A stretch of DNA of 64,000 bases from positions 1-64,000 of IMG/VR virus record IMGVR_UViG_3300033153_011590. One strand, 5' to 3'. Origin of the DNA: an uncultured virus (IMG/VR IMGVR_UViG_3300033153_011590) (lineage: Duplodnaviria; Heunggongvirae; Uroviricota; Caudoviricetes). Of the stretch, positions 1 through 64,000 are shown piece after piece. How positions within the stretch are numbered: the first letter of the stretch is position 1; the number at the start of each line of letters is the position of its first letter. The translations under genes were made by a program, and so were the position numbers. The notes under the pieces are model-generated. The model saw nothing but the letters and a program-made list of their open reading frames with translations, had not been told where the DNA came from and did not search any database.

Positions 1-2
1 AA

Positions 3-311
3 CTAAGCGATGAAGAAGTAGAGAAGTCCGCAACCGAATGTTATGAATATGAGCAACAAAAAGGAAATTTTCAATATGACAAAACGAGCATAAGACATGG
101 ATTTAAACAAGCTGTGTCAAAATACTGCATCTCTACTACCGCCCAACTCACAGAGGCGAAGGTGGTTAAAATAATACGTTCATTGGAATATTATAGGGAC
201 AAAGCAAGAGAAAATCCAAATGGTATGCCACACTTTTATATCTGGAGAGGCATTCAAAATAATATTACAAAACTAAAAGAAATCACCCAACAAGAAACGG
301 AGGAAAAATGA
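3..311 (+). CDS. Partial hypothetical protein, open to the left edge; modular 'QL(T/S)...QQETEE' family
   Basis: The frame of the 114..311 ORF stays open back to position 3 (LSDEEVEKSATEC...), so the gene begins before the window. Confidence 0.7.
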   Translation, partial: LSDEEVEKSATECYEYEQQKGNFQYDKTSIRHGFKQAVSKYCISTTAQLTEAKVVKIIRSLEYYRDKARENPNGMPHFYIWRGIQNNITKLKEITQQETEEK

Positions 312-919
312 AAAGACCAAGCATAGAAAATTACTTCCCAAAAGATTTTGGAATTGATAAAATAAATAATGTATTTCTAAAAAATGAAGGACTTTACAGG
401 TATATTCAGGCATTAGATAATTACATTGATGAATTTGAAGAAAAGCCACAACTTACAAAGGATGAAGTGGAAAGTATAGGATATGTAGAAAATACAACTA
501 TTAATGGAAAGATATATCCAATATTTTACAAGGGTATTTGGGATGGTGAAAAGGGTGTATTTAATGATGGGAAATTAATTGTTAGGAAAAGAGAATATAT
601 GTTTCCTCTTTCCCAACAAAGGCCACAACTCACAGATATTGATTTTATTGGTAGTATTCTTGAAAAAACATTACGAGGAAATGATAAATATTTTGTTGAG
701 TTTGAGAGCAAGGAGGATAACGAGAACTTTATACTTGACATAATTACTAACTTTAAAAAACAATTACAAGATGAGTAAAATAGATGAACTACAAGCATTT
801 GCAATTTGGATGACAGGATGTGGATATGATTTTACACAGCACGAATATTATCTAAAAAATAGACATCTTTTGGGAGAAGACTTAACTAATAAACCACAAC
901 TCATAGAGGCGAAGGTGGT
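144..919 (+). repeat. Direct repeat A (caactcaYagaggcgaaggtggt) at 144-166 and 897-919; partial copies at 446-457 and 623-636
   Basis: 22/23 identity by direct comparison. Confidence 0.9.
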
Positions 920-1018
920 GGAAATATTATTAAAACATTCCAGTAGGGGCATGGATAGATATTTAAGTGAGTATAATTATATTATAGTTGCCAAAGAAAT
1001 CATCCAACAAGAAACGGA
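276..1018 (+). repeat. Direct repeat B (aaagaaatcaYccaacaagaaacgga) at 276-301 and 993-1018; partial copy near 1064-1081
   Basis: 25/26 identity by direct comparison. Confidence 0.9.
308..778 (+). CDS. Hypothetical protein with two PQLT-initiated modules
   Basis: 156-aa ORF, ATGA overlap with the upstream stop. Confidence 0.75.
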   Translation: MKRPSIENYFPKDFGIDKINNVFLKNEGLYRYIQALDNYIDEFEEKPQLTKDEVESIGYVENTTINGKIYPIFYKGIWDGEKGVFNDGKLIVRKREYMFPLSQQRPQLTDIDFIGSILEKTLRGNDKYFVEFESKEDNENFILDIITNFKKQLQDE

Positions 1019-1166
1019 AGATTTAATCACATTATCAGACAATCTTGACAAAACAATCAAAGGACAAGAAACAGAAGAAAAGAGTGGAGTTTGTTTATGT
1101 AATCCATTCAAAGAGCAGAATGGTATTAATGGTTGTTGTACAGAATGTGGATTACCTATAAGTTAA
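771..1166 (+). CDS. Hypothetical modular protein with a C-terminal Cys-rich (CxC...CCxxC) segment
   Basis: 131-aa ORF sharing DNA repeats with the 3..311 gene. Confidence 0.75.
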   Translation: MSKIDELQAFAIWMTGCGYDFTQHEYYLKNRHLLGEDLTNKPQLIEAKVVEILLKHSSRGMDRYLSEYNYIIVAKEIIQQETEDLITLSDNLDKTIKGQETEEKSGVCLCNPFKEQNGINGCCTECGLPIS

Positions 1167-1173
1167 TGAAAGA

Positions 1174-1205
1174 GAAAAAGCCTCCGGGTCACCTGAAGGC
1201 TTTTC
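1174..1205. terminator. Intrinsic terminator-like hairpin, probably bidirectional
   Basis: gaaaaagcctccggg-tca-cctgaaggcttttc imperfect stem flanked by A and T runs, just after the 1166 stop. Confidence 0.6.
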
Positions 1206-1291
1206 ATAAGGCGAATAAACAAAAAATAAAACTTAATCTAAGGACTCCTTTCGTAGCCCTATAATTAATGAAAAAATTTATTTAGTTGTTA

Positions 1292-1299
1292 CAAATATA
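1292..1299 (-). promoter_or_regulatory. Bacteroidota sigma-A -7 promoter element TATATTTG, facing left
   Basis: Matches TAnnTTTG in intergenic DNA; the same TATATTTGTAA occurs at 58714-58724; no clear -33 TTTG. Confidence 0.4.
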
Positions 1300-1314
1300 T
1301 AAAAATAAAAACTC

Positions 1315-2091
1315 ATGAAAAAACTTTTAACATTAATTCTAATTTTATTCAGTGTTTTTGCATGGTCTCAAACAGCATGGATAAATGAATTTCATTATGA
1401 CAACACTGGTGTTGACCAAGATGAAATGATTGAAATAGTTTTGCAAGACTATGAAAACTATAATCTTAACACATTTAATATCAATTTATTGAATGGAGTA
1501 AACAACTCTGTTTACAATACAAAGACATTAGGTGACTATATTCTTGGAGATACACTTAGTAACTATGCTATTTACTACTATGTTTACCCGAAGAATGGAA
1601 TACAGAATGGCCCTGATGCTATTGAAATAACCCATAATGGTATACGCTTGGAAATTATAGGGTATGAAGGATATGAAGAAAACGATAGCATTTATGATAT
1701 TGGTCAAGAAACTGGTTCAACACCAATAGGTTTCTCATTGCAAAAAACAGATAGTCTTTGGGTTGTAGATACTGCTTCTCCCGGTAAAGTTAACACTCAT
1801 CAGACTATATTACCTGAAGAAGAACCTTATGATTGGGAAGCATATTTTGCTTTTCAACAAGCTCGCTATGATTCAATATGTGCTGCAAACGGACATACTT
1901 GGACTAAATCAACAGGTTCAAGTTATAAAGTATGGGGTTCACCAAAAATATCAGATTCAATCATATATGTAATTTTTCAAGATTATAGCTGTGAAATATA
2001 TGAATGTATAATATGTGGTGTTGATTCAATTCATTATCTACATTATGCTCCACCAGTATATGATTCAATAGTAACTTGGGAGGAACAGTAA
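1315..2091 (+). CDS. Secreted protein with a lamin-tail-like (LTD) domain and a C-terminal Cys/His segment
   Basis: Signal peptide MKKLLTLILILFSVFAWSQ; WINEFHYDN..DQDEMIEI and NGIQNGPD motifs typical of LTD domains in bacterial secreted nucleases. Confidence 0.65.
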   Translation: MKKLLTLILILFSVFAWSQTAWINEFHYDNTGVDQDEMIEIVLQDYENYNLNTFNINLLNGVNNSVYNTKTLGDYILGDTLSNYAIYYYVYPKNGIQNGPDAIEITHNGIRLEIIGYEGYEENDSIYDIGQETGSTPIGFSLQKTDSLWVVDTASPGKVNTHQTILPEEEPYDWEAYFAFQQARYDSICAANGHTWTKSTGSSYKVWGSPKISDSIIYVIFQDYSCEIYECIICGVDSIHYLHYAPPVYDSIVTWEEQ

Positions 2092-2093
2092 TT

Positions 2094-2270
2094 ATGGGAG
2101 ATAATAAAAATTTACATACAATCGGAACCATATTCAAAATAGGTGATAAATCTTATCTTTCAATAGATGATGGAAAATTTTATGAATTTATTGTAATGAA
2201 TGATACACCTGCATTGATAAAACTTAGTCCCAAAGAAACTGATGAATTAGCACATCTTTTACTTAAATGA
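2094..2270 (+). CDS. Hypothetical protein
   Basis: ATG at 2094 directly after the upstream stop. Confidence 0.6.
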   Translation: MGDNKNLHTIGTIFKIGDKSYLSIDDGKFYEFIVMNDTPALIKLSPKETDELAHLLLK

Positions 2271-2277
2271 AAACTGA

Positions 2278-2610
2278 ATGGTTAAACCAACTCATACTGT
2301 AGTTACAGACCTCAATAGAGATGAAATGTTTAAATTCAAAGAACGTAGACGTTTCTTTAATTATAAAGATAAAGCCCATTTTTATTTTGATAAAATATGG
2401 ATAAACAAACATCTCACAAGAGATGAAGCCTATCAGTGGCTTGCTAAGAGACTAAAAGTTACTGAACCTGAAGCTCATTTTTCAAATCTGAACAATGAGT
2501 TGTGCAAAGAAGCTATATTCTTCTGTCAGCAAATTCTAAATGATTTACGTAGGCTTGATTTGGATTGTGGGCTTGAGCCTTCTACACCCTTTTATATTTT
2601 ATACTCATGA
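2278..2610 (+). CDS. DUF3268-like protein (C-terminal helical part)
   Basis: AH..FD.IW....TR.EAY.WLA..L......H motif recalled for this family. Confidence 0.55.
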   Translation: MVKPTHTVVTDLNRDEMFKFKERRRFFNYKDKAHFYFDKIWINKHLTRDEAYQWLAKRLKVTEPEAHFSNLNNELCKEAIFFCQQILNDLRRLDLDCGLEPSTPFYILYS

Positions 2611-2951
2611 AAAAACCAACTAAAGGATTATGGTGGAATGACCCCAATCCTATTGAAAAAAATGATTATCTGATTGGTACACTAAGTCACATTGATGATG
2701 AAATGTGCTATATAACTTATAACGCAGGTCAATCTGAAGCTGAAGTACTTTATACTGAAATAGAGAATTTATCTGTAAGAAACTCTTTAAATGAACTTGA
2801 AAAATACAAGACAGAATCTGGTATGGGATGGATTTGCAGAATGTCACCAACCGGTAGAGGTTTGAGACTTCATCAAACTTCTATGGAAACTGCGAAACCA
2901 ACAGCTCAAGAAGCCGTTGATGATTTTCTAAACGAACAAAAAGATGAATAA
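2607..2951 (+). CDS. Hypothetical protein
   Basis: 114-aa ORF with ATGA coupling. Confidence 0.7.
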   Translation: MKKPTKGLWWNDPNPIEKNDYLIGTLSHIDDEMCYITYNAGQSEAEVLYTEIENLSVRNSLNELEKYKTESGMGWICRMSPTGRGLRLHQTSMETAKPTAQEAVDDFLNEQKDE

Positions 2952-3123
2952 CCTAAAATCTAAGAAAAGAATGCCAAAATGTAGTATATGTGGAAGAGAT
3001 GGAATCTATTATTATCATTATCCAATAGTACAGAAAACGCTTTACAGGTGTTGGGAACATGTTGGTCAAGATATTAATTGTACAGCAAAAATGCTCGGTG
3101 GCAAAAAAAGAAAGGAAAAATAA
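2944..3123 (+). CDS. Small putative zinc-finger protein, 59 aa, absent from the ORF track
   Basis: Hand translation MNNLKSKKRMPKCSICGRDG...YRCWEHVG...KRKEK*; CxxC...CxxH; fills the gap between its neighbours. Confidence 0.65.
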   Translation: MNNLKSKKRMPKCSICGRDGIYYYHYPIVQKTLYRCWEHVGQDINCTAKMLGGKKRKEK

Positions 3124-3125
3124 TT

Positions 3126-3305
3126 ATGGCATTATCTGATTGCCCTCATTGTTGGGAAACTCCTTGCGTTTGTGGATACTATTATAGGAATTATGACCCA
3201 GATAGATTATCCGAAATAGTAGTATCTATAGTAACTCACTTTCCACAAGAAGAAGCTGAGTTAATTATTGAAGATGCTCTATCTAAAGTTAAATCCAGAA
3301 CTTAA
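3126..3305 (+). CDS. Small Cys-rich protein (DCPHCWETPCVCG)
   Basis: ATG at 3126 follows the 3123 stop. Confidence 0.65.
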   Translation: MALSDCPHCWETPCVCGYYYRNYDPDRLSEIVVSIVTHFPQEEAELIIEDALSKVKSRT

Positions 3306-3316
3306 AACTTAAAATT

Positions 3317-4288
3317 ATGTTACCTAGCAAATTTCAAAAATGGAGAAATAGGACACACAATTGGTGTTTATCAATCAGATTTTGGTTGAAATGGCACATA
3401 ATTGGATGGCCTTCAGTTGAGAGGGGATACAAGAAAATTCGAAAAAAGGGCTATGGTAATAAACACAAAATAGCTTTTACTGAATTTATGCCTTTCCCTG
3501 AGAGTCCAACAAATTATGGTACTGCCAGACCAGATGTGGATTCAGTATTTAAACAGAAATGTTCCGAACTACATATTGATTATGCCTATTTTGACATAAT
3601 TAATAAAACTGCAAAAGGTTATGGTTGGGAGAAAATCCTTCCCGATGATACGAAAATACCTCCTAAAAAGGAATCACGACCTACAATCGCAGGACTATCG
3701 AATCTTGAACCTGTTGAATTAACTGAAATGTATTCAATAGAAATGGATTTTGATGATAATGCTCTTGGAGAGTGGCCCGCTTGGTGGTTTCTTATGACAA
3801 ACACTGAAGGTGAGACAGGCTACTATGAACTGGATATGATGGAAAAGTTTTATGGTAAAAAGAGTGAACGAAATCTTCTTACTACAAGTATTCATTTTAG
3901 CGAGACTACCAAAGACAAAGGTATGATGCATAATATGTCTTATAGAGTTAAAAGGTTTCGAACCATTCATCAGGCAGTTGAATTCTGTAAAAATGGTAAA
4001 ACTAAAATCTATATCAATGGTTCATTGGTATGGGTTGATTGGTTGTTTCCCCGTTGGTGTACAAAAGATAAGAATATAGTTATGATTCTTGGTTCTGGAC
4101 TAATGAAGGATGCATATCACGGAGAAACTAAAAAAAGACTCGAAAAGGGTAAATTTACCTTTGGAACTAACGAATTGTATCATCATTCAAAGACAAACAA
4201 TTATGTCAGAAAGACTAATCACACTTACATTAACAGAACTAGCAGAATTAGTAACTATTGGAGGCATATTCTCACTCGCATTGGCTAA
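3317..4288 (+). CDS. Glycoside hydrolase family 16-like protein
   Basis: WPAWW followed by ELDMME matches the GH16 WPAxW...ExDxxE catalytic signature; downstream beta-rich KIYING. Confidence 0.65.
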   Translation: MLPSKFQKWRNRTHNWCLSIRFWLKWHIIGWPSVERGYKKIRKKGYGNKHKIAFTEFMPFPESPTNYGTARPDVDSVFKQKCSELHIDYAYFDIINKTAKGYGWEKILPDDTKIPPKKESRPTIAGLSNLEPVELTEMYSIEMDFDDNALGEWPAWWFLMTNTEGETGYYELDMMEKFYGKKSERNLLTTSIHFSETTKDKGMMHNMSYRVKRFRTIHQAVEFCKNGKTKIYINGSLVWVDWLFPRWCTKDKNIVMILGSGLMKDAYHGETKKRLEKGKFTFGTNELYHHSKTNNYVRKTNHTYINRTSRISNYWRHILTRIG

Positions 4289-4457
4289 TCAGGCAGGAGC
4301 ACTAAATTTCAACCTTATTGAACAACTAAAACAAGGATATATTGTTGATTTGGGTATGAAATCGGATGAAGATGTTAAAAAAATGTATTCAGAATATCTT
4401 ATCGTCTTAAATTCAGCAAAAATACAATACGAACTTAAAAAAAAGAAAAATGAATAA
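4203..4457 (+). CDS. Hypothetical protein
   Basis: Probable start MSERLITL at 4203 after an A-rich leader; overlaps the upstream 3' end. Confidence 0.55.
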   Translation: MSERLITLTLTELAELVTIGGIFSLALANQAGALNFNLIEQLKQGYIVDLGMKSDEDVKKMYSEYLIVLNSAKIQYELKKKKNE

Positions 4458-5088
4458 TAAAAAACATAAACGAATAGTCAAAGTTTTTACCTTCAAAGGT
4501 GAAAAAGAAAGACTAATTACTATTGCTATTGGAGTTGAAAATATGGATTTTCCTTTTTATGGTGATATGTGGGGTATTACTATTGAATGGCGAGTAAATA
4601 AGTCTCTTGGTGAAAAAAGTGTAGATGCTATAATGGGAATTCGTCCATCTATGAATTTAATCGAAGCTTATGCTAATGATTGTTACCGATATATGATGAA
4701 CCATCCTGAAGAGTTTTATATTCTTTCCAAAAAGTCAGTAAAGGAAGAGTTAGAACTCAAAGAAAAATCTCGTAAGAAAGAACAAGAAAAGATAGATAAT
4801 GCAGAATCTGCCCGTAAAAATAAAGAAGCTATTGATAGCTTTCTTAATAAGAAGTCTAAAACAGAACAAGCAGTTAAAGCTGAAGTAAAGAAAAGAGAAA
4901 AAAGACCAATATCTGCTACAAATCCTATGTTGGCTGATAATCCATTAGCTAATATTGAATCTAAACCTGAACCTCGTAAAAAGAGGAGATATGTTCGTAA
5001 AAATAAAGAATATTGGGCTGATATTGATAGTGGTGCTAATACTCGTGGCAGACACGCTAAGAAATCAGCTCCAATACTCTCAGAGTAG
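4450..5088 (+). CDS. Hypothetical protein with a basic, Lys/Arg-rich C-terminus
   Basis: 212-aa ORF. Confidence 0.7.
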   Translation: MNNKKHKRIVKVFTFKGEKERLITIAIGVENMDFPFYGDMWGITIEWRVNKSLGEKSVDAIMGIRPSMNLIEAYANDCYRYMMNHPEEFYILSKKSVKEELELKEKSRKKEQEKIDNAESARKNKEAIDSFLNKKSKTEQAVKAEVKKREKRPISATNPMLADNPLANIESKPEPRKKRRYVRKNKEYWADIDSGANTRGRHAKKSAPILSE

Positions 5089-5113
5089 AAAATCTACTCC
5101 TTTCTCCTAATGC

Positions 5114-5178
5114 AGTTGTAAGTTGCTGATATTGTAGGTCGTTGGCACGGTGACCTACAATATAAAGTAACTTCAATT
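5114..5178. other. Long imperfect intergenic hairpin
   Basis: Core atattgtaggtc/gacctacaatat (12 bp), extended by aagttgct/agtaactt and agttg/caatt with G-U pairs. Confidence 0.75.
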
Positions 5179-5206
5179 AGCTTCAGGAAAATACTATATA
5201 CAATAA

Positions 5207-5473
5207 ATGGAAACAACAGTTAAACTCTTTAAGGTAAGAGACCATCATGCTAAGCATTGTTTACCTGTGAATTCTTTAAACCGAAACAAGATTATAAAAG
5301 TAACTATTGACTCGGTAGTTAAAGACAATCCGAACTTGTTTGATTCTTTTGAAGTCAAATTGACTTCTGGTAAGATGGAAACATTTCCTTATTCATTTTG
5401 TGGACATAATCATAAGAATGTTTTCATTCCTTTATGGTTATATCAGAAAATGGAAAAGGAAGGTCGGTGGTAG
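5207..5473 (+). CDS. Hypothetical protein
   Basis: 88-aa ORF. Confidence 0.7.
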   Translation: METTVKLFKVRDHHAKHCLPVNSLNRNKIIKVTIDSVVKDNPNLFDSFEVKLTSGKMETFPYSFCGHNHKNVFIPLWLYQKMEKEGRW

Positions 5474-5506
5474 AAAATGAATTATAAACCTTTAAAAAAT
5501 GTATAA

Positions 5507-5767
5507 ATGTCAGAATTAAATGGAACTACAAGAACTGACACCCAAAAAGCGAAAATAAAAGTTCGTCTGTTAAGAGGTAATACTATTACCCCAATACAGG
5601 CTTTAAATGTTTTTGGATGTCTAAGATTAGCTGCTGTAATTTTCAAGCTTCGTGATGAAGGTATGAATATTCATACCATTATAGTGAAAAATGAAAATAA
5701 GCAGTATGCAAAATATGTACTGGCTTCATTTAATGAAGACAGTAGACACGGAGTTAACACATTTTAA
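5507..5767 (+). CDS. Winged helix-turn-helix DNA-binding protein
   Basis: L..G.TITP.QA...FGC.RLAA.I..LR..G..I.T pattern of small phage wHTH proteins. Confidence 0.75.
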   Translation: MSELNGTTRTDTQKAKIKVRLLRGNTITPIQALNVFGCLRLAAVIFKLRDEGMNIHTIIVKNENKQYAKYVLASFNEDSRHGVNTF

Positions 5768-5777
5768 GCTAACGTGT

Positions 5778-7775
5778 ATGAGAAGAACAGTTTATGATAT
5801 TGAGATATTCAAGAATTTATTCCTTATTATATTTAAGGATATAGATACTGGAGAATATTTCGTATTTGAAATCAGTAAACGCAAAGATGATAGACATAAG
5901 TTAATTGTCTTTCTACAAAGCGTTAAGGAAATGATTGGATTCAACAATATTGGATTCGATTATCCATTACTGCATTTATTCATTAGACTGTATCTGAGAA
6001 ATCTGAAGGGTAGTGAATTAGTCACTGCCCTTTATAAGAAAGGTCAGGAGTTGATAGCCAGTAATAATAGGTGGGCAAATGCTGTTCGCAGACCTAGAAT
6101 TATTCAACGTGACTTATTTCTTATCAACCATTATGACAACTATAATAAGAGAACAAGTCTTAAAATCTTGGAGTTCAATATGATGATGGACACCATTCAA
6201 GAACTACCTTTTGCATTTAACAAAATACTTACTGATAATGAAATTACTATTATTGTTGAGTATTGTCATAACGATGTTGAAGCTACCTATGAATTTTATC
6301 TTCGTAACATTAAGAGTATAAAGTTCAGAGAGAAAATGTCAAATATGTACAAGTATAACCTTAGCAATTACAATGATGTCAAAATAGGAGGCGTAATCCT
6401 CTTAAAGGCTCTTAGTAAAGGTATGGGTATTTCAGAGCAAGAAATCAAGCCTATGAGGACTAAACGACCTTCTATGGCTGTATCTGATATTATCTTTAAC
6501 TACATCAATTTTCATAGTATTGAATTGAATACATTGCTGAATTGGTGGAAGAAGAGAATTATCTATAAAACTAAGGGACAATTCAATGAAATTCCTTTAA
6601 ATGAAGTACAAGAACTCTTGCCCTACTGTAATAATACTCTTAAAAAGAAAAAGCTGAAGAATCTTAATATTATTTATAATAGATTTCAGTTTGACTTTGG
6701 TACTGGTGGGCTACATGGAACATGTTATCCCGGTGTGTTTGAATCAAATGATGAATATGATATCTATTTAATTGATGCAAGTTCCTATTATCCAATGCTT
6801 GCTTATTATAATAGTTTACATCCATTACATATTCCAAAGGATATATTCTTGGACGTTATTAAGATGCTTTATGACCAGAGAATGAAAAGTAAAGATGAAG
6901 GAGATTTTGAAACAGTTGCTGGTATTAAACTTGCATTGAACGGTTATCTCTATGGTAATTCCAATAATGACCATTCTTTTATGAAAGACCCTCAGTTTAT
7001 GATGAGTATTTGTATTAATGGTCAACTTTTATTGACTATGATTGCTGAACAATGTATGTTACACGATATACAGGTTATTCAAGTGAATACTGATGGTGTA
7101 ATGGTTCGTTGTCATAAAAATAAGAGAAATATGCTTGATAAAATTACTGATGATTGGATGGAACTTACCAAGTTAAAATTGGATTATGATTATTTTGATT
7201 TAGTAGTTCAAAGAGATGTCAATAATTATTTAGCCCGGTATACTAATGGAGAAATAAAATACAAAGGTGTTTTTGATTTTGAGTATGCTGAGAATGGTGA
7301 TTGGCATAAAAATTTCAGTATGATGATTGTAGCTAAGGCTTTAAAGGCATACTTTGTAGATGGAATTAATCCCGAAATGTTTATTAAGAATCATAATAAT
7401 ATGTATGATTTCTTTTTAAGAACAAAATTTGACAAGACTACTAAATTGGTAGCAAGAACTTATAATGAAGATTGGATATTGACTAAGCAGGAATTATTGC
7501 AGAATGTCACTAGATATTACATATCTAAGAATGGACAAGAGTTCATTAAAATAATGAAACCACTAAAGGATAAAACTCAAGATAGAGAGTTTCAAGTAGA
7601 GGACAAATTCAAATGTAGAGAAATGAATGTCATAACAATGGAGAAACTGCGTAGAATGAGACAAGATTTGAATTATGATTACTATATCCAAAAGACACAA
7701 CAGATAATAAATGTAATAGAAGACTACATTCCTGTAGAGGAATTATCCTTTATAATTATTGACGATACTAAATAA
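5778..7775 (+). CDS. polB: Family B DNA polymerase with 3'-5' exonuclease
   Basis: ExoI YDIE, ExoII GFNNIGFD, ExoIII YCHND; polymerase motifs DASSYYP, KLALNGYLYG, QVNTDG; likely start MRRTVYDIE at 5778. Confidence 0.93.
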   Translation: MRRTVYDIEIFKNLFLIIFKDIDTGEYFVFEISKRKDDRHKLIVFLQSVKEMIGFNNIGFDYPLLHLFIRLYLRNLKGSELVTALYKKGQELIASNNRWANAVRRPRIIQRDLFLINHYDNYNKRTSLKILEFNMMMDTIQELPFAFNKILTDNEITIIVEYCHNDVEATYEFYLRNIKSIKFREKMSNMYKYNLSNYNDVKIGGVILLKALSKGMGISEQEIKPMRTKRPSMAVSDIIFNYINFHSIELNTLLNWWKKRIIYKTKGQFNEIPLNEVQELLPYCNNTLKKKKLKNLNIIYNRFQFDFGTGGLHGTCYPGVFESNDEYDIYLIDASSYYPMLAYYNSLHPLHIPKDIFLDVIKMLYDQRMKSKDEGDFETVAGIKLALNGYLYGNSNNDHSFMKDPQFMMSICINGQLLLTMIAEQCMLHDIQVIQVNTDGVMVRCHKNKRNMLDKITDDWMELTKLKLDYDYFDLVVQRDVNNYLARYTNGEIKYKGVFDFEYAENGDWHKNFSMMIVAKALKAYFVDGINPEMFIKNHNNMYDFFLRTKFDKTTKLVARTYNEDWILTKQELLQNVTRYYISKNGQEFIKIMKPLKDKTQDREFQVEDKFKCREMNVITMEKLRRMRQDLNYDYYIQKTQQIINVIEDYIPVEELSFIIIDDTK

Positions 7776-7812
7776 AAAAATCATGTTAACGTTATTCAAA
7801 CATAAAAAAACT

Positions 7813-8133
7813 ATGAAAAATATAAAAGGAGTAGGCGTTTCCGATGCTGATTTTAATATGTTACAGGAAATGTATATGAATACTGAGACAAAACAAGAAT
7901 TCGAAGATTGGGCAAGAAACCGAGTATTTGAAATGAGAGATAACAATTCCAGTGAAAAATTATATACCAGTAATAAAGGAAAAGTGATTGAACATCGCTA
8001 TGCAGAAGGTGTTCAAATGCCAGACGAAGGGGTAGAATCTGCAGATTCTTCTATAAGAAGAGTAAAAGAATATCCTACACTAAGAAAAATAATGTTAAAA
8101 GAAAAGTTTAAAAAAATGTCTATAAATACCTAA
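7813..8133 (+). CDS. Hypothetical protein
   Basis: ORF; start codon uncertain (7759, 7783 or 7813). Confidence 0.6.
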   Translation: MKNIKGVGVSDADFNMLQEMYMNTETKQEFEDWARNRVFEMRDNNSSEKLYTSNKGKVIEHRYAEGVQMPDEGVESADSSIRRVKEYPTLRKIMLKEKFKKMSINT

Positions 8134-8138
8134 CAGTT

Positions 8139-8447
8139 ATGAGCGAAGACAATTATGCATCATATGCTGGTCACAGACATAATTATCTTGATGGTAGAGA
8201 CCTTCCTCGTCATTTTGATAATAGAGACCCTTCTATTTCTTATTTCGAAGATGCATATAACAAGGAACGAGAAAGAAGAAAACATGTCGAACTTGAACTA
8301 GCAGAACTTAAAGATAAGCAACAACAAACAGGTATACAATCACCTGAGAATTCAATCGCTGAAGTGAAGAAACTCTCCACTAGGCGAAAATTAATAATCC
8401 ATAATAATTTTAAACAACATGGCGAAAAAACAAAAGTCAGTACGTGA
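8139..8447 (+). CDS. Hypothetical coiled-coil protein
   Basis: 102-aa ORF. Confidence 0.65.
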   Translation: MSEDNYASYAGHRHNYLDGRDLPRHFDNRDPSISYFEDAYNKERERRKHVELELAELKDKQQQTGIQSPENSIAEVKKLSTRRKLIIHNNFKQHGEKTKVST

Positions 8448-8745
8448 ACATCTGCTTACACAAAGCAAAAAAGCTCTCAAGAGAGCATTACTCCCTGTAA
8501 AGGTGAGGAAAGACCGTAACAAACTTGAAGGTTGGATTCTCGACAGAGAAGACGAAATTGATGGTCTTGAAATCAAGATTTCCGAACTCAAGTCTGATGA
8601 AAATCTGAATCCAAGTGCTATTCTTGAAGCAATTGATGCTTTAGAAGAAAAGAAAGTTCGTGTTGAACAGGGAAAAGACCTGCTTACTGAACTTTTCGTT
8701 GACCAGATTACAGTTGAGGAAGACGAAGACGACATAGACGACTAA
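8419..8745 (+). CDS. Hypothetical coiled-coil protein with an acidic tail
   Basis: 108-aa ORF, A-rich leader. Confidence 0.75.
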   Translation: MAKKQKSVREHLLTQSKKALKRALLPVKVRKDRNKLEGWILDREDEIDGLEIKISELKSDENLNPSAILEAIDALEEKKVRVEQGKDLLTELFVDQITVEEDEDDIDD

Positions 8746-8786
8746 TCCCGGTTATTTGTTAACTCTTTAAAAAAACATTTTAAAAT

Positions 8787-9167
8787 ATGGAAGAGCAAGC
8801 AAGAAGTGATGAGATTGTTGTTAAAGAGCAATCTCAAGATGGTATGTTCGTATCAAATCTTGAACGTAGAAACAGTAAAATCAAATCTGATAGGGCGAAA
8901 GCCATTGGTGAAGATGCTGAGATACGTTTCAGAAGAGATGTTGAAGATATCAAGAATGCAATTCGTAAAAAGGAAAGAGCAAGAGAAGATATGCTTGACC
9001 TTTCAGGAGACAATGCATTTAGTACCATGCCCACTGCTTCTGACTTTGATGATGCTGAGTTTTCAAGGGCTTATAGAGCAGTAGGTATAGAACTCCGAAA
9101 CCTTAGAATTGCATTTGAACTTGCCAAAGAAGATTATTCATTCTTATTTGGGAAGGATTTTGCATAA
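8787..9167 (+). CDS. Hypothetical helical protein translationally coupled to the vWA gene
   Basis: 126-aa ORF, TAATG overlap at 9165-9169. Confidence 0.8.
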   Translation: MEEQARSDEIVVKEQSQDGMFVSNLERRNSKIKSDRAKAIGEDAEIRFRRDVEDIKNAIRKKERAREDMLDLSGDNAFSTMPTASDFDDAEFSRAYRAVGIELRNLRIAFELAKEDYSFLFGKDFA

Positions 9168-10042
9168 TGGGTGGGCCAGCCTATTCAGATGAAAGCTATA
9201 CTTCTTTTAGTAGGAGTATAGCTTTTGAATCGAGAGATAGAATTTTCTCTCAACGTGAGATGCATCCAGACATGAATCCTCATGGCTTAAATATCAGAGA
9301 GGCTCGTGATAGTGATGTACATCCTAATTCTGTACCTATTATAGTTGCACTTGATGTAACAGGTAGTATGGGATATATTCCAGAAGACCTCATTAAAAAT
9401 GGACTAAACCATTTGGTTAAGAATATTATTGATGCTGGTATTCCTAGTCCTGCAATCTGTTTTATTGCTGTTGGTGACCATATTTCAGATTATGGCCCAT
9501 TACAAGTAGGTCAATTTGAAAGTGGAGACCAAGAATTAATATTATGGTTGAAGAACACTTGGATTGAAGAAAATGGTGGTGGAGGTTGTACAGAGAGTTA
9601 TCCTTTGGCTTGGCTTTTTGCAAGCAAACACACTGTCACTGACAATTGGGAAAAAAGAGGTAAGAAAGGCTTCTTATTTACCATTGGTGATGAGCAAGCT
9701 CATAAAATTTATAAAGGCGATGCCTTGAAAAAGATTATGGGTTATAGTCAGGGTGAAAATTACACTGATGAAGAATTGCTCAAACTAGCTCAAGAACAGT
9801 GGAATGTTTATCATATCCATGCTAATGATGCTAGTTATCCTGTTGACAGGACAAAGGATTATTGGAAACCTTTATTAGGTGACAATTTTATTGTTGCACA
9901 AGACCATAAAGATATTCCGGCTTTAATGGCGAGTATTATCGTTGCCGGTTTTGACTCAGAAGTGCCTAATCTTGAACATTCTACAGAACCAACAAATGAA
10001 GAAGAAAAAGAAGGGAATAATCCTTCTACTTCTATGTTATAA
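9167..10042 (+). CDS. von Willebrand factor A (vWA) domain protein
   Basis: MIDAS-like ALDVTGSMG, GGGG.ESY and FTIGDE. Confidence 0.85.
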   Translation: MGGPAYSDESYTSFSRSIAFESRDRIFSQREMHPDMNPHGLNIREARDSDVHPNSVPIIVALDVTGSMGYIPEDLIKNGLNHLVKNIIDAGIPSPAICFIAVGDHISDYGPLQVGQFESGDQELILWLKNTWIEENGGGGCTESYPLAWLFASKHTVTDNWEKRGKKGFLFTIGDEQAHKIYKGDALKKIMGYSQGENYTDEELLKLAQEQWNVYHIHANDASYPVDRTKDYWKPLLGDNFIVAQDHKDIPALMASIIVAGFDSEVPNLEHSTEPTNEEEKEGNNPSTSML

Positions 10043-10060
10043 ATAAATGTAAACAAAATG

Positions 10061-10098
10061 AAAAGTAGATAATGGAGCAATCCATTATCTACTTTTTT
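10061..10098 (+). terminator. Intrinsic terminator
   Basis: Perfect 16-bp stem aaaagtagataatgga-GCAA-tccattatctactttt ending in a T6 run. Confidence 0.8.
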
Positions 10099-10115
10099 AA
10101 ATAAATGAAACAGTT

Positions 10116-11285
10116 ATGAAAATAAAAATTATAGTTGGACTTGGCTTCGGAGATGAAGGTAAAGGTAATGTAGTTAATGCAATATCTGATAAAGATTCTC
10201 TTATTGTCAGATTCAATGGAAGCAACCAATCTGGTCATACCGTATATCATAATGGTGTGAAACATATATTTAGTAGTTTTGGAAGTGGTACTATGAAAGG
10301 TGCTATGACTTATTTATCTGAATATCTTACTGTTGACCCTTTATCAGTACAAAATGAATTTGACATATTGATAAAAATGATGGGTACAGATATGTCCCCC
10401 TCTTATATTCATCAAGATACTCAACTTATTACGCCTTTTGACGTAATGTACAATCGTAAAGACAAGAAAAATATCAAGAATGGTACTTGTGGTATTGGTT
10501 TTGGAAGTGCGGTAGACAGACAAGAAAAGGGTTACAATTTGAGAGTAAGAGATATTGACTCACCTCGAATTCTTGATAGAAAGGTAGAAATGATAATGGA
10601 CTATTATCTTGACAACAGACTTTTAGATAAACTTGAAGTTGGTCAGATTATAGCAGAAGTTATTGATAAATGGAAAGAAGCTTGTATTAATCTTACAGCT
10701 ACTTTTGGCGTTGTTGACAATATTCAAGGAGTTCCTAACCTTTACAAGGATGTTATCTTTGAAGGAGGACAGGGAATTATGCTCGATAGAGATTTTGGAT
10801 TTTTTCCACATGTAACTCGTAGTAATACTACAAGTAAGAATGCATGGGAACTAATTCTTGACTTGAAAATGGCAAGTAGAATAGAAACAACTGTTAATAT
10901 AGAAACTTTATATGTTACAAGGGCTTATCAGACAAGACATGGAAATGGGCCAATAACAAATGATAGATTACCATTCTCTATCATAGTACCCAATAAAGAT
11001 GAAACTAATGTTGAACATGAATTTCAAGGAAAATTCCGAGTTTCTAAGTTAGATTTTGATTCTATTCGATACGCTATTGAATGTGATTCAAAATTTTCTG
11101 AAGGTAGTGTAAGAACTCTTGTTGTTACATGCCTAGACCAGATGGAAATTCCTGATGGTAATAATATTCCTGTTACAGTCGGCTTTACAGCTCAAAATCA
11201 GGATATGCCTATTCAAGTTATGATTAAATTATTACGTCTTGATAGATATATTGCATGTGCTGACAAGGAATTAATACTAAAATAA
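10116..11285 (+). CDS. purA: Divergent adenylosuccinate synthetase (PurA)-family protein
   Basis: GDEGKG (Asp13), GHT (His41), GTCGIG, EGGQG, FPHVTRS, YQTRHGNGP; the aspartate-binding loop is divergent. Confidence 0.85.
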   Translation: MKIKIIVGLGFGDEGKGNVVNAISDKDSLIVRFNGSNQSGHTVYHNGVKHIFSSFGSGTMKGAMTYLSEYLTVDPLSVQNEFDILIKMMGTDMSPSYIHQDTQLITPFDVMYNRKDKKNIKNGTCGIGFGSAVDRQEKGYNLRVRDIDSPRILDRKVEMIMDYYLDNRLLDKLEVGQIIAEVIDKWKEACINLTATFGVVDNIQGVPNLYKDVIFEGGQGIMLDRDFGFFPHVTRSNTTSKNAWELILDLKMASRIETTVNIETLYVTRAYQTRHGNGPITNDRLPFSIIVPNKDETNVEHEFQGKFRVSKLDFDSIRYAIECDSKFSEGSVRTLVVTCLDQMEIPDGNNIPVTVGFTAQNQDMPIQVMIKLLRLDRYIACADKELILK

Positions 11286-12434
11286 ATGGAAGAAACTATA
11301 ACAATACATAAAGCAAAGGTAGAAGTTCAAGAAGAAGGACGAGATGCTCTGATTTACAATAATGGTGGTATCATTGCTGTTGCTACAGGTGGTGGTAAAA
11401 GTAAAATGGCAATTGATTTTTGTGCATATACACAAGAAGATATTTCTGCACCATTAAGAATTATGATTGCAGTCCCTACTGAAAAACTCAGAGACGTAGA
11501 ATGGCCTAGAGAGTTTCAAAAGTGGTGGCCTAATATGCCGGAAGCTGTAGTAGTTGAGAGATATTGTTATGCTTCTATAAATAAGTTAAAAGACAAAATT
11601 TATGATATTACAATTCTAGATGAAATTCAGAACATTACACCAAATAATGCTAAATTTTTCGATAATAATAATTATGGTGAAATCGTAGGTTTATCAGCCA
11701 CACCACCAAATGAAATTGAAAAAAAGGAAATTCTTAACAGGCTTCATCTGAAAGTAGTTTATAAATTATCTTTAGATGAAGCTGTAGAAAGAGGAATTGT
11801 TGCACCTTATGAATTGATTTTTGTTGAAATGAATCTTGACAGCAAGAAAAAGTATATTGAGGCTGGCAGTAAGGTTAAAAAATGGATGACAACAGAGAAA
11901 AGACAATATGACTATTTCTCGTCAACTATTAAAAATGCTGAAATGGGCTTTGGAAGAAGAGGTTCTATAAAATATCTTAGACTTAATCGTATGAGATTTG
12001 TTTATAATCTTGATAGTAAGTATAGGGTAGCTGCTCATATGCTAAAACATGTAATACCTAAAGAAGAAAGAACTTTGATTCTTACTGGTAGTATCAAAAT
12101 GGCAGAGGCATTGGAAAAGAATACTTTCCATTCCAAAAGCAATGATATTGCCTTTGATAAGTTTATGGAAGGGGAAATTAACAAACTATCAGCAGTTGAT
12201 AGCCTCAGTGAGGGAGTAAACATCCCTAATCTTGATAATGCTTTAATTGTCCAAGTTAAAACCAAAGAACGTCATCTTATTCAAAAAATAGGAAGGATTA
12301 TTCGATGGAGAGAAGGACATACAGCAAAAATCTATATAATGTACGTAAAAGGAACAGTAGACGAAGAATGGATGAATAAAGCAACAGAAAATATTGATAA
12401 ATCCAGTGTCAATCTTATTAAGTTTACAGTTTAA
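11286..12434 (+). CDS. SF2 DExD/H-box helicase
   Basis: ATGGGKS, DEIQ, SAT, EGVNIP, QKIGRIIR. Confidence 0.9.
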   Translation: MEETITIHKAKVEVQEEGRDALIYNNGGIIAVATGGGKSKMAIDFCAYTQEDISAPLRIMIAVPTEKLRDVEWPREFQKWWPNMPEAVVVERYCYASINKLKDKIYDITILDEIQNITPNNAKFFDNNNYGEIVGLSATPPNEIEKKEILNRLHLKVVYKLSLDEAVERGIVAPYELIFVEMNLDSKKKYIEAGSKVKKWMTTEKRQYDYFSSTIKNAEMGFGRRGSIKYLRLNRMRFVYNLDSKYRVAAHMLKHVIPKEERTLILTGSIKMAEALEKNTFHSKSNDIAFDKFMEGEINKLSAVDSLSEGVNIPNLDNALIVQVKTKERHLIQKIGRIIRWREGHTAKIYIMYVKGTVDEEWMNKATENIDKSSVNLIKFTV

Positions 12435-13001
12435 ATGATTAATCCTAAAATCGTAAAAATCATAGAACAAAAAGGGTTTGAAACTAGTAATATTATAACT
12501 TATTTGTTATCTTTACACTACAATCTAAAACCCGATTACATACCTGAACTGGTCAAAAAACAGACTTATGTTACAGGAATAGTAAACAGAGATTTCAAAC
12601 ATGGTACTATTTTATGGATAGTGCCATTGTTTGACTCTGTATCTACCAATCCTTCACCTACTGTTCAATGGGAGTGGGTGGATAAGGAATATCGAAAGTT
12701 ATTCATTGAAATCAGAAAAGATGCAGGAGGTGATAAACAAGCCTGCATAAATAAAATGAAAAAGTTCTTTAGCGAGAACCCTGAAGTAAGAAAAGACGAT
12801 GTAATACGAGCTACAATGCTCTATTTAGATGGATTCAAAAGCGGAAAAGAAGACCCAAAGTTTTTACAGCAAGCCAACTACTTCATTTTTAAAGGTGTAC
12901 AAGGTGCTGTAAACTATCAATCTAGACTATCTCAATTTTTAGAGTTAGTTGAAGAAGGTCAAAATCCTAAAAGTAACAGACGTATGAAAGGTTTGCAGTA
13001 A
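12435..13001 (+). CDS. Replication-associated protein (possible helicase loader or initiator)
   Basis: TAATG-coupled to the DnaB-like gene; function inferred from position only. Confidence 0.45.
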   Translation: MINPKIVKIIEQKGFETSNIITYLLSLHYNLKPDYIPELVKKQTYVTGIVNRDFKHGTILWIVPLFDSVSTNPSPTVQWEWVDKEYRKLFIEIRKDAGGDKQACINKMKKFFSENPEVRKDDVIRATMLYLDGFKSGKEDPKFLQQANYFIFKGVQGAVNYQSRLSQFLELVEEGQNPKSNRRMKGLQ

Positions 13002-14116
13002 TGAATGACATGCAAAAGTCTTTTCAAGATGGAATTGACGGCAAAAATAAGGGTTTACCTACAGGTATACGCAAGTTTAATAATGCTATATATAACATAC
13101 AAAGAGGTATGATATATGGTATTGCAAGTGGCCCTAAAGTAGGAAAATCAACTTTTGTTGACAGTGCATTTATTATTAATCCTTATATGCACATGCTTGA
13201 AAACAGTGATGTGAAGATTGACTTCTTTTATTGGAGTTTGGAGATGGGTAAGCTTGTTGTAAGATTTAAAGCTGCAGCTCACTTCTTCTTCAGAGATTAC
13301 AATATAGGACAAATAAATCTTCCTGCCGGTAAGACCCATAAGGGTAGTACAATAATTCCAATGCAAGCTTCTTATCTACTTGGTAGAATGCGTTATGATG
13401 ATGATACTCCTATTATAGTTGAACAAGGACATAGGGATATATTTCATAACATCGTAAGAGATAGGATTAATCCTATGTTTGGAGAATATGATGAAAAAGG
13501 TGACAAAATATCAAATGGAGCAATAACGTTAATAGAAGACAAAAATGATAGCAATCCAACAGGTATTTATCAATATCTGTTAAATTATGCCAAAGAAAAC
13601 GGCACATTTCTATATGATGAATATAGAGTAGGAACTGAAACTAGACAACGAATATCGGGTTATATTCCAAATGACCCTGAAAAATATATAATTGTGGTCT
13701 TAGACCACTTAAGAAATATGAAGAGAGAAAGTAACTATACGATGAAACAAAATATGGATAAGATGACTGATTATCAGGTTTGGCTTAGAAATATATGTAA
13801 TTTTACTTTCGTTGACATAATTCACTTAAATCGAAACATTTCCGATACCCAAAGGATAAAGTTCAATAATGAGTTTTTGTATCCTAATAGTAGTGATTTA
13901 AAGGATAGTGGTAACCTCTCTGAGGATGCTGATTTCCTTATTACTTTGTTTAACGCAAACGATGATAGATATAATATTTCAAAGCATTTTGGCTTAGATA
14001 TTGACGATTTTCCTAATTATAGGAGCATTCACTTAGTTGAAAGCAGGCATTCAGATTGTCCTGTACATATTCAAACTAATATGTATGCTGGTGTAAGTAT
14101 CTTCCAAGAAATCTAA
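13001..14116 (+). CDS. dnaB: DnaB-like replicative helicase
   Basis: GLPTG, Walker A GPKVGKST, SLEM, VVLDH, HLNR, DLKDSG..SEDAD. Confidence 0.88.
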   Translation: MNDMQKSFQDGIDGKNKGLPTGIRKFNNAIYNIQRGMIYGIASGPKVGKSTFVDSAFIINPYMHMLENSDVKIDFFYWSLEMGKLVVRFKAAAHFFFRDYNIGQINLPAGKTHKGSTIIPMQASYLLGRMRYDDDTPIIVEQGHRDIFHNIVRDRINPMFGEYDEKGDKISNGAITLIEDKNDSNPTGIYQYLLNYAKENGTFLYDEYRVGTETRQRISGYIPNDPEKYIIVVLDHLRNMKRESNYTMKQNMDKMTDYQVWLRNICNFTFVDIIHLNRNISDTQRIKFNNEFLYPNSSDLKDSGNLSEDADFLITLFNANDDRYNISKHFGLDIDDFPNYRSIHLVESRHSDCPVHIQTNMYAGVSIFQEI

Positions 14117-14139
14117 TCATTAATTTTTAAATTGTAAGT

Positions 14140-14922
14140 ATGTCAAAAATCTTAGTTTTGGGTGCTCAAGGTAGTGGCAAATCCACATCACTTGGAAAAA
14201 TCCCTGAATTGAATATTCAAGGATTAAATCCTGAAGAAACATTCATCATCGCATGTACTAATAAAGGATTGCCCTTTAGCGGATGGATGAATGATTATAT
14301 AAGAGAAAAAGTACAACTCGATAGTAATGGTTTTATTATAAACATTGCTCTTGAAGGTAATTATTATCAAACCAACAATGCTTTTAATGTTGCCAGTCTT
14401 ATTACCCTTATAGGTAATAAAAATGATAAGATTAAAAATATTGTGATTGATGACAGCAATTACCTAATGCAGGATTATTATATGGACAATGCAATGAAAG
14501 GTGGATACGATGTATTCAAAAAAATAGGTTTATTTATGGGAAGAGTGTTCTCAGCTATTGAAGGTTTCAATGCAATGGATAAAAATGTTATTATGCTTGC
14601 TCACTATGAAGAGTACAAATCTAAGAATAGTGATGTAATCAGTTACAGGTATAAGACCGTAGGAAAAATGGTTCAGGATTATATTACTCCTGAAGGAAAA
14701 TTTGAGATAGTATTATTTGCTTCTCAAGAAATGAACGAACAGGATAAAACAATCAATAAATTCTTTGTCACCAATTATGATGGAGAGTTTCCGTCAAAAA
14801 GTCCTGTTGGCATGTTTCCCTCGACCAGAATACCCAATGATTTAGGTTTTGTAGTAGCTACAGTTAATGCCTATAATAAAGGTGAAGAGTTGCCAACAAT
14901 TCCTGAATTACCAGTTCAATAA
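14140..14922 (+). CDS. P-loop ATPase (AAA_24/Sak4-like)
   Basis: GAQGSGKST, VIDDS, LAH, KSP.GMF...IPND. Confidence 0.8.
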   Translation: MSKILVLGAQGSGKSTSLGKIPELNIQGLNPEETFIIACTNKGLPFSGWMNDYIREKVQLDSNGFIINIALEGNYYQTNNAFNVASLITLIGNKNDKIKNIVIDDSNYLMQDYYMDNAMKGGYDVFKKIGLFMGRVFSAIEGFNAMDKNVIMLAHYEEYKSKNSDVISYRYKTVGKMVQDYITPEGKFEIVLFASQEMNEQDKTINKFFVTNYDGEFPSKSPVGMFPSTRIPNDLGFVVATVNAYNKGEELPTIPELPVQ

Positions 14923-14952
14923 AAATCTATAAATTTTTTAAACATTATTATA

Positions 14953-15219
14953 ATGTCAGAACAAAGAACAATTTTAGTATCCGAAGTACTCAGTCTTTTG
15001 GAACAAGGCTTTACAAGGAAAAAAATCGCTGAACATTACAAAATTACTGACCGGGAAGTAAAAGCCCTGTTTGAAACACCAAGTCTTGCAGGAAAGAAAG
15101 CTAAGAAAACTTTTACTCCAAGTTTTGTAGTTCAAGATGATACTGTTGCTGTTGATGGCGAAGCAACTGCTTCTGAACCGGAAGCAAGTACAGACCCAAC
15201 AGCTCGTCCTTTTAACTAG
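14953..15219 (+). CDS. Small HTH-like protein
   Basis: LLEQGFTRKKIAEHYKIT pattern. Confidence 0.55.
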   Translation: MSEQRTILVSEVLSLLEQGFTRKKIAEHYKITDREVKALFETPSLAGKKAKKTFTPSFVVQDDTVAVDGEATASEPEASTDPTARPFN

Positions 15220-15275
15220 GACAATCTTTAAGAAGATAAAAGAAATGACAATTTCTAATATCAAACATATATAAT

Positions 15276-16058
15276 ATGAGTGAACCAGAAGACGGTATCA
15301 ACTATGGATACCAAGATGATGCCAGTAATGCTGGCGGTGGGCTGCAATTCGGATTGAATGCAGGAGTCACTAATATGATAAAATTTGAGTTTAATCCTAA
15401 TGGTGGTGCTGATGGTGCTGCACAGGAGGCTCTTGATGTTGTATTCAACGTCTCAGAACGAGATGTTAGTTATAGGATGTTTCCTGTAACAAAAGCCTTT
15501 GCAGATGGCGGTGAAGAAGTTACTGATATCCGTCATCCTGCAATGAAAAAAGCAATTCAAGAATTCAATGCCGTAGTAGTTCATATACTCAAAGCTTTTG
15601 TTGATGAAGCAGCTATCAAAACTGCTTTAACTGTACCTATTACAAGTTTTCAACAATTTTGTAGTGTAGCAAAAGCTATCTTACCTACTCGTTTCGAAAC
15701 TATTAATCTTGATATTTTCGCTCAATGGCAATGGATAATTACAGGTGATAATGATAAAACTTATCTCAGACTTCCTAAGAATATGAAGCATGGGAAATGG
15801 CTCATTCGTCATGTACAACCTGTAGGTGGACAGTGGAAAGAACTGCGTCTCAACGATACACTGGCGTATGAAGACGGGGAAGGTAACAAACATCCATTTA
15901 CAAGGCAAAAATGGTTTATGACTAATAAATTTGCTACTCAACAGAAAGAAGAAGGAATTCCTGACGCTATGGATTCAACTACACATGCTGCTCCAACACC
16001 TGCAACTCCGGCTATAGATGGTACTGTAAGTCCAAACCCTGAAGCACCTTGGTCGTAA
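15276..16058 (+). CDS. Putative single-stranded DNA-binding protein
   Basis: Sits between the ATPase and primase; low-complexity tail ending PWS; function inferred. Confidence 0.45.
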   Translation: MSEPEDGINYGYQDDASNAGGGLQFGLNAGVTNMIKFEFNPNGGADGAAQEALDVVFNVSERDVSYRMFPVTKAFADGGEEVTDIRHPAMKKAIQEFNAVVVHILKAFVDEAAIKTALTVPITSFQQFCSVAKAILPTRFETINLDIFAQWQWIITGDNDKTYLRLPKNMKHGKWLIRHVQPVGGQWKELRLNDTLAYEDGEGNKHPFTRQKWFMTNKFATQQKEEGIPDAMDSTTHAAPTPATPAIDGTVSPNPEAPWS

Positions 16059-16059
16059 C

Positions 16060-17076
16060 ATGTATGGATATGTCGAAGAACAATCAAATTTAAGCATTGA
16101 AGAAATCCTCTTGAGAATAACTCAAGAGGAAGTCTTCACGCTTATAACGGGAGAAGTACCAGATATTAACTTAAGGTATTTGTCCTTTATAAGGAAAGAT
16201 AATGATGCTAATTGTTTCTTCACATATTATAATGGGAAATTATATTTTGTAGATTTTGGTCATTCCAAAACTCATTTGGATTGTTTTGGTTTGATTATGG
16301 AATATTATAATTGTAATCTTCAAGAATCACTAAGATTCACAAATGAACAGTTCAAATTAGGACTTGTTGGAGATGAACAGCCAGTAGAGATTAAATATAC
16401 TCTACCAGAAACTGTTCCTAAAATAAAACATCACACGGATATTATCTATAAGATACGTTCATTTGACATTAGGGATAAAGATTACTGGACTCAATATGGA
16501 ATTTCAAGAGATAATCTTCTTGAAGATTCTGTAGTTCCTGTTCTATGGTATAAGTTCTTTTCCAATCGAAGAGGAAGAGATATTGCTATCAGACCAATGA
16601 AACCTACTTATGCATTTACTGAATTTTCACCAAAAGTAAAAATCTATTCTCCTTATGCTCCTAAAAACAGTGGTAAGTGGATTGCTAATGTTGGAAAGGA
16701 CGATGTTGGTAATATTGATAATCTGCCATTAACTGCCAGAGTATTGACTATTACCAAGAGTTATAAGGATTGTAGAGTACTTAGAAACCAAGGAATTGTA
16801 TCTTGTTGGCTTCAAAATGAAGGTATGATACCTAATGATGCTATTATATCAAGATTGGCAAACAGATTTGATGAAATTTATATCTTGTTTGACAATGATA
16901 ATACAGGAGTAACAGCTTCTAAGGAAGTTGCTCAGAGAATTAACTCCTCTTATCCTAATGTAGCAAAAATCACAACATTTCCTATTATTGAAGGTGTGAA
17001 AGATGCTTCTGATTTCTATAAATCGGAAGGCAAATATGAATTATTAAAATTTCTTGTACTAAACAATTTGATATGA
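16060..17076 (+). CDS. dnaG: DNA primase (TOPRIM)
   Basis: N-terminal R.D....C...DFG....DC region, ITKSYKD, FDND..G, KDASD. Confidence 0.85.
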   Translation: MYGYVEEQSNLSIEEILLRITQEEVFTLITGEVPDINLRYLSFIRKDNDANCFFTYYNGKLYFVDFGHSKTHLDCFGLIMEYYNCNLQESLRFTNEQFKLGLVGDEQPVEIKYTLPETVPKIKHHTDIIYKIRSFDIRDKDYWTQYGISRDNLLEDSVVPVLWYKFFSNRRGRDIAIRPMKPTYAFTEFSPKVKIYSPYAPKNSGKWIANVGKDDVGNIDNLPLTARVLTITKSYKDCRVLRNQGIVSCWLQNEGMIPNDAIISRLANRFDEIYILFDNDNTGVTASKEVAQRINSSYPNVAKITTFPIIEGVKDASDFYKSEGKYELLKFLVLNNLI

Positions 17077-17732
17077 TAACTGATATACATGAATCTTGGA
17101 AACCGTTGTTCTTTAACGGCATACCACAAAGTTTCTTCCTAGAAATTGATAATATGGATGAAGAAGATTATTTTCCTATGAAGGAAGATATCTTCAGAGT
17201 ATTTCAAATGCCTTTGGAAGAAATTAAAGTAGTAATATTAGGGCAAGACCCTTATATAAAGATAAATCAATCTATAGGATTAGCGTTTGCTGTTCCTAGT
17301 AGAATTATGAAGCCACCTAGTCTCAAGATAATTGAGACAGAGCTTGGTAAGAATATTGATAGAACTATGAAACCTTGGATTGAACAAGGCGTATTTCTTC
17401 TTAATACTGCATTAACAGTTGAAAGAGGAAAATCTGGCAGTCATATTCAATTATGGCAAGAGTTCACAGAAAAGGTAATCAAATTTATTTCCGAAAATAA
17501 TCCTTGTATTTGGATGCTTTGGGGAAAACATGCACAAAGTTACATACAATATATTAGTAATCTTGTATATGAATATCCTAAAGAAGAAGAACTTGAGATG
17601 AACGTAGTGCTAGTATCACCACATCCTGCAGCAGAATGTTATGCAACCAATGCAGGTTTTTACGGATGTAATCACTTCAGCTTGGCGAATAACGCTTTAC
17701 AGCTTAAAAATAAATCACTTATCAATTGGTAA
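17073..17732 (+). CDS. ung: Uracil-DNA glycosylase, family 1
   Basis: ILGQDPY, GLAF, PPSL, LLNTALTV, LWG, HP. Confidence 0.93.
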   Translation: MITDIHESWKPLFFNGIPQSFFLEIDNMDEEDYFPMKEDIFRVFQMPLEEIKVVILGQDPYIKINQSIGLAFAVPSRIMKPPSLKIIETELGKNIDRTMKPWIEQGVFLLNTALTVERGKSGSHIQLWQEFTEKVIKFISENNPCIWMLWGKHAQSYIQYISNLVYEYPKEEELEMNVVLVSPHPAAECYATNAGFYGCNHFSLANNALQLKNKSLINW

Positions 17733-17751
17733 CTATTAAAAACAACATTAA

Positions 17752-17991
17752 ATGAGCTTAAGAAACATTTTAATCTTTTCAACTACTGGTCAAGCAGGTC
17801 AAACAGTTGAAAGTCGTGCCCAAACATGGGGAGAACTTCAAAAGGATTTTGACGAAAAAGGTATCTATTATGAAGGTATGAAAGCTGTTACAAGTCCGGG
17901 TAAGGTAAGTCTTGAATCTCCAGAATCAGAATTACCAGAGGGAAATTTTACCCTCTTCTTGATGCCGAAACAAACCAAGTCAGGCGAATAA
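17752..17991 (+). CDS. Ubiquitin-like (beta-grasp) modifier protein
   Basis: 79 aa; strand-strand-helix(TWGELQ)-strand...LP...final strand FTLFLM, then tail KQTKSG-E; lies directly upstream of E2/JAB/E1. Confidence 0.7.
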   Translation: MSLRNILIFSTTGQAGQTVESRAQTWGELQKDFDEKGIYYEGMKAVTSPGKVSLESPESELPEGNFTLFLMPKQTKSGE

Positions 17992-18030
17992 AAGAAAATG
18001 TTGCATAATTTTTATGTACCATAACTGTGA

Positions 18031-18062
18031 GGTGAGTGGCAGAAATGTCACTCACTTTTTTT
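18031..18062 (+). terminator. Intrinsic terminator after the Ubl gene
   Basis: gtgagtggca-GAAA-tgtcactcac stem followed by T7. Confidence 0.8.
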
Positions 18063-18076
18063 AAAAATAAAATATT

Positions 18077-19126
18077 ATGGTAGACCCACGAAATAATACC
18101 TATCTGAGAAAGCTATATACACGACTGAATGTTTTCTCAGCTAAGAGACTGAATCGTGATTGGTTTCGAGTACAATATTCAAAAGGAAGATGTCCACATT
18201 TTCTAGTTCAAAAAATTAATGGAATGTCTGAAGTTATAGAAAGTGTATTTCCTGGTAAATGGGAATTACAAGCATGGCCTCATCGAAATGATGAAGGTAA
18301 AATGTTAGTATATCCACTATTTGTTATAAAGTTTGATAAAATTGAAATAACAAATGATGATGATTCTATGATACTTGAAGACCTTTACGTTGCTATAGAG
18401 TTTTCTTATGCCCGTAATACTCCATATATACGTCAAATCTCTGGTACAAGAGGTAAAGTAAGTCCTGCTGAGTATGATAATGGATATATGCATAGTCATT
18501 TACCTGCTATTGCTGTAAGTAGTGTACAATCTTTTAACGGATTTTGTCTTGGTGAGGATGGAATAGCTCAAACTATAATGATGTTAAATTCTACTTGGAG
18601 TTATGAATTATTTAGGATGGCAATGCTTCAACTTGATGATTATGTACGTTGGGAATCTCTTGAAGGTGGCCCTCATATTTGCATGGAAGATGTATATGAA
18701 AAAGGTGACTTTTATGAAAATAAACCCCTTAACTCTGTAATATTGGAACCTATATTTAAAGAGGTTGATAACCATATCATGCAAGAAGATATTATGATTA
18801 CACGTTCTGGTGATAAATATATAATTTATATAAATGATGCTCTTATAGATGCATTAAAGGATATAGTTCCTAGTGAATATTTAATGCTTGAAGCTTCCAA
18901 TGGAAATACATATTGTGTTGACATTGAAAATAGAAATAGAAGAAATATTTCTACTCATATTGTCTGGAGAGGAATTTCACTTAAAACTATTCAAATTACA
19001 AATAGAGAAAGAGAACCTATTGAAGGTAGTATTTCCGTTGATAGTAATCTAGTAGGACACATTAAAAGATATTTGGAACAAAAACTTATGATAAACTTGT
19101 TAATGCATGAACCTGATTTACACTAA
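18077..19126 (+). CDS. Prokaryotic E2 (UBC-fold) conjugating enzyme-like protein
   Basis: HSH(139-141)...GFC(157)LG matches the E2 HPN/HPH...G.hCL signature; flanked by Ubl and JAB genes. Confidence 0.7.
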   Translation: MVDPRNNTYLRKLYTRLNVFSAKRLNRDWFRVQYSKGRCPHFLVQKINGMSEVIESVFPGKWELQAWPHRNDEGKMLVYPLFVIKFDKIEITNDDDSMILEDLYVAIEFSYARNTPYIRQISGTRGKVSPAEYDNGYMHSHLPAIAVSSVQSFNGFCLGEDGIAQTIMMLNSTWSYELFRMAMLQLDDYVRWESLEGGPHICMEDVYEKGDFYENKPLNSVILEPIFKEVDNHIMQEDIMITRSGDKYIIYINDALIDALKDIVPSEYLMLEASNGNTYCVDIENRNRRNISTHIVWRGISLKTIQITNREREPIEGSISVDSNLVGHIKRYLEQKLMINLLMHEPDLH

Positions 19127-19137
19127 AATTTAATAAC

Positions 19138-20391
19138 ATGTATGATGAATATGATGAATATAGCGGATATTACAATAACGCAAGCAAATATTATAATAAC
19201 AAAAATAATATAGGATTTATGAAAAGTAAAACAGCAAGACCTGATTATCGAAATCAGCCTCTTAAAAGAACAATACCAATGAATATTTCTTCAAAGGTAT
19301 TGAAACAGATTAAATTTCTTACCTCTCGGATAAGTTCCGTTGAATGGTCAGGAGTATTATTCTATAGTGTAACCGATGATATTGATTTACCAAGTAAGTT
19401 TCAAATTACTTTGGAATATATCTTCCTGATGGATAAAGGTACAGGCGGTAGTACAGAATATGATTATGATGAAGAACTAATTGATTTTCGTATTGAAAAT
19501 CCAGAAAGCCTTGAATGGAAAATTGGTCACATCCATAGTCATAATTCTATGGGCACTTATTTCAGTATTACAGATACTGAAGAACTTGAAGACAATGTTA
19601 AATTTCACAATTATTATCTTAGTGTTATTGTAAATAATGCATTAGATATAGATGGAAAAATAGCATTTTTAGGTAAACTTGAAGATGGTGTTATGCCTTA
19701 CGAATGTAAAACCGGAGAAGGAAAACCTTATAAACTGGAAATTACAGCAAAAGAAGAAGATATAATGTTTATTTATGATTGTCAAATCTATACAGAAGAG
19801 ATAGTTATGGAAGACAATTTTATCAACAGACTTAAAGTTGTAGTTGACAGAGAGACTAACAAACAATTTCAGCCCTCTACAAATAAAGTATATACTGCAG
19901 GTAATTTTACATCAAATATTCCCGCTAAAGATAAAAAAGACAAACCAAAGCGAGGAAGAGGAAGACCGTCAAAAAAGCAAAAGCAGGAAGACGCAGAAAG
20001 GGACGCTATCAGACAATCAAAGAAAGACGTTGAAACTGTCGATGGAGGTTTTTGGATGGACGATTTTCCTGCTTATTGGTTACAATTTGGGAACATGGAG
20101 TCTGAGTTTGATTTTACCATTGATGCTCTGGAGAATATTAGAGATAAGATGACTAAGCTTAACAAGTCAAGGTACATTACTTTGCTTATAACCAGTTCTG
20201 CTAGTCTCTATGAAAAGTATTTTCCTAATACTGAAATAGATATGGTAGAAGTATATTCGCAAGTTTATAATTCATTACTTGAAAATATTGACTTATATGA
20301 GTATGTAGGAGATATTCTTGATGCTCTTGACCCATTTATTGCTGAACTTTCAAAAATGAAATTAAAATTAACTGATGTAAAGGAGGAATAA
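19138..20391 (+). CDS. JAB/MPN+ (JAMM) metalloprotease with an AT-hook and helical C-terminal extension
   Basis: E69 (VEWSG) and H133-S-H135-x7-S143-x2-D146 form an exact JAMM motif; KRGRGRPSK AT-hook. Confidence 0.9.
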   Translation: MYDEYDEYSGYYNNASKYYNNKNNIGFMKSKTARPDYRNQPLKRTIPMNISSKVLKQIKFLTSRISSVEWSGVLFYSVTDDIDLPSKFQITLEYIFLMDKGTGGSTEYDYDEELIDFRIENPESLEWKIGHIHSHNSMGTYFSITDTEELEDNVKFHNYYLSVIVNNALDIDGKIAFLGKLEDGVMPYECKTGEGKPYKLEITAKEEDIMFIYDCQIYTEEIVMEDNFINRLKVVVDRETNKQFQPSTNKVYTAGNFTSNIPAKDKKDKPKRGRGRPSKKQKQEDAERDAIRQSKKDVETVDGGFWMDDFPAYWLQFGNMESEFDFTIDALENIRDKMTKLNKSRYITLLITSSASLYEKYFPNTEIDMVEVYSQVYNSLLENIDLYEYVGDILDALDPFIAELSKMKLKLTDVKEE

Positions 20392-20394
20392 ACA

Positions 20395-21072
20395 ATGGCA
20401 ATCAATGATAGATTTAAAGACGCTCCTTGGGTAACTCCAAAGAGTGTCATCATTGGCGGTGCGGGAGGCATCGGAAGCTGGCTAACACTATTCCTTTCAC
20501 GCATTGGTTATGAAATTTATCTCTACGATGATGATTTATTCGAAGAGCATAATATGGGTGGTCAATTTGTGAATAAAGAATGTGTTGGAATCAGTAAAGT
20601 AGACTCAATAGCCGGTCTTGTTGTAAACTTTGGTGGAACTGGTATAATAAATACCTATCACGAAAAGTATTTAAGAGATTCTATGGCTCATGAGTTCATG
20701 TTTTCTGCTTTTGATAATATGCAAGCCCGTAAAGATATGTTTGAGAATTGGTTTGAATATAATAGAAAACATGAACATGTAAATGCTTTATTTATTGATG
20801 GTAGACTAACAATGGAGCAGTTACAAATATTTTGTGTAACTCCTTCTCATACAAAAGTGTATAGAGAGAAACATCTATTTAGTGATGAAGAAGTAGCAGA
20901 TGCTGCTTGTACTATGAAACAAACTTCTCATAGTGCAGCAATGATTGCAGGTCACATGACAGGTTTTTTCACTAATCATATTACTAATATTGTACAGAAA
21001 TCGGTATCAAGAGATGTTCCTTTCCAATACGAATATTTCATACCTTTAAACTTAAGAAATGATGAATTTTAA
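20395..21072 (+). CDS. E1-like (ThiF/MoeB family) adenylyltransferase
   Basis: GAGGIG, DDD.FEEHN...Q, SKV, FDN..AR, DGR; candidate catalytic Cys172 (AACT). Confidence 0.92.
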   Translation: MAINDRFKDAPWVTPKSVIIGGAGGIGSWLTLFLSRIGYEIYLYDDDLFEEHNMGGQFVNKECVGISKVDSIAGLVVNFGGTGIINTYHEKYLRDSMAHEFMFSAFDNMQARKDMFENWFEYNRKHEHVNALFIDGRLTMEQLQIFCVTPSHTKVYREKHLFSDEEVADAACTMKQTSHSAAMIAGHMTGFFTNHITNIVQKSVSRDVPFQYEYFIPLNLRNDEF

Positions 21073-22441
21073 TTATAGACATAATTACGCTCCCGCATTG
21101 CAAGGTGAACCTTATAGGCTCTGCTTTGCAGTGCAAGGAGCATATGTACCATTATTTGCTGTGATGAGTTATCTCAGACAAATAAGAAGAGGTATATACT
21201 ATCTTGTCAGTCTTCCACCTACAAGTATACTTGTAGAAAGAAATTCAAATTCTTTAATGGAAACATTTGATATTGGTGGAGAATTGAAAAAATTTAGTTT
21301 TGAAAATTTTAGTATATATGTGTCCAAGGGTCTTGTATACACAATGAACGGTGGTCAAATGATTATTCTTATAATGAGATTAGTTGTTATGAGAATAAAT
21401 TCTTCAGACAATGTAACTGCTGGTGCTCAAAAGATGGTGATTAATTCACAAGTATATCATCCTAGTGGCCCTAATTATACCAGACTTCACTATTATATCA
21501 ATAAGTATATTTTATCCGCTTGTGCCAATAATGGTGAAACTGTCGAAATACAAGACAGTATAATAAATACTTATTGTATAGCGGGTACTTATTCTAAGCC
21601 GTGTGATTCTATTAGGGAGAATAAGCAGTTTATGAAGAAAATTGTTAAGTATATTACAGATAATACCCTTATAGAAGAAGTTGTAGAAGCTGAAGTTCCA
21701 CAGGAGATAATGGAAGAACTTCCTTTTGGACAGGTATCAACATCATCACAGCCGTTTGCTGAAGATACAGAATTGATGGCTTTAGAACGTGCTATTGCTC
21801 AATATTTACCTATTGAGAATAGTTTAACTGCATTTCAACAAAATCGACTTCAAGAACTTCGTACTACTTATGCAAATAGAAGAGATTTTCTTGTTAGACA
21901 AGTACGTACTGAGTTAGCAAGAAGAGAAGGTGCAGTACATTCAAGTAGAAGAAGAGGTGTTAATATTAATGTTGTTGATGATACTGTTCCTCAAGGAGAA
22001 ACTGTTAGTGAAGATATACCATCATCTTCTACACCATTCACTATTGATAACCTTGAAGTACCTAATAATCTTGAACCTATTGCTCATGTAGAAAATGATG
22101 AAGAATATGCTCGCAGAATTGTAGAAGAACAAGGATTAAGACCTGATGTTCCTACTGTAAGTGAGTATGAAGCAAGAGCAAGAACAGGTGACGGTTTTTG
22201 GAGTAATAATGAGAGAAGCTTTAATATGAGAGTAGATAGTGCTGGAATACATGCACATCAAGGAGTTGAAGAACAAATAGGACAAGACAGACCTATTCCT
22301 ATAATAGTATCTAATGAAGCTGATGCGGAAGCTCATGAAGCTGATAGTACTTTTGTATCAGTAGAAGAAAACGCAGCCACTTATGGTTTCGTAGATGACG
22401 AATCACAAATTTTACCTTATGCCAGACCAGACAACGAATAA
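21059..22441 (+). CDS. Hypothetical protein: globular N-terminus, long acidic low-complexity C-terminus
   Basis: 460-aa ORF overlapping the E1 stop. Confidence 0.75.
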   Translation: MMNFNYRHNYAPALQGEPYRLCFAVQGAYVPLFAVMSYLRQIRRGIYYLVSLPPTSILVERNSNSLMETFDIGGELKKFSFENFSIYVSKGLVYTMNGGQMIILIMRLVVMRINSSDNVTAGAQKMVINSQVYHPSGPNYTRLHYYINKYILSACANNGETVEIQDSIINTYCIAGTYSKPCDSIRENKQFMKKIVKYITDNTLIEEVVEAEVPQEIMEELPFGQVSTSSQPFAEDTELMALERAIAQYLPIENSLTAFQQNRLQELRTTYANRRDFLVRQVRTELARREGAVHSSRRRGVNINVVDDTVPQGETVSEDIPSSSTPFTIDNLEVPNNLEPIAHVENDEEYARRIVEEQGLRPDVPTVSEYEARARTGDGFWSNNERSFNMRVDSAGIHAHQGVEEQIGQDRPIPIIVSNEADAEAHEADSTFVSVEENAATYGFVDDESQILPYARPDNE

Positions 22442-22835
22442 ACAGAAAAAGTCTTATGGTAAAACCAACCGTAATCTAGGTCACTCAACAGAACGCTATT
22501 ATGCATCTGAATTTCGTGACCTAGGTTATAGTTTTTGTAAGACCTCAAGACAAGCATCTCGTTTGCATGATGATGCAGGAATCGACCTTGTATTTATTCC
22601 TTTTAATGTCCAAGTGAAAGCAGGAAAACAAAGAGGATTAAATCCAATACTCGTTTTGAAGGAAATGAATAATAGAATTATTGAACTATTTCCTGAAGAA
22701 AATGAAGTACACTCTAAGCCTAACATGGTTATCTTAAAGAAAGCCACAGGGCATGGTATAAAACGCACCAAGTATGATGAAGTAGTTATCATACCTTGGG
22801 AAGACTTTAAACGTTTAATAAAGAAAGATGAGTAG
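22419..22835 (+). CDS. PD-(D/E)XK nuclease, Holliday junction resolvase-like
   Basis: G...ER, GIDL, VQVKAG; likely start 22419. Confidence 0.7.
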   Translation: MPDQTTNKQKKSYGKTNRNLGHSTERYYASEFRDLGYSFCKTSRQASRLHDDAGIDLVFIPFNVQVKAGKQRGLNPILVLKEMNNRIIELFPEENEVHSKPNMVILKKATGHGIKRTKYDEVVIIPWEDFKRLIKKDE

Positions 22836-23037
22836 AATTACAACTGGCACTTGTCCCAATTGTGGACAATCTTGCCAAGAATCAACAGATGGTACTGTAG
22901 ATTGCCTTGAATGTGGATTTTATTCTACAATGATTATTATTAGCAACTATCGTACACTGGAGGAATTGAATGAAGAGCGATTTAGTATTGGCTGTCATGT
23001 TCTTTCAGAATTACCTGAACAGAATTTCTATATTTAA
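22828..23037 (+). CDS. Zinc-ribbon protein
   Basis: CPNCG...CLECG. Confidence 0.7.
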   Translation: MSRITTGTCPNCGQSCQESTDGTVDCLECGFYSTMIIISNYRTLEELNEERFSIGCHVLSELPEQNFYI

Positions 23038-23050
23038 AAACACTAATCCT

Positions 23051-24157
23051 ATGATTAAGAGAACACCACAAGCTTTGATAGATGATTATTTCGAAGACAC
23101 ACAACATTTGTCACAGAGTAAAATCAAGCTTATCCTGAAAGGGATGGATGTCTTCAATAAAGAAAAGGATGAAAAGGATTTATATTATGAAGAAAAAGGA
23201 CATTTTATTATAGGAAACGGAGTTGATATTTTATTGACTCAAACAAGAAAAGAATTTGATGAACAATTTGCGGTACTTACCGTTGACAAACCCGGCCCAA
23301 AGCTCATGTCTGTAATTCATCGTATTTTCGATACGTATATTATAGAGAAAGATACTGAGCAAATCAGACACTCTACACTCGGAATGAGTGTTGAAAGCCA
23401 GATTATCCTTGACAGTGCTGCTGCCGAAGGATTCCAATCTGCATGGGTTAGTAAAACAATGATAGCTAATGTAATTAAAAATGGTCAAGATTATTTTGAC
23501 TCACTTTGTATGAATTATGGTAAACAATTGGTATCACCCGATGAAATGCATACAATAAACGAAATAGTGGAATCACTTTCCACAAATATAAGAACAAAGT
23601 TTTTGTTCAAAGAGTCTATAAATAAAGATATTGATATTCTTTATCAATTTCCAGTATATTTCTTCATTGGAGAAATATTATGTAAGGCATTGTTAGACAT
23701 TGTTATTGTCAATCATACGGAAAAAATAGTCATTCCCTACGACTTAAAAACTATGGGAGATTACACTATAAACTTTGATATTCAGGCACGCAGAATGAGA
23801 TATGATATTCAGGCTGCATTTTATACTGAAGCTTTAACAGTACATTTTGAAGGATATACAATTAATCCTTTTATCTTTGTAGTAGAAAGTACTATCCAAC
23901 AAGGAAATCCATTATTGTTTGAAACTTCTGGTGATTTTATAAGTATAGGAAGATATGGAAGAGCTGAAGGATACAGTAGACTTTATGATGATAAAGATAC
24001 TGATGAATATTTTCAAGAAATATATCATAAACCTATTCATGGTTTCATGGAAGGCATTAAACTTTATAAGTGGTATCTTGAAAATGGATTTGAACAAGAT
24101 AAACTTGTAAAAGAACATAGTGGATATTTATATCTTGAATGGAACAAAGTCTCCTAG
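23051..24157 (+). CDS. PD-(D/E)XK exonuclease (RecE/exonuclease VIII-like)
   Basis: LSQS, KALLD, DLKT, YDIQAAFY; likely start MIKRT at 23051. Confidence 0.8.
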   Translation: MIKRTPQALIDDYFEDTQHLSQSKIKLILKGMDVFNKEKDEKDLYYEEKGHFIIGNGVDILLTQTRKEFDEQFAVLTVDKPGPKLMSVIHRIFDTYIIEKDTEQIRHSTLGMSVESQIILDSAAAEGFQSAWVSKTMIANVIKNGQDYFDSLCMNYGKQLVSPDEMHTINEIVESLSTNIRTKFLFKESINKDIDILYQFPVYFFIGEILCKALLDIVIVNHTEKIVIPYDLKTMGDYTINFDIQARRMRYDIQAAFYTEALTVHFEGYTINPFIFVVESTIQQGNPLLFETSGDFISIGRYGRAEGYSRLYDDKDTDEYFQEIYHKPIHGFMEGIKLYKWYLENGFEQDKLVKEHSGYLYLEWNKVS

Positions 24158-24159
24158 TT

Positions 24160-24822
24160 ATGGAAATACAGGATGGACAATTTTATATAAATAAGACGAA
24201 TCAATATCTACTTCCGATAATATCTGATTATGGAATAAGCATTATTAAACGTGTTGCTTCTGTATTCAAATTGGGAGTAGGTATAGGTGATGCAGTATTA
24301 CCTGATAATGTAGAATTGAATAATCCTCTTTTTATGTTAATTGATATAAATATGAGGAGAACTCGTTTTTTGAACGTTATGGAATGGTTCAGAGAACAGG
24401 ACTTTTTTATATTTGACTATAGTTACGATGATATTATTGACGGTAATAAGCACATGATTGTGATAGAAACACCTAAAAACTACATAAATGCTTATGAACA
24501 TTTTTTAAATTCAGAATTCAGTAAGATGTATTCAGAACTTGAATTGAATAGATTTTTCAAGAAAGGTGATGAAAAAAGAAATGTCTTATTGAAGAATGAA
24601 ATCGCAATAATAAACTTTGTTGATGTAATGAATGAGGAATTCGATTCTAACTATTCGTATAAATTGTGGGAAGAACTTGATAATGAAGCGGATTTTCCCA
24701 TAATGATGAAAGAAGAAATATTTAACTACAATTTAATACAAAATTCTGATGAACAAAAAAACAGAAGACGCACAAAAGAAAGTTGCGAAAGAGCAGAAGG
24801 AACAGTTGTTAAAGACAATTGA
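24160..24822 (+). CDS. Hypothetical protein
   Basis: ORF; likely start just after the 24157 stop. Confidence 0.7.
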   Translation: MEIQDGQFYINKTNQYLLPIISDYGISIIKRVASVFKLGVGIGDAVLPDNVELNNPLFMLIDINMRRTRFLNVMEWFREQDFFIFDYSYDDIIDGNKHMIVIETPKNYINAYEHFLNSEFSKMYSELELNRFFKKGDEKRNVLLKNEIAIINFVDVMNEEFDSNYSYKLWEELDNEADFPIMMKEEIFNYNLIQNSDEQKNRRRTKESCERAEGTVVKDN

Positions 24823-25123
24823 AGATTTGAAAAAGCTCGTAGAAGACAGCGACTATATTCCGGCTGCTGTTATATTGTTAAATGATGGTAAGCAATCACT
24901 CATTACAGGCGGAGGTCATCCTGTCGTACTTAATGAGATGATGAAACAAGCTTTCGACAGTATACCAAACTTTTTTCTTTCTACAAAGCAGGCTTGTATG
25001 GAATATCAGTTCAATGCTGATGTTGCTGAAACTGCTAAAAAAATAAGTAGTGAAATTACAAAAAAAGTTGAAGAAAAGAATGAACAAGACAGACTTTTTG
25101 TTCCACCAATTGCTGATGCATAA
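24749..25123 (+). CDS. Hypothetical protein
   Basis: 124-aa ORF. Confidence 0.7.
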   Translation: MNKKTEDAQKKVAKEQKEQLLKTIEDLKKLVEDSDYIPAAVILLNDGKQSLITGGGHPVVLNEMMKQAFDSIPNFFLSTKQACMEYQFNADVAETAKKISSEITKKVEEKNEQDRLFVPPIADA

Positions 25124-25512
25124 TGGAATGCTGTCGATGTGATACAGAAATTGAAAAAATCCCTTATTTAATAGTAGGGGATTTTTCAGCCTGTCCAAAA
25201 TGTATGCATGAATTTGAAGTATTGGTACAACTTAGTTTGGATAATCCGAATGTCTTCAAAGAAGTTATACATAAATGGAAAACTGACATCAAAGCCAGAA
25301 AAAATATTATGGATATTCGCCATTTGAATATTACAATAGGCGAGTATACTGATTTGATGGCTGAATACTATCGTGCTATAGGAAAAAATGATAAAGTAAT
25401 CAAATACAGAAATGTATATCTTAGTGTACGTCAAGTAGGTCACTATTTACAAACGATTAAAGATAAGAACAATGATTTGGAAAAGATACAGCTTCTACAC
25501 ACACTTGACTAA
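25123..25512 (+). CDS. Hypothetical protein with N-terminal CxxC...CxxC
   Basis: TAATG coupling. Confidence 0.7.
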   Translation: MECCRCDTEIEKIPYLIVGDFSACPKCMHEFEVLVQLSLDNPNVFKEVIHKWKTDIKARKNIMDIRHLNITIGEYTDLMAEYYRAIGKNDKVIKYRNVYLSVRQVGHYLQTIKDKNNDLEKIQLLHTLD

Positions 25513-25891
25513 AGACTCCAGACCATTAATATTCAATCCAAGATTCCCTTGGGCATGTGTTGGCCTTAGTGGAGAAGGTTCTGACAAAATTGATAAAGCT
25601 ATTATGGTTGCATATTTACCTGCAGATGAAAATTTATTGATGTATTGGAATGATGCTTTTAAGATTGAGTATACATTAGAAGAAGAGATAATATTCACTG
25701 ATGCATTTCCACAACCTAGTTGGTTTGATGAATGCGAAACAATTGAAGATTCTCATACAGAAGATATGATTACTGATATTATATGGCTTAGAGATACATT
25801 TATTCAACAAGTAGATATAGAACCTACAAAAGATGAAGCTTATGCCTACAATTTGTGTGATAGAATACTAGATAAATTAAGAGGAGAATAA
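25472..25891 (+). CDS. Hypothetical phage protein
   Basis: 139-aa ORF. Confidence 0.7.
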   Translation: MIWKRYSFYTHLTKDSRPLIFNPRFPWACVGLSGEGSDKIDKAIMVAYLPADENLLMYWNDAFKIEYTLEEEIIFTDAFPQPSWFDECETIEDSHTEDMITDIIWLRDTFIQQVDIEPTKDEAYAYNLCDRILDKLRGE

Positions 25892-25893
25892 TT

Positions 25894-26079
25894 ATGATAG
25901 CTAAAATTGGACATCAAAAAGAACAAGATATAATGGTAATTGCTTGGAGTGACAATAGTATCGGATTTGGTGAACTTATCATTAAAAAAGTTGAGGATGG
26001 CATATACACAGTAGATACTGAAATGATGGATATTGACCATTTTATCAAGGTAATTAAGGCATTAGAATATCTTCCATGA
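25894..26079 (+). CDS. Hypothetical protein
   Basis: 61-aa ORF in operon-like spacing. Confidence 0.65.
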   Translation: MIAKIGHQKEQDIMVIAWSDNSIGFGELIIKKVEDGIYTVDTEMMDIDHFIKVIKALEYLP

Positions 26080-26267
26080 AACTTACGAAGAAACTCAGAC
26101 AAGCAAAAGATGAGAAATGTTCTGACTGTGGTAAATCTGCTGTAGTATTCTTTCCTGTATTTGACCCTGACATACCATCGTATCCCTATTGTCGTAAATG
26201 CGTCAATACAAGAAAAATTGAACTACTTATAGCGATGGATAAAAGTGATAAAAAAGGAGAGCAATAA
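26076..26267 (+). CDS. Small zinc-finger protein
   Basis: CSDCG...CRKC; ATGA overlap. Confidence 0.65.
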   Translation: MKLTKKLRQAKDEKCSDCGKSAVVFFPVFDPDIPSYPYCRKCVNTRKIELLIAMDKSDKKGEQ

Positions 26268-26285
26268 TGTTCTCCTTTTTTTTTT
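26250..26285. terminator. Bidirectional terminator between the convergent gene blocks
   Basis: aaaaaaggagagca-ataa-tgttctcctttttttttt at the strand switch. Confidence 0.85.
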
Positions 26286-29200
26286 AGTTATCGTGCTCTT
26301 CTAAGAATTCATCAACTTCTTGTTCATATCTACTTTCAGCTAATGATGTTCCTTTACCGTATTCAGTATTTAGTCTGTTTTTACGTGATGTAAGTGTTGG
26401 AAATGCTTTTCCTGCTTTTGCATCTATCTCATTATCACTCCACTTAGCATTAGCAGGTCTTTTTTTGTTTAGCTTGTTAAGTCTAGCTTCTTCTTCATCT
26501 CTTTTAACTTCACGAATTGTTTCATATCTGTCATACTTGTTATAATCAGTAGAGCGTTCAATAAACAAGAATCTCTTATCGAATATTCTATCCATAGAGA
26601 CCGGAGTAGTTAATGGAAGAGGCATTTCTCCTTGACCCATATCGCCCCAATCAGCATTTACATTAACTCCAATGTATTTGAAAATAGAAGGCATAAAAGT
26701 TTTTCCAAGTTTACCTTGTGTTTTAGAACCACCTTGAAATTCTCCGGTAGTTATAATATCTTCAAATCTGTCTAGTTTTTCTGCAGCACCAATCCAATCA
26801 CCAAGTTTGAGTACGAATCTAAGAAAAGTTCCATCGGTACTCATTGTTTGAAGAAGCGACATAGGATTAGCAATTACTCCTAAATCATCCAGTAACATTC
26901 CAGCATTATTAATAACAAAATTTCTTGCCATAATTTGCTTCTTACATTTCCAAGTATCTTCTTCACAGTCAGCAAATTTGTAAAGTAAATTGCTCATAAG
27001 AATAAGATTTATTCTCATACCAATATTTACAAGCAATCCTCTCATAGCACCTGCTTCTTCTCGTGTAAGTCCTAATTTTTTTTCTACATCCATACCTTTG
27101 ATTGTTCTTCTTGTAGCAAGTGCAATAGGTATATTGAGTGTAGTTAATGAGAGTTCTGCCAATGTAACCCAAAGTTCTCTTAATATAGGAACTTGAGATT
27201 TTTCTTTTCGTGTTGCTTCTGCTACTATTCCTGCAACCAATGCTGCTCCTGCACCTATTGCTAGAGGCCAACCAAAAGTTGTTAAACCAAAAGCCCCCAT
27301 TGTAAGAGAAGCTGTAAATAAAGTTGCTGTTATTGGTTTGGCACTCCTCATAACACTTCTATGTCTTATTTTGCCTGCAGCAAGATTAGGGCCATGTCCC
27401 CAATAAGACCATATCATAGCAGGCAACCATCCTAAAAATATCATCCAATATGTTCCAAATTGGGTATTCTTTATCGGGATACCTGCTACATTGGAATAGT
27501 CACCATGTACTATCTTTACATTACTTACAGCATTCTCTCTGAAAGCTCTGTAATCACCACCTGACATTTTTTCCCAATTGTTGATGTTTTCTGTATTCTC
27601 TGTAATACCATCAGCTTGATATCTGAATTCAGGTTTAAGTTGTAATATTCCACCTTTACTTTTTTTCTTAACTTTTTTTCCATCTACAATCTTAGTATAA
27701 GAAGTACCTTTTATTCTTCCTTCTTCGTCAACTTCATTATAAATCAGAAATTCATTACCATTAAATATTTTGGATTTATTTCCATGAGAATCAATGATTT
27801 CTTCATCCATTAAAGTTGATAATATTGTAATAGTTTGATTACGCCATTCAGGAGCTGTAATAGAGAGGTAATAAGGATTAAACTTTTGCTTACCTGTAGT
27901 TTTACCTAAACGGTTACTAGCTCTTTGCTTTTCATTACGCATGTCCTGAATAATCTTAGACCTATCTATAAACATTTCAGCAAGTACAAGATTTTTTCCA
28001 TGACGTTTGTGATGCATAATATCTGCTTTTCCTCTAAGAGGTTGTCGTAAATAGAATTGTTTTCTACCTTTACCCATTACAAAGTTTACAACTCTTAATG
28101 AGTTACCTCTTGTCCATAAATCACCAACAGCATCGTGGAATACATTGGAAATTATACCATAAGCTACATTACGACTACCTGACACAAAGTTAAAAGCCAT
28201 ACCCATGAACATAATAATAGGATGAGCTACTTTGAATGGTAACATCATATCGAATTTTCTTCCCAAATTTTCCATTCTTTCTTGAATAGATTCTTCGTAA
28301 GTTGAAGGTATTGATAGTGTTTCTCCTCTGTGTTTAGCTTCTCTTTCATCTTTGAGTCTTTGTGCAAGTTCTTTGAGGAATTTTCTTTCTTTTTTTTCTT
28401 CAGGAGTCAGCATTTTCTTTCCTATTGGTGCTCCTTTTTCAGCAAAATTACCTTTTACGGCAGTTTCAATCCATTGGTCGACTCTTTTTTCTCCACGAAT
28501 TCTTTGTTCTCCTCCTTCTTTTACAACTTTGCCTCTTTTGTCTTTAATATTTGGTGTTGTTAATTGATTATAATAGTTCTGCATAAGTAAGATAGTAGGT
28601 GCAACTTCATTAGCGGCATCAACTCTTATAGCATGAGAAATAAAATGACGTAATACCTTGGGTAAATCCATACGATGCTGGTCAATAATTTCTCGTCTTG
28701 CACCAGTACGAATTGCTTTTTTTAAGAAATCATAACTGTTATTTTTAAGTTTTATAAACTCATTGAAGTCTTCTTCTATCATAACTTTTTTCAGAAAATC
28801 AACAAGTTCATCTGTTATGGTCACCTTTGCATTGTTAGGAATATCTTTTTTCGATGTTAAAGTCTTTATTTTTATACCATCTGTAATAGTCATTTCAAAA
28901 GTCTTGAGCATACTCTGATAATTACCGTTTTTTCTATCAACAAGTACTTTAGTACTTTTCATATTACCATAATTGATAGATTCTTCATCATTTTCTTTTC
29001 CGGTAAACTCGTATTCTTTTACACCTAATCCTTTTATAATTTTTCCAACTATTTTACTATGAGCATTTTTAACCATAGAACCTAGAGGTAAATCAGTTCT
29101 ACCTATTTGTTTCCGAAATTGTTTCTCCATAGCAAGTAAAGAGTTGAATGTAACTCTGTCTTGACCTACACTGGCTAAAACATTGTTTACATATAATAAT

Positions 29201-31377
29201 ACTTCACTTACTTCATTCCATAATCTGTACATTTCAGAATTATCGCTAATTGTCTCAAATCTTGGGTCTTTATATTTTTCTATGTTTTCATTATTAGGAA
29301 TAAATTCGTTGAATTTTGCATTTGGAGTTATTTGTACAACTTCTCCATCAACTATATGAGAATGTTGATTTGTTTCTGGTACATTAAATACATGAAAAGG
29401 ACTATTTTCCAAATCATATTGTTCAAGAATTTCTCTTTCTTTTGGAGATAAATCATCAACAGTTTTTTCTGGAAATCTTTCTTTAACAAATGCTGCTCTT
29501 TCAAATGTAAACTGGTCAATAAGTTTTATTTGAGAGTCAACAATCCTTTTGTATTCATAATTCTCTTTACCAGTACCTGCACCTATTTTTGCTTTCAGTC
29601 TTTCAGAATACCTTTTTGCATCAACATCACTAGTAAATCTAAAACCAAATCCTGCATTTTTGAATGCTTCTTTAACTTCAGGAAGTCTGCGTATATCAAT
29701 AAATTCACCATCTTTTCTTATTCTTTCAAATCTTTTTTCTTCATCCAATTCAATTGAGGTTTTCAAACTGAACCATTCCGATTTGAAAGGATTTATAAGA
29801 AATTCTGTTTGAAATTCTCTGGAATCCTTCTGATAAAATATAGAGTAGTCACCTTTGATTATACCTCTGAGTTTATGAAATAAGGTATCTATAATAGCCA
29901 TCTTTTCCTGACCATAAGCCATTTTTTCTGAAATCCTGTCAACAAACAAACTACTCATAATTTGAGGAATAACACTTTCTGAAAAGCCTTCTCCTCTTTT
30001 AAAATCATAAGTAAGAGTGGGGTCTAAGAATAATGCAGATAATTTATCAATATCATGAACATCTCCGAAAAGATAATCCATTACATTTCCTTTTTCAATT
30101 TTGGTATCTCCGAATGTATAAGCTTCTATTTTTCCTTTTTCATCCTTTACTTCTTTTATATTTCTATGAGCAATAAATGCAGCCTCGATATGTTTCATAT
30201 TCATATCATCAAGCTTTCCTTGCATTTCTTTGAAATTGTCATAAATTTTCATAAAAGCCTTTTTCATTTTTTCATTATCATATTCCAGACTATCCTTGAA
30301 GAAAGGATGGTTTGCTTTTACAACAAATTCTCCCAAAGACATATACCATGTAATAATGTCACGAGCTTCAATAAGGTCTCTACTGGTTGATTTAGAACTA
30401 AGTAAATTTTGTACTCTTGTCAAATCAGTAGCAGCCATACCTTCAATATTTTCAAGTACAGCTGCTGTAGAAGTTAATTCTTTTTTACGTTCTTTGAGTT
30501 CTTTGATTCTAAGTTGTATTCTTGCTATTTTTTCAGTTAAAGCATGAGATTCAGCTCTATCATAAGTTGTTTTGTTCTTGCCTATAAGTGCATTAAGCCT
30601 TTGTTGAAGTTTGCTAATATCATTAGCAACATATTCTTTATACTTCATGAAATCACCTTGTTTATCACTTCGGGTAAGTTCTCTAGGTAAAGCAGAATCT
30701 TCCATCTCTTCCTGAGTTTCAAAAAGTGGATTACCATAATCATCAAAAGGTTTGAGTATGTGATAATTAGCTTCTTCTTCATTTTGAATAAACTCATTTA
30801 TCATTCTCAAGTTTTCAGCATCAGCTCGTTTTTGGTTTTCAACTTTTATCATATGGTCAATATACGAATCACTAGGATTAATAAGTACATGTCCATTTTG
30901 AACAGATGCAATATCTTGTTCATATCTTGAGTTAATAATACCAGCAGTTCTTGCTGGATTGTCACTATAAAGAGTATTCGTGCCGGCTTTTTTTACATTA
31001 TCATTATGACCTCCTTTAGGTTTGACTGTAGTACCTATTGAAATAGCTTCTTCATATACAATAGATTTCATAACACCCATAGTTATTTTTTTTCTAGGAG
31101 CATCGTCTTCTGCAAATGACTCTGATATGTCGCTTAAAAAAGGTTCATCTAAAAATGCTCTTTTATAAATTGTAGATTTAAGTATAAACGCCTGTTCCTT
31201 ATTTCCTACAATGTCCAGTATTTGCTTGAATAGAACACTTGGATTTCCATCTTTATCAAATTCCAATGAGTATCCATTATTTGCACTTATCAAAGTTAAA
31301 GCAGTGTCCTTACTTCCAAATACTTCTGTTAACTTCTTGAAGTTCTCTTTCGCTATTTTATTCTTAAAACAACTCAT
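26284..31377 (-). CDS. Large virion cargo/ejection protein with C-terminal hydrophobic segments
   Basis: 1697 aa, mostly helical, TM-like LFTASLTMGAFG...LAIGAGAALVAGIVA; lies next to the virion RNAP as in crAss-like phages. Confidence 0.7.
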   Translation of the reverse strand: MSCFKNKIAKENFKKLTEVFGSKDTALTLISANNGYSLEFDKDGNPSVLFKQILDIVGNKEQAFILKSTIYKRAFLDEPFLSDISESFAEDDAPRKKITMGVMKSIVYEEAISIGTTVKPKGGHNDNVKKAGTNTLYSDNPARTAGIINSRYEQDIASVQNGHVLINPSDSYIDHMIKVENQKRADAENLRMINEFIQNEEEANYHILKPFDDYGNPLFETQEEMEDSALPRELTRSDKQGDFMKYKEYVANDISKLQQRLNALIGKNKTTYDRAESHALTEKIARIQLRIKELKERKKELTSTAAVLENIEGMAATDLTRVQNLLSSKSTSRDLIEARDIITWYMSLGEFVVKANHPFFKDSLEYDNEKMKKAFMKIYDNFKEMQGKLDDMNMKHIEAAFIAHRNIKEVKDEKGKIEAYTFGDTKIEKGNVMDYLFGDVHDIDKLSALFLDPTLTYDFKRGEGFSESVIPQIMSSLFVDRISEKMAYGQEKMAIIDTLFHKLRGIIKGDYSIFYQKDSREFQTEFLINPFKSEWFSLKTSIELDEEKRFERIRKDGEFIDIRRLPEVKEAFKNAGFGFRFTSDVDAKRYSERLKAKIGAGTGKENYEYKRIVDSQIKLIDQFTFERAAFVKERFPEKTVDDLSPKEREILEQYDLENSPFHVFNVPETNQHSHIVDGEVVQITPNAKFNEFIPNNENIEKYKDPRFETISDNSEMYRLWNEVSEVLLYVNNVLASVGQDRVTFNSLLAMEKQFRKQIGRTDLPLGSMVKNAHSKIVGKIIKGLGVKEYEFTGKENDEESINYGNMKSTKVLVDRKNGNYQSMLKTFEMTITDGIKIKTLTSKKDIPNNAKVTITDELVDFLKKVMIEEDFNEFIKLKNNSYDFLKKAIRTGARREIIDQHRMDLPKVLRHFISHAIRVDAANEVAPTILLMQNYYNQLTTPNIKDKRGKVVKEGGEQRIRGEKRVDQWIETAVKGNFAEKGAPIGKKMLTPEEKKERKFLKELAQRLKDEREAKHRGETLSIPSTYEESIQERMENLGRKFDMMLPFKVAHPIIMFMGMAFNFVSGSRNVAYGIISNVFHDAVGDLWTRGNSLRVVNFVMGKGRKQFYLRQPLRGKADIMHHKRHGKNLVLAEMFIDRSKIIQDMRNEKQRASNRLGKTTGKQKFNPYYLSITAPEWRNQTITILSTLMDEEIIDSHGNKSKIFNGNEFLIYNEVDEEGRIKGTSYTKIVDGKKVKKKSKGGILQLKPEFRYQADGITENTENINNWEKMSGGDYRAFRENAVSNVKIVHGDYSNVAGIPIKNTQFGTYWMIFLGWLPAMIWSYWGHGPNLAAGKIRHRSVMRSAKPITATLFTASLTMGAFGLTTFGWPLAIGAGAALVAGIVAEATRKEKSQVPILRELWVTLAELSLTTLNIPIALATRRTIKGMDVEKKLGLTREEAGAMRGLLVNIGMRINLILMSNLLYKFADCEEDTWKCKKQIMARNFVINNAGMLLDDLGVIANPMSLLQTMSTDGTFLRFVLKLGDWIGAAEKLDRFEDIITTGEFQGGSKTQGKLGKTFMPSIFKYIGVNVNADWGDMGQGEMPLPLTTPVSMDRIFDKRFLFIERSTDYNKYDRYETIREVKRDEEEARLNKLNKKRPANAKWSDNEIDAKAGKAFPTLTSRKNRLNTEYGKGTSLAESRYEQEVDEFLEEHDN

Positions 31378-34300
31378 TTTCTACATTTAAGATTGTTAAT
31401 ATTTGTATTACCAAAGGTATCATTAATATCATCAACAAGATACTGATATTCGTTGTTGAGTATTTCTTGTCTTTTAGCAGGAGATAAATCAGGCGGATTA
31501 GTTCCTGTTAAATCACCTTCTGAAGGGTGCATTGGGGTAAATGATGCAGGCTTCTTTTCACTGATAAATGTATCTGTAAATGAAGCTTCATTTTCATTAA
31601 TTACAACTTTTTTTGAAGCTCTTGACATTGCAACATAATATAGTGTATTCTTCTCTGAATTTATTTGTTTACCATCAAGCATTATTTTCAAATCTGGTAC
31701 TCTATTCAAACTTTCCATATTAAAATATACATTTTCTACAGTCAACCCTTGACTTTTATGAATTGTAATAGCATATCCATAATCAATTCCTTTATTCAAT
31801 ACCACTTTTCCATGTAAGTTCTTTGGTGTACGTGCTATTATATTCTTATCTTTTTTTACAACTCTGTCATTCTGTATGTCATACATATAATTGTCACCAA
31901 CGTCATATGAACCAAGACTTCTTTCATGTCCTTCAAGTACATTTGTTAATTGTTTTTTTAGTCCCCAATCTCTTGCTGCTGTTGCTACACTAATTTCATT
32001 TACAGTATTTACAATATCTTTAAAAATATCAGAAAGAAGTCTGTTATTGTTTTCCATTTGTTTTTCAGTCAGGTCAAATCCAAGTGAATCATCTAAAGAC
32101 AGTTGCATATATTTTCCTTCAGCCTCTTCAGATACACCTTCATATTTTTCAGCCATTTTACCAAGAACACTAGATTTTCCCTTAATATGAATTATTCCAC
32201 TGTCATCTTTTTTTATTTCTGTTATTTCATATTTAACGCTGTTTGCAATGTCACCATCTTCAATTTGTTTAGTATTGTTTCCACCATAACCAATTACTTG
32301 TTCTCCAACTTTCGGTTCGCCTGAAAATCCAAGCAATTGTCTTGCTGAAGCATTAGATGCTTTTACACCTTTGTTAGTGTAGTCAATAATAACTGTTTCT
32401 TCAGCATTTTCTTTTAGGTCTTTCATTAAGGATGATACAAATTCTTTTGTTGGAACTATTCGAATAGATTCATGTTTTGGTGTCTTGTAACTTTTATAAT
32501 CAATGTTGGTTCTGATTTTTGTAAGTAAATCTAAAAGTGGCCCTTCTGATTGACGATATACTTTATCAAGAACAAATTTAGATAACTCAAAAGCAGGAGA
32601 AACATTTTTTTCCGTAATACCTTTTCTTGTATCTACAACAGGAATTTGTGCAATATCACCCATAAGAATTAGTTTTCCACCTCTATTTTCAACTGCTGCT
32701 TGTAATCCATCAATTTCCTCTTTGCTTAACATTGAGGCTTCATCAACAATCATTAAAGGTGCTCCATATTTTCCTATTCTCTTATTTATTTTAGCACTAA
32801 ACAACCATTCTTTTTCATCACCAATTCTTCTTCCTTGAGCGTCTCTTTTATCAATTGCAAATACTGTACTTTTAACTGTAGAAGGAAGGTGTTTATTTCC
32901 AAGTTTTAAAGTTGCCATTCCAAGTTGTACTGTAGCAAAGTGAGTAGGTGCAACATAAGTTGGTATAAGATGAGATGTGCCTCTTTTTTCCAACATTTTC
33001 TGCAAATATCCAATAATAGTAGTTTTTCCTGTACCGGCACTACCTTGGAGAGTAATTACATTTTGAGCAAGAGCTTGTTTAACAACTTTATTATCTGTAG
33101 CATTACCTTCTACAAAAGAAAGTAATGTTATCAAAGCATCTTTTTGCTCTTTTCCCAATGGAAATTCTGTTTCAATAGTATCTCCTTTGTAAGTAAATTC
33201 TTTTTTACCTGTAGGCGGTTCTACTATTTTGGGCACAGGAGTTGGTTCTGGCTTAGTTGGTGGAGTTGAGGTGATTTCCCCCGTATCAGTATTAACATAT
33301 CGTACAACTTCTTTTTCACTTTCAGTTTCCGCTATAGGACTGATATCATATACAAAGAGTTTTCCTTTTCCATTTATCCAATTTTTAGTTTGAGCAAATT
33401 TGAAATTCTCAACAGAGCCTACATCTTCAGATGCAATCATTGCTTCAACACCTCCTGCTTCTTCAATTGTGAGTTCTCCTCTATTGGTTACAGTAAATGG
33501 TACATCTTCGAATACAACAACTTTAGTTTCTCCTACTGGAATACCAATTTTATCAGCTTCTTTTTTACTCCTTATAGTAGTGGTCTTTGTGCCAGCCTTT
33601 ATCTTAGTAACATTATCAGGTTGCATCCTGATAGTTGCTTGTTCTCCTTCTACACTATATACCTCTCCAGTATCCTCATCCACATAATCAAAAATATTAT
33701 TAAGCATTGTGTTTACTGATGTTTCTTCCTGTTTTGGCTCAACCTGAACAACATCTGCTATAACCATATTCAGGATAACTCCGCTTACAGCATCTAACAT
33801 TGTATTCTCAGCATTAGGATTGAGAGCTTTAAGCATATCTTTGATTATCTTGGTAAACTTATCAAAGAAGTTTGAGTCTTTATATTTCTGCTGTTGCAGC
33901 CTTTCTCTGAAAGTTGGTTCAGTCATAGTAGCTGTAACAAATTCTTTAACATTTGAGAAACCATAAATAAAGATTTCTTCTGGATTCAAAACTCCTTCTT
34001 CTGCCTTCTTTGTTCTCACCTGAGCTAGTTTCTCATCAGTAATTCCAAAGACATCTTTGGCATCTAAAAACATATTGTAAACATCTTTGATATGCTGAGG
34101 AACATCATTAATGGTTATACCCGATTTGAAGTTTCCTTCATGGTCAAAATATTCGTTAAACTCCTTTGATGTAAGACCATGAATATACTCATGCAAAAAT
34201 ACTTCTGCTTGTCTGTTTCTATCTTCTCCGAGTACAACATTTGTAGAGATTGTAGCATGATGTTGTGTAGGATTGTATTTACCATCTTCACCTATAAGTT

Positions 34301-37300
34301 TATCAACACCTATTGTCAATCCTTTATCATTAATAGGAATCAGAACTTTAGCAAGTTCACCTAATGAATCATCTCTGGTAGCAATAGACTGAAGTGTAGT
34401 TTTGGGACTATTTGATAATATACCATAAGCATCTGTAGATTCAGTTGATTCTGGCTGAATAGAAGTTACTTGAGCTGGCTTTACTTTACTGTTCAAGATA
34501 CTGTTTACATTAACTTTCTTAATGTCATACTCACTCATTCCGTGAACACCTACTTGTGGTAATCTGATATAACCTTTTCTGATAACATTTTTGTTATCTG
34601 AATACTCACCATAAATATATACATTAAAATTGTTTTCTACTGTATTCTTTATAGTAAACATAGCATGAGGAGTCTTAGTTCCATCTGCATTTTCAATCTT
34701 AGGTACTAATTCTTCAGGTATATTGTTGAGTTTGCCTACTTTATATTGTTCAAGATTAAGCTTTTTTCTTGTAAAAGAAGGAAGAGTATCAGGATTATGT
34801 TGAAAAAACTGAATAGCAAAATTACTTATACCTGCAGTCATTCCTAATAGTTTTGCCATTACTACTCCATCTGTAATGTCAATATTCTTCATATTATCTG
34901 TGTATCCCATCTCTTCAAGCATTCTTAAAGGAATATATTTTCCAAATTCAATTGGCCCTTGTACACCTCCTGAAAGAAATGAATAAGATGTGAGGTCTTC
35001 AGCTAAATCTACAGTTGTATAAATAGGTTCAATTCTGAATATAGATTTTTCTTGTCCTGCATCAAACTCTTCAGTCTGTTGAGTCCATTTGGTTCTTGGT
35101 TGTCCACTATCCAATACAAAGTTTCCTTCATAGTTATTCTTGGTCATCTTGCCCAAATAAGTAACTTTATACCGGTCACCTCTTGAATTATTATCTTTTG
35201 TCTTGAAAAGCTTTGTTTCACCTTTATTCATCCCCATGTTATTAGCTGTGACAATAACTTGTTTGTCAAAGCTTTCCATTGATTGAATCTCATGAGAAGT
35301 TAAAGCAAATTGTTGTTCCATATACAAGTCACCCTGTTCATTAGGAAGAATAGATTCATCCGATATTGCTTTATTATCAGGAAGAGCTTGAGGGTCTGCT
35401 ATCAAATTTTCGAATGCTACATAAACATTCTTTTCGTTAAAAGCATTATCAGCACTGTTATCAAAGAATATGGTTGATATACCATCATTATTTGATGGTA
35501 TATATTGAAGCATATCATTCAATAAATAATTAGTTGTTATCACATTGTTTTTTGCTGTCTTCAGACCCAACAGGTAAGATGCTAGTGAAGGAGCATCATC
35601 ATGTTCCAAAAACAGTCTTTTACGTTGTCCTTCAGTATTTCCATTTATAATAGTACTTTCCTGACCACTATTGATAAACTTGCGAATACCTTTCATCATA
35701 GTATTTTTGAACTCAACAGCTTCATTCTTACCATATTGAGTTGCTTTGGTCATTCTCATTATTTCATTCATTACATGCTCTACACTATCATTAGTATAAG
35801 GAAATAATGGTTGTCCTATATTGTTTGTTTCAAGAGAAAGAGCATGTCCTGTTGTAATACCTTTAACAATAAGATGGCCCATCATAGTTGTAGGTCTTAT
35901 AAATACATCTCCTACTGAAACATAGCCTGCTCTCATCCACTCTTGTATTGTAGCACTGCTTGCATCTGTTACTTGGTCACCAAATTTAAAATCTCCAATA
36001 ATATCTGTAATGTTCTCAAAATTCTCATCGAAGGCTATATTACTTAATAGTTCATACAAATATGTTGTATTAAACAGAGATTTATCAAGACCATTCTTCA
36101 TAATACCTACTAGTTGTTGCGTAGCACTTAAACTCATACTATATTCCTGAATTCTTAAGAACATAAATAAAGCATTAAGTTGAATACCATTATCAACACC
36201 GTTTTTAGCAGCATCATACATATTTTGAGTAGTCAATATATCATCTGTCTTCAAAGAATCCATTCCGCCAAATTCATCAATAAGTTCAGCAAGCATTTCT
36301 TCATTTGTCGGAAAAATTTTATTGATTTTCGCAGTTCTATTCTGTTTACGCTTAATATACTCTTTTACAATAGGTTGAGAAATTAACAGATATGATATGG
36401 ACATCCTTATAGGTTTGCGAGCTTTATCTAAAACTAACTCTCCATTAGCATCTTTTACATATTCACCCTTATCAAATCCAAGTAAAGTAAGAATGCTATC
36501 TACATTGATAGTTCCAGAGTTCACACCTACCCGGCCCAAGATTTGTTCTTTCTCATTGTCAGTAGCTGTATTCTGACGTTCTGCAAATGCTTCAGAGGTA
36601 GTTCTTATGTCATCCATAATATTTATTTCAATACCACCTTCTTTTTCACTTGTACGATTTCCCTCCTCATCTATGAATATCTTAGTGTCTTTTACTATTT
36701 CACTAATTTCATAATAAGTAAGAGAACCTTCTTTGAGTTTTTCAATTTGAGCAGTTTTGGTTTCTTGCAGACCTTTTTTGGAATTGATAATATCTACAAT
36801 TATTTTGATAGTATTTGAAGACAAGATATTGGTATATCTTCCTAGTTTACCATCAGACTTATAATTTCCTATTGTAAGTCCGGCATCACCAACATTGATT
36901 GAAATGTTAGATGAAGACTGTTGGAGAAGTGAATTGAATACTACAAAGTTAGAATAGACCCCAATAGCCATCTGACCAACAGCACCTAAGTTCATCTTCT
37001 TTGTCTGATATTCATCAGATAAAAGTGTATTGAATTCAGCATCTTCATCTTGAAGCTTTTCAGCCTGTTGTGAAGCATAATCCATTGAAAGCACCTTGTT
37101 AATCCTACGTTGTACTTCAGGATTATCACTACCCATTACTGCAGAGTGTATTCTTACAATCTCATTCTCAAGATATTTTTTCCTTATTTTTTGTAATGCT
37201 TTTATTCGAATTACTACATCTTCTACTGTAGTAGTTTTATATTTTGTACTGTTAAGTATAGCAGCAAGAGCTTTTTCAAGTTTGTTATTTACTTCATCTT

Positions 37301-40300
37301 CAGGAAGATTTTCAATTTCTTTTAATTTTTCGTAGAAATTTGCATCACCAATTCTAATTTGTCTGAGTTCTTCTCTGGCTTCATCAAGCTTAAAACTTAT
37401 TTTATCAATGTCAATGTGTTCATTTAGTGCAACAATTCTTCCATTTTCATCAGTTGCGTGCCATAAATTGTAAGAAAATTCCTTATCAATGTCATAATCA
37501 AGTCCTTTTTGTACAGCAAATTCTTTAGGTACAATCATAAGGTCACCCGCTTCAGGTGGAAGGAATCCTGCAATTTCTACTTGAGATGCAGATACATGAG
37601 AAGAAGTTGGAATTCTGAATGATGTAACATCCAGAAGTTCACCATCAATCATTTTTTCTTTAAGTTGCCATACACCATTTACTTTTCTGACGTACTTACC
37701 TTGATTTCTTTCATTATTATTAGCATCTATAGTTCCTTCAAATAAGTCAATCAGCTCACCTCTGCTGTTTCTAAACCTTGAAGGAATGAGTATTTGAGCT
37801 TTCTTTCCTTTACGAGCTGCAATAAGTCCTGTTTTAGAATTGTAATGCTTCGTATAAATTATTCTTGAAGCAGTCTCTTCATCTTTTACCTTATGTGCAG
37901 TCTCAAATCCTTTCTGTGACCCGGCAACATAAGCATAACCGGGCATCTTAAGTTTTATTAACTTATTGGTAATCAATGAATTGAGTAAAGACTCATAACG
38001 CATTGCATTGGAAGACATCCAAAGAGGATTCCTGAATATAAATCCTGAAATTCCACCTTTTCTATCACCTACATCTATAATCTCAAGAGCATCAATATCT
38101 TGTTGAGGATAATTCCTCTTCTTGGCTTCCCTTTGTAACATAAGAGAAAGTTGTGACATAAAGTACTCAGGATTCAAAGGTTGTCCATTTGAGTTTAATC
38201 CAAGTTCATCATAAAGTTCCTGTTTGAGGTGGTCAGTAAGTTCTCCAAAAGTTTCATTATATGTTTTAAGAAGTTCCTTTCCAGACTTAGGTTTCCCTTT
38301 TCCATATTGAAAACCTTGAATATCTGTTACTCCGTCACCAAAGAGCAGTTTCATCAACTGAGTACCAATTGATACCACACTTGTTTTCTCTTCACTTCCA
38401 AGAGCATGAAAAGGTACATCCTGCTGAATTCTGAAATTCCTTCTATCAAGAGTTACTGATGATTTCTCAAGTTCATCTACAGTAAGTTTTCCTACAGTTA
38501 AGTTGCCTTTGTTATCAACAGCAAATGGGTCAATTTCTGTTACTGTAGCTCCTACTTTTGCACCTGTTTTATAAGTAGCTCTTACATTCATGCCACCTAG
38601 TTCTTTACCATACTGTACCTCATCCATAACTTTTCTGAGGTCTTCCAATGCTGTACCGGCAGTTACTTGAGGAAGTAATGGATAAGCTGATGTTTTAATA
38701 TACATCATTCTCATTTTTTGTCCATCAAAATGAGAACCTGTATATACAGGTTTCATTGGTTGAAAAATAACTCTAAGCTCTTTATCTTCAAGTTTATTTC
38801 TTTTCGTAACACCATTGCGATACTGGTCTTCAGCTTTAGCTGTAAAGTCTTTATGCTCTTGTTCTGATATTCTTCCCAATGCAAATAAAATATCAAGATG
38901 CTCTTTTGCTGTTGTATATTCTTGAGCATCAGTAGAATCTACAGCAAAGAATGCACTAATAGTTGGAAATTCCTCTTTTATAAATCCCTCTTTATTTTCT
39001 TCGGTAGTATCCATAGCCATTATCTCATTGAACCTTTTTACTCCATCTTCACCATAATGTAGTTCAACGATATACTCCATATTGTCAGCAATATCTACAG
39101 AGTCTTTTAAAAACAGTTGCCTGTAATTGGTATCCAAACCATAAGGTTTCAAACCGGGTGCAAGCATTAATGCGAGACGTTTTCCTAGATTTGTACCGAT
39201 ATTTTTAGTCAAGTCTATGTAAGCTTGTTCGTTATCTCCCATATAAGGAAGCGGCTTAACAGTCTCTTTCAGATGTTTATAAGCTATTTTATTTATAATT
39301 CCGGTATTATAAAGAGTTTCAATCTGCTCTATTACAGCTCCGTATTCAATTTCATCAATTTCTTTAAATCTCTTAATAGTTTCTACATCCACTGGAAATT
39401 TATCAAAGGCTTTATCTTGAGAGTAATATGCAATATCGCCTCCAACAGTCTGAAACATGTTGGAATATGATATAAGACTATTGATTACAAAGTCTGTTGC
39501 AGCAAGCTCTGATTTATTATCAACAAACCTTCTTTCACCATCATCAGGATTGAAATACTCATCATTAAGCATTTCTGGATTACCTTTTTCGGTAATAATT
39601 CCTGAGTCTTTCCAGTTCTGAATCTTGTTATTTACCTCTTTGGTAACAACTTTCATAATAATTTTAATAGCCTCATCTTTAATGTCATCTGTAATAACAT
39701 CATCTTTCATTGTCTTTGCTATCTCTTTATCCTGCAAACTAACAAGAACTTCTATAAGTCTTCGGTTACCGATTTTTAACTCATTAAGTTGAGGTATCAT
39801 TAAAAATACTTGAGAAGCTAAATCAACTCCTTCAATATTATTTTCCTGTCCACCTCCTCTATGAAATGCTATAATTCTTTTAAGTTCAGGAACTACAAGC
39901 TGTTGGAATAAGGCTTCTTTTACTGCATCATTAGCTTGTACTTCATTATTCTTATATCCTATTTCTTTTGAGGTAAGGTCGAGAACAGGCATTGTCATTG
40001 TTAATATCTGCTTCTTATCACTCATTGTAGGAAAGAACATATTTGCAATACGTAATTTCAAACCATTATATGTATTGCTGACTGAAATTTTACCTTGCCT
40101 TGTATCCTGAAAAAAGCCTTGTCTTGTAATTTCTTGGTCACCATCAGCAAGATTAATAATAGCATTTTTATTTCCAGTAGGATTGCTTTCTCCTGCTTTA
40201 CGCATTGCAGAACCACCTATATGAACTACTCTAAGTAATTCTTGAATTTCAGTACCATAATCTCCTGTCAGTAATTTCAGTAGCATACTATTTGAAGAAT

Positions 40301-43300
40301 ATGGGTCTTTTTGAAGATTTTTTCTTGTATCAGTATCTTCTTTAAGTTCGTCAATCCGGTCTGTAGCAAATTTGGGTGGTACAAATCCAGAATAACTCTT
40401 TCCTGCATCTCTGAATGAGATAGTAACTGCCCTGCTACTAAAACGGCCCTCTTCTTTAGCTAATGACTTTAATGAAGTTTCAATGCTTCTGAAAGGATGC
40501 ATTTGAGGGTCTTCTGTGATATTAATTTTCCTGCCTTCACTGGTATTGATATACTCTGAAAGTTTGTAAGCTATTCCACCAAATACACCACTTGATTTGG
40601 ATGATTCCTCAAACATTGAAGTGAAGTTTACTTCTTGACCCTTATGGTCAACATATCCGTTGACTTTTAGGCTTTCTATAGTTCTGTTTGAAAGTACAAT
40701 ATTGAATTTTGCTAACCAGTTAATAAGTCTTTCATTTGAGAACTCGGATGTAGGTAACCATTCAATAAGTTCTGTTTTGGAGAAGGTTTTGTTTTCATCA
40801 AGATTTCTGTCAATAGCTTCACTTACTTGTTCTGTAAAAGCACTTTTCTTAGTTTGTGTAAGAATTTTAAGTATTTCTTGTTTTGTATAATCCTTACCAG
40901 CTAGATTTTTAGTAAGCCATTTTACAAATTGATTTGTTTTATTGTCTTTGTTAATACTTTCAACCATTTCACGAAATTCAGTATGAAGTGTTTGTGCTTC
41001 ATCTTTATTAATCATAGAGTCCCGTGAATCTTCATCAACTCTTACAAGTTTAGAAGCTTTTACACCATTCATCCATTCTCTGAATATTACTTTTTCTACC
41101 TGTGAAGAGTTGGTATCAAATACTCTGAGTTCATAACGCTTACTCTTTCTATCATACTTATATTGAACATATTGCATGGTCATATTATGCTTAACCATGT
41201 GAGTCATAAATCTGTTCTTTATCTGCTCAGTCATAATTTTTGGGTCACTGAGCTTAGAAATAACATTTCCTAAAAATGGAACAGCTTCTTTCTCTCTTCC
41301 AAGAATTTTAATTACATCTTCAAAGGTCATTCCTGCTTTAGGATTGCTTCCAATGATGCGTGTAACAATATTGATTGCTACATCGAAAGGTACATAAGTT
41401 GGTACACCTAAAAATCCTTGTATAACAGTACCATCAGTGTAACAGTTTTCAATACCAGCAAAGAACTTCTTCATTTCTTCAGGAAGAGTATTTTTACTTA
41501 CAAGTTCAGTACTTTCTTTGTCAAAAATCCTGTCTTGGCCTTCATGATGATTTTCAAGTTCACTAATAGCTTGATTTTCATCAAGTCCTGCATATTTGTA
41601 TAATTGTACTCTGATGTCATCTTCAAACTTCTTCCAGTTCTTTTCTACAGTATCAAATATTTTCATACTGTCTTTTAGTTCCTGAGAAATTTCTACAAGA
41701 CTCTCAATTTCAGAGCCACTTTCAATAAGAGCATCAAGTTTGTCAATCAAACTCTGAAATTTACTTTTACCTTCAACTATTTGATTAACAAAACCGTTGT
41801 TAATCATTTCTTGAATATTCTCTTTTGTAAGACTTTTCCCACTATTGATAATGGCATTTACTACGGTAAGTACAATTTGTTCTTTCTGTAAAGGATTTAC
41901 ACCCGGTACAGTATGAAAAAAGGCAGGTGTATTCAAAGCCTCTTTGATTAAAGAGAAGTCTTCACTTAAGTCAATCGTTGCAAATAACTTATTAATCTTC
42001 TTTGAACCTAAAAGTCCTAATGCTCTACGTATTTCGATGAGAAGTTTTATTTCATCAGGAGTTTTATTGTCCTCGATAGCTTCTTCAGTGGTCTTACTTT
42101 CAGGTAGTTCCTCAGATAAGGTTTCCATCTGTAAACCTATAATTTCTTCTTTTTTACTAGGTGTCTGAGCTACAGCTTGAGCAGTTCCTTCTTGATTGGT
42201 ATCAATAGAAACTGATGTATTTGTTGCTGTTACATAAAAGGTCTCTCCTCCTGATGTTTCCTCAAAAGCTTTTATATTTGTTGTAAGATTATTTCTCTGA
42301 TGTTCAGTATAATCCATTTCATTTATTATACCGTTCTTTTCGAATGTAGCAATCTTTCCTTCTTTACGAGAATATTCTGAATTGAAACTCTTCTTAAACG
42401 AAGAAGCTTTAGTCTCAATACTTGTCAATAATGTTTCAAGTTCTTTAGCATTAAAATTACTTTCACTCAGATAAATACTTATCATCTTAGTAGTCTTAGG
42501 ACTACCATCTTCGTTTACACCACCTGTAGGAATTCCTTCTCCTTTTATAGCATAAAATATTACTGGCCCATTCATCATCAGAACAGGTTGACCGGGTGCA
42601 ATTTTCGAAGAGTTTACATAAGTCATGAATTTTGTCTTATTCATCTTCTTATCCAACTTCACATCAGAAGGAACATCCATAATTGTGAAGTTATTCAGAT
42701 ATTCTTTTACTCCCCTGAAATCGGAAATAGGATATCCACTAGTAATAGTATGCAGTTTTTCAGTAATAGCTTTACGTGTCTTAGGTGAAATAATATGGTT
42801 GAGTTTACCTTCAGTATCAAACTTTGTAATATAAGCACGCAGTACCCACAATATATTACCACTACCAACAGAATCTTGCTTAGCTCCTTTCTCTAGTCCA
42901 TGTGCAAAAAATGCAGCATACAGTTCCACACCATTTTCATTAATACCTATAAATCTGATATCAATAGGAAGACTTTTTGCATCTACATTCTCATTAAGAA
43001 TTTCATCTTTATTTACAATTTTCCTTTTCTTATTCTCAAAAACTTCAGTGCCTATCCTTATAACACCCCTAATTCTTTGACCGAGAATAGCTGTGGGGTC
43101 TTGTTCAGCAATACTGGTACTTTCTGTCATCTCATCAAAGCGAGGATTACCGATAGGAGCATTGGCATGAATAGCTGCTGTTTTTTTCTTACCATTAACT
43201 ACATCTTTACGAAAAGCAATAGTGTTCTTCTGTGCAGCTCTGATGGCTGCTTCATCATGCGTATCATCAAGCAATAGAGTCTGATAAGTATCAATCCAAG

Positions 43301-46300
43301 CAACCATAGCTCCGTCAGATTCATCTGCAGCACCCATAGGTACATTCTGTTCTCTGTCATTTTCAACTTCAACTTTTCGTAATTTTCCTTCTTTTCCATC
43401 TTTATCAACAATAGTAAGTTCAATATAAGACTTTCCTCCTTCTTTAGAAGGATTGTTTATAATGCGTTTTACTCTGACTTCATGTACATTAGGATTATTG
43501 AGAGCACTGAAATCTCCATCATTCACAACAAAAAAGTCATCAGTGACTTTATGCTGATGATGTCTTGTATTTGGATTTTTTTCATCATTAAGTACAGTTC
43601 CCGGTTCTCTATGGTCATAAGACTTATATTCTACTGCATCTTGCAATCTACCATCAGGGCCAACTTCAGTTGGAACTTGACTGAACTTAAATCCTTCTCC
43701 TTCAATTTCGACTGTTATATTTTTGTATCTGAAATGAGTTATTCTTCCGTATTTATTTTCAAAAAAACCTCCGTAATCACTCTTAGATGTCTTTTCAAAT
43801 TTCTGTTCTTCTCCATTTATTCTATAAACAATTGGAATGTTATAATCCGATTCAGTAGTAATTTTTAAAGCCAGTCTTACACCTTTTTTGAATTTCTTAA
43901 CATTAAAAAGTCTTACACCATCAATGTTAGAATCTTTGACACGAAAGATTTTTATTTTTCGTATTCCAGTCATTAGTGAAATAGGTGCGGATTTATAAGC
44001 TTTGAATTTCAGTGTAATATATCTACCTAAACTATTCACTGTTTCTTCAGCTTCTTCTTTTTCTTCATTAACAATTTCACCTGCTTCTATAGCTTCTTTT
44101 GTTTCCTGTTTTGTTTCTTCATCAATGATATCAGACTCTTCTTCTGTAATTTCATCTTCTTTCTCTTGTTTTACAGGAGTAGTTTCTTTAGGTTCTGCTT
44201 TTACAGTCCTTCCTTTAATCCTGTTTCTGAAACGCTGTAGAGAGTTCTCTGTAGAAAATTCCTCTACAAAATGTTCTTGATATACTTCTTTTCCATTAGT
44301 TTCTCCATGACCACCTTTACTCCAGCCATATTCCAGCATGTCAAACATTGCTTCAGTATCTTCTTTTCTTGAATCAAGTTCATTTTCAGTAAGTTGTTTT
44401 TCATCTAAGCCAAGATAATCCCTAATCATCCTATCAAAGGTTAGATTAGTATCTCCTGCAGATTTGCGATTATTAATCCACTTATTTACCTCTGCTTTGG
44501 CATAATTTTCATCGTCTGGTGTAACTTTGATAGGAGCAGCGTCTTCATCAACATTTTTGTCAGCTTTTCTATTTCTGGTAAATTTTTTGGCAATGTTTTG
44601 TGTCTGACGATGAATCAACTTGTTTTTGCTTACAATAGGAACATAACCTTTAGGGGCCATGCTATTTTGTTGTCTTGACTTTTTAAAGCCATTATACATA
44701 TTCTTATATTTCTTGTATAATATAGCTTCACGCTTCTTACTGAGTTTTTCTCCTTTGAATATTGCACTCATCTTCTGACGGAATTCGTTACCGGTTTCAG
44801 AAGAGAATAAATCAGGAAAATTTTTGGCAACTTTCTGTTCTACTTTTTTAGCAACACGTACATCACGCTGATACTGGTCAGATGTTACATCTTTAAGTTG
44901 GTTTTCAGAATCAATTAATTCTTGAGTTATATCAGCATTGCTAAGTATTGCTTTATTATAATTTGATACATGCTTAACTTTTGGTTTTACTAGCATTCTG
45001 TCACGGAAGGCATCAGCATCCTTACCAGTAAATTTTAAAGTACCATCTTCTTCAAAATAATAGTCAGCATTTTCGAAAGCTTTTTTTCCAGCTTCAAGTT
45101 GTTCTACTGCAGCAGCTTTCAATTCTGCTTCAATTATCATGTCATTCTGAAGAGCTACTTTACTATTAGCTTTTATATCAGTTACTATATCAAAGACAGC
45201 TAAATTATCTTCCCATTTTTGAGTATCAATGTATACTTTTTCAAGTTCAAGAATCTCAGCAATAATATCTTGTGCAGCTTGTTTTTCGTCAACATTTTCT
45301 GAAGTATTAGCTATTTGTTGATATATATCTAACAGTTGTTCTGTCATACCTGTTTTGAAAGCTGTAAGAGCTTGAGAACGAAGTATTAATGCATTTAATG
45401 CTCTTGTATCTTGTCCTGCTGCATTACCTTCTTTGATTTCTTGTTCAAGTTGTGCTTGTTTGAAAGTTGAAGAATTTGAAGTAATAATGTTGAATAATGC
45501 TTTTTTTGCATCTTCAGGAAGAGATTCTACATACTCATTATACTTCTCCATGTAATGTTTGTATGCCTTTTTGTTAGACCTATATGATACTGCTTGAGGA
45601 GCACCCATCATTAAAGCTCCGGCTGCACCCCAAAGCATAGACTCTAAGAGTTCACCTTCCCAAAGTCTGTCAGAGAATTTATCTCCTGTAAGAGTTTCTC
45701 CTTTAGCATAAGCTATTCCTCTCCATTCACCCCAAGGATTTATCCATCCTTCTTCAATCAATGACTCAGAAGCCATTTCAAGTCCTAATACTTTCATAGT
45801 TTTCCCGACAGAAAGGTTTTTTACTGATGCAGCTCTTGTACTTATACTTCCACCTGCAAGGTTCTTATAACCTACTCTCATACGTTTAGCAAATGCACTC
45901 ATATTATTAAGGGCCATACCAAATGGAAAATTCATAAAATACATTGGAGAATTCCCTTTTATCGCAATTCTTGCTGCATGAGCTGATTGTTTTACAATTT
46001 TATTATAGGTTTCTTTATCTTTCAGAACTTCAACAAAAAATCTTTCAACTTCTTCAACTTCATATTGTTGCATCCTAGACATTACTTCTTTTTCATTTCC
46101 TTCTCTTTGAGCTTGACGAAAGTAAATCTGTTGTTGCCTTTCCCAATGTTGTTTCCAAAGTTCTCCACCATATTTTTCAGCGTAGATAAGTTTAGCTTGT
46201 CTCTCAACATCTCTTCCAATTTGTCCTACTTCACTTCCTGCAGGTACAGCACCTGATATTCCAGTTTTCATGGTTGGTACTAAAGTATTTTTAGAAAAAG

Positions 46301-47540
46301 AAGATAAACCTCTAGTAAATTTGTTGTTTAAAATAACATTTCCTACTCTAATCATATTCTGAGCTTCCTTTGCTGTTTTTGCACCTCTAACAAGCATAGG
46401 AATCGTTTTCATTTTTGCAAAAAGTCCTCCGGGTATCATACCTTCAATAGCAAAAGCAGTCAATGAAGTTTGTGTATTTACACCATTGTTTATAGTCCAA
46501 TTAGCACCATCCATACTCCAATAAGGAACATCATTATCTAATGCAAATTCTGTTACTAAGTCAGTTCTCGTAGTCCTTGAACTTTGACTAGCATCTGTTA
46601 AATCAGTAAACCAATTGCTTGTTTCCTCATCTCCAATCCAGTCATCAAGCCATTCAAAAGCTTTATCCATTTTCTTCAAATATCCATAGAAGTCTGTAGC
46701 TTCTCCTTTTTCTCTTATTCTTTGTGTTTCAGCATTATATTGTTCCCATTTTTTATCTGACCAAGGAATTACTTTCTGAGGTGTTTCATCAAGATACTCA
46801 TAAAGAGATTCATTGAGATTTTGCATGAATTCTGTTGCTTCAAGATTCTCACCATGTCTTTTCAATGTTCCTATTACATCTCTGTAAAAAGCATAAGCAC
46901 TCTGTTTTGTAGGAATAATATTTGTAACTCTCCAATCAGCAACATCCAGTATACGAGCAATGTCACCAGTTATAATTGCTTTTATGTTAGCTTCTGCACT
47001 AGCAAACTTTTTTGCTACATTGAATACTTTTTCAGGAATACCATAGTCTTCTTCCTCTCCACCAAACACTTTTGCAGCAGTTCTAGAACCGATAACATCC
47101 AATGTTTCTATATGAGCTATTGCCCATTGAGGAACAGATAACCAGTCAAAGGCATCTCCTTCTTTGATTACCTTAGAATAAGCATCATACCAGTTTCCTG
47201 AGTCGTTAGTTTTAGCTTTAGCTTCTGCTTCAGCCTTATTCCATAAAAGTTCGTTATAAGCACTTTTTGATTCATCAAAACTTCCTTTCAATTGTTCAAG
47301 AACCTTTGGGTCAAACTTAGGTACTCTTTTATCCATAGGAATACTCATATAATCATTAGTCATTATACGAGAGTCAATCATAGGCTTCATAGAAACTTCT
47401 GCAGGAGGTATTTCTTCACTTCTTTTACCTCGCATAATCATAGGCTTTTTAGAAGCAATAAAAGCATTTACTTCCTGTTCGTTCATAGGAATTGCTCCAT
47501 CTGTATTTTTAAGTGTTGGGTCTTTGTCCTTATTCTTCAT
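31374..47540 (-). CDS. Giant virion RNA polymerase polyprotein (two-barrel RNAP + zincin + two ASCH-like domains + SF1B helicase)
   Basis: 5388 aa; DAQEY, K.S..PL, FRIPT and GLDYDIDK (DYDIDK at 37482-37499); HEYIH (34179-34193); GSAGTGKT, DEASM, GD..Q, YRQ, TIHKSQG and YVAMSRA helicase motifs. Confidence 0.92.
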   Translation of the reverse strand: MKNKDKDPTLKNTDGAIPMNEQEVNAFIASKKPMIMRGKRSEEIPPAEVSMKPMIDSRIMTNDYMSIPMDKRVPKFDPKVLEQLKGSFDESKSAYNELLWNKAEAEAKAKTNDSGNWYDAYSKVIKEGDAFDWLSVPQWAIAHIETLDVIGSRTAAKVFGGEEEDYGIPEKVFNVAKKFASAEANIKAIITGDIARILDVADWRVTNIIPTKQSAYAFYRDVIGTLKRHGENLEATEFMQNLNESLYEYLDETPQKVIPWSDKKWEQYNAETQRIREKGEATDFYGYLKKMDKAFEWLDDWIGDEETSNWFTDLTDASQSSRTTRTDLVTEFALDNDVPYWSMDGANWTINNGVNTQTSLTAFAIEGMIPGGLFAKMKTIPMLVRGAKTAKEAQNMIRVGNVILNNKFTRGLSSFSKNTLVPTMKTGISGAVPAGSEVGQIGRDVERQAKLIYAEKYGGELWKQHWERQQQIYFRQAQREGNEKEVMSRMQQYEVEEVERFFVEVLKDKETYNKIVKQSAHAARIAIKGNSPMYFMNFPFGMALNNMSAFAKRMRVGYKNLAGGSISTRAASVKNLSVGKTMKVLGLEMASESLIEEGWINPWGEWRGIAYAKGETLTGDKFSDRLWEGELLESMLWGAAGALMMGAPQAVSYRSNKKAYKHYMEKYNEYVESLPEDAKKALFNIITSNSSTFKQAQLEQEIKEGNAAGQDTRALNALILRSQALTAFKTGMTEQLLDIYQQIANTSENVDEKQAAQDIIAEILELEKVYIDTQKWEDNLAVFDIVTDIKANSKVALQNDMIIEAELKAAAVEQLEAGKKAFENADYYFEEDGTLKFTGKDADAFRDRMLVKPKVKHVSNYNKAILSNADITQELIDSENQLKDVTSDQYQRDVRVAKKVEQKVAKNFPDLFSSETGNEFRQKMSAIFKGEKLSKKREAILYKKYKNMYNGFKKSRQQNSMAPKGYVPIVSKNKLIHRQTQNIAKKFTRNRKADKNVDEDAAPIKVTPDDENYAKAEVNKWINNRKSAGDTNLTFDRMIRDYLGLDEKQLTENELDSRKEDTEAMFDMLEYGWSKGGHGETNGKEVYQEHFVEEFSTENSLQRFRNRIKGRTVKAEPKETTPVKQEKEDEITEEESDIIDEETKQETKEAIEAGEIVNEEKEEAEETVNSLGRYITLKFKAYKSAPISLMTGIRKIKIFRVKDSNIDGVRLFNVKKFKKGVRLALKITTESDYNIPIVYRINGEEQKFEKTSKSDYGGFFENKYGRITHFRYKNITVEIEGEGFKFSQVPTEVGPDGRLQDAVEYKSYDHREPGTVLNDEKNPNTRHHQHKVTDDFFVVNDGDFSALNNPNVHEVRVKRIINNPSKEGGKSYIELTIVDKDGKEGKLRKVEVENDREQNVPMGAADESDGAMVAWIDTYQTLLLDDTHDEAAIRAAQKNTIAFRKDVVNGKKKTAAIHANAPIGNPRFDEMTESTSIAEQDPTAILGQRIRGVIRIGTEVFENKKRKIVNKDEILNENVDAKSLPIDIRFIGINENGVELYAAFFAHGLEKGAKQDSVGSGNILWVLRAYITKFDTEGKLNHIISPKTRKAITEKLHTITSGYPISDFRGVKEYLNNFTIMDVPSDVKLDKKMNKTKFMTYVNSSKIAPGQPVLMMNGPVIFYAIKGEGIPTGGVNEDGSPKTTKMISIYLSESNFNAKELETLLTSIETKASSFKKSFNSEYSRKEGKIATFEKNGIINEMDYTEHQRNNLTTNIKAFEETSGGETFYVTATNTSVSIDTNQEGTAQAVAQTPSKKEEIIGLQMETLSEELPESKTTEEAIEDNKTPDEIKLLIEIRRALGLLGSKKINKLFATIDLSEDFSLIKEALNTPAFFHTVPGVNPLQKEQIVLTVVNAIINSGKSLTKENIQEMINNGFVNQIVEGKSKFQSLIDKLDALIESGSEIESLVEISQELKDSMKIFDTVEKNWKKFEDDIRVQLYKYAGLDENQAISELENHHEGQDRIFDKESTELVSKNTLPEEMKKFFAGIENCYTDGTVIQGFLGVPTYVPFDVAINIVTRIIGSNPKAGMTFEDVIKILGREKEAVPFLGNVISKLSDPKIMTEQIKNRFMTHMVKHNMTMQYVQYKYDRKSKRYELRVFDTNSSQVEKVIFREWMNGVKASKLVRVDEDSRDSMINKDEAQTLHTEFREMVESINKDNKTNQFVKWLTKNLAGKDYTKQEILKILTQTKKSAFTEQVSEAIDRNLDENKTFSKTELIEWLPTSEFSNERLINWLAKFNIVLSNRTIESLKVNGYVDHKGQEVNFTSMFEESSKSSGVFGGIAYKLSEYINTSEGRKINITEDPQMHPFRSIETSLKSLAKEEGRFSSRAVTISFRDAGKSYSGFVPPKFATDRIDELKEDTDTRKNLQKDPYSSNSMLLKLLTGDYGTEIQELLRVVHIGGSAMRKAGESNPTGNKNAIINLADGDQEITRQGFFQDTRQGKISVSNTYNGLKLRIANMFFPTMSDKKQILTMTMPVLDLTSKEIGYKNNEVQANDAVKEALFQQLVVPELKRIIAFHRGGGQENNIEGVDLASQVFLMIPQLNELKIGNRRLIEVLVSLQDKEIAKTMKDDVITDDIKDEAIKIIMKVVTKEVNNKIQNWKDSGIITEKGNPEMLNDEYFNPDDGERRFVDNKSELAATDFVINSLISYSNMFQTVGGDIAYYSQDKAFDKFPVDVETIKRFKEIDEIEYGAVIEQIETLYNTGIINKIAYKHLKETVKPLPYMGDNEQAYIDLTKNIGTNLGKRLALMLAPGLKPYGLDTNYRQLFLKDSVDIADNMEYIVELHYGEDGVKRFNEIMAMDTTEENKEGFIKEEFPTISAFFAVDSTDAQEYTTAKEHLDILFALGRISEQEHKDFTAKAEDQYRNGVTKRNKLEDKELRVIFQPMKPVYTGSHFDGQKMRMMYIKTSAYPLLPQVTAGTALEDLRKVMDEVQYGKELGGMNVRATYKTGAKVGATVTEIDPFAVDNKGNLTVGKLTVDELEKSSVTLDRRNFRIQQDVPFHALGSEEKTSVVSIGTQLMKLLFGDGVTDIQGFQYGKGKPKSGKELLKTYNETFGELTDHLKQELYDELGLNSNGQPLNPEYFMSQLSLMLQREAKKRNYPQQDIDALEIIDVGDRKGGISGFIFRNPLWMSSNAMRYESLLNSLITNKLIKLKMPGYAYVAGSQKGFETAHKVKDEETASRIIYTKHYNSKTGLIAARKGKKAQILIPSRFRNSRGELIDLFEGTIDANNNERNQGKYVRKVNGVWQLKEKMIDGELLDVTSFRIPTSSHVSASQVEIAGFLPPEAGDLMIVPKEFAVQKGLDYDIDKEFSYNLWHATDENGRIVALNEHIDIDKISFKLDEAREELRQIRIGDANFYEKLKEIENLPEDEVNNKLEKALAAILNSTKYKTTTVEDVVIRIKALQKIRKKYLENEIVRIHSAVMGSDNPEVQRRINKVLSMDYASQQAEKLQDEDAEFNTLLSDEYQTKKMNLGAVGQMAIGVYSNFVVFNSLLQQSSSNISINVGDAGLTIGNYKSDGKLGRYTNILSSNTIKIIVDIINSKKGLQETKTAQIEKLKEGSLTYYEISEIVKDTKIFIDEEGNRTSEKEGGIEINIMDDIRTTSEAFAERQNTATDNEKEQILGRVGVNSGTINVDSILTLLGFDKGEYVKDANGELVLDKARKPIRMSISYLLISQPIVKEYIKRKQNRTAKINKIFPTNEEMLAELIDEFGGMDSLKTDDILTTQNMYDAAKNGVDNGIQLNALFMFLRIQEYSMSLSATQQLVGIMKNGLDKSLFNTTYLYELLSNIAFDENFENITDIIGDFKFGDQVTDASSATIQEWMRAGYVSVGDVFIRPTTMMGHLIVKGITTGHALSLETNNIGQPLFPYTNDSVEHVMNEIMRMTKATQYGKNEAVEFKNTMMKGIRKFINSGQESTIINGNTEGQRKRLFLEHDDAPSLASYLLGLKTAKNNVITTNYLLNDMLQYIPSNNDGISTIFFDNSADNAFNEKNVYVAFENLIADPQALPDNKAISDESILPNEQGDLYMEQQFALTSHEIQSMESFDKQVIVTANNMGMNKGETKLFKTKDNNSRGDRYKVTYLGKMTKNNYEGNFVLDSGQPRTKWTQQTEEFDAGQEKSIFRIEPIYTTVDLAEDLTSYSFLSGGVQGPIEFGKYIPLRMLEEMGYTDNMKNIDITDGVVMAKLLGMTAGISNFAIQFFQHNPDTLPSFTRKKLNLEQYKVGKLNNIPEELVPKIENADGTKTPHAMFTIKNTVENNFNVYIYGEYSDNKNVIRKGYIRLPQVGVHGMSEYDIKKVNVNSILNSKVKPAQVTSIQPESTESTDAYGILSNSPKTTLQSIATRDDSLGELAKVLIPINDKGLTIGVDKLIGEDGKYNPTQHHATISTNVVLGEDRNRQAEVFLHEYIHGLTSKEFNEYFDHEGNFKSGITINDVPQHIKDVYNMFLDAKDVFGITDEKLAQVRTKKAEEGVLNPEEIFIYGFSNVKEFVTATMTEPTFRERLQQQKYKDSNFFDKFTKIIKDMLKALNPNAENTMLDAVSGVILNMVIADVVQVEPKQEETSVNTMLNNIFDYVDEDTGEVYSVEGEQATIRMQPDNVTKIKAGTKTTTIRSKKEADKIGIPVGETKVVVFEDVPFTVTNRGELTIEEAGGVEAMIASEDVGSVENFKFAQTKNWINGKGKLFVYDISPIAETESEKEVVRYVNTDTGEITSTPPTKPEPTPVPKIVEPPTGKKEFTYKGDTIETEFPLGKEQKDALITLLSFVEGNATDNKVVKQALAQNVITLQGSAGTGKTTIIGYLQKMLEKRGTSHLIPTYVAPTHFATVQLGMATLKLGNKHLPSTVKSTVFAIDKRDAQGRRIGDEKEWLFSAKINKRIGKYGAPLMIVDEASMLSKEEIDGLQAAVENRGGKLILMGDIAQIPVVDTRKGITEKNVSPAFELSKFVLDKVYRQSEGPLLDLLTKIRTNIDYKSYKTPKHESIRIVPTKEFVSSLMKDLKENAEETVIIDYTNKGVKASNASARQLLGFSGEPKVGEQVIGYGGNNTKQIEDGDIANSVKYEITEIKKDDSGIIHIKGKSSVLGKMAEKYEGVSEEAEGKYMQLSLDDSLGFDLTEKQMENNNRLLSDIFKDIVNTVNEISVATAARDWGLKKQLTNVLEGHERSLGSYDVGDNYMYDIQNDRVVKKDKNIIARTPKNLHGKVVLNKGIDYGYAITIHKSQGLTVENVYFNMESLNRVPDLKIMLDGKQINSEKNTLYYVAMSRASKKVVINENEASFTDTFISEKKPASFTPMHPSEGDLTGTNPPDLSPAKRQEILNNEYQYLVDDINDTFGNTNINNLKCRK

Positions 47541-49623
47541 AGCTTTGTGGTAACAAATACATAAATCCCATTAAAATTCTTTTTGAATCTTCCAATGACA
47601 TTACTTTCTCTGTGGATTTTCCGGTAGTTTCATCTATTGTTACTTCGGATACTACAAAACCTTGTGAAGTAACTGTTATACCTGTAATAGAGTTCTCATT
47701 TTCAATCAAAGTAAATCTGAAATTTTCTGGTAATCCTTTTGCTTTCTGTTCAGCACGCATTTCAGAATGTAATGTAGAAAGATAATTATCCATTTTTTCA
47801 GCATTTTCAGCTTCAAGATAATCATTGTCTCCAACAGCTTCTGCATCTATATACAAGTCAATAATTTCACCATCAAGTACTGCAGGTTTGCGAAAATAGT
47901 TTCCACCTTTAGAATTAACTGTAAGTGTAGGAATAGGTTCTGCATCCAAGATTTCAAAATTTTCATATTCTGTTGCAGATACTACCAATTCTGGCAATGG
48001 TACTTCAATTCTATAAGATGGTACATCAGAAGGAGAACTCATTTCCTCTACGTCATATCCTGAAGAATTAAGTTTATTTTCCAGTTTTTCATCGCTGTCG
48101 ATATAACCTTTATCAGCATACAATATAAGTATGTGTTTACCATTCTTTTTTGAAAGCTTCATATTATCTACATTTACAGCATAGTCATCAAAAAGTTTTT
48201 CTTTTATAGCTTTAATATACTTTGGGTTTTCAATCAAAGGTCTTATTACACCTGAGTCAATCATATCATTAGGACTTTTTCCATTGAATCTTCCCATATT
48301 ATCTTCCAAAGGTGTATTATTAAATCTTGATTTATCTTTGATAAAATTATTTACAGATTTAACAGCTTGAGTATAAATCTCTTTCTCAAATCTGTCGCCC
48401 CACCCACCAACAACAGGAATTGTATTATTAGCAGTAAGTGCATCGAAATATTGTTCTCTTTTACTTATCTTTATTATATTGGGATTGTCTGTTGGAATAT
48501 TGTCTGCTGATAATAGTGTTTTTCCTATTGTAATGTATTCTTCCAATACAGCACTTTTCATCATTAGTTCAAAATACTGTGCTCCACTTGTAACATTTCC
48601 TGAAGCAAGCAGTTTGTCAACTTCTTGTTTGTAAAGTTGTATTGCTTCTTCATTTGAAGTTGCTCCGTTAGCTCTTCCTAGTTCAATTGCCCGTCCTGCA
48701 ACACTTTGTCTTGTAAGACCTGTTCCCTCCGGTGAGATATAAGCCCTGTCAGGAGCATATACAGTTTTATCTTCTTTAGGTTTTTTACCACTTACTTTTT
48801 CATACTTCATTGTAGTTGCAACAGCAAGGTCTGCTTGTCTTTTAATTTCTTTGTCAATAGCAATTCTCATCTGTTCTTCAGATGCATCTTGTGGAGCTAT
48901 TACTTTCATATCTTTTCCTGTACCTTCTGTAATAGGTAATAGACCAAGTTCTGCATTCTGCCACAATGTTCTCATAACGTCTCTGTCATTTTTCAGATTG
49001 GCTTCTGTTAAAGCAGTTCTATTTGCTGTACCCAAAGTATTACTCGTTCCTCTTGCCCAATCATATGCCTCATTCGGAATGTCTGCATCTTGAAGATTAT
49101 CTCTGAATTTGAGAGTCCTGTATTCACCTGTTTTGTCATCAATTGTCTTACCCCAATTATCAATGCCTTCTTTATAAGCTGCAGCTACTATTGCCGGGTC
49201 GATATCTTTATTGGTTTCAAGAAAATCTCTACCAGCATTAAAATTCTTATTAAACATTGCAAGATTTCCAGTTGTCATACTGGCTGCAACTCTACTTCTG
49301 ACATCAGAAATTTCTCTCATCCTACTTTTTCCGTATGCATCATCATAGATAGATTGAGTAATTTCTCCAATCTCAGCTTCAAAACCGCCAACTTCAGCTT
49401 TATAGTCTTCTTCATCTTGCTGAGGATACATACCTCTTCCCAAAGAACCCTTAGCTTTAGCTTCCTGTGCCATCAAACCTTGCCTGATTTGCTCAGTGCT
49501 CTGAATTTCTTGGTCAATTTCAGCATCTTTTTTGGCAATAGCCTTAAATAACAACTCTGATGGATACTTCATAGCATAATCCATGTGTTGTGCTCTTGCT
49601 GTTTTATAAAATCTTCCTGACAT
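47530..49623 (-). CDS. Putative virion cargo/ejection protein
   Basis: 697 aa, directly upstream of the RNAP; role inferred from crAss-like gene order. Confidence 0.55.
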   Translation of the reverse strand: MSGRFYKTARAQHMDYAMKYPSELLFKAIAKKDAEIDQEIQSTEQIRQGLMAQEAKAKGSLGRGMYPQQDEEDYKAEVGGFEAEIGEITQSIYDDAYGKSRMREISDVRSRVAASMTTGNLAMFNKNFNAGRDFLETNKDIDPAIVAAAYKEGIDNWGKTIDDKTGEYRTLKFRDNLQDADIPNEAYDWARGTSNTLGTANRTALTEANLKNDRDVMRTLWQNAELGLLPITEGTGKDMKVIAPQDASEEQMRIAIDKEIKRQADLAVATTMKYEKVSGKKPKEDKTVYAPDRAYISPEGTGLTRQSVAGRAIELGRANGATSNEEAIQLYKQEVDKLLASGNVTSGAQYFELMMKSAVLEEYITIGKTLLSADNIPTDNPNIIKISKREQYFDALTANNTIPVVGGWGDRFEKEIYTQAVKSVNNFIKDKSRFNNTPLEDNMGRFNGKSPNDMIDSGVIRPLIENPKYIKAIKEKLFDDYAVNVDNMKLSKKNGKHILILYADKGYIDSDEKLENKLNSSGYDVEEMSSPSDVPSYRIEVPLPELVVSATEYENFEILDAEPIPTLTVNSKGGNYFRKPAVLDGEIIDLYIDAEAVGDNDYLEAENAEKMDNYLSTLHSEMRAEQKAKGLPENFRFTLIENENSITGITVTSQGFVVSEVTIDETTGKSTEKVMSLEDSKRILMGFMYLLPQSYEE

Positions 49624-49635
49624 TGTAGTATGTAT

Positions 49636-50565
49636 TTATTGTGGTTTGCTGTATTTCCATTTATAGAATTCTTCGATTTCTTCTTCACTAGCAAATTTGC
49701 TTGAAGATTTTGCGATACCCCATCCTATTTCTTCTGATTTTTCAGTATTCATATTACGTCCAATGTTTTGTGCTGTAGAACCAATGTTCATAAGACTTTG
49801 ACTAAAGTTAGTTTTCCAAGTATCTCTGTTCATTTGTTCTTTTTCAGCTCTGTCCGTTTCTGCACCCATTCTTACAGAATCTTGATTCAATAGAGTATCA
49901 GCTTCCATTCCAAGAGTCTTTGTAACATCTGTTGCAAATTCACCTTCAATAGCTCTACGTTCTTTCATTCCTGCAATATGAACACCAAGGTCGAGTGCTC
50001 TTAAACTTCCAATACCTCTTGCAGTTCCACGATTTGCAGCTCTTGCTCCTCGTTCAGCCATTGTAGTATCTGCAAGTTTCATTTTTCGAGTAACTCCTGC
50101 AAATGTTTTTATTTCATTAATTTTTGCAAGAGTCCTATTTGCATAATCTGCAAAATAGTTTGTTTCCTTATCAGGGCCATCAACTACATTGGAGATAAAA
50201 TCTATGGTAGTAGCTGCAGATTGTCCTATAGATGATATCATTGAACCTGTCGTTTGACCAAATTCACCTGTATCTTCAAGAGTATCTCCAGTATCATATA
50301 TTTCTTTAATCCCTTTTTCAGGAATAGTACCTTTTGTGGGTACTATTTTACCTGCCGGTTTGGATTCCATTTTCAAAGCTCCATAAGTTTCTATGTCGTC
50401 TTCTCTTCCTTCCATCCGTTCCACTTCAGTTCTTTTGCTTTCAGGAACATTCTCCCAAGAACCGTACATATCCATATACATCTGTCGCTTTTCTTCAGCA
50501 GACATTGAATCTAAGTATGTACCAAGAGATTTATCACCTTTATTAATTCTGTCTTTGCGTGCCAT
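49636..50565 (-). CDS. Putative virion cargo/ejection protein (Ala/Gly-rich helical)
   Basis: 309 aa, between the tail stabilization gene and the cargo genes. Confidence 0.5.
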   Translation of the reverse strand: MARKDRINKGDKSLGTYLDSMSAEEKRQMYMDMYGSWENVPESKRTEVERMEGREDDIETYGALKMESKPAGKIVPTKGTIPEKGIKEIYDTGDTLEDTGEFGQTTGSMISSIGQSAATTIDFISNVVDGPDKETNYFADYANRTLAKINEIKTFAGVTRKMKLADTTMAERGARAANRGTARGIGSLRALDLGVHIAGMKERRAIEGEFATDVTKTLGMEADTLLNQDSVRMGAETDRAEKEQMNRDTWKTNFSQSLMNIGSTAQNIGRNMNTEKSEEIGWGIAKSSSKFASEEEIEEFYKWKYSKPQ

Positions 50566-50576
50566 AACTGTGTATA

Positions 50577-53500
50577 TTATACATCGGTGTCTTTCTCAGT
50601 CTCGATGGTATAGTTTGTAAGTAACTTAATATTATTTTGATTTTCAAAGATAAGTCTTATCTGAACGTATTTATCCATGAACTTCTCTCTCTGTTCCCAT
50701 TCCTTATTCTGGTCGATACCTATACCATTAGGTATCTTATCAATAAAGTACTCATCTTTGATTTCACTCCAAGTAGTATGAAACAATGGCCTATCATAAT
50801 CTGTTCTCATATCCCTAAAACCATTGATTCTCCAATTTTTCTCAAACTTACGAATAGTTATTTCTCCAGTAACATTTCTCACACTACGCATCATGTAATC
50901 CACATCGGGATTAAGGTTTGTAGGATTCAGGAGAATCTCACCTGTTGACTGACGAGTATTGTAGATAACTGCTTTATTGAATGTTATATAACGCTGTTCT
51001 ACATATTCAGGGTCATTTCCATCAGCTTCTATAGCTTTCAAAGCCTCTGTCTGAATGAGAATATTATCTGTTATAGTAGTACTTAAAGGAGAATATTTGG
51101 ATACATAGTCAATAATATGAGGTTTGTATTCACCGTAAAAGTTTAGGAACTTATATTTTGTATTATGTTGCCAGTAATAATGATTGTTTGCTACTTTCTG
51201 GTCAACACTGATTAAGTTCTTTCTGTCATAGATATACATTAATGGTAAATAGCTGTGGAAACTAGTCCAAGCACCTGTATCAAGTGAGTAACTGATTGTA
51301 TATGATTTATTCTCAAATACTTCAGGGTCGGTAAAATCATGGTCAAGTATATCGAAAGCTTTTTGTTGTGTAGCACTTTCATCAATTAACCTGTAATCAC
51401 GCTTTGTAAGTAAGAACCGGTTGTTCTGATAATCGTAAGCTGCAATAAACCCTATACCGTTAGTTGGATTTGTAGGATTGGCAGTAGGAATTTTTATTCC
51501 TTTCAGTCTGTACATTTGGTCATAGAGAAAGAATCTTCCATTTTCTCTGAACCACTTTTGCATACCATTATCTACAGTAAGACTTTTTATCTGAGTTCCT
51601 GTCTGAGAAGAAAAGTTCATAAGATACGGTTCACCTTCTTCTGAATCTATAAAGAAGACTCCGTGTTTAGTCTTCATTGTAGCAAGCTTCTGAGTACATC
51701 CGGCAGCTCCCATTTCAGTATCATGTATCCTACGAGGTGTAGAATCGAAAAAACCACCTGTTCCAATCAATGATATAACATCACCTGTGAGACGTTCCTG
51801 CACATTCTGAGGTATATACCACAGTCCATCTTTAGTATGAACATAAAGAGCATTAGAGATAGTGAATATATTGGTAATCTCACCTGTATCTCCCGGTATG
51901 GTAATATAATTCAATGGAAGAATTTTTCCATAACTGTCAAATTTCTCTTCAAGAAAGCTTCTCTCTGAATAAAATGTTTTGTTAGGAAAAGATTCTAAAC
52001 AATTTGAACAACAATCATAAGTTGATAGTAATGTAAAGAATACTTTTTCCTTATTCATTCTCATAAAATCTTTGTTTATTTTATATATTTCAGGTCTGAT
52101 AGCAAATGAATAAAGATATCTTCCTTCACTTTCTACATATTTGAGAACTTTATTTATACAATAAGAAGTAATAGCACTTTGAGTATGAACTTCCAATAAT
52201 CCTTTATATCCAAAGGTAGCAGGTTCTCTTAATCCTACATTAATATCACTTTCAATCCACATGCCATGTCCATGATACATCATATTGAGAAAAGTATCAT
52301 CTCTGTAAACTGCTGTAGATGTTGCTGTATCATAAATGATATTTAAAAATTCAGGATTAGCCATTTCATTAGAAAATGTATTTATTGCCGCTATAATAAT
52401 TCCTGTTGTAGCTCCTAAAGCTAAAGCACCCATAGCAAGAGTTACAGCAAGTGCCATTAACGGAGTTGCAGTACCCCAACTAAGAATAGATACAATTACT
52501 GCTACGGCTATAACAATCACAAGAAGTAGAGCTTTAACAATAAATTCCCATATTCTTACTTTTGTAAATGACCCTTGATGTAAAGTATTTGTAAGATAAA
52601 AGTGAGAAATAAATGTATCTCCACCAAAGTTTACATGAAGATAAATATCCGGACTATATTCAGTAGCTGAACGTAATCCTGTATTGTTATGACATTGATA
52701 ATAAGTGATATTATCAAGAATAGGATGTATATCTACTTCTATCATCATTGCTACATAATGAAGACTTAATCTTGCTCCAGTTCCTCTACTTCCTCCTAAG
52801 AGGTCATCAGGAAACTGAATTCCTCCTGCTCTTTGAGATTTAGAAATTTTTGCTACTCCTACAGGATTATCCTGAGATGCATTCCATAGTGTTCTCACAC
52901 TAGCAGCATCTTCATTAGGAGAAATATTTATTAATGCTTTATGGTCTGCCATAATAAGGTAGTTCATATCTTCTACCTTATGATTTTGTTCTATTTCAAG
53001 AGGATTTAGTGTAGAACTATATCTTACCCATCTTGAAAAGCCTTCCCAATCATAACCATCTTTGTCAAAAATACCACTATCATCATCATTTACATTTTGT
53101 ATTACGCCTGTACCAAAAGGTGTAGGTGTAAAATCAGGTTCAAAACGATTCTCCCATTTTAAATATTGAGGATTTACATTTTTATTAAGAAACAAGTTTT
53201 CAGGTGCAAGAATAAACTTGTTATTTATGTTATTTACTACAGTAGATGTACCAGTACCTGCTGATGGTAGTGTACTGAAGTCGCCAAAACTATGAAATGT
53301 TAAATAATGCTCATTCATTCTTGTATTGCCACTGAATGCCTTTGCAAGTACTGTTCTGTTAAAATCATCTCTTTCGGCTCTTACAATTCTGAAATCTTTA
53401 ACTCCATCTGGAAATGTAATATTCTTAAAATTTATTCCAAGTTGTGTTAGATAGTTGTATTCTACGTTAGTTGCAAACGGATATGCTGTCTGAATGAAAG

Positions 53501-55658
53501 AATTTAAAGTGGTATCCAAGTAACCTGCCGGAGTTTCCCAACCATTGTCCACAGGAAGATTATTTTGTCTTATACCATTATATTTTATAGTAATAGATGC
53601 ACCATCTTCAGCAGCAGAAACAGTACTTATAATATCTATTGCACTTAAATCGTTTAAAAGTTTTACGCTTGATAAATCTACTCTTCCATTCAGTGTAATT
53701 GAATATCCTAATGTTCCTGACTCACCACAAAGAAATTGTCCTGTAATAGGAGTTCCAGTAGTACCATATAAAGGGATAACAAGACTATCATCAAGTTCTA
53801 TATCATATATTATTTGGTATGTAACAAGTTGGTCATAAGGGTCAGGTGGTGAGCCAGCACAAGGAGGAGCAATACCATTTCTACTTACAGTTAAAGTAAT
53901 AGTACTTGTATATGTTGGACTTCCGGGATACGATGATATATCATCATATGCATGAGGTATAGTATTTCTGTTAGGAAACTTATGATGTCTGATAGGTACA
54001 CCTACTTTTGTTACAATATCAATGAATGGTTCTCCTGACCAACTATATCCATCAACTCCCCAATAGTCTTCTCCTCCTGCTGCACAATTGCTTCTATATA
54101 GATAGTTTCCTGCTTGCATTTCCCAAAATGCCATCCATCCTACAACAGTACTAATGATAGGAAAACTTTGTGTAGTAGAAGTATCATATACTCTCCAATA
54201 TTGAATATCAGTATCAGGGACAGTTAATGGGTCACCAACAGTATAAACATTTTGTACAAATGGTTTTAAGTCATCAATATAGTTTGTAAATACTTCTGTG
54301 TCATCTTCTGCTCTTCCATTTAGTGTTTCACCAGTAGTTCCTGCTGGCCTGCCGGGAATATGATAAACTGGCGATTCTGTTCCATCTTCAAAAATATAGA
54401 TTATACCAAAAGCATAGACTTCACCACCCATATAACCTATTCTTTCAAAGTAACTTGCTGGATTCTTTGAATCACCAAGAGATTTATAGTCATATTTAGC
54501 AACAGTATTAGTAATATATTCTGTTGTAATTAATGATGCAAATTTTTGATAAGAACAATAATCTCTTTGTATACCTTGAGTATTAGCTAACAGTAATCTT
54601 TCTTCTGATTGTTCAAGATGGTCTGCAGTTCCAATTTCAGGAGATGTCAACAAAATTGTTTCTACTGGTACTTCAAAGAATTTGGATTCATTACCGTCAG
54701 CAATAAATAGCGTTTGATTTGTAGGCATTCTTTCTGATACCAATGCTCTTATAGGCAATCCTGTACCTGATGTAGCTTCTATTACTGCAATACGATAGAA
54801 ATCATAAGCTGTTGATAGATTGCCAAATACAATTTCAATTTTTTTATTTGAAGGTGAACTACCAAAAGCTGCATCTGTAACAGTAGTAGGGTCATTAATA
54901 CCATTACTTGAACCAAATACTGTATCATAGTTTCCACTTGTTAATCCTACATAAATAGGAATAACCATTGATGTTGTAAGCCAAGCAGTCTCATTCAGAT
55001 TCTCATCCATATACTGTATGGCAAAGTTGTAAGTACCTGAAGCAAGTGTACCACCTGTTTTAACTTCTGCTGATACAAATATGGGATATTCTTCAACTGT
55101 TTTTATGAGTTTTAACTTTGTCAGTCCTGCATCAGTAAGATTATGGTCTCCCGGCCCTAGTGTATATTCTCCTTGTAATCCTTCAGCAAAGTTGTAAGTC
55201 TTCACACTATTAAGTCCGTCTACCCAATAGATAGTTTTCTCACAACCGTTACGTACTCGGTATTCTCCTGTGATAGAATAATCGGCATTGAAGTTTAACC
55301 GGGTATTAAGAACATCAACTAAAAGTTGTTGAAGTTCACCATAACCATTAAGGAAATAGAGGGCACTTGTTCTTACACCAGAAGTTTGGTCTTCTACATA
55401 TACAAATATTATATGCTCATTATCACCAATATAGATTGAACCTACTTGAACAACATTACTTCCAGTATATGAAGTAAGTTCTGCAAATATCTGAGTAGAC
55501 TCTTCAGTGCTAAGCTGATACTTGTTTCCTTCCCTTGTCTGATTCATTGCATTCAGAGCAAAACGGTAAGTTCCTTCAGGTTGCTCAAGTGGACTTACAT
55601 CCAAGAACAATCCTTTATATAACTTATGTGGTGTCTGATGTATGTTGTCTTGAGCCAT
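50577..55658 (-). CDS. Tail stabilization (muzzle; P22 gp10-like) protein
   Basis: 1693 aa; N-terminal GL..D.SP..QPEGTYRFALNA, IYWVDG.N and C-terminal TISYS....WTSFHSY.P typical of crAss-like stabilization proteins. Confidence 0.82.
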   Translation of the reverse strand: MAQDNIHQTPHKLYKGLFLDVSPLEQPEGTYRFALNAMNQTREGNKYQLSTEESTQIFAELTSYTGSNVVQVGSIYIGDNEHIIFVYVEDQTSGVRTSALYFLNGYGELQQLLVDVLNTRLNFNADYSITGEYRVRNGCEKTIYWVDGLNSVKTYNFAEGLQGEYTLGPGDHNLTDAGLTKLKLIKTVEEYPIFVSAEVKTGGTLASGTYNFAIQYMDENLNETAWLTTSMVIPIYVGLTSGNYDTVFGSSNGINDPTTVTDAAFGSSPSNKKIEIVFGNLSTAYDFYRIAVIEATSGTGLPIRALVSERMPTNQTLFIADGNESKFFEVPVETILLTSPEIGTADHLEQSEERLLLANTQGIQRDYCSYQKFASLITTEYITNTVAKYDYKSLGDSKNPASYFERIGYMGGEVYAFGIIYIFEDGTESPVYHIPGRPAGTTGETLNGRAEDDTEVFTNYIDDLKPFVQNVYTVGDPLTVPDTDIQYWRVYDTSTTQSFPIISTVVGWMAFWEMQAGNYLYRSNCAAGGEDYWGVDGYSWSGEPFIDIVTKVGVPIRHHKFPNRNTIPHAYDDISSYPGSPTYTSTITLTVSRNGIAPPCAGSPPDPYDQLVTYQIIYDIELDDSLVIPLYGTTGTPITGQFLCGESGTLGYSITLNGRVDLSSVKLLNDLSAIDIISTVSAAEDGASITIKYNGIRQNNLPVDNGWETPAGYLDTTLNSFIQTAYPFATNVEYNYLTQLGINFKNITFPDGVKDFRIVRAERDDFNRTVLAKAFSGNTRMNEHYLTFHSFGDFSTLPSAGTGTSTVVNNINNKFILAPENLFLNKNVNPQYLKWENRFEPDFTPTPFGTGVIQNVNDDDSGIFDKDGYDWEGFSRWVRYSSTLNPLEIEQNHKVEDMNYLIMADHKALINISPNEDAASVRTLWNASQDNPVGVAKISKSQRAGGIQFPDDLLGGSRGTGARLSLHYVAMMIEVDIHPILDNITYYQCHNNTGLRSATEYSPDIYLHVNFGGDTFISHFYLTNTLHQGSFTKVRIWEFIVKALLLVIVIAVAVIVSILSWGTATPLMALAVTLAMGALALGATTGIIIAAINTFSNEMANPEFLNIIYDTATSTAVYRDDTFLNMMYHGHGMWIESDINVGLREPATFGYKGLLEVHTQSAITSYCINKVLKYVESEGRYLYSFAIRPEIYKINKDFMRMNKEKVFFTLLSTYDCCSNCLESFPNKTFYSERSFLEEKFDSYGKILPLNYITIPGDTGEITNIFTISNALYVHTKDGLWYIPQNVQERLTGDVISLIGTGGFFDSTPRRIHDTEMGAAGCTQKLATMKTKHGVFFIDSEEGEPYLMNFSSQTGTQIKSLTVDNGMQKWFRENGRFFLYDQMYRLKGIKIPTANPTNPTNGIGFIAAYDYQNNRFLLTKRDYRLIDESATQQKAFDILDHDFTDPEVFENKSYTISYSLDTGAWTSFHSYLPLMYIYDRKNLISVDQKVANNHYYWQHNTKYKFLNFYGEYKPHIIDYVSKYSPLSTTITDNILIQTEALKAIEADGNDPEYVEQRYITFNKAVIYNTRQSTGEILLNPTNLNPDVDYMMRSVRNVTGEITIRKFEKNWRINGFRDMRTDYDRPLFHTTWSEIKDEYFIDKIPNGIGIDQNKEWEQREKFMDKYVQIRLIFENQNNIKLLTNYTIETEKDTDV

Positions 55659-56622
55659 AATAAGCGTTGTTTCTGCGTTCAGTATGCAAGATATTCTTAA
55701 TTTCTTTGTTATTCAGATTGCCAAAGTAATTCTGATAAACATTCCTGCGTGGTATAATATAATTTCTCTGATTCTTGATATTTTCCAACTCATCAACTCC
55801 TTGAGGAATAAGAGATTTGTTACTAGCTTGTTTTACATACCAATTCCAATCTTTGTTTGCCTCATTGAGTTTACCTCTTGCACCATCTCGTCCTGTATAT
55901 AATTCTCTTTTCATCTGACGCATTATGATATAAGATACAATTGCAGTAGTAAAAGAAATGTTATCAGGTATCATTGGAAGACCATTCTCATCCTGCATAT
56001 TTCTGTTATAAGCAAGAGCTATAAGTCCTTTTTCAAAATTAAACCTTAGTACCTTACCTGCAATTACAGTATATTCAGGTGTCTTTGTATGATATATACC
56101 AGTTACATCTCCACTTATATCAGTAGCCCCACAATCAGTACCATCCTGAGAACAAACCAGCGAATTGAAAAAAACATGATTACTTAACCTGACCGGTATG
56201 TAACATCTTTGATATGCTGTTGTACCTCTCCAACCATAATATTCATACTGTAGGTCAAAGTAAGGTCTGTAGTATGCTACATCATAATCATCATATGGCA
56301 TTCCGCAAGAATCAATACAAACAGGATAATCTATTTCTGGTTCAAGAACTTCGTCTTCTTCTTCATCAACAACTGCTTCTGTTTCAGGGTCTTCTACCAT
56401 TGTATTCAAAGCAATTTGAATTATATTGTGGAGGTTTGTTGGAATCTCTGTCTGATAATTCTTTACTTTGAGAAAAGCAACAGCTTCCTCTTTGGCCCTG
56501 ATAGCATTGATAAATTCAAGTGCTTCACCTGTCCACTCAATAATATCAACTTCATCAACTTCACTACCGGGCAAATCCCTTAGAACCTTAGTAAAGATTC
56601 TATCCATAGTTGTAAATTGCAT
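55624..56622 (-). CDS. Tail tubular/ring protein (P22 gp4-like)
   Basis: DIIEWTGEAL, NFEKG...LAY...DENGLPMIPD; upstream of the stabilization gene. Confidence 0.78.
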   Translation of the reverse strand: MQFTTMDRIFTKVLRDLPGSEVDEVDIIEWTGEALEFINAIRAKEEAVAFLKVKNYQTEIPTNLHNIIQIALNTMVEDPETEAVVDEEEDEVLEPEIDYPVCIDSCGMPYDDYDVAYYRPYFDLQYEYYGWRGTTAYQRCYIPVRLSNHVFFNSLVCSQDGTDCGATDISGDVTGIYHTKTPEYTVIAGKVLRFNFEKGLIALAYNRNMQDENGLPMIPDNISFTTAIVSYIIMRQMKRELYTGRDGARGKLNEANKDWNWYVKQASNKSLIPQGVDELENIKNQRNYIIPRRNVYQNYFGNLNNKEIKNILHTERRNNAYYGSRQHTSDTT

Positions 56623-56624
56623 AG

Positions 56625-56831
56625 TTAGTCCTCCATATCAAAACTCTCAGCCAAAGGTATTTCTACATCTTCGAGAGGATTGGTTTTTGAAAAAAATTCT
56701 TTATCTTCACTATGATAATCTCCGTCTTTGTCTTCCCAAGACTTATACCTAGTAATAAGATATCCATTTTCAATCTTCCTTACGGTAACAGATTTTCTTA
56801 TATTGCCGGATACTGTTTCTATCTTGTCCAT
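56625..56831 (-). CDS. Small hypothetical protein
   Basis: 68 aa, tight operon spacing. Confidence 0.7.
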   Translation of the reverse strand: MDKIETVSGNIRKSVTVRKIENGYLITRYKSWEDKDGDYHSEDKEFFSKTNPLEDVEIPLAESFDMED

Positions 56832-56834
56832 AAT

Positions 56835-57314
56835 TTAATCGTTTAGTATTATGTATTCTTTTCCTTCATTGACATTCTTTGAAACACCTCTTTTAACAGG
56901 TCTTATAGCTTTGAATGTCAGAACACTCTTGAATATCAATGGAATCTTGGTTTTTGTCCATTTGATTTTGTATCGTACTCCTTTAGAATGTTCGTTAAAA
57001 AAGTAAATTATTTTCTTTTCTTTCTTCGCTTCAGGATTTCTGTTCCACAATTCTATTGTACTCTTCCAATCTGGTGCTAATCCTTTAATCTTATTACCTT
57101 CAACTCTTATATTCTGTTTACGTCCTTGTACTTCGAGCCTACCCATTGCGACAGGTAATATTATCTCCTCTCCGTTTAATAGCTTTTGGCCTATGAAATT
57201 CATAAAACCTTCCGTTATGGCGAGATATTCCTTTTTTGTAACGTCTATGAGGCAATCCTCGTAACTCGTTATCAACGATAGCAGTTCTTTTCTTCTTTTG
57301 TAGTATCCCGGCAT
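56835..57314 (-). CDS. IHF/HU-like basic protein of the crAss-like structural block
   Basis: L..G....LP..MG.L, PDWK.T, NEHS.G; position matches crAss-like phages. Confidence 0.68.
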   Translation of the reverse strand: MPGYYKRRKELLSLITSYEDCLIDVTKKEYLAITEGFMNFIGQKLLNGEEIILPVAMGRLEVQGRKQNIRVEGNKIKGLAPDWKSTIELWNRNPEAKKEKKIIYFFNEHSKGVRYKIKWTKTKIPLIFKSVLTFKAIRPVKRGVSKNVNEGKEYIILND

Positions 57315-57994
57315 TATCGTGTTCCTTGTAATAGGCTATCTTTACTATCATTTGTAATATCTTCTGTCATTTGAATAAAGTCTTTCACAAGCTCATCATG
57401 AGCTACTCTTACAATACCTTCAATCATTTCTTCCGGTGTAAAAAACTCTACATCATTATTATCAAAACAAGTACTCTTTTCTTGATTAGCCAAATGCATT
57501 CTCCAAACTTCAATTGGGTCACGCCAAATTGCGTGCATGTGAGCCTTTCCCATTCTACTATTTATAAGATAAAGATAGTTGTCGTGAATAAAATAGAATG
57601 GTTTTTTATATCCATACTTGTTTCCCGTCAGATACTTGTAAGTCTCAAAACTTGTTCTGCTGAAAGTAACTAGTCCATCAAAGCTCATAACTGCTACATT
57701 TTCAGTATCGTTATTAGTGAGGGCTGAAGGAATAGGACTTGCACTCTTCATAAATGGACATTTGTAACTTGCTCCACAAGGAATAGCTTTCTGCTCAATC
57801 ATAGAAATACAATGTAAAGGTTGTAAATCCCATTCACTGAAAGGTCTTCCTTGATTCAATCTCTGTATTGTATGTGTAGCTCTGACCGTAAGCAATTTAT
57901 TATAAATATGCCTTCGGCTGAGTCTTGTCTCATCTGTGTCTGCACCTTTAGAGTACAAACTCGATACACGCTGTATTACGTCTCCAATCTTCAT
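57314..57994 (-). CDS. Conserved crAss-like structural (ring-type) protein
   Basis: DE..LS.RHIY, Q.L.C..M, YF....YLY, DP; position next to the IHF-like gene. Confidence 0.6.
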   Translation of the reverse strand: MKIGDVIQRVSSLYSKGADTDETRLSRRHIYNKLLTVRATHTIQRLNQGRPFSEWDLQPLHCISMIEQKAIPCGASYKCPFMKSASPIPSALTNNDTENVAVMSFDGLVTFSRTSFETYKYLTGNKYGYKKPFYFIHDNYLYLINSRMGKAHMHAIWRDPIEVWRMHLANQEKSTCFDNNDVEFFTPEEMIEGIVRVAHDELVKDFIQMTEDITNDSKDSLLQGTR

Positions 57995-58712
57995 TAAAAT
58001 AAGTTTTTAGCATTTTTCCGAAATCTTTTGTTCCATAAATAACATAGCTACTATCAGACTGTAACCATACAATTTGCCTCGATTCAACTTCAAATCCAGC
58101 CTCTTCCAGCAACATATGATATAGTGATAGTTGTATTTGATAATGGTTGTAGTACATATCAAGCATATAATGGAAAGGTGGTAACATCATCTTTTCTTTA
58201 TAATTCTTGAAAATGTTCTTATTTGTTTTATAATCTGCAAGTATATACTTCTGAGTAATAGAGTTATACAACAGTATGTCACAAGTTCCTGCGAACCCAT
58301 AGTTTTTTGAATACATTTGAAGTTCAAAGCCTGCGGGTGTGATATGATTTGGCATATCATTCCAATATTTAATTACAGCTATTTTTTGTGGAGTATCTGC
58401 AATATGTTCAGATAAATCTGAACCTTCTACGAATCTTGCATAAGCATATTTCTCAGCGAAGAGGTGTGTCTCGTTCCCTAAGTTGATTGCCTTCTTGTTG
58501 ATGTCATCCCATCCTTGAATTACTTCTTCTTTTGTCTTTCCATCTCTGTTTGCCACTGCTTGTGCAATTCCTTGAGTATCAAATTCATCCACGAATCCGT
58601 GAACTACATTTGATGCTGCGATTAGTCGTTTTCCATTTACAGTATATTCATGCGTAGGTTCATCAAATTTTAGGTCAGTGTATTTATTTTTTATTTCTTT
58701 AGATGTCATCAT
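57948..58712 (-). CDS. PD-(D/E)XK exonuclease
   Basis: FDE..H.Y, G...H, E, AGTCD, DYKT, Y.IQLSLY; likely start at 58712 or 58709. Confidence 0.85.
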   Translation of the reverse strand: MMTSKEIKNKYTDLKFDEPTHEYTVNGKRLIAASNVVHGFVDEFDTQGIAQAVANRDGKTKEEVIQGWDDINKKAINLGNETHLFAEKYAYARFVEGSDLSEHIADTPQKIAVIKYWNDMPNHITPAGFELQMYSKNYGFAGTCDILLYNSITQKYILADYKTNKNIFKNYKEKMMLPPFHYMLDMYYNHYQIQLSLYHMLLEEAGFEVESRQIVWLQSDSSYVIYGTKDFGKMLKTYFNEDWRRNTACIEFVL

Positions 58713-58716
58713 CTTA

Positions 58717-58724
58717 CAAATATA
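58717..58724 (-). promoter_or_regulatory. Bacteroidota -7 promoter element TATATTTG, 4 nt before the nuclease ATG (leaderless-type)
   Basis: The minus strand reads TATATTTG-TAAG-ATG-ATG. Confidence 0.55.
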
Positions 58725-58768
58725 CTCACAAAGCAAAGAAAATCCTTAATAATTATTAATTTTCTTTT

Positions 58769-59329
58769 TTACGGAGGAGTCATAAGAGCACTAGAAGCAA
58801 ATATTACAGTTCTGTAACTAGCAACAATAGGAGTCTCAATAACAATCCTAACTGTTGAAGCACTCTCGATTCCTATGTTTAAATTACCAACATAATTGGC
58901 AACTCCCGGTGTTAATAGTATATCAGCACTTGTAAAATCACCATTGGTTTGATTTAGTATCCAAACCTGAACTCCTACTTCTCTAGTATCTAAATCATGA
59001 GTAACTACAAATTGAGTATCAGCTACACTAGCAATATAATGTTCATCATTATACATGATAGTACCTCTTTTTCTTACTTTCAACCATCTTCCGGGTAGTG
59101 TATCATTATCAATACTGTTAGGTCTTACGACATAATCATCATCACTTGTTGCATGAGAATCTACATCATAATAGTATTCTCTAGCATCACCATCATTTGC
59201 AGCCCAACTACCTAACAAGACTGCATAATCATAGTAAGTTTCCTTGCCTGTAATATCCTTCAGGTCACTAACATTTCTTACACCAAATCTGTTACCGAGT
59301 CTTTTTATTCTTTCTGAAAAAATTGACAT
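58769..59329 (-). CDS. Putative tail-associated structural protein
   Basis: DD..VV.P......GRW.K and VTH.L.T..V.VQV motifs common in phage fibre/structural modules. Confidence 0.5.
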   Translation of the reverse strand: MSIFSERIKRLGNRFGVRNVSDLKDITGKETYYDYAVLLGSWAANDGDAREYYYDVDSHATSDDDYVVRPNSIDNDTLPGRWLKVRKRGTIMYNDEHYIASVADTQFVVTHDLDTREVGVQVWILNQTNGDFTSADILLTPGVANYVGNLNIGIESASTVRIVIETPIVASYRTVIFASSALMTPP

Positions 59330-59336
59330 AACTTTA

Positions 59337-60032
59337 TTATTTTAAAATTAATACTGCAGTTCCACCAATCACTATACCAACAAAGATAGCACCTATTGTT
59401 CTTTTTGTGCCTCTTTTCTTGAAGAAACCTATTTGCTTATCTTTTTCCACAATGATATCTTTATTCAATTCAATTCTTACATCTTGTTTTATTACTACCA
59501 CACTTAAGGTATCATTTGCTGCTTGTAGTTCATCAATAGCAAGTTCATAGTTTTCAGCATTCTCAAGTAATACTACTCTTTCTTGAGTATAAGCATCGTG
59601 ACTTACAAATGTTAAGTTGCTCTTCTTGAGTTGTTCTTTACTAATAATTACTACCTTCTTTCCCTCTATTTTTGCCAGTTTAGGTAGAGTATCACGAATA
59701 CCAAGATATTCATTAAAGAACTCCATATCTTCACAAACATCATTCTCTTTTATAATTTGAATCTGCTGTTTATAGATAGTATGGATTTCAATGATTTCCT
59801 TCTTTCCATCCTCAATTACCTCTTCAAGACTATCAACCTTTGCTAGTATTATTGGTACAGATTTTCGATACTCAATAACTTCTTTCAGAAGAGCTTCATC
59901 CTGAATCTCTAGGGTAGTTACAACTACTTGAGATTCTCCAATTTTGTCCATTATATTACCACGAAAGAATATCATTAATATGATAACTATAGCAAGTATT
60001 GCTATTACTATATAAGATATTTTTGTTTTCAT
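59337..60032 (-). CDS. Spanin-like coiled-coil protein with N- and C-terminal TM segments
   Basis: TM YIVIAILAIVIILMIFF, long coiled coil, C-terminal IGAIFVGIVIGGTAVLIL; ATGA-coupled to the endolysin. Confidence 0.5.
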   Translation of the reverse strand: MKTKISYIVIAILAIVIILMIFFRGNIMDKIGESQVVVTTLEIQDEALLKEVIEYRKSVPIILAKVDSLEEVIEDGKKEIIEIHTIYKQQIQIIKENDVCEDMEFFNEYLGIRDTLPKLAKIEGKKVVIISKEQLKKSNLTFVSHDAYTQERVVLLENAENYELAIDELQAANDTLSVVVIKQDVRIELNKDIIVEKDKQIGFFKKRGTKRTIGAIFVGIVIGGTAVLILK

Positions 60033-60466
60033 TTTGGTATTGGTATTTCGTAAATTACAGTACTGTTAGTCCACCTGAAATCAATATGAGTCCAAGTAGG
60101 TGTATCAAGCTCATAACCAGAAACTTCAAACTTTTCATTAAGAAACTTGAAGTTATCCTTTATAAGCTTGCGAATTCTATCAGGATGCCAACCTTTAACT
60201 TTGACATCAATAGCAAGACCTCTTTTGTGAGAAGATTCTTTTGCTCCTATGTCACAGTCAGGTGGTCTATAGCCTGAATATTGATATGGGCCACCCCATT
60301 TCCAATCATTGATTGTAACTGAAGCATCTCCACATCTGTCTTTTAACCATTGGGAGAAAAGGACAACCTTCATGTTTATAAACCATGTTGACCGGTTACC
60401 CCATTTTCCATAAGTTATAGGAGGTACAAATTCTTCAATTACAAATGATGTTCCATGTAGTTCCAT
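60029..60466 (-). CDS. Endolysin, peptidase M15 family
   Basis: SGYR, SSH..G.AID and WTHID zinc-peptidase motifs. Confidence 0.85.
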   Translation of the reverse strand: MELHGTSFVIEEFVPPITYGKWGNRSTWFINMKVVLFSQWLKDRCGDASVTINDWKWGGPYQYSGYRPPDCDIGAKESSHKRGLAIDVKVKGWHPDRIRKLIKDNFKFLNEKFEVSGYELDTPTWTHIDFRWTNSTVIYEIPIPK

Positions 60467-60711
60467 TATTCTTTATTTCCATTTTCAATTTGCTTTCTTT
60501 CATTCTCTTGTGCTTTACCGACACCTATAAGAATAAGTACAGTTGCTGTTGTTGCACCCCATACTGCAATAAATGCAACATATTCTCCTGATATCCAATA
60601 TACTACTGCACTCATTATCATTGAGTAAATTGCGAAAAGCAATGCTATCAGTCTTTTACTTGATTTTTTTGTTGGAGTTTCATACAAAAATCCTGTTATT
60701 CCTTCTTTCAT
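60466..60711 (-). CDS. Holin-like protein with two TM segments
   Basis: SSKR followed by two hydrophobic helices and a charged tail; TAATG-coupled to the endolysin. Confidence 0.7.
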   Translation of the reverse strand: MKEGITGFLYETPTKKSSKRLIALLFAIYSMIMSAVVYWISGEYVAFIAVWGATTATVLILIGVGKAQENERKQIENGNKE

Positions 60712-60721
60712 TTTTAACCTC

Positions 60722-61042
60722 CTATTTTTTATCTTCTTGTAAATGTTTAATTTCTACATCATGTTTAACAAGTTCTTGACCATAGAACAATAATGTTACT
60801 CCCTGCGATAGATTAACATCAGAATTTAAGGCTACTTTACCATCAAGTATTTCACATTTTCCTTTGTTAAAAACAGTAGAACTTATGAATTCAAGATTCA
60901 ATTCTTGTTGTATAATATTTAGTTTTTGCTGGCCTTCAATGTAAGATTTTTGACTCCATGCAATAAAGGCAAGTAGACATCCTATAATAATACCAACAAG
61001 GTTGTCTTTAAACCAGCTTCCCGTTTTTTTTATATTCATCAT
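60722..61042 (-). CDS. Single-TM membrane protein (possible holin/antiholin)
   Basis: LVGIIIGCLLAFIAW followed by a coiled coil; within the lysis cassette. Confidence 0.5.
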   Translation of the reverse strand: MMNIKKTGSWFKDNLVGIIIGCLLAFIAWSQKSYIEGQQKLNIIQQELNLEFISSTVFNKGKCEILDGKVALNSDVNLSQGVTLLFYGQELVKHDVEIKHLQEDKK

Positions 61043-61581
61043 TTTACTTTTCTTACTGCTATATATCTAGCTATGGTTGCTATTTTCTTTCCAAAAGTAC
61101 CAAATACATTATATTTACTAGTTTCTGCATTCCAAACAGCACTTCTTATTTGTTCTTCTGTTAATGGTTCAGTAGCTGTTGGTACATCCACTTCTATTAC
61201 TTCAACTTGAGGTGGTACATAATTTATGTCAACAGTGTTGCCCGGAGTCAATGGTGTCCTATCAAAACAAGCAATTCCAGATTGACCATCATCAGTGATA
61301 ATTTCACCTGTAATCGTAATTTCATGATACGTTGCATAATCATAGGGTACTATTCTTGTTCCAAGCAAACACTTTACAAGTTTTGCAGTAAACTTACCCC
61401 CACCTTTAGATTCGTAACCTGAAGCACTGAGAAAGAGGTCAAAATTTCTTAATGATTCGTCAGTTCTACGCAGAGTTCTCATCTCTTTGTAAATATCCAT
61501 CGGGTCAATTTCTGTATTAATGGTACTTACATCAAGATATATTCTCCTGTTTAGGCCATCTATATAACCGATTATAGCCAT
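61039..61581 (-). CDS. Putative virion structural protein
   Basis: 180 aa in the structural block; IRSAVW...GTFG tail motif; N-terminal IDG.N.RI resembles the neighbour's FD..NGRI. Confidence 0.45.
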   Translation of the reverse strand: MAIIGYIDGLNRRIYLDVSTINTEIDPMDIYKEMRTLRRTDESLRNFDLFLSASGYESKGGGKFTAKLVKCLLGTRIVPYDYATYHEITITGEIITDDGQSGIACFDRTPLTPGNTVDINYVPPQVEVIEVDVPTATEPLTEEQIRSAVWNAETSKYNVFGTFGKKIATIARYIAVRKVK

Positions 61582-61583
61582 TC

Positions 61584-63614
61584 TTATACATTGTTTTCAA
61601 CTAATGGTGTACAAGATGCTGTAATTGATGCAGCATTCGTTAATGTGAAAATTGTTTTAGCTTGAGTAACTCCACCATCTCCTTCACATAAAAACACACA
61701 ATCTTTATCTGTTTCAATTGGGCCTCCTATAATGTCAAGATACCAGTCAAATTCAAAGAGAATGTTATTTCCTGTTCTGAATCCTGAACCATTCACATTA
61801 CCTTTTATTTCCACTGAACTTGCATCTTCAACAGTAAGTGCTAATGATGTATTATAATCAGCTCCTGCAGGGCCATCAAGGAAGAAAGCATGAAACCAAG
61901 ATAATGTATCACCTACAGCATCAGCTCCGACAGCTACACTAACATTGGAATATGAAGGATATATTTTAGTATTTCCAGCATCATCTGTAAAGATAACCCT
62001 GTTTTTATCTGTACCTACAAGTTGTTCAATAAACAGTCCTTCTCCTGCTGCTCCTGTACCAACTCTCGGTTGAATTTTACCTTCGGCAGAATATGTGTAC
62101 CAAGTACCAACTCTTTTTCCATTTGTAACATTACTAAGATGGTCATTGATATCATCATCTGTCTGAGCAAGAGCATCAAGGAATGCAACAACTTGGTCAA
62201 GATTACCGGGAACAGTATTGTTAACTACCCATGTAAAAAATCCATTAGCAGTTGTAAATCCTCCTTCTTCTTGTGCAACATCGAGTTCTTCAAGTCCCAT
62301 TCCTGTCCAAGGTGATACTTGAGCACCACCATAAACATCAGCAAGAGTATAATTTCCTGTTGTAAGATGAGAAGATTCACCAAGAGCAAATCCTGAATAG
62401 TATCCATCCATTTGTGATACTCCTGAATCTGCAAGAACTTTTTCATCATAGTTGTAAGCAAATGTGCGAATCTTATTTGAAAGATATGTTCTTACATCAA
62501 TTCCTGTTACAGTAAGGGCTTCATCAGCATCTCCTGTTTCATCAGTAAGGAGTGTCCACTCTTCAGCTATAATAGTAATTACTGTTGTTGTAACAGAAGC
62601 AACTGTATAAGTTTCAGTGTTAAGGGTTAATCCCGCAGCTTCAAAACGATGTCCAACTATAAATCCATCTGATTCATAATCTCCTGCTGACCTTGTAAAT
62701 GTTCCTGTTTCTTTATCTACATCAATTGTCTGAGCAGCACCAGTAGTTACAGTTGTATCATAAGCATTTACATCTATGTCATTATCTCCGTATACTTGGA
62801 TAGCTTCGTCAATGTCTCCATCTTTTGCAAAATCAACAGGTACTGCTCCATCTTCTAATTGGTAATAAGGTTGAGAAAGTAATTCAATATTACCAAGTGA
62901 TTTTACACCATAGTAAATTCTTCCAATAGCTCCTGCAGTATCTCTTTCAATCCATCCTGATGCTCTGATTTTTACTCTGTCATCAGAATCTCCTGCTGAA
63001 TTAAGTGCAAGTCCACTATCAGTACCATCTGCATCATCATATTTCATCCCACTGATAAGCTCATAAGCACCAGCAAATTTGAAACTACCTTTAAAGTATC
63101 TGTCAAACTTACGTAATTCTTCGTCTACTCTACGTTCCTGATTTTCAAAAGCATACAATCCCTCTTTTTTAATTCCAAGCTGTTGAGTAAGTGGATTATC
63201 TTCAGCAACACTGTCAATTTCTTCATCTCCACCGCCAGTTTCATCTACTAAGCCAGTATTATCAGTTACAGTAATAACAAGAGCTGTTACTGATTCAATT
63301 ATAAAAGTATTATTATTACCTCCTTCAGTAAAAACACTTGAAATAAATGACCTGTCAGCTATAAATCCATCATCTAAAAAGCTTCCAGAGAGTCTTGTGA
63401 AAGTACCTGCTGTGGCCACTACATCAATTTGAATTGCTCCAGTTCCTATACCTCCTGATAGGTCTACAGTAGCTAATTCTTCGGCAGTTATCAGTTCAAT
63501 GCGTCCATTCGTTGTGTCAAAGAAAATGTTTCCATCAGGAGACCCACTTCTGCTGGCAGTACTTTGAACAAGATGGGTGAAATAATTTGTTAGGTCTATC
63601 AGTTCTGGTATCAT
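61584..63614 (-). CDS. Putative tail/virion structural protein with two internal ~75-aa repeats
   Basis: 676 aa, acidic and Gly/Thr-rich; two copies of IDV....GTFTR..G....DGFI...L.DETG..DE. Confidence 0.6.
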   Translation of the reverse strand: MIPELIDLTNYFTHLVQSTASRSGSPDGNIFFDTTNGRIELITAEELATVDLSGGIGTGAIQIDVVATAGTFTRLSGSFLDDGFIADRSFISSVFTEGGNNNTFIIESVTALVITVTDNTGLVDETGGGDEEIDSVAEDNPLTQQLGIKKEGLYAFENQERRVDEELRKFDRYFKGSFKFAGAYELISGMKYDDADGTDSGLALNSAGDSDDRVKIRASGWIERDTAGAIGRIYYGVKSLGNIELLSQPYYQLEDGAVPVDFAKDGDIDEAIQVYGDNDIDVNAYDTTVTTGAAQTIDVDKETGTFTRSAGDYESDGFIVGHRFEAAGLTLNTETYTVASVTTTVITIIAEEWTLLTDETGDADEALTVTGIDVRTYLSNKIRTFAYNYDEKVLADSGVSQMDGYYSGFALGESSHLTTGNYTLADVYGGAQVSPWTGMGLEELDVAQEEGGFTTANGFFTWVVNNTVPGNLDQVVAFLDALAQTDDDINDHLSNVTNGKRVGTWYTYSAEGKIQPRVGTGAAGEGLFIEQLVGTDKNRVIFTDDAGNTKIYPSYSNVSVAVGADAVGDTLSWFHAFFLDGPAGADYNTSLALTVEDASSVEIKGNVNGSGFRTGNNILFEFDWYLDIIGGPIETDKDCVFLCEGDGGVTQAKTIFTLTNAASITASCTPLVENNV

Positions 63615-63619
63615 AATAT

Positions 63620-63973
63620 TTAATTTTTAATTGTTAATTCATCCAATTGATTATTCAAATTGTCAAGTTCATTTGCAAGTTCCAAATTACGTTCTATCAT
63701 TTTTTTCCTGTCGTTTTGAAAAGTTTTTACTATCTTTTGTAAAGCTACTAATTCTTTTGGAGCTTTCTCCTTTTGAAATTCAATACCTTTATTAAACGCA
63801 ATCAATTCAAATTTTCTTGCAAAATGAACTGCAGCCATAATCTGCTTTTCTGTATATTCCTTTGGAAAGGAATGTAATTCTTCATTGTCAGTATTGAATA
63901 TCTTCCAATCCTGTCTATCTCCGTTTGGAGATTGTTGATTTGCATATGCTGTTGCAAGTTCTATTTTTTTCAT
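63620..63973 (-). CDS. Hypothetical protein with a C-terminal coiled coil
   Basis: 117-aa ORF. Confidence 0.7.
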   Translation of the reverse strand: MKKIELATAYANQQSPNGDRQDWKIFNTDNEELHSFPKEYTEKQIMAAVHFARKFELIAFNKGIEFQKEKAPKELVALQKIVKTFQNDRKKMIERNLELANELDNLNNQLDELTIKN

Positions 63974-63999
63974 TAGTTATTATTATCTGGTGTTAAAAC
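63973..63999 (-). CDS. 3' end of a gene truncated by the window edge (..VLTPDNNN*)
   Basis: Open frame ending in a TAATG overlap with the 63973 start. Confidence 0.35.
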   Translation of the reverse strand, partial: VLTPDNNN

Positions 64000-64000
64000 A

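What the first reader, a model, noticed from the sequence alone, without database searches (positions are those of the whole stretch)
31600..33190. Dda/RecD-like SF1B helicase fused to the C-terminus of the virion RNA polymerase
Seen: the last ~550 aa of the 5388-aa ORF carry a full helicase motif series (EQKDA, GSAGTGKTT, APTH, IVDEASM, GD..QI, YRQ, TN, YAITIHKSQG, YVAMSRA), in frame with the RNAP and after a Pro-rich linker (TPPTKPEPTPVPK). Established: crAss-like RNAPs are packaged in the virion and ejected to transcribe early genes. Inference: a helicase delivered with the RNAP could unwind the template, help pull the genome in, or strip host proteins from incoming DNA before any phage gene is expressed.
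Basis: partly seen in the sequence, partly recalled or inferred. Interest (0 to 1): 0.72.

Follow-up and report, generated by a model that had tools for sequence, protein, structure and literature searches.

The report
Pre-loaded helicase replaces phage's free Dda
One unbroken giant gene of an uncultured crAss-like phage joins its RNA polymerase to a motif-complete Dda-type DNA helicase; related phages mostly carry either this fused helicase or a separate one, rarely both, so the phage likely ships its accessory helicase ready-made inside the particle instead of making it after infection.

Summary
The fusion is real. The 5,388-codon frame is unbroken, a second assembly has the junction letter for letter, and 50 of 52 giant proteins with this helicase also carry the polymerase core. 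The helicase is Dda-like (SF1B) with its catalytic residues present. It is not directly on the polymerase: a zincin and an ASCH-like domain lie between, and a conserved terminal Cys peptide follows, so it is an inserted cassette. It is optional: 3 of 119 nearest polymerase relatives have one, and none was found in phi14:2. Added here: fused and stand-alone Dda nearly exclude each other (1 of 8 versus 21 of 26 near-complete records). This phage's usual Dda slot beside the DNA polymerase is empty, and the fused copy comes from another lineage. Best reading: an imported, probably injected replacement for the early accessory helicase, clearing RNA:DNA hybrids and bound proteins from phage DNA. It is not a required polymerase part or a genome pump. 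Packaging and activity are untested. The scan noted this fusion in at least 19 other genomes, and a published supplementary legend lists an SF1 helicase in the crAss transcription block. New variant of a known kind.

The parts
31374..47540 (-). 5,388-aa cargo polyprotein: gp67-like N-terminal part, gp66-like two-barrel RNA polymerase, zincin, ASCH-like domain, Dda-like helicase, terminal Cys peptide
   Evidence: PHROG 16227; colinear with Flavobacterium phage Fpv3 gp32 up to aa 4575; a profile of relatives hits phi14:2 gp67, gp66 and the gp65 zincin in that order
36963..40505 (-). RNA polymerase core region (aa 2346-3526), with DYDID at 37499-37485
   Evidence: BLASTP to phi14:2 gp66 502-1173 (E 1e-16) and 1310-1555 (E 3e-9); PDB 6VR4 E 4e-12
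33711..34403 (-). Zincin-like metalloprotease domain (HEYIH at aa 4450, 34193-34179)
   Evidence: motif in sequence; Pfam SprT-like E 0.0014, below the curated cut-off; HExxH after the polymerase motif in 111 of the 118 listed proteins that have the motif
33306..33653 (-). ASCH-like small domain (GTKTTTIR); tentative
   Evidence: 46% identical to a unit before the helicase of P0036; Atlas lead 0.89 to a cluster with 11% ASCH members; no Pfam or PHROG hit; single-sequence fold failed. The ASCH signature is recalled.
33228..33266 (-). Pro-rich linker TPPTKPEPTPVPK (aa 4759-4771)
   Evidence: stand-alone homologues begin right after the equivalent position
31596..33203 (-). Dda-like SF1B helicase (aa about 4780-5315); Walker A at 33044, DEASM at 32744, TIHKSQG, YVAMSRA
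31374..31448 (-). Conserved C-terminal peptide ending in Cys5386; it lies after the helicase
   Evidence: 58% identical over 24 aa to the very end of the helicase-less nearest relative P0059 (E 3e-6); Cys in the last 8 residues of 118 of 119 relatives at a background Cys frequency of 0.04%
26284..31377 (-). Next cargo gene (1,697 aa), overlapping the stop codon, with Cys at residue 3
   Evidence: homologous to Fpv3 gp33 (E 3e-30)
3000..5690 (+). Slot upstream of the DNA polymerase gene (5691-7775) where relatives keep a stand-alone Dda; no Dda here
   Evidence: stand-alone Dda lies upstream of the DNA polymerase on the same strand in 21 of 21 relatives, within 3 kb in 20; the only Dda match in G000 is the fused one

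Best explanation
The gene encodes one chain that holds a crAss-type RNA polymerase and a motif-complete Dda-type helicase, and the helicase is likely an imported replacement for the phage's ordinary early Dda that would be packed and injected with the polymerase and would act as a tethered 5'-to-3' clean-up motor on the phage DNA. Shown: one frame; catalytic residues present; the cassette is inserted between the zincin and the terminal Cys peptide; it comes from a helicase clade other than the stand-alone Ddas of this phage's relatives; and no stand-alone Dda is at its usual place. Inferred: (1) the chain is made as a middle/late product and packed, as phi14:2 gp65-67 and crAss001 gp47/49/50 are; (2) it is threaded partly unfolded through the tail and refolds; (3) the helicase loads on single-stranded DNA exposed by the attached polymerase and moves 5' to 3'. 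On the non-template strand it would travel with the polymerase and push off bound proteins; on the template strand it would strip the transcript from RNA:DNA hybrids; (4) injected and newly made copies together cover the replication-linked job of the stand-alone gene, which is why that gene could be lost. The polymerase chain is mainly a delivery vehicle, and the helicase is a helper, not a required subunit.
For: Unbroken frame and second assembly. Eight catalytic positions are unchanged in 52 of 52 aligned rows (the query and 51 of 52 hits; P0056 left out). Fold and profile are closest to Dda. Near exclusion: among records at least 84% complete, a stand-alone Dda is present in 1 of 8 with a fused helicase and in 21 of 26 without (Fisher p 0.001, not corrected for kinship). 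The syntenic slot is empty. The AU test rejects grouping this helicase with 20 stand-alone Ddas of relatives (p 3e-6). Its nearest helicases sit on polymerases ranked 16th and 20th of 48. Fused Ddas fall in at least three separate lineages, one inserted inside the polymerase core (P0144, L134) and one in a protein with an N4-type polymerase domain (P0056). The same tail carries swappable NADAR, 2OG-Fe(II), SLOG and DUF7831 domains in relatives. Dda moves directionally on single strands and displaces bound proteins (PMC1616963). gp66 reads single-stranded DNA well and double-stranded DNA poorly (bioRxiv 2020.03.07.982082). N4 virion polymerase leaves RNA:DNA hybrids and needs SSB to recycle its template (PMC4496689).
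Against: No proteomics, reads or activity data exist for any phage with the fusion, and none of 476 annotated phage records hit by the helicase matched above about 27% among the 50 listed. The zincin could cut the helicase off before packaging. About 9 kb of the genome is unseen (G000 plus G039 cover about 86 kb of an estimated 95). G037 has both forms. Five of 26 records without a fusion have no Dda match at all, so loss needs no replacement. The nearest helicase-less relatives (P0059, P0060, P0062) have no complete genome at hand (G040 is 42% complete), so the stand-alone gene may have been lost before the cassette arrived. Eight stand-alone gut helicases nest inside the fused clade, so attachment is not needed for this clade to work.
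Confidence: 0.45

Rival explanations
1. Dedicated transcription factor: the helicase opens duplex DNA ahead of the single-strand-preferring virion polymerase and is what lets these phages start early transcription.
For: gp66 is weak on double-stranded DNA, and its relative QDE-1 needs a helicase and RPA. Movement 5' to 3' on the non-template strand matches the polymerase's direction (inference). The helicase was captured repeatedly, including an insertion between the connector and the catalytic motif in P0144 and L134. In 40 of 49 fused proteins no HExxH lies between polymerase motif and helicase.
Against: Only 3 of 119 nearest relatives carry one. No Dda was found in phi14:2, which still transcribes early genes. 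A stand-alone early gene cannot serve the first round of transcription, yet it is what the fusion replaces.
Confidence: 0.2
2. The helicase works only in the cell that makes it, as a replication or recombination helper; the fusion is a way to express it, and the domain is cut off or idle in the particle.
For: The polymerase gene is transcribed from the middle phase on in phi14:2. The stand-alone gene sits beside the DNA polymerase in 21 of 21 relatives. A zincin lies upstream in the same chain, and polyprotein cleavage has been proposed.
Against: The helicase lies upstream of the terminal Cys shared with virion proteins gp66 and gp67, and no ATG lies between the linker and the helicase core (only GTG and TTG codons). 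An insertion inside the polymerase core cannot be released without cutting that chain (inference).
Confidence: 0.2
3. Counter-defence cargo: the helicase removes host restriction, RecBCD, Cas or nucleoid proteins from the incoming DNA, or works with neighbouring repair-type domains.
For: Relatives carry NADAR, 2OG-Fe(II), SLOG, ART and kinase domains in the same chains, typical of polyvalent proteins (PMC5512222). Dda displaces bound proteins. The patchy, horizontally swapped distribution fits conflict genes.
Against: It does not explain why the stand-alone Dda is missing when the fusion is present. Dda needs a single-stranded loading site.
Confidence: 0.11
4. Genome-pulling motor: the injected helicase grips the entering DNA and reels it in.
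For: It is an ATP-driven motor in a chain expected to exit before the DNA (PMC10172136).
Against: Dda moves on single strands. Most relatives lack the fusion.
Confidence: 0.03
5. Assembly or gene-calling artefact.
For: The twin contig G039 has a 56-base frameshifting deletion in this gene. No sequencing run was available to check reads.
Against: That deletion lies about 2.7 kb from the junction, G039 has a second such deletion elsewhere, and the window's version aligns through the site with 4 of 5 relatives tested. The junction is identical in both contigs, and 50 other giant proteins share the architecture.
Confidence: 0.01

Closest known systems
Cellulophaga phage phi14:2 gp67-gp66-gp65 (gp66 = virion RNA polymerase, PDB 6VR4; Drobysheva et al., bioRxiv 10.1101/2020.03.07.982082)
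   Same: Homologous polymerase core and DxDxD motif; same order gp67-like, gp66-like, zincin; terminal cysteines at the ends that face each other; same place after the tail genes.
   Different: phi14:2 has three separate genes and no Dda match anywhere. Here the gp67-like part, polymerase and zincin are one chain that also holds an ASCH-like domain and the helicase.
Flavobacterium psychrophilum phages Fpv1-Fpv4 (Fipvunavirus), gp32, 4,287 aa
   Same: Closest cultured relatives: 40% identity in the polymerase core, colinear through the zincin, terminal Cys.
   Different: gp32 ends about 220 aa after its HExxH motif with no helicase. These phages have a stand-alone Dda (one piece in Fpv1, Fpv2, Fpv20, FpV21; two pieces in Fpv3).
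T4 Dda (PDB 3UPU) and Dda-like SF1B helicases (8JX6, 9KWF)
   Same: Best profile match (E 5e-31) and top fold matches; Walker A, APTH, DExSM, GDxxQ, HKxQG; a hairpin with a conserved Phe aligned to the Dda pin region.
   Different: About 15-17% identity in the structural alignments, a longer 2B region (530 against about 440 aa), and part of a virion polyprotein, where T4 Dda is a free protein.
Polyvalent proteins of phages (Iyer et al. 2017, PMC5512222), including N4-type virion polymerases fused to zincins
   Same: Giant virion-linked chain with a zincin and swappable enzyme domains; relatives hit ART-PolyVal and Kinase-PolyVal.
   Different: The passages read name SF2 (SWI2/SNF2) and UvrD-like helicases, not Dda-type helicases on two-barrel polymerases (passages only).
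Zeta-group crAss transcription block (Yutin et al. 2021, PMC7886860, Supplementary Figure 13)
   Same: The legend lists an SF1 helicase, a metalloprotease and polymerase domains among the domains mapped in the transcription block.
   Different: I saw only the legend text, not the drawing, so whether a fusion is shown is unknown. The main-text passages read do not discuss it.

Membership tests
Dda-like SF1B helicase | SF1 motifs Q, I, Ia, II, III, IV, V, VI with catalytic residues | tested here: met
   K4839, T4840, D4933, E4934, Q4965, R4996, Q5264, R5307 unchanged in 52 of 52 rows
Dda-like SF1B helicase | Closer to Dda than to RecD, RecD2 or Pif1 | tested here: met
   profile E 5e-31 to T4 Dda, 2e-18 to Pif1, 6e-12 to RecD, 1e-6 to RecD2; Foldseek ranks 1-3 are DSH9 and Dda; PHROG 325
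Dda-like SF1B helicase | Pin hairpin with an aromatic residue | tested here: met
   modelled hairpin at model residues 103-124; Phe at 124 in at least 90% of 31 rows, aligned to the Phe of Dda 'NVLFEQK'. That this Phe is the Dda pin residue is recalled.
Dda-like SF1B helicase | ATP-driven 5'-to-3' translocation and unwinding | not testable with these tools
   inferred from family only
RecD2 / RecD of RecBCD | N-terminal HhH and RecD2-specific domains | tested here: not met
   no such Pfam hits in the helicase or the 750 aa before it, while RecD2 hits carry PF14520, PF14490, PF23139
crAss-type virion RNA polymerase (gp66) | DxDxD catalytic motif in a gp66-homologous core | tested here: met
   DYDID aa 3348; 6VR4 E 4e-12; alignment with gp66
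crAss-type virion RNA polymerase (gp66) | Gene lies in the cargo block after the ring and muzzle tail genes | tested here: met
   CrAss_Ring_1 at 55624-56622 and crAss_MUZ at 50577-55658
crAss-type virion RNA polymerase (gp66) | Packed in the virion, injected, transcribes early genes | not testable with these tools
   shown for phi14:2; crAss001 counterparts found in virions; not shown for this phage
Polyvalent proteins (Iyer 2017) | Zincin-like metallopeptidase domain | tested here: met
   HEYIH; SprT-like E 0.0014; profile match to the gp65 zincin E 1e-11
Polyvalent proteins (Iyer 2017) | Variable set of enzyme domains among relatives, next to virion genes | tested here: met
   NADAR, 2OG-Fe(II), cpYpsA, DUF7831; ART-PolyVal, Kinase-PolyVal, AAA_33
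ASCH domain (aa 4630-4745) | GxKxxTxR motif (recalled) and PUA-like barrel | tested here: inconclusive
   motif present; no Pfam or PHROG hit; Atlas lead under 0.9; model pLDDT 42

The most novel reading that the evidence does not exclude
Virion polymerases that read only single-stranded DNA have repeatedly recruited a Dda motor onto, and even into, their own chain because the tethered helicase runs along the non-template strand and feeds them template: a helicase-driven transcription machine injected as one cysteine-tipped thread. The free Dda of most crAss-like phages would be the unfused partner of the same machine.
Probability: 0.2. Interest if true: 0.78.

Novelty: new variant of a known kind. 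Interest (0 to 1): 0.5.

Why it matters
How the crAss virion polymerase gets single-stranded template from a double-stranded genome is an open point in the phi14:2 work. The either-or pattern of fused and free Dda ties an accessory helicase to the injected polymerase chain and gives a direct test: compare wild-type and Walker-A mutant chains on duplex DNA, and knock out the free Dda in the cultured Fpv phages. It also shows that the tail of this cargo protein is a docking site through which phages swap enzymes and move early functions into the particle. The fusion itself is common in uncultured phages, so this locus is one more example, not a unique system.

Tried and rejected
The VIA structural comparison did not complete, so the fold match rests on Foldseek and HMMER. 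The single-sequence fold of the ASCH-like unit gave pLDDT 42 and was not searched. Codon test for foreign origin: the helicase has low synonymous GC3 (z -3.7), but N-terminal windows of the same gene reach -3.5, so it is inconclusive. hmmsearch with default filters missed all three helicases among the 120 relatives; counts use --max. A locus search with the window's DNA polymerase found no relatives. I considered a Z-base (2-aminoadenine) genome as a reason for needing a helicase and rejected it: the PurA-like gene has GDEGKG, the PurA-type motif by recall. Relocation of the phage's own Dda into the cargo gene was rejected by the AU test. RecD2 and Pif1 labels were rejected. No complex prediction was run, since no binding claim is made. 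Literature: 10 searches turned up no paper that describes the fusion in its text; the library lacks most subscription papers, Yutin 2018 was not read, figures cannot be seen, and bioRxiv supplements are closed.

Full report
Observation. The minus-strand ORF 47540..31374 is 5,388 aa with no internal stop. The last 638 aa hit Pfam AAA_30, AAA_19 and UvrD_C_2 and PHROG 325, Dda-like helicase, at E 3e-56. A profile of the clade finds T4 Dda first (E 5e-31), ahead of Pif1, RecD and RecD2. An AlphaFold2 model from 31 sequences (pLDDT 89.8) matches Deep-Sea Helicase 9, T4 Dda and RecD2. Eight catalytic positions are unchanged in the query and 51 homologues.

Context. The window is a crAss-like phage fragment (G000, 72,182 bases, 76% complete), with ring and muzzle genes upstream of the ORF and a convergent replication block. 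The polymerase core matches phi14:2 gp66, and the closest cultured relatives are Flavobacterium Fpv phages at 40%. The chain reads: gp67-like part, polymerase (DYDID at 3348), zincin (HEYIH at 4450), ASCH-like unit, linker, helicase (about 4780-5315), and a 73-aa tail. So the helicase is on the polymerase chain but not next to the polymerase.

Not an artefact. A second contig (G039) has the junction letter for letter. It carries a 56-base frameshifting deletion 2.7 kb upstream and a 46-base one in another gene; the window's version aligns through the first site with 4 of 5 relatives, so the window looks like the intact form. No reads were listed. A search with the helicase among proteins of 2,963-9,429 aa gave 52 hits; 50 of them have the polymerase catalytic region. 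One of the other two has an N4-type polymerase domain (P0056).

An inserted, optional cassette. The nearest polymerase relatives (P0059, P0060, P0062; 46-54% in the core) align up to about aa 4600 and then end. The last 24 aa of the query match the last 24 aa of P0059 at 58%, so the ASCH-like unit and helicase were inserted inside the gene. That tail ends in a cysteine found in the last 8 residues of 118 of 119 relatives and 46 of 52 helicase-bearing proteins, at a background of 0.04%; phi14:2 gp67 and gp66 end the same way, and gp66 and gp65 start with Cys3, as the next gene does here. A fused SF1B helicase is present in 3 of the 119 best-scoring relatives listed (of 338 hits), in the tail of 8 of 63 closed ORFs from viral loci and in 9 of 44 from metagenome loci. 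These sets overlap and were not de-duplicated. Other relatives put NADAR, 2OG-Fe(II), SLOG, DUF7831, ART or kinase domains in the same chains.

Horizontal origin and repeated capture. The query's helicase lies in a 69-member clade dominated by cargo fusions (support 0.91, FastTree). Its two nearest helicases are on polymerases ranked 16th and 20th of 48, while the four nearest helicase-bearing polymerases have helicases ranked 41-47. The two trees agree only loosely (Mantel rho 0.33, 49 rows). A 60-row IQ-TREE quick tree separates this clade (SH-aLRT 100), a second fused group (94: P0061, P0144, L117, L118, L120, L122, L125) and fused rows mixed with free Ddas (97: P0054, P0055, P0056); long branches make some placements unsure. 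In P0144 and L134 the helicase sits inside the polymerase, at a site matching gp66 1260-1310, between the connector (1095-1238) and the catalytic motif. Eight free helicases of gut phages nest inside the query's clade, so the module can also leave the chain.

Either fused or free. I searched whole records with a Dda profile: 29 picked by polymerase (the contigs of 80 kb or more among the 68 loci) and 9 picked by fused helicase; two more handles were not held. Of the 29, 3 have a fused helicase and no second copy, 21 have a free Dda and 5 have none. Of the 9, one (G037) has both. Dropping four fused records under 84% complete gives 1 of 8 against 21 of 26 (Fisher p 0.001); the polymerase-picked set alone gives 0 of 3 against 21 of 26 (p 0.015). 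Kinship is not corrected for. Ten further partial records with a fusion show no second copy, which is weak evidence. The free gene lies upstream of the DNA polymerase on the same strand in 21 of 21 cases, within 3 kb in 20. That stretch is inside this window and holds no Dda; G000 and G039 each give only the fused match. About 9 kb of the genome is unseen. The free Ddas of these relatives form their own clade, and forcing the query into it is rejected (p-AU 3e-6). The fused copy is thus an imported replacement, not the phage's own gene moved. Whether the free gene was lost before or after the import is unknown.

Mechanism. From papers: gp66 is packed, injected, and reads single-stranded DNA far better than duplex DNA; its gene is transcribed in the middle and late phases (bioRxiv 2020.03.07.982082, parts 1-2 of 6 read). 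crAss001 cargo must unfold partly to pass the tail (PMC10172136, passages). Dda is a monomeric directional motor on single strands that displaces bound proteins (PMC1616963, passages). N4 virion polymerase needs gyrase and SSB for promoter opening and template recycling (PMC4496689, passages). My best reading (0.45) is that the helicase rides in the injected chain and acts as a tethered clean-up motor on single-stranded DNA exposed by the polymerase, and that it covers the job of the free early Dda. A dedicated template-opening role (0.2) is attractive by polarity and by the insertion inside the polymerase, but no Dda was found in phi14:2 and most relatives lack the fusion. An in-cell-only role (0.2) and counter-defence (0.11) remain open. 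Genome pulling (0.03) does not fit a single-strand motor. Packaging, polarity and activity are all inferred.

Novelty. The parts are known. Ten literature searches found no text describing the fusion, but the legend of Supplementary Figure 13 in PMC7886860 lists an SF1 helicase among the domains of the Zeta-group transcription block (legend text only), so it may already be drawn. Polyvalent proteins are the general class (PMC5512222, passages). PMC12386605 and bioRxiv 2020.07.20.212944 (passages) add nothing on a fusion. This scan has 20 earlier notes in at least 19 genomes on the same fusion and 10 on the terminal cysteines; a look-up on mutual exclusion with free Dda returned none. I class it as a new variant of a known kind, interest 0.5: real and testable, but common, optional and partly anticipated.

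Noticed in passing
window 31383-31385 and 31369-31371 (Cys5386 of the polyprotein; Cys3 of the next gene): Facing terminal cysteines in nearly Cys-free cargo proteins: 59 of 63 closed polymerase ORFs end with a Cys in the last 8 residues, and 56 of 60 next genes have one in the first 10; also in phi14:2. Possible head-to-tail link; the scan has noted it before.
   Followed up: partly
P0144; L134 (helicase at aa about 3500-3900 of a 5,530-aa frame): A Dda helicase of another lineage is inserted inside the polymerase core. P0153, P0126 and P0169 have other inserts at the same loop (query aa 3213-3226), so it is an insertion hot spot.
   Followed up: partly
G037:C1:27532-29082 (+) and 37073-39637 (-): One genome has both a cargo-fused helicase (in a separate 1,174-aa cargo protein) and a related free copy about 8 kb away on the other strand; the free copy has an intein-like insert in its Walker A motif (intein ends judged by eye).
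   Followed up: partly
window 35917-35972 and about 21554-21599: The 99.9% identical contig G039 lacks 56 and 46 bases here; neither length is a multiple of three. The two missing stretches share a GCTA...ACAATA-like word. Cause unknown.
   Followed up: partly
window 10116-11285: Adenylosuccinate synthetase homologue beside the replication genes, with GDEGKG (PurA type by recall, not PurZ).
   Followed up: partly
window 19138-21072: Adjacent weak Prok-JAB-like (E 0.01) and ThiF-family (E 1.5e-13) genes, a ubiquitin-like pair.
   Followed up: no
window 35016-35393: About 120 aa of the polyprotein (aa 4055-4174) are missing from P0077 and P0144 and partly from Fpv3 gp32; no family hit.
   Followed up: partly
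window 5691-7775: The DNA polymerase is of the PolB-like type (PHROG 1252), whereas 7 of 7 relatives scanned have PolA at this position; polymerase switching is known in these phages.
   Followed up: no
P0056: A 4,560-aa protein with an N4 virion-polymerase domain, a Dda-like helicase and a weak NADAR hit: the same capture on an unrelated polymerase.
   Followed up: partly
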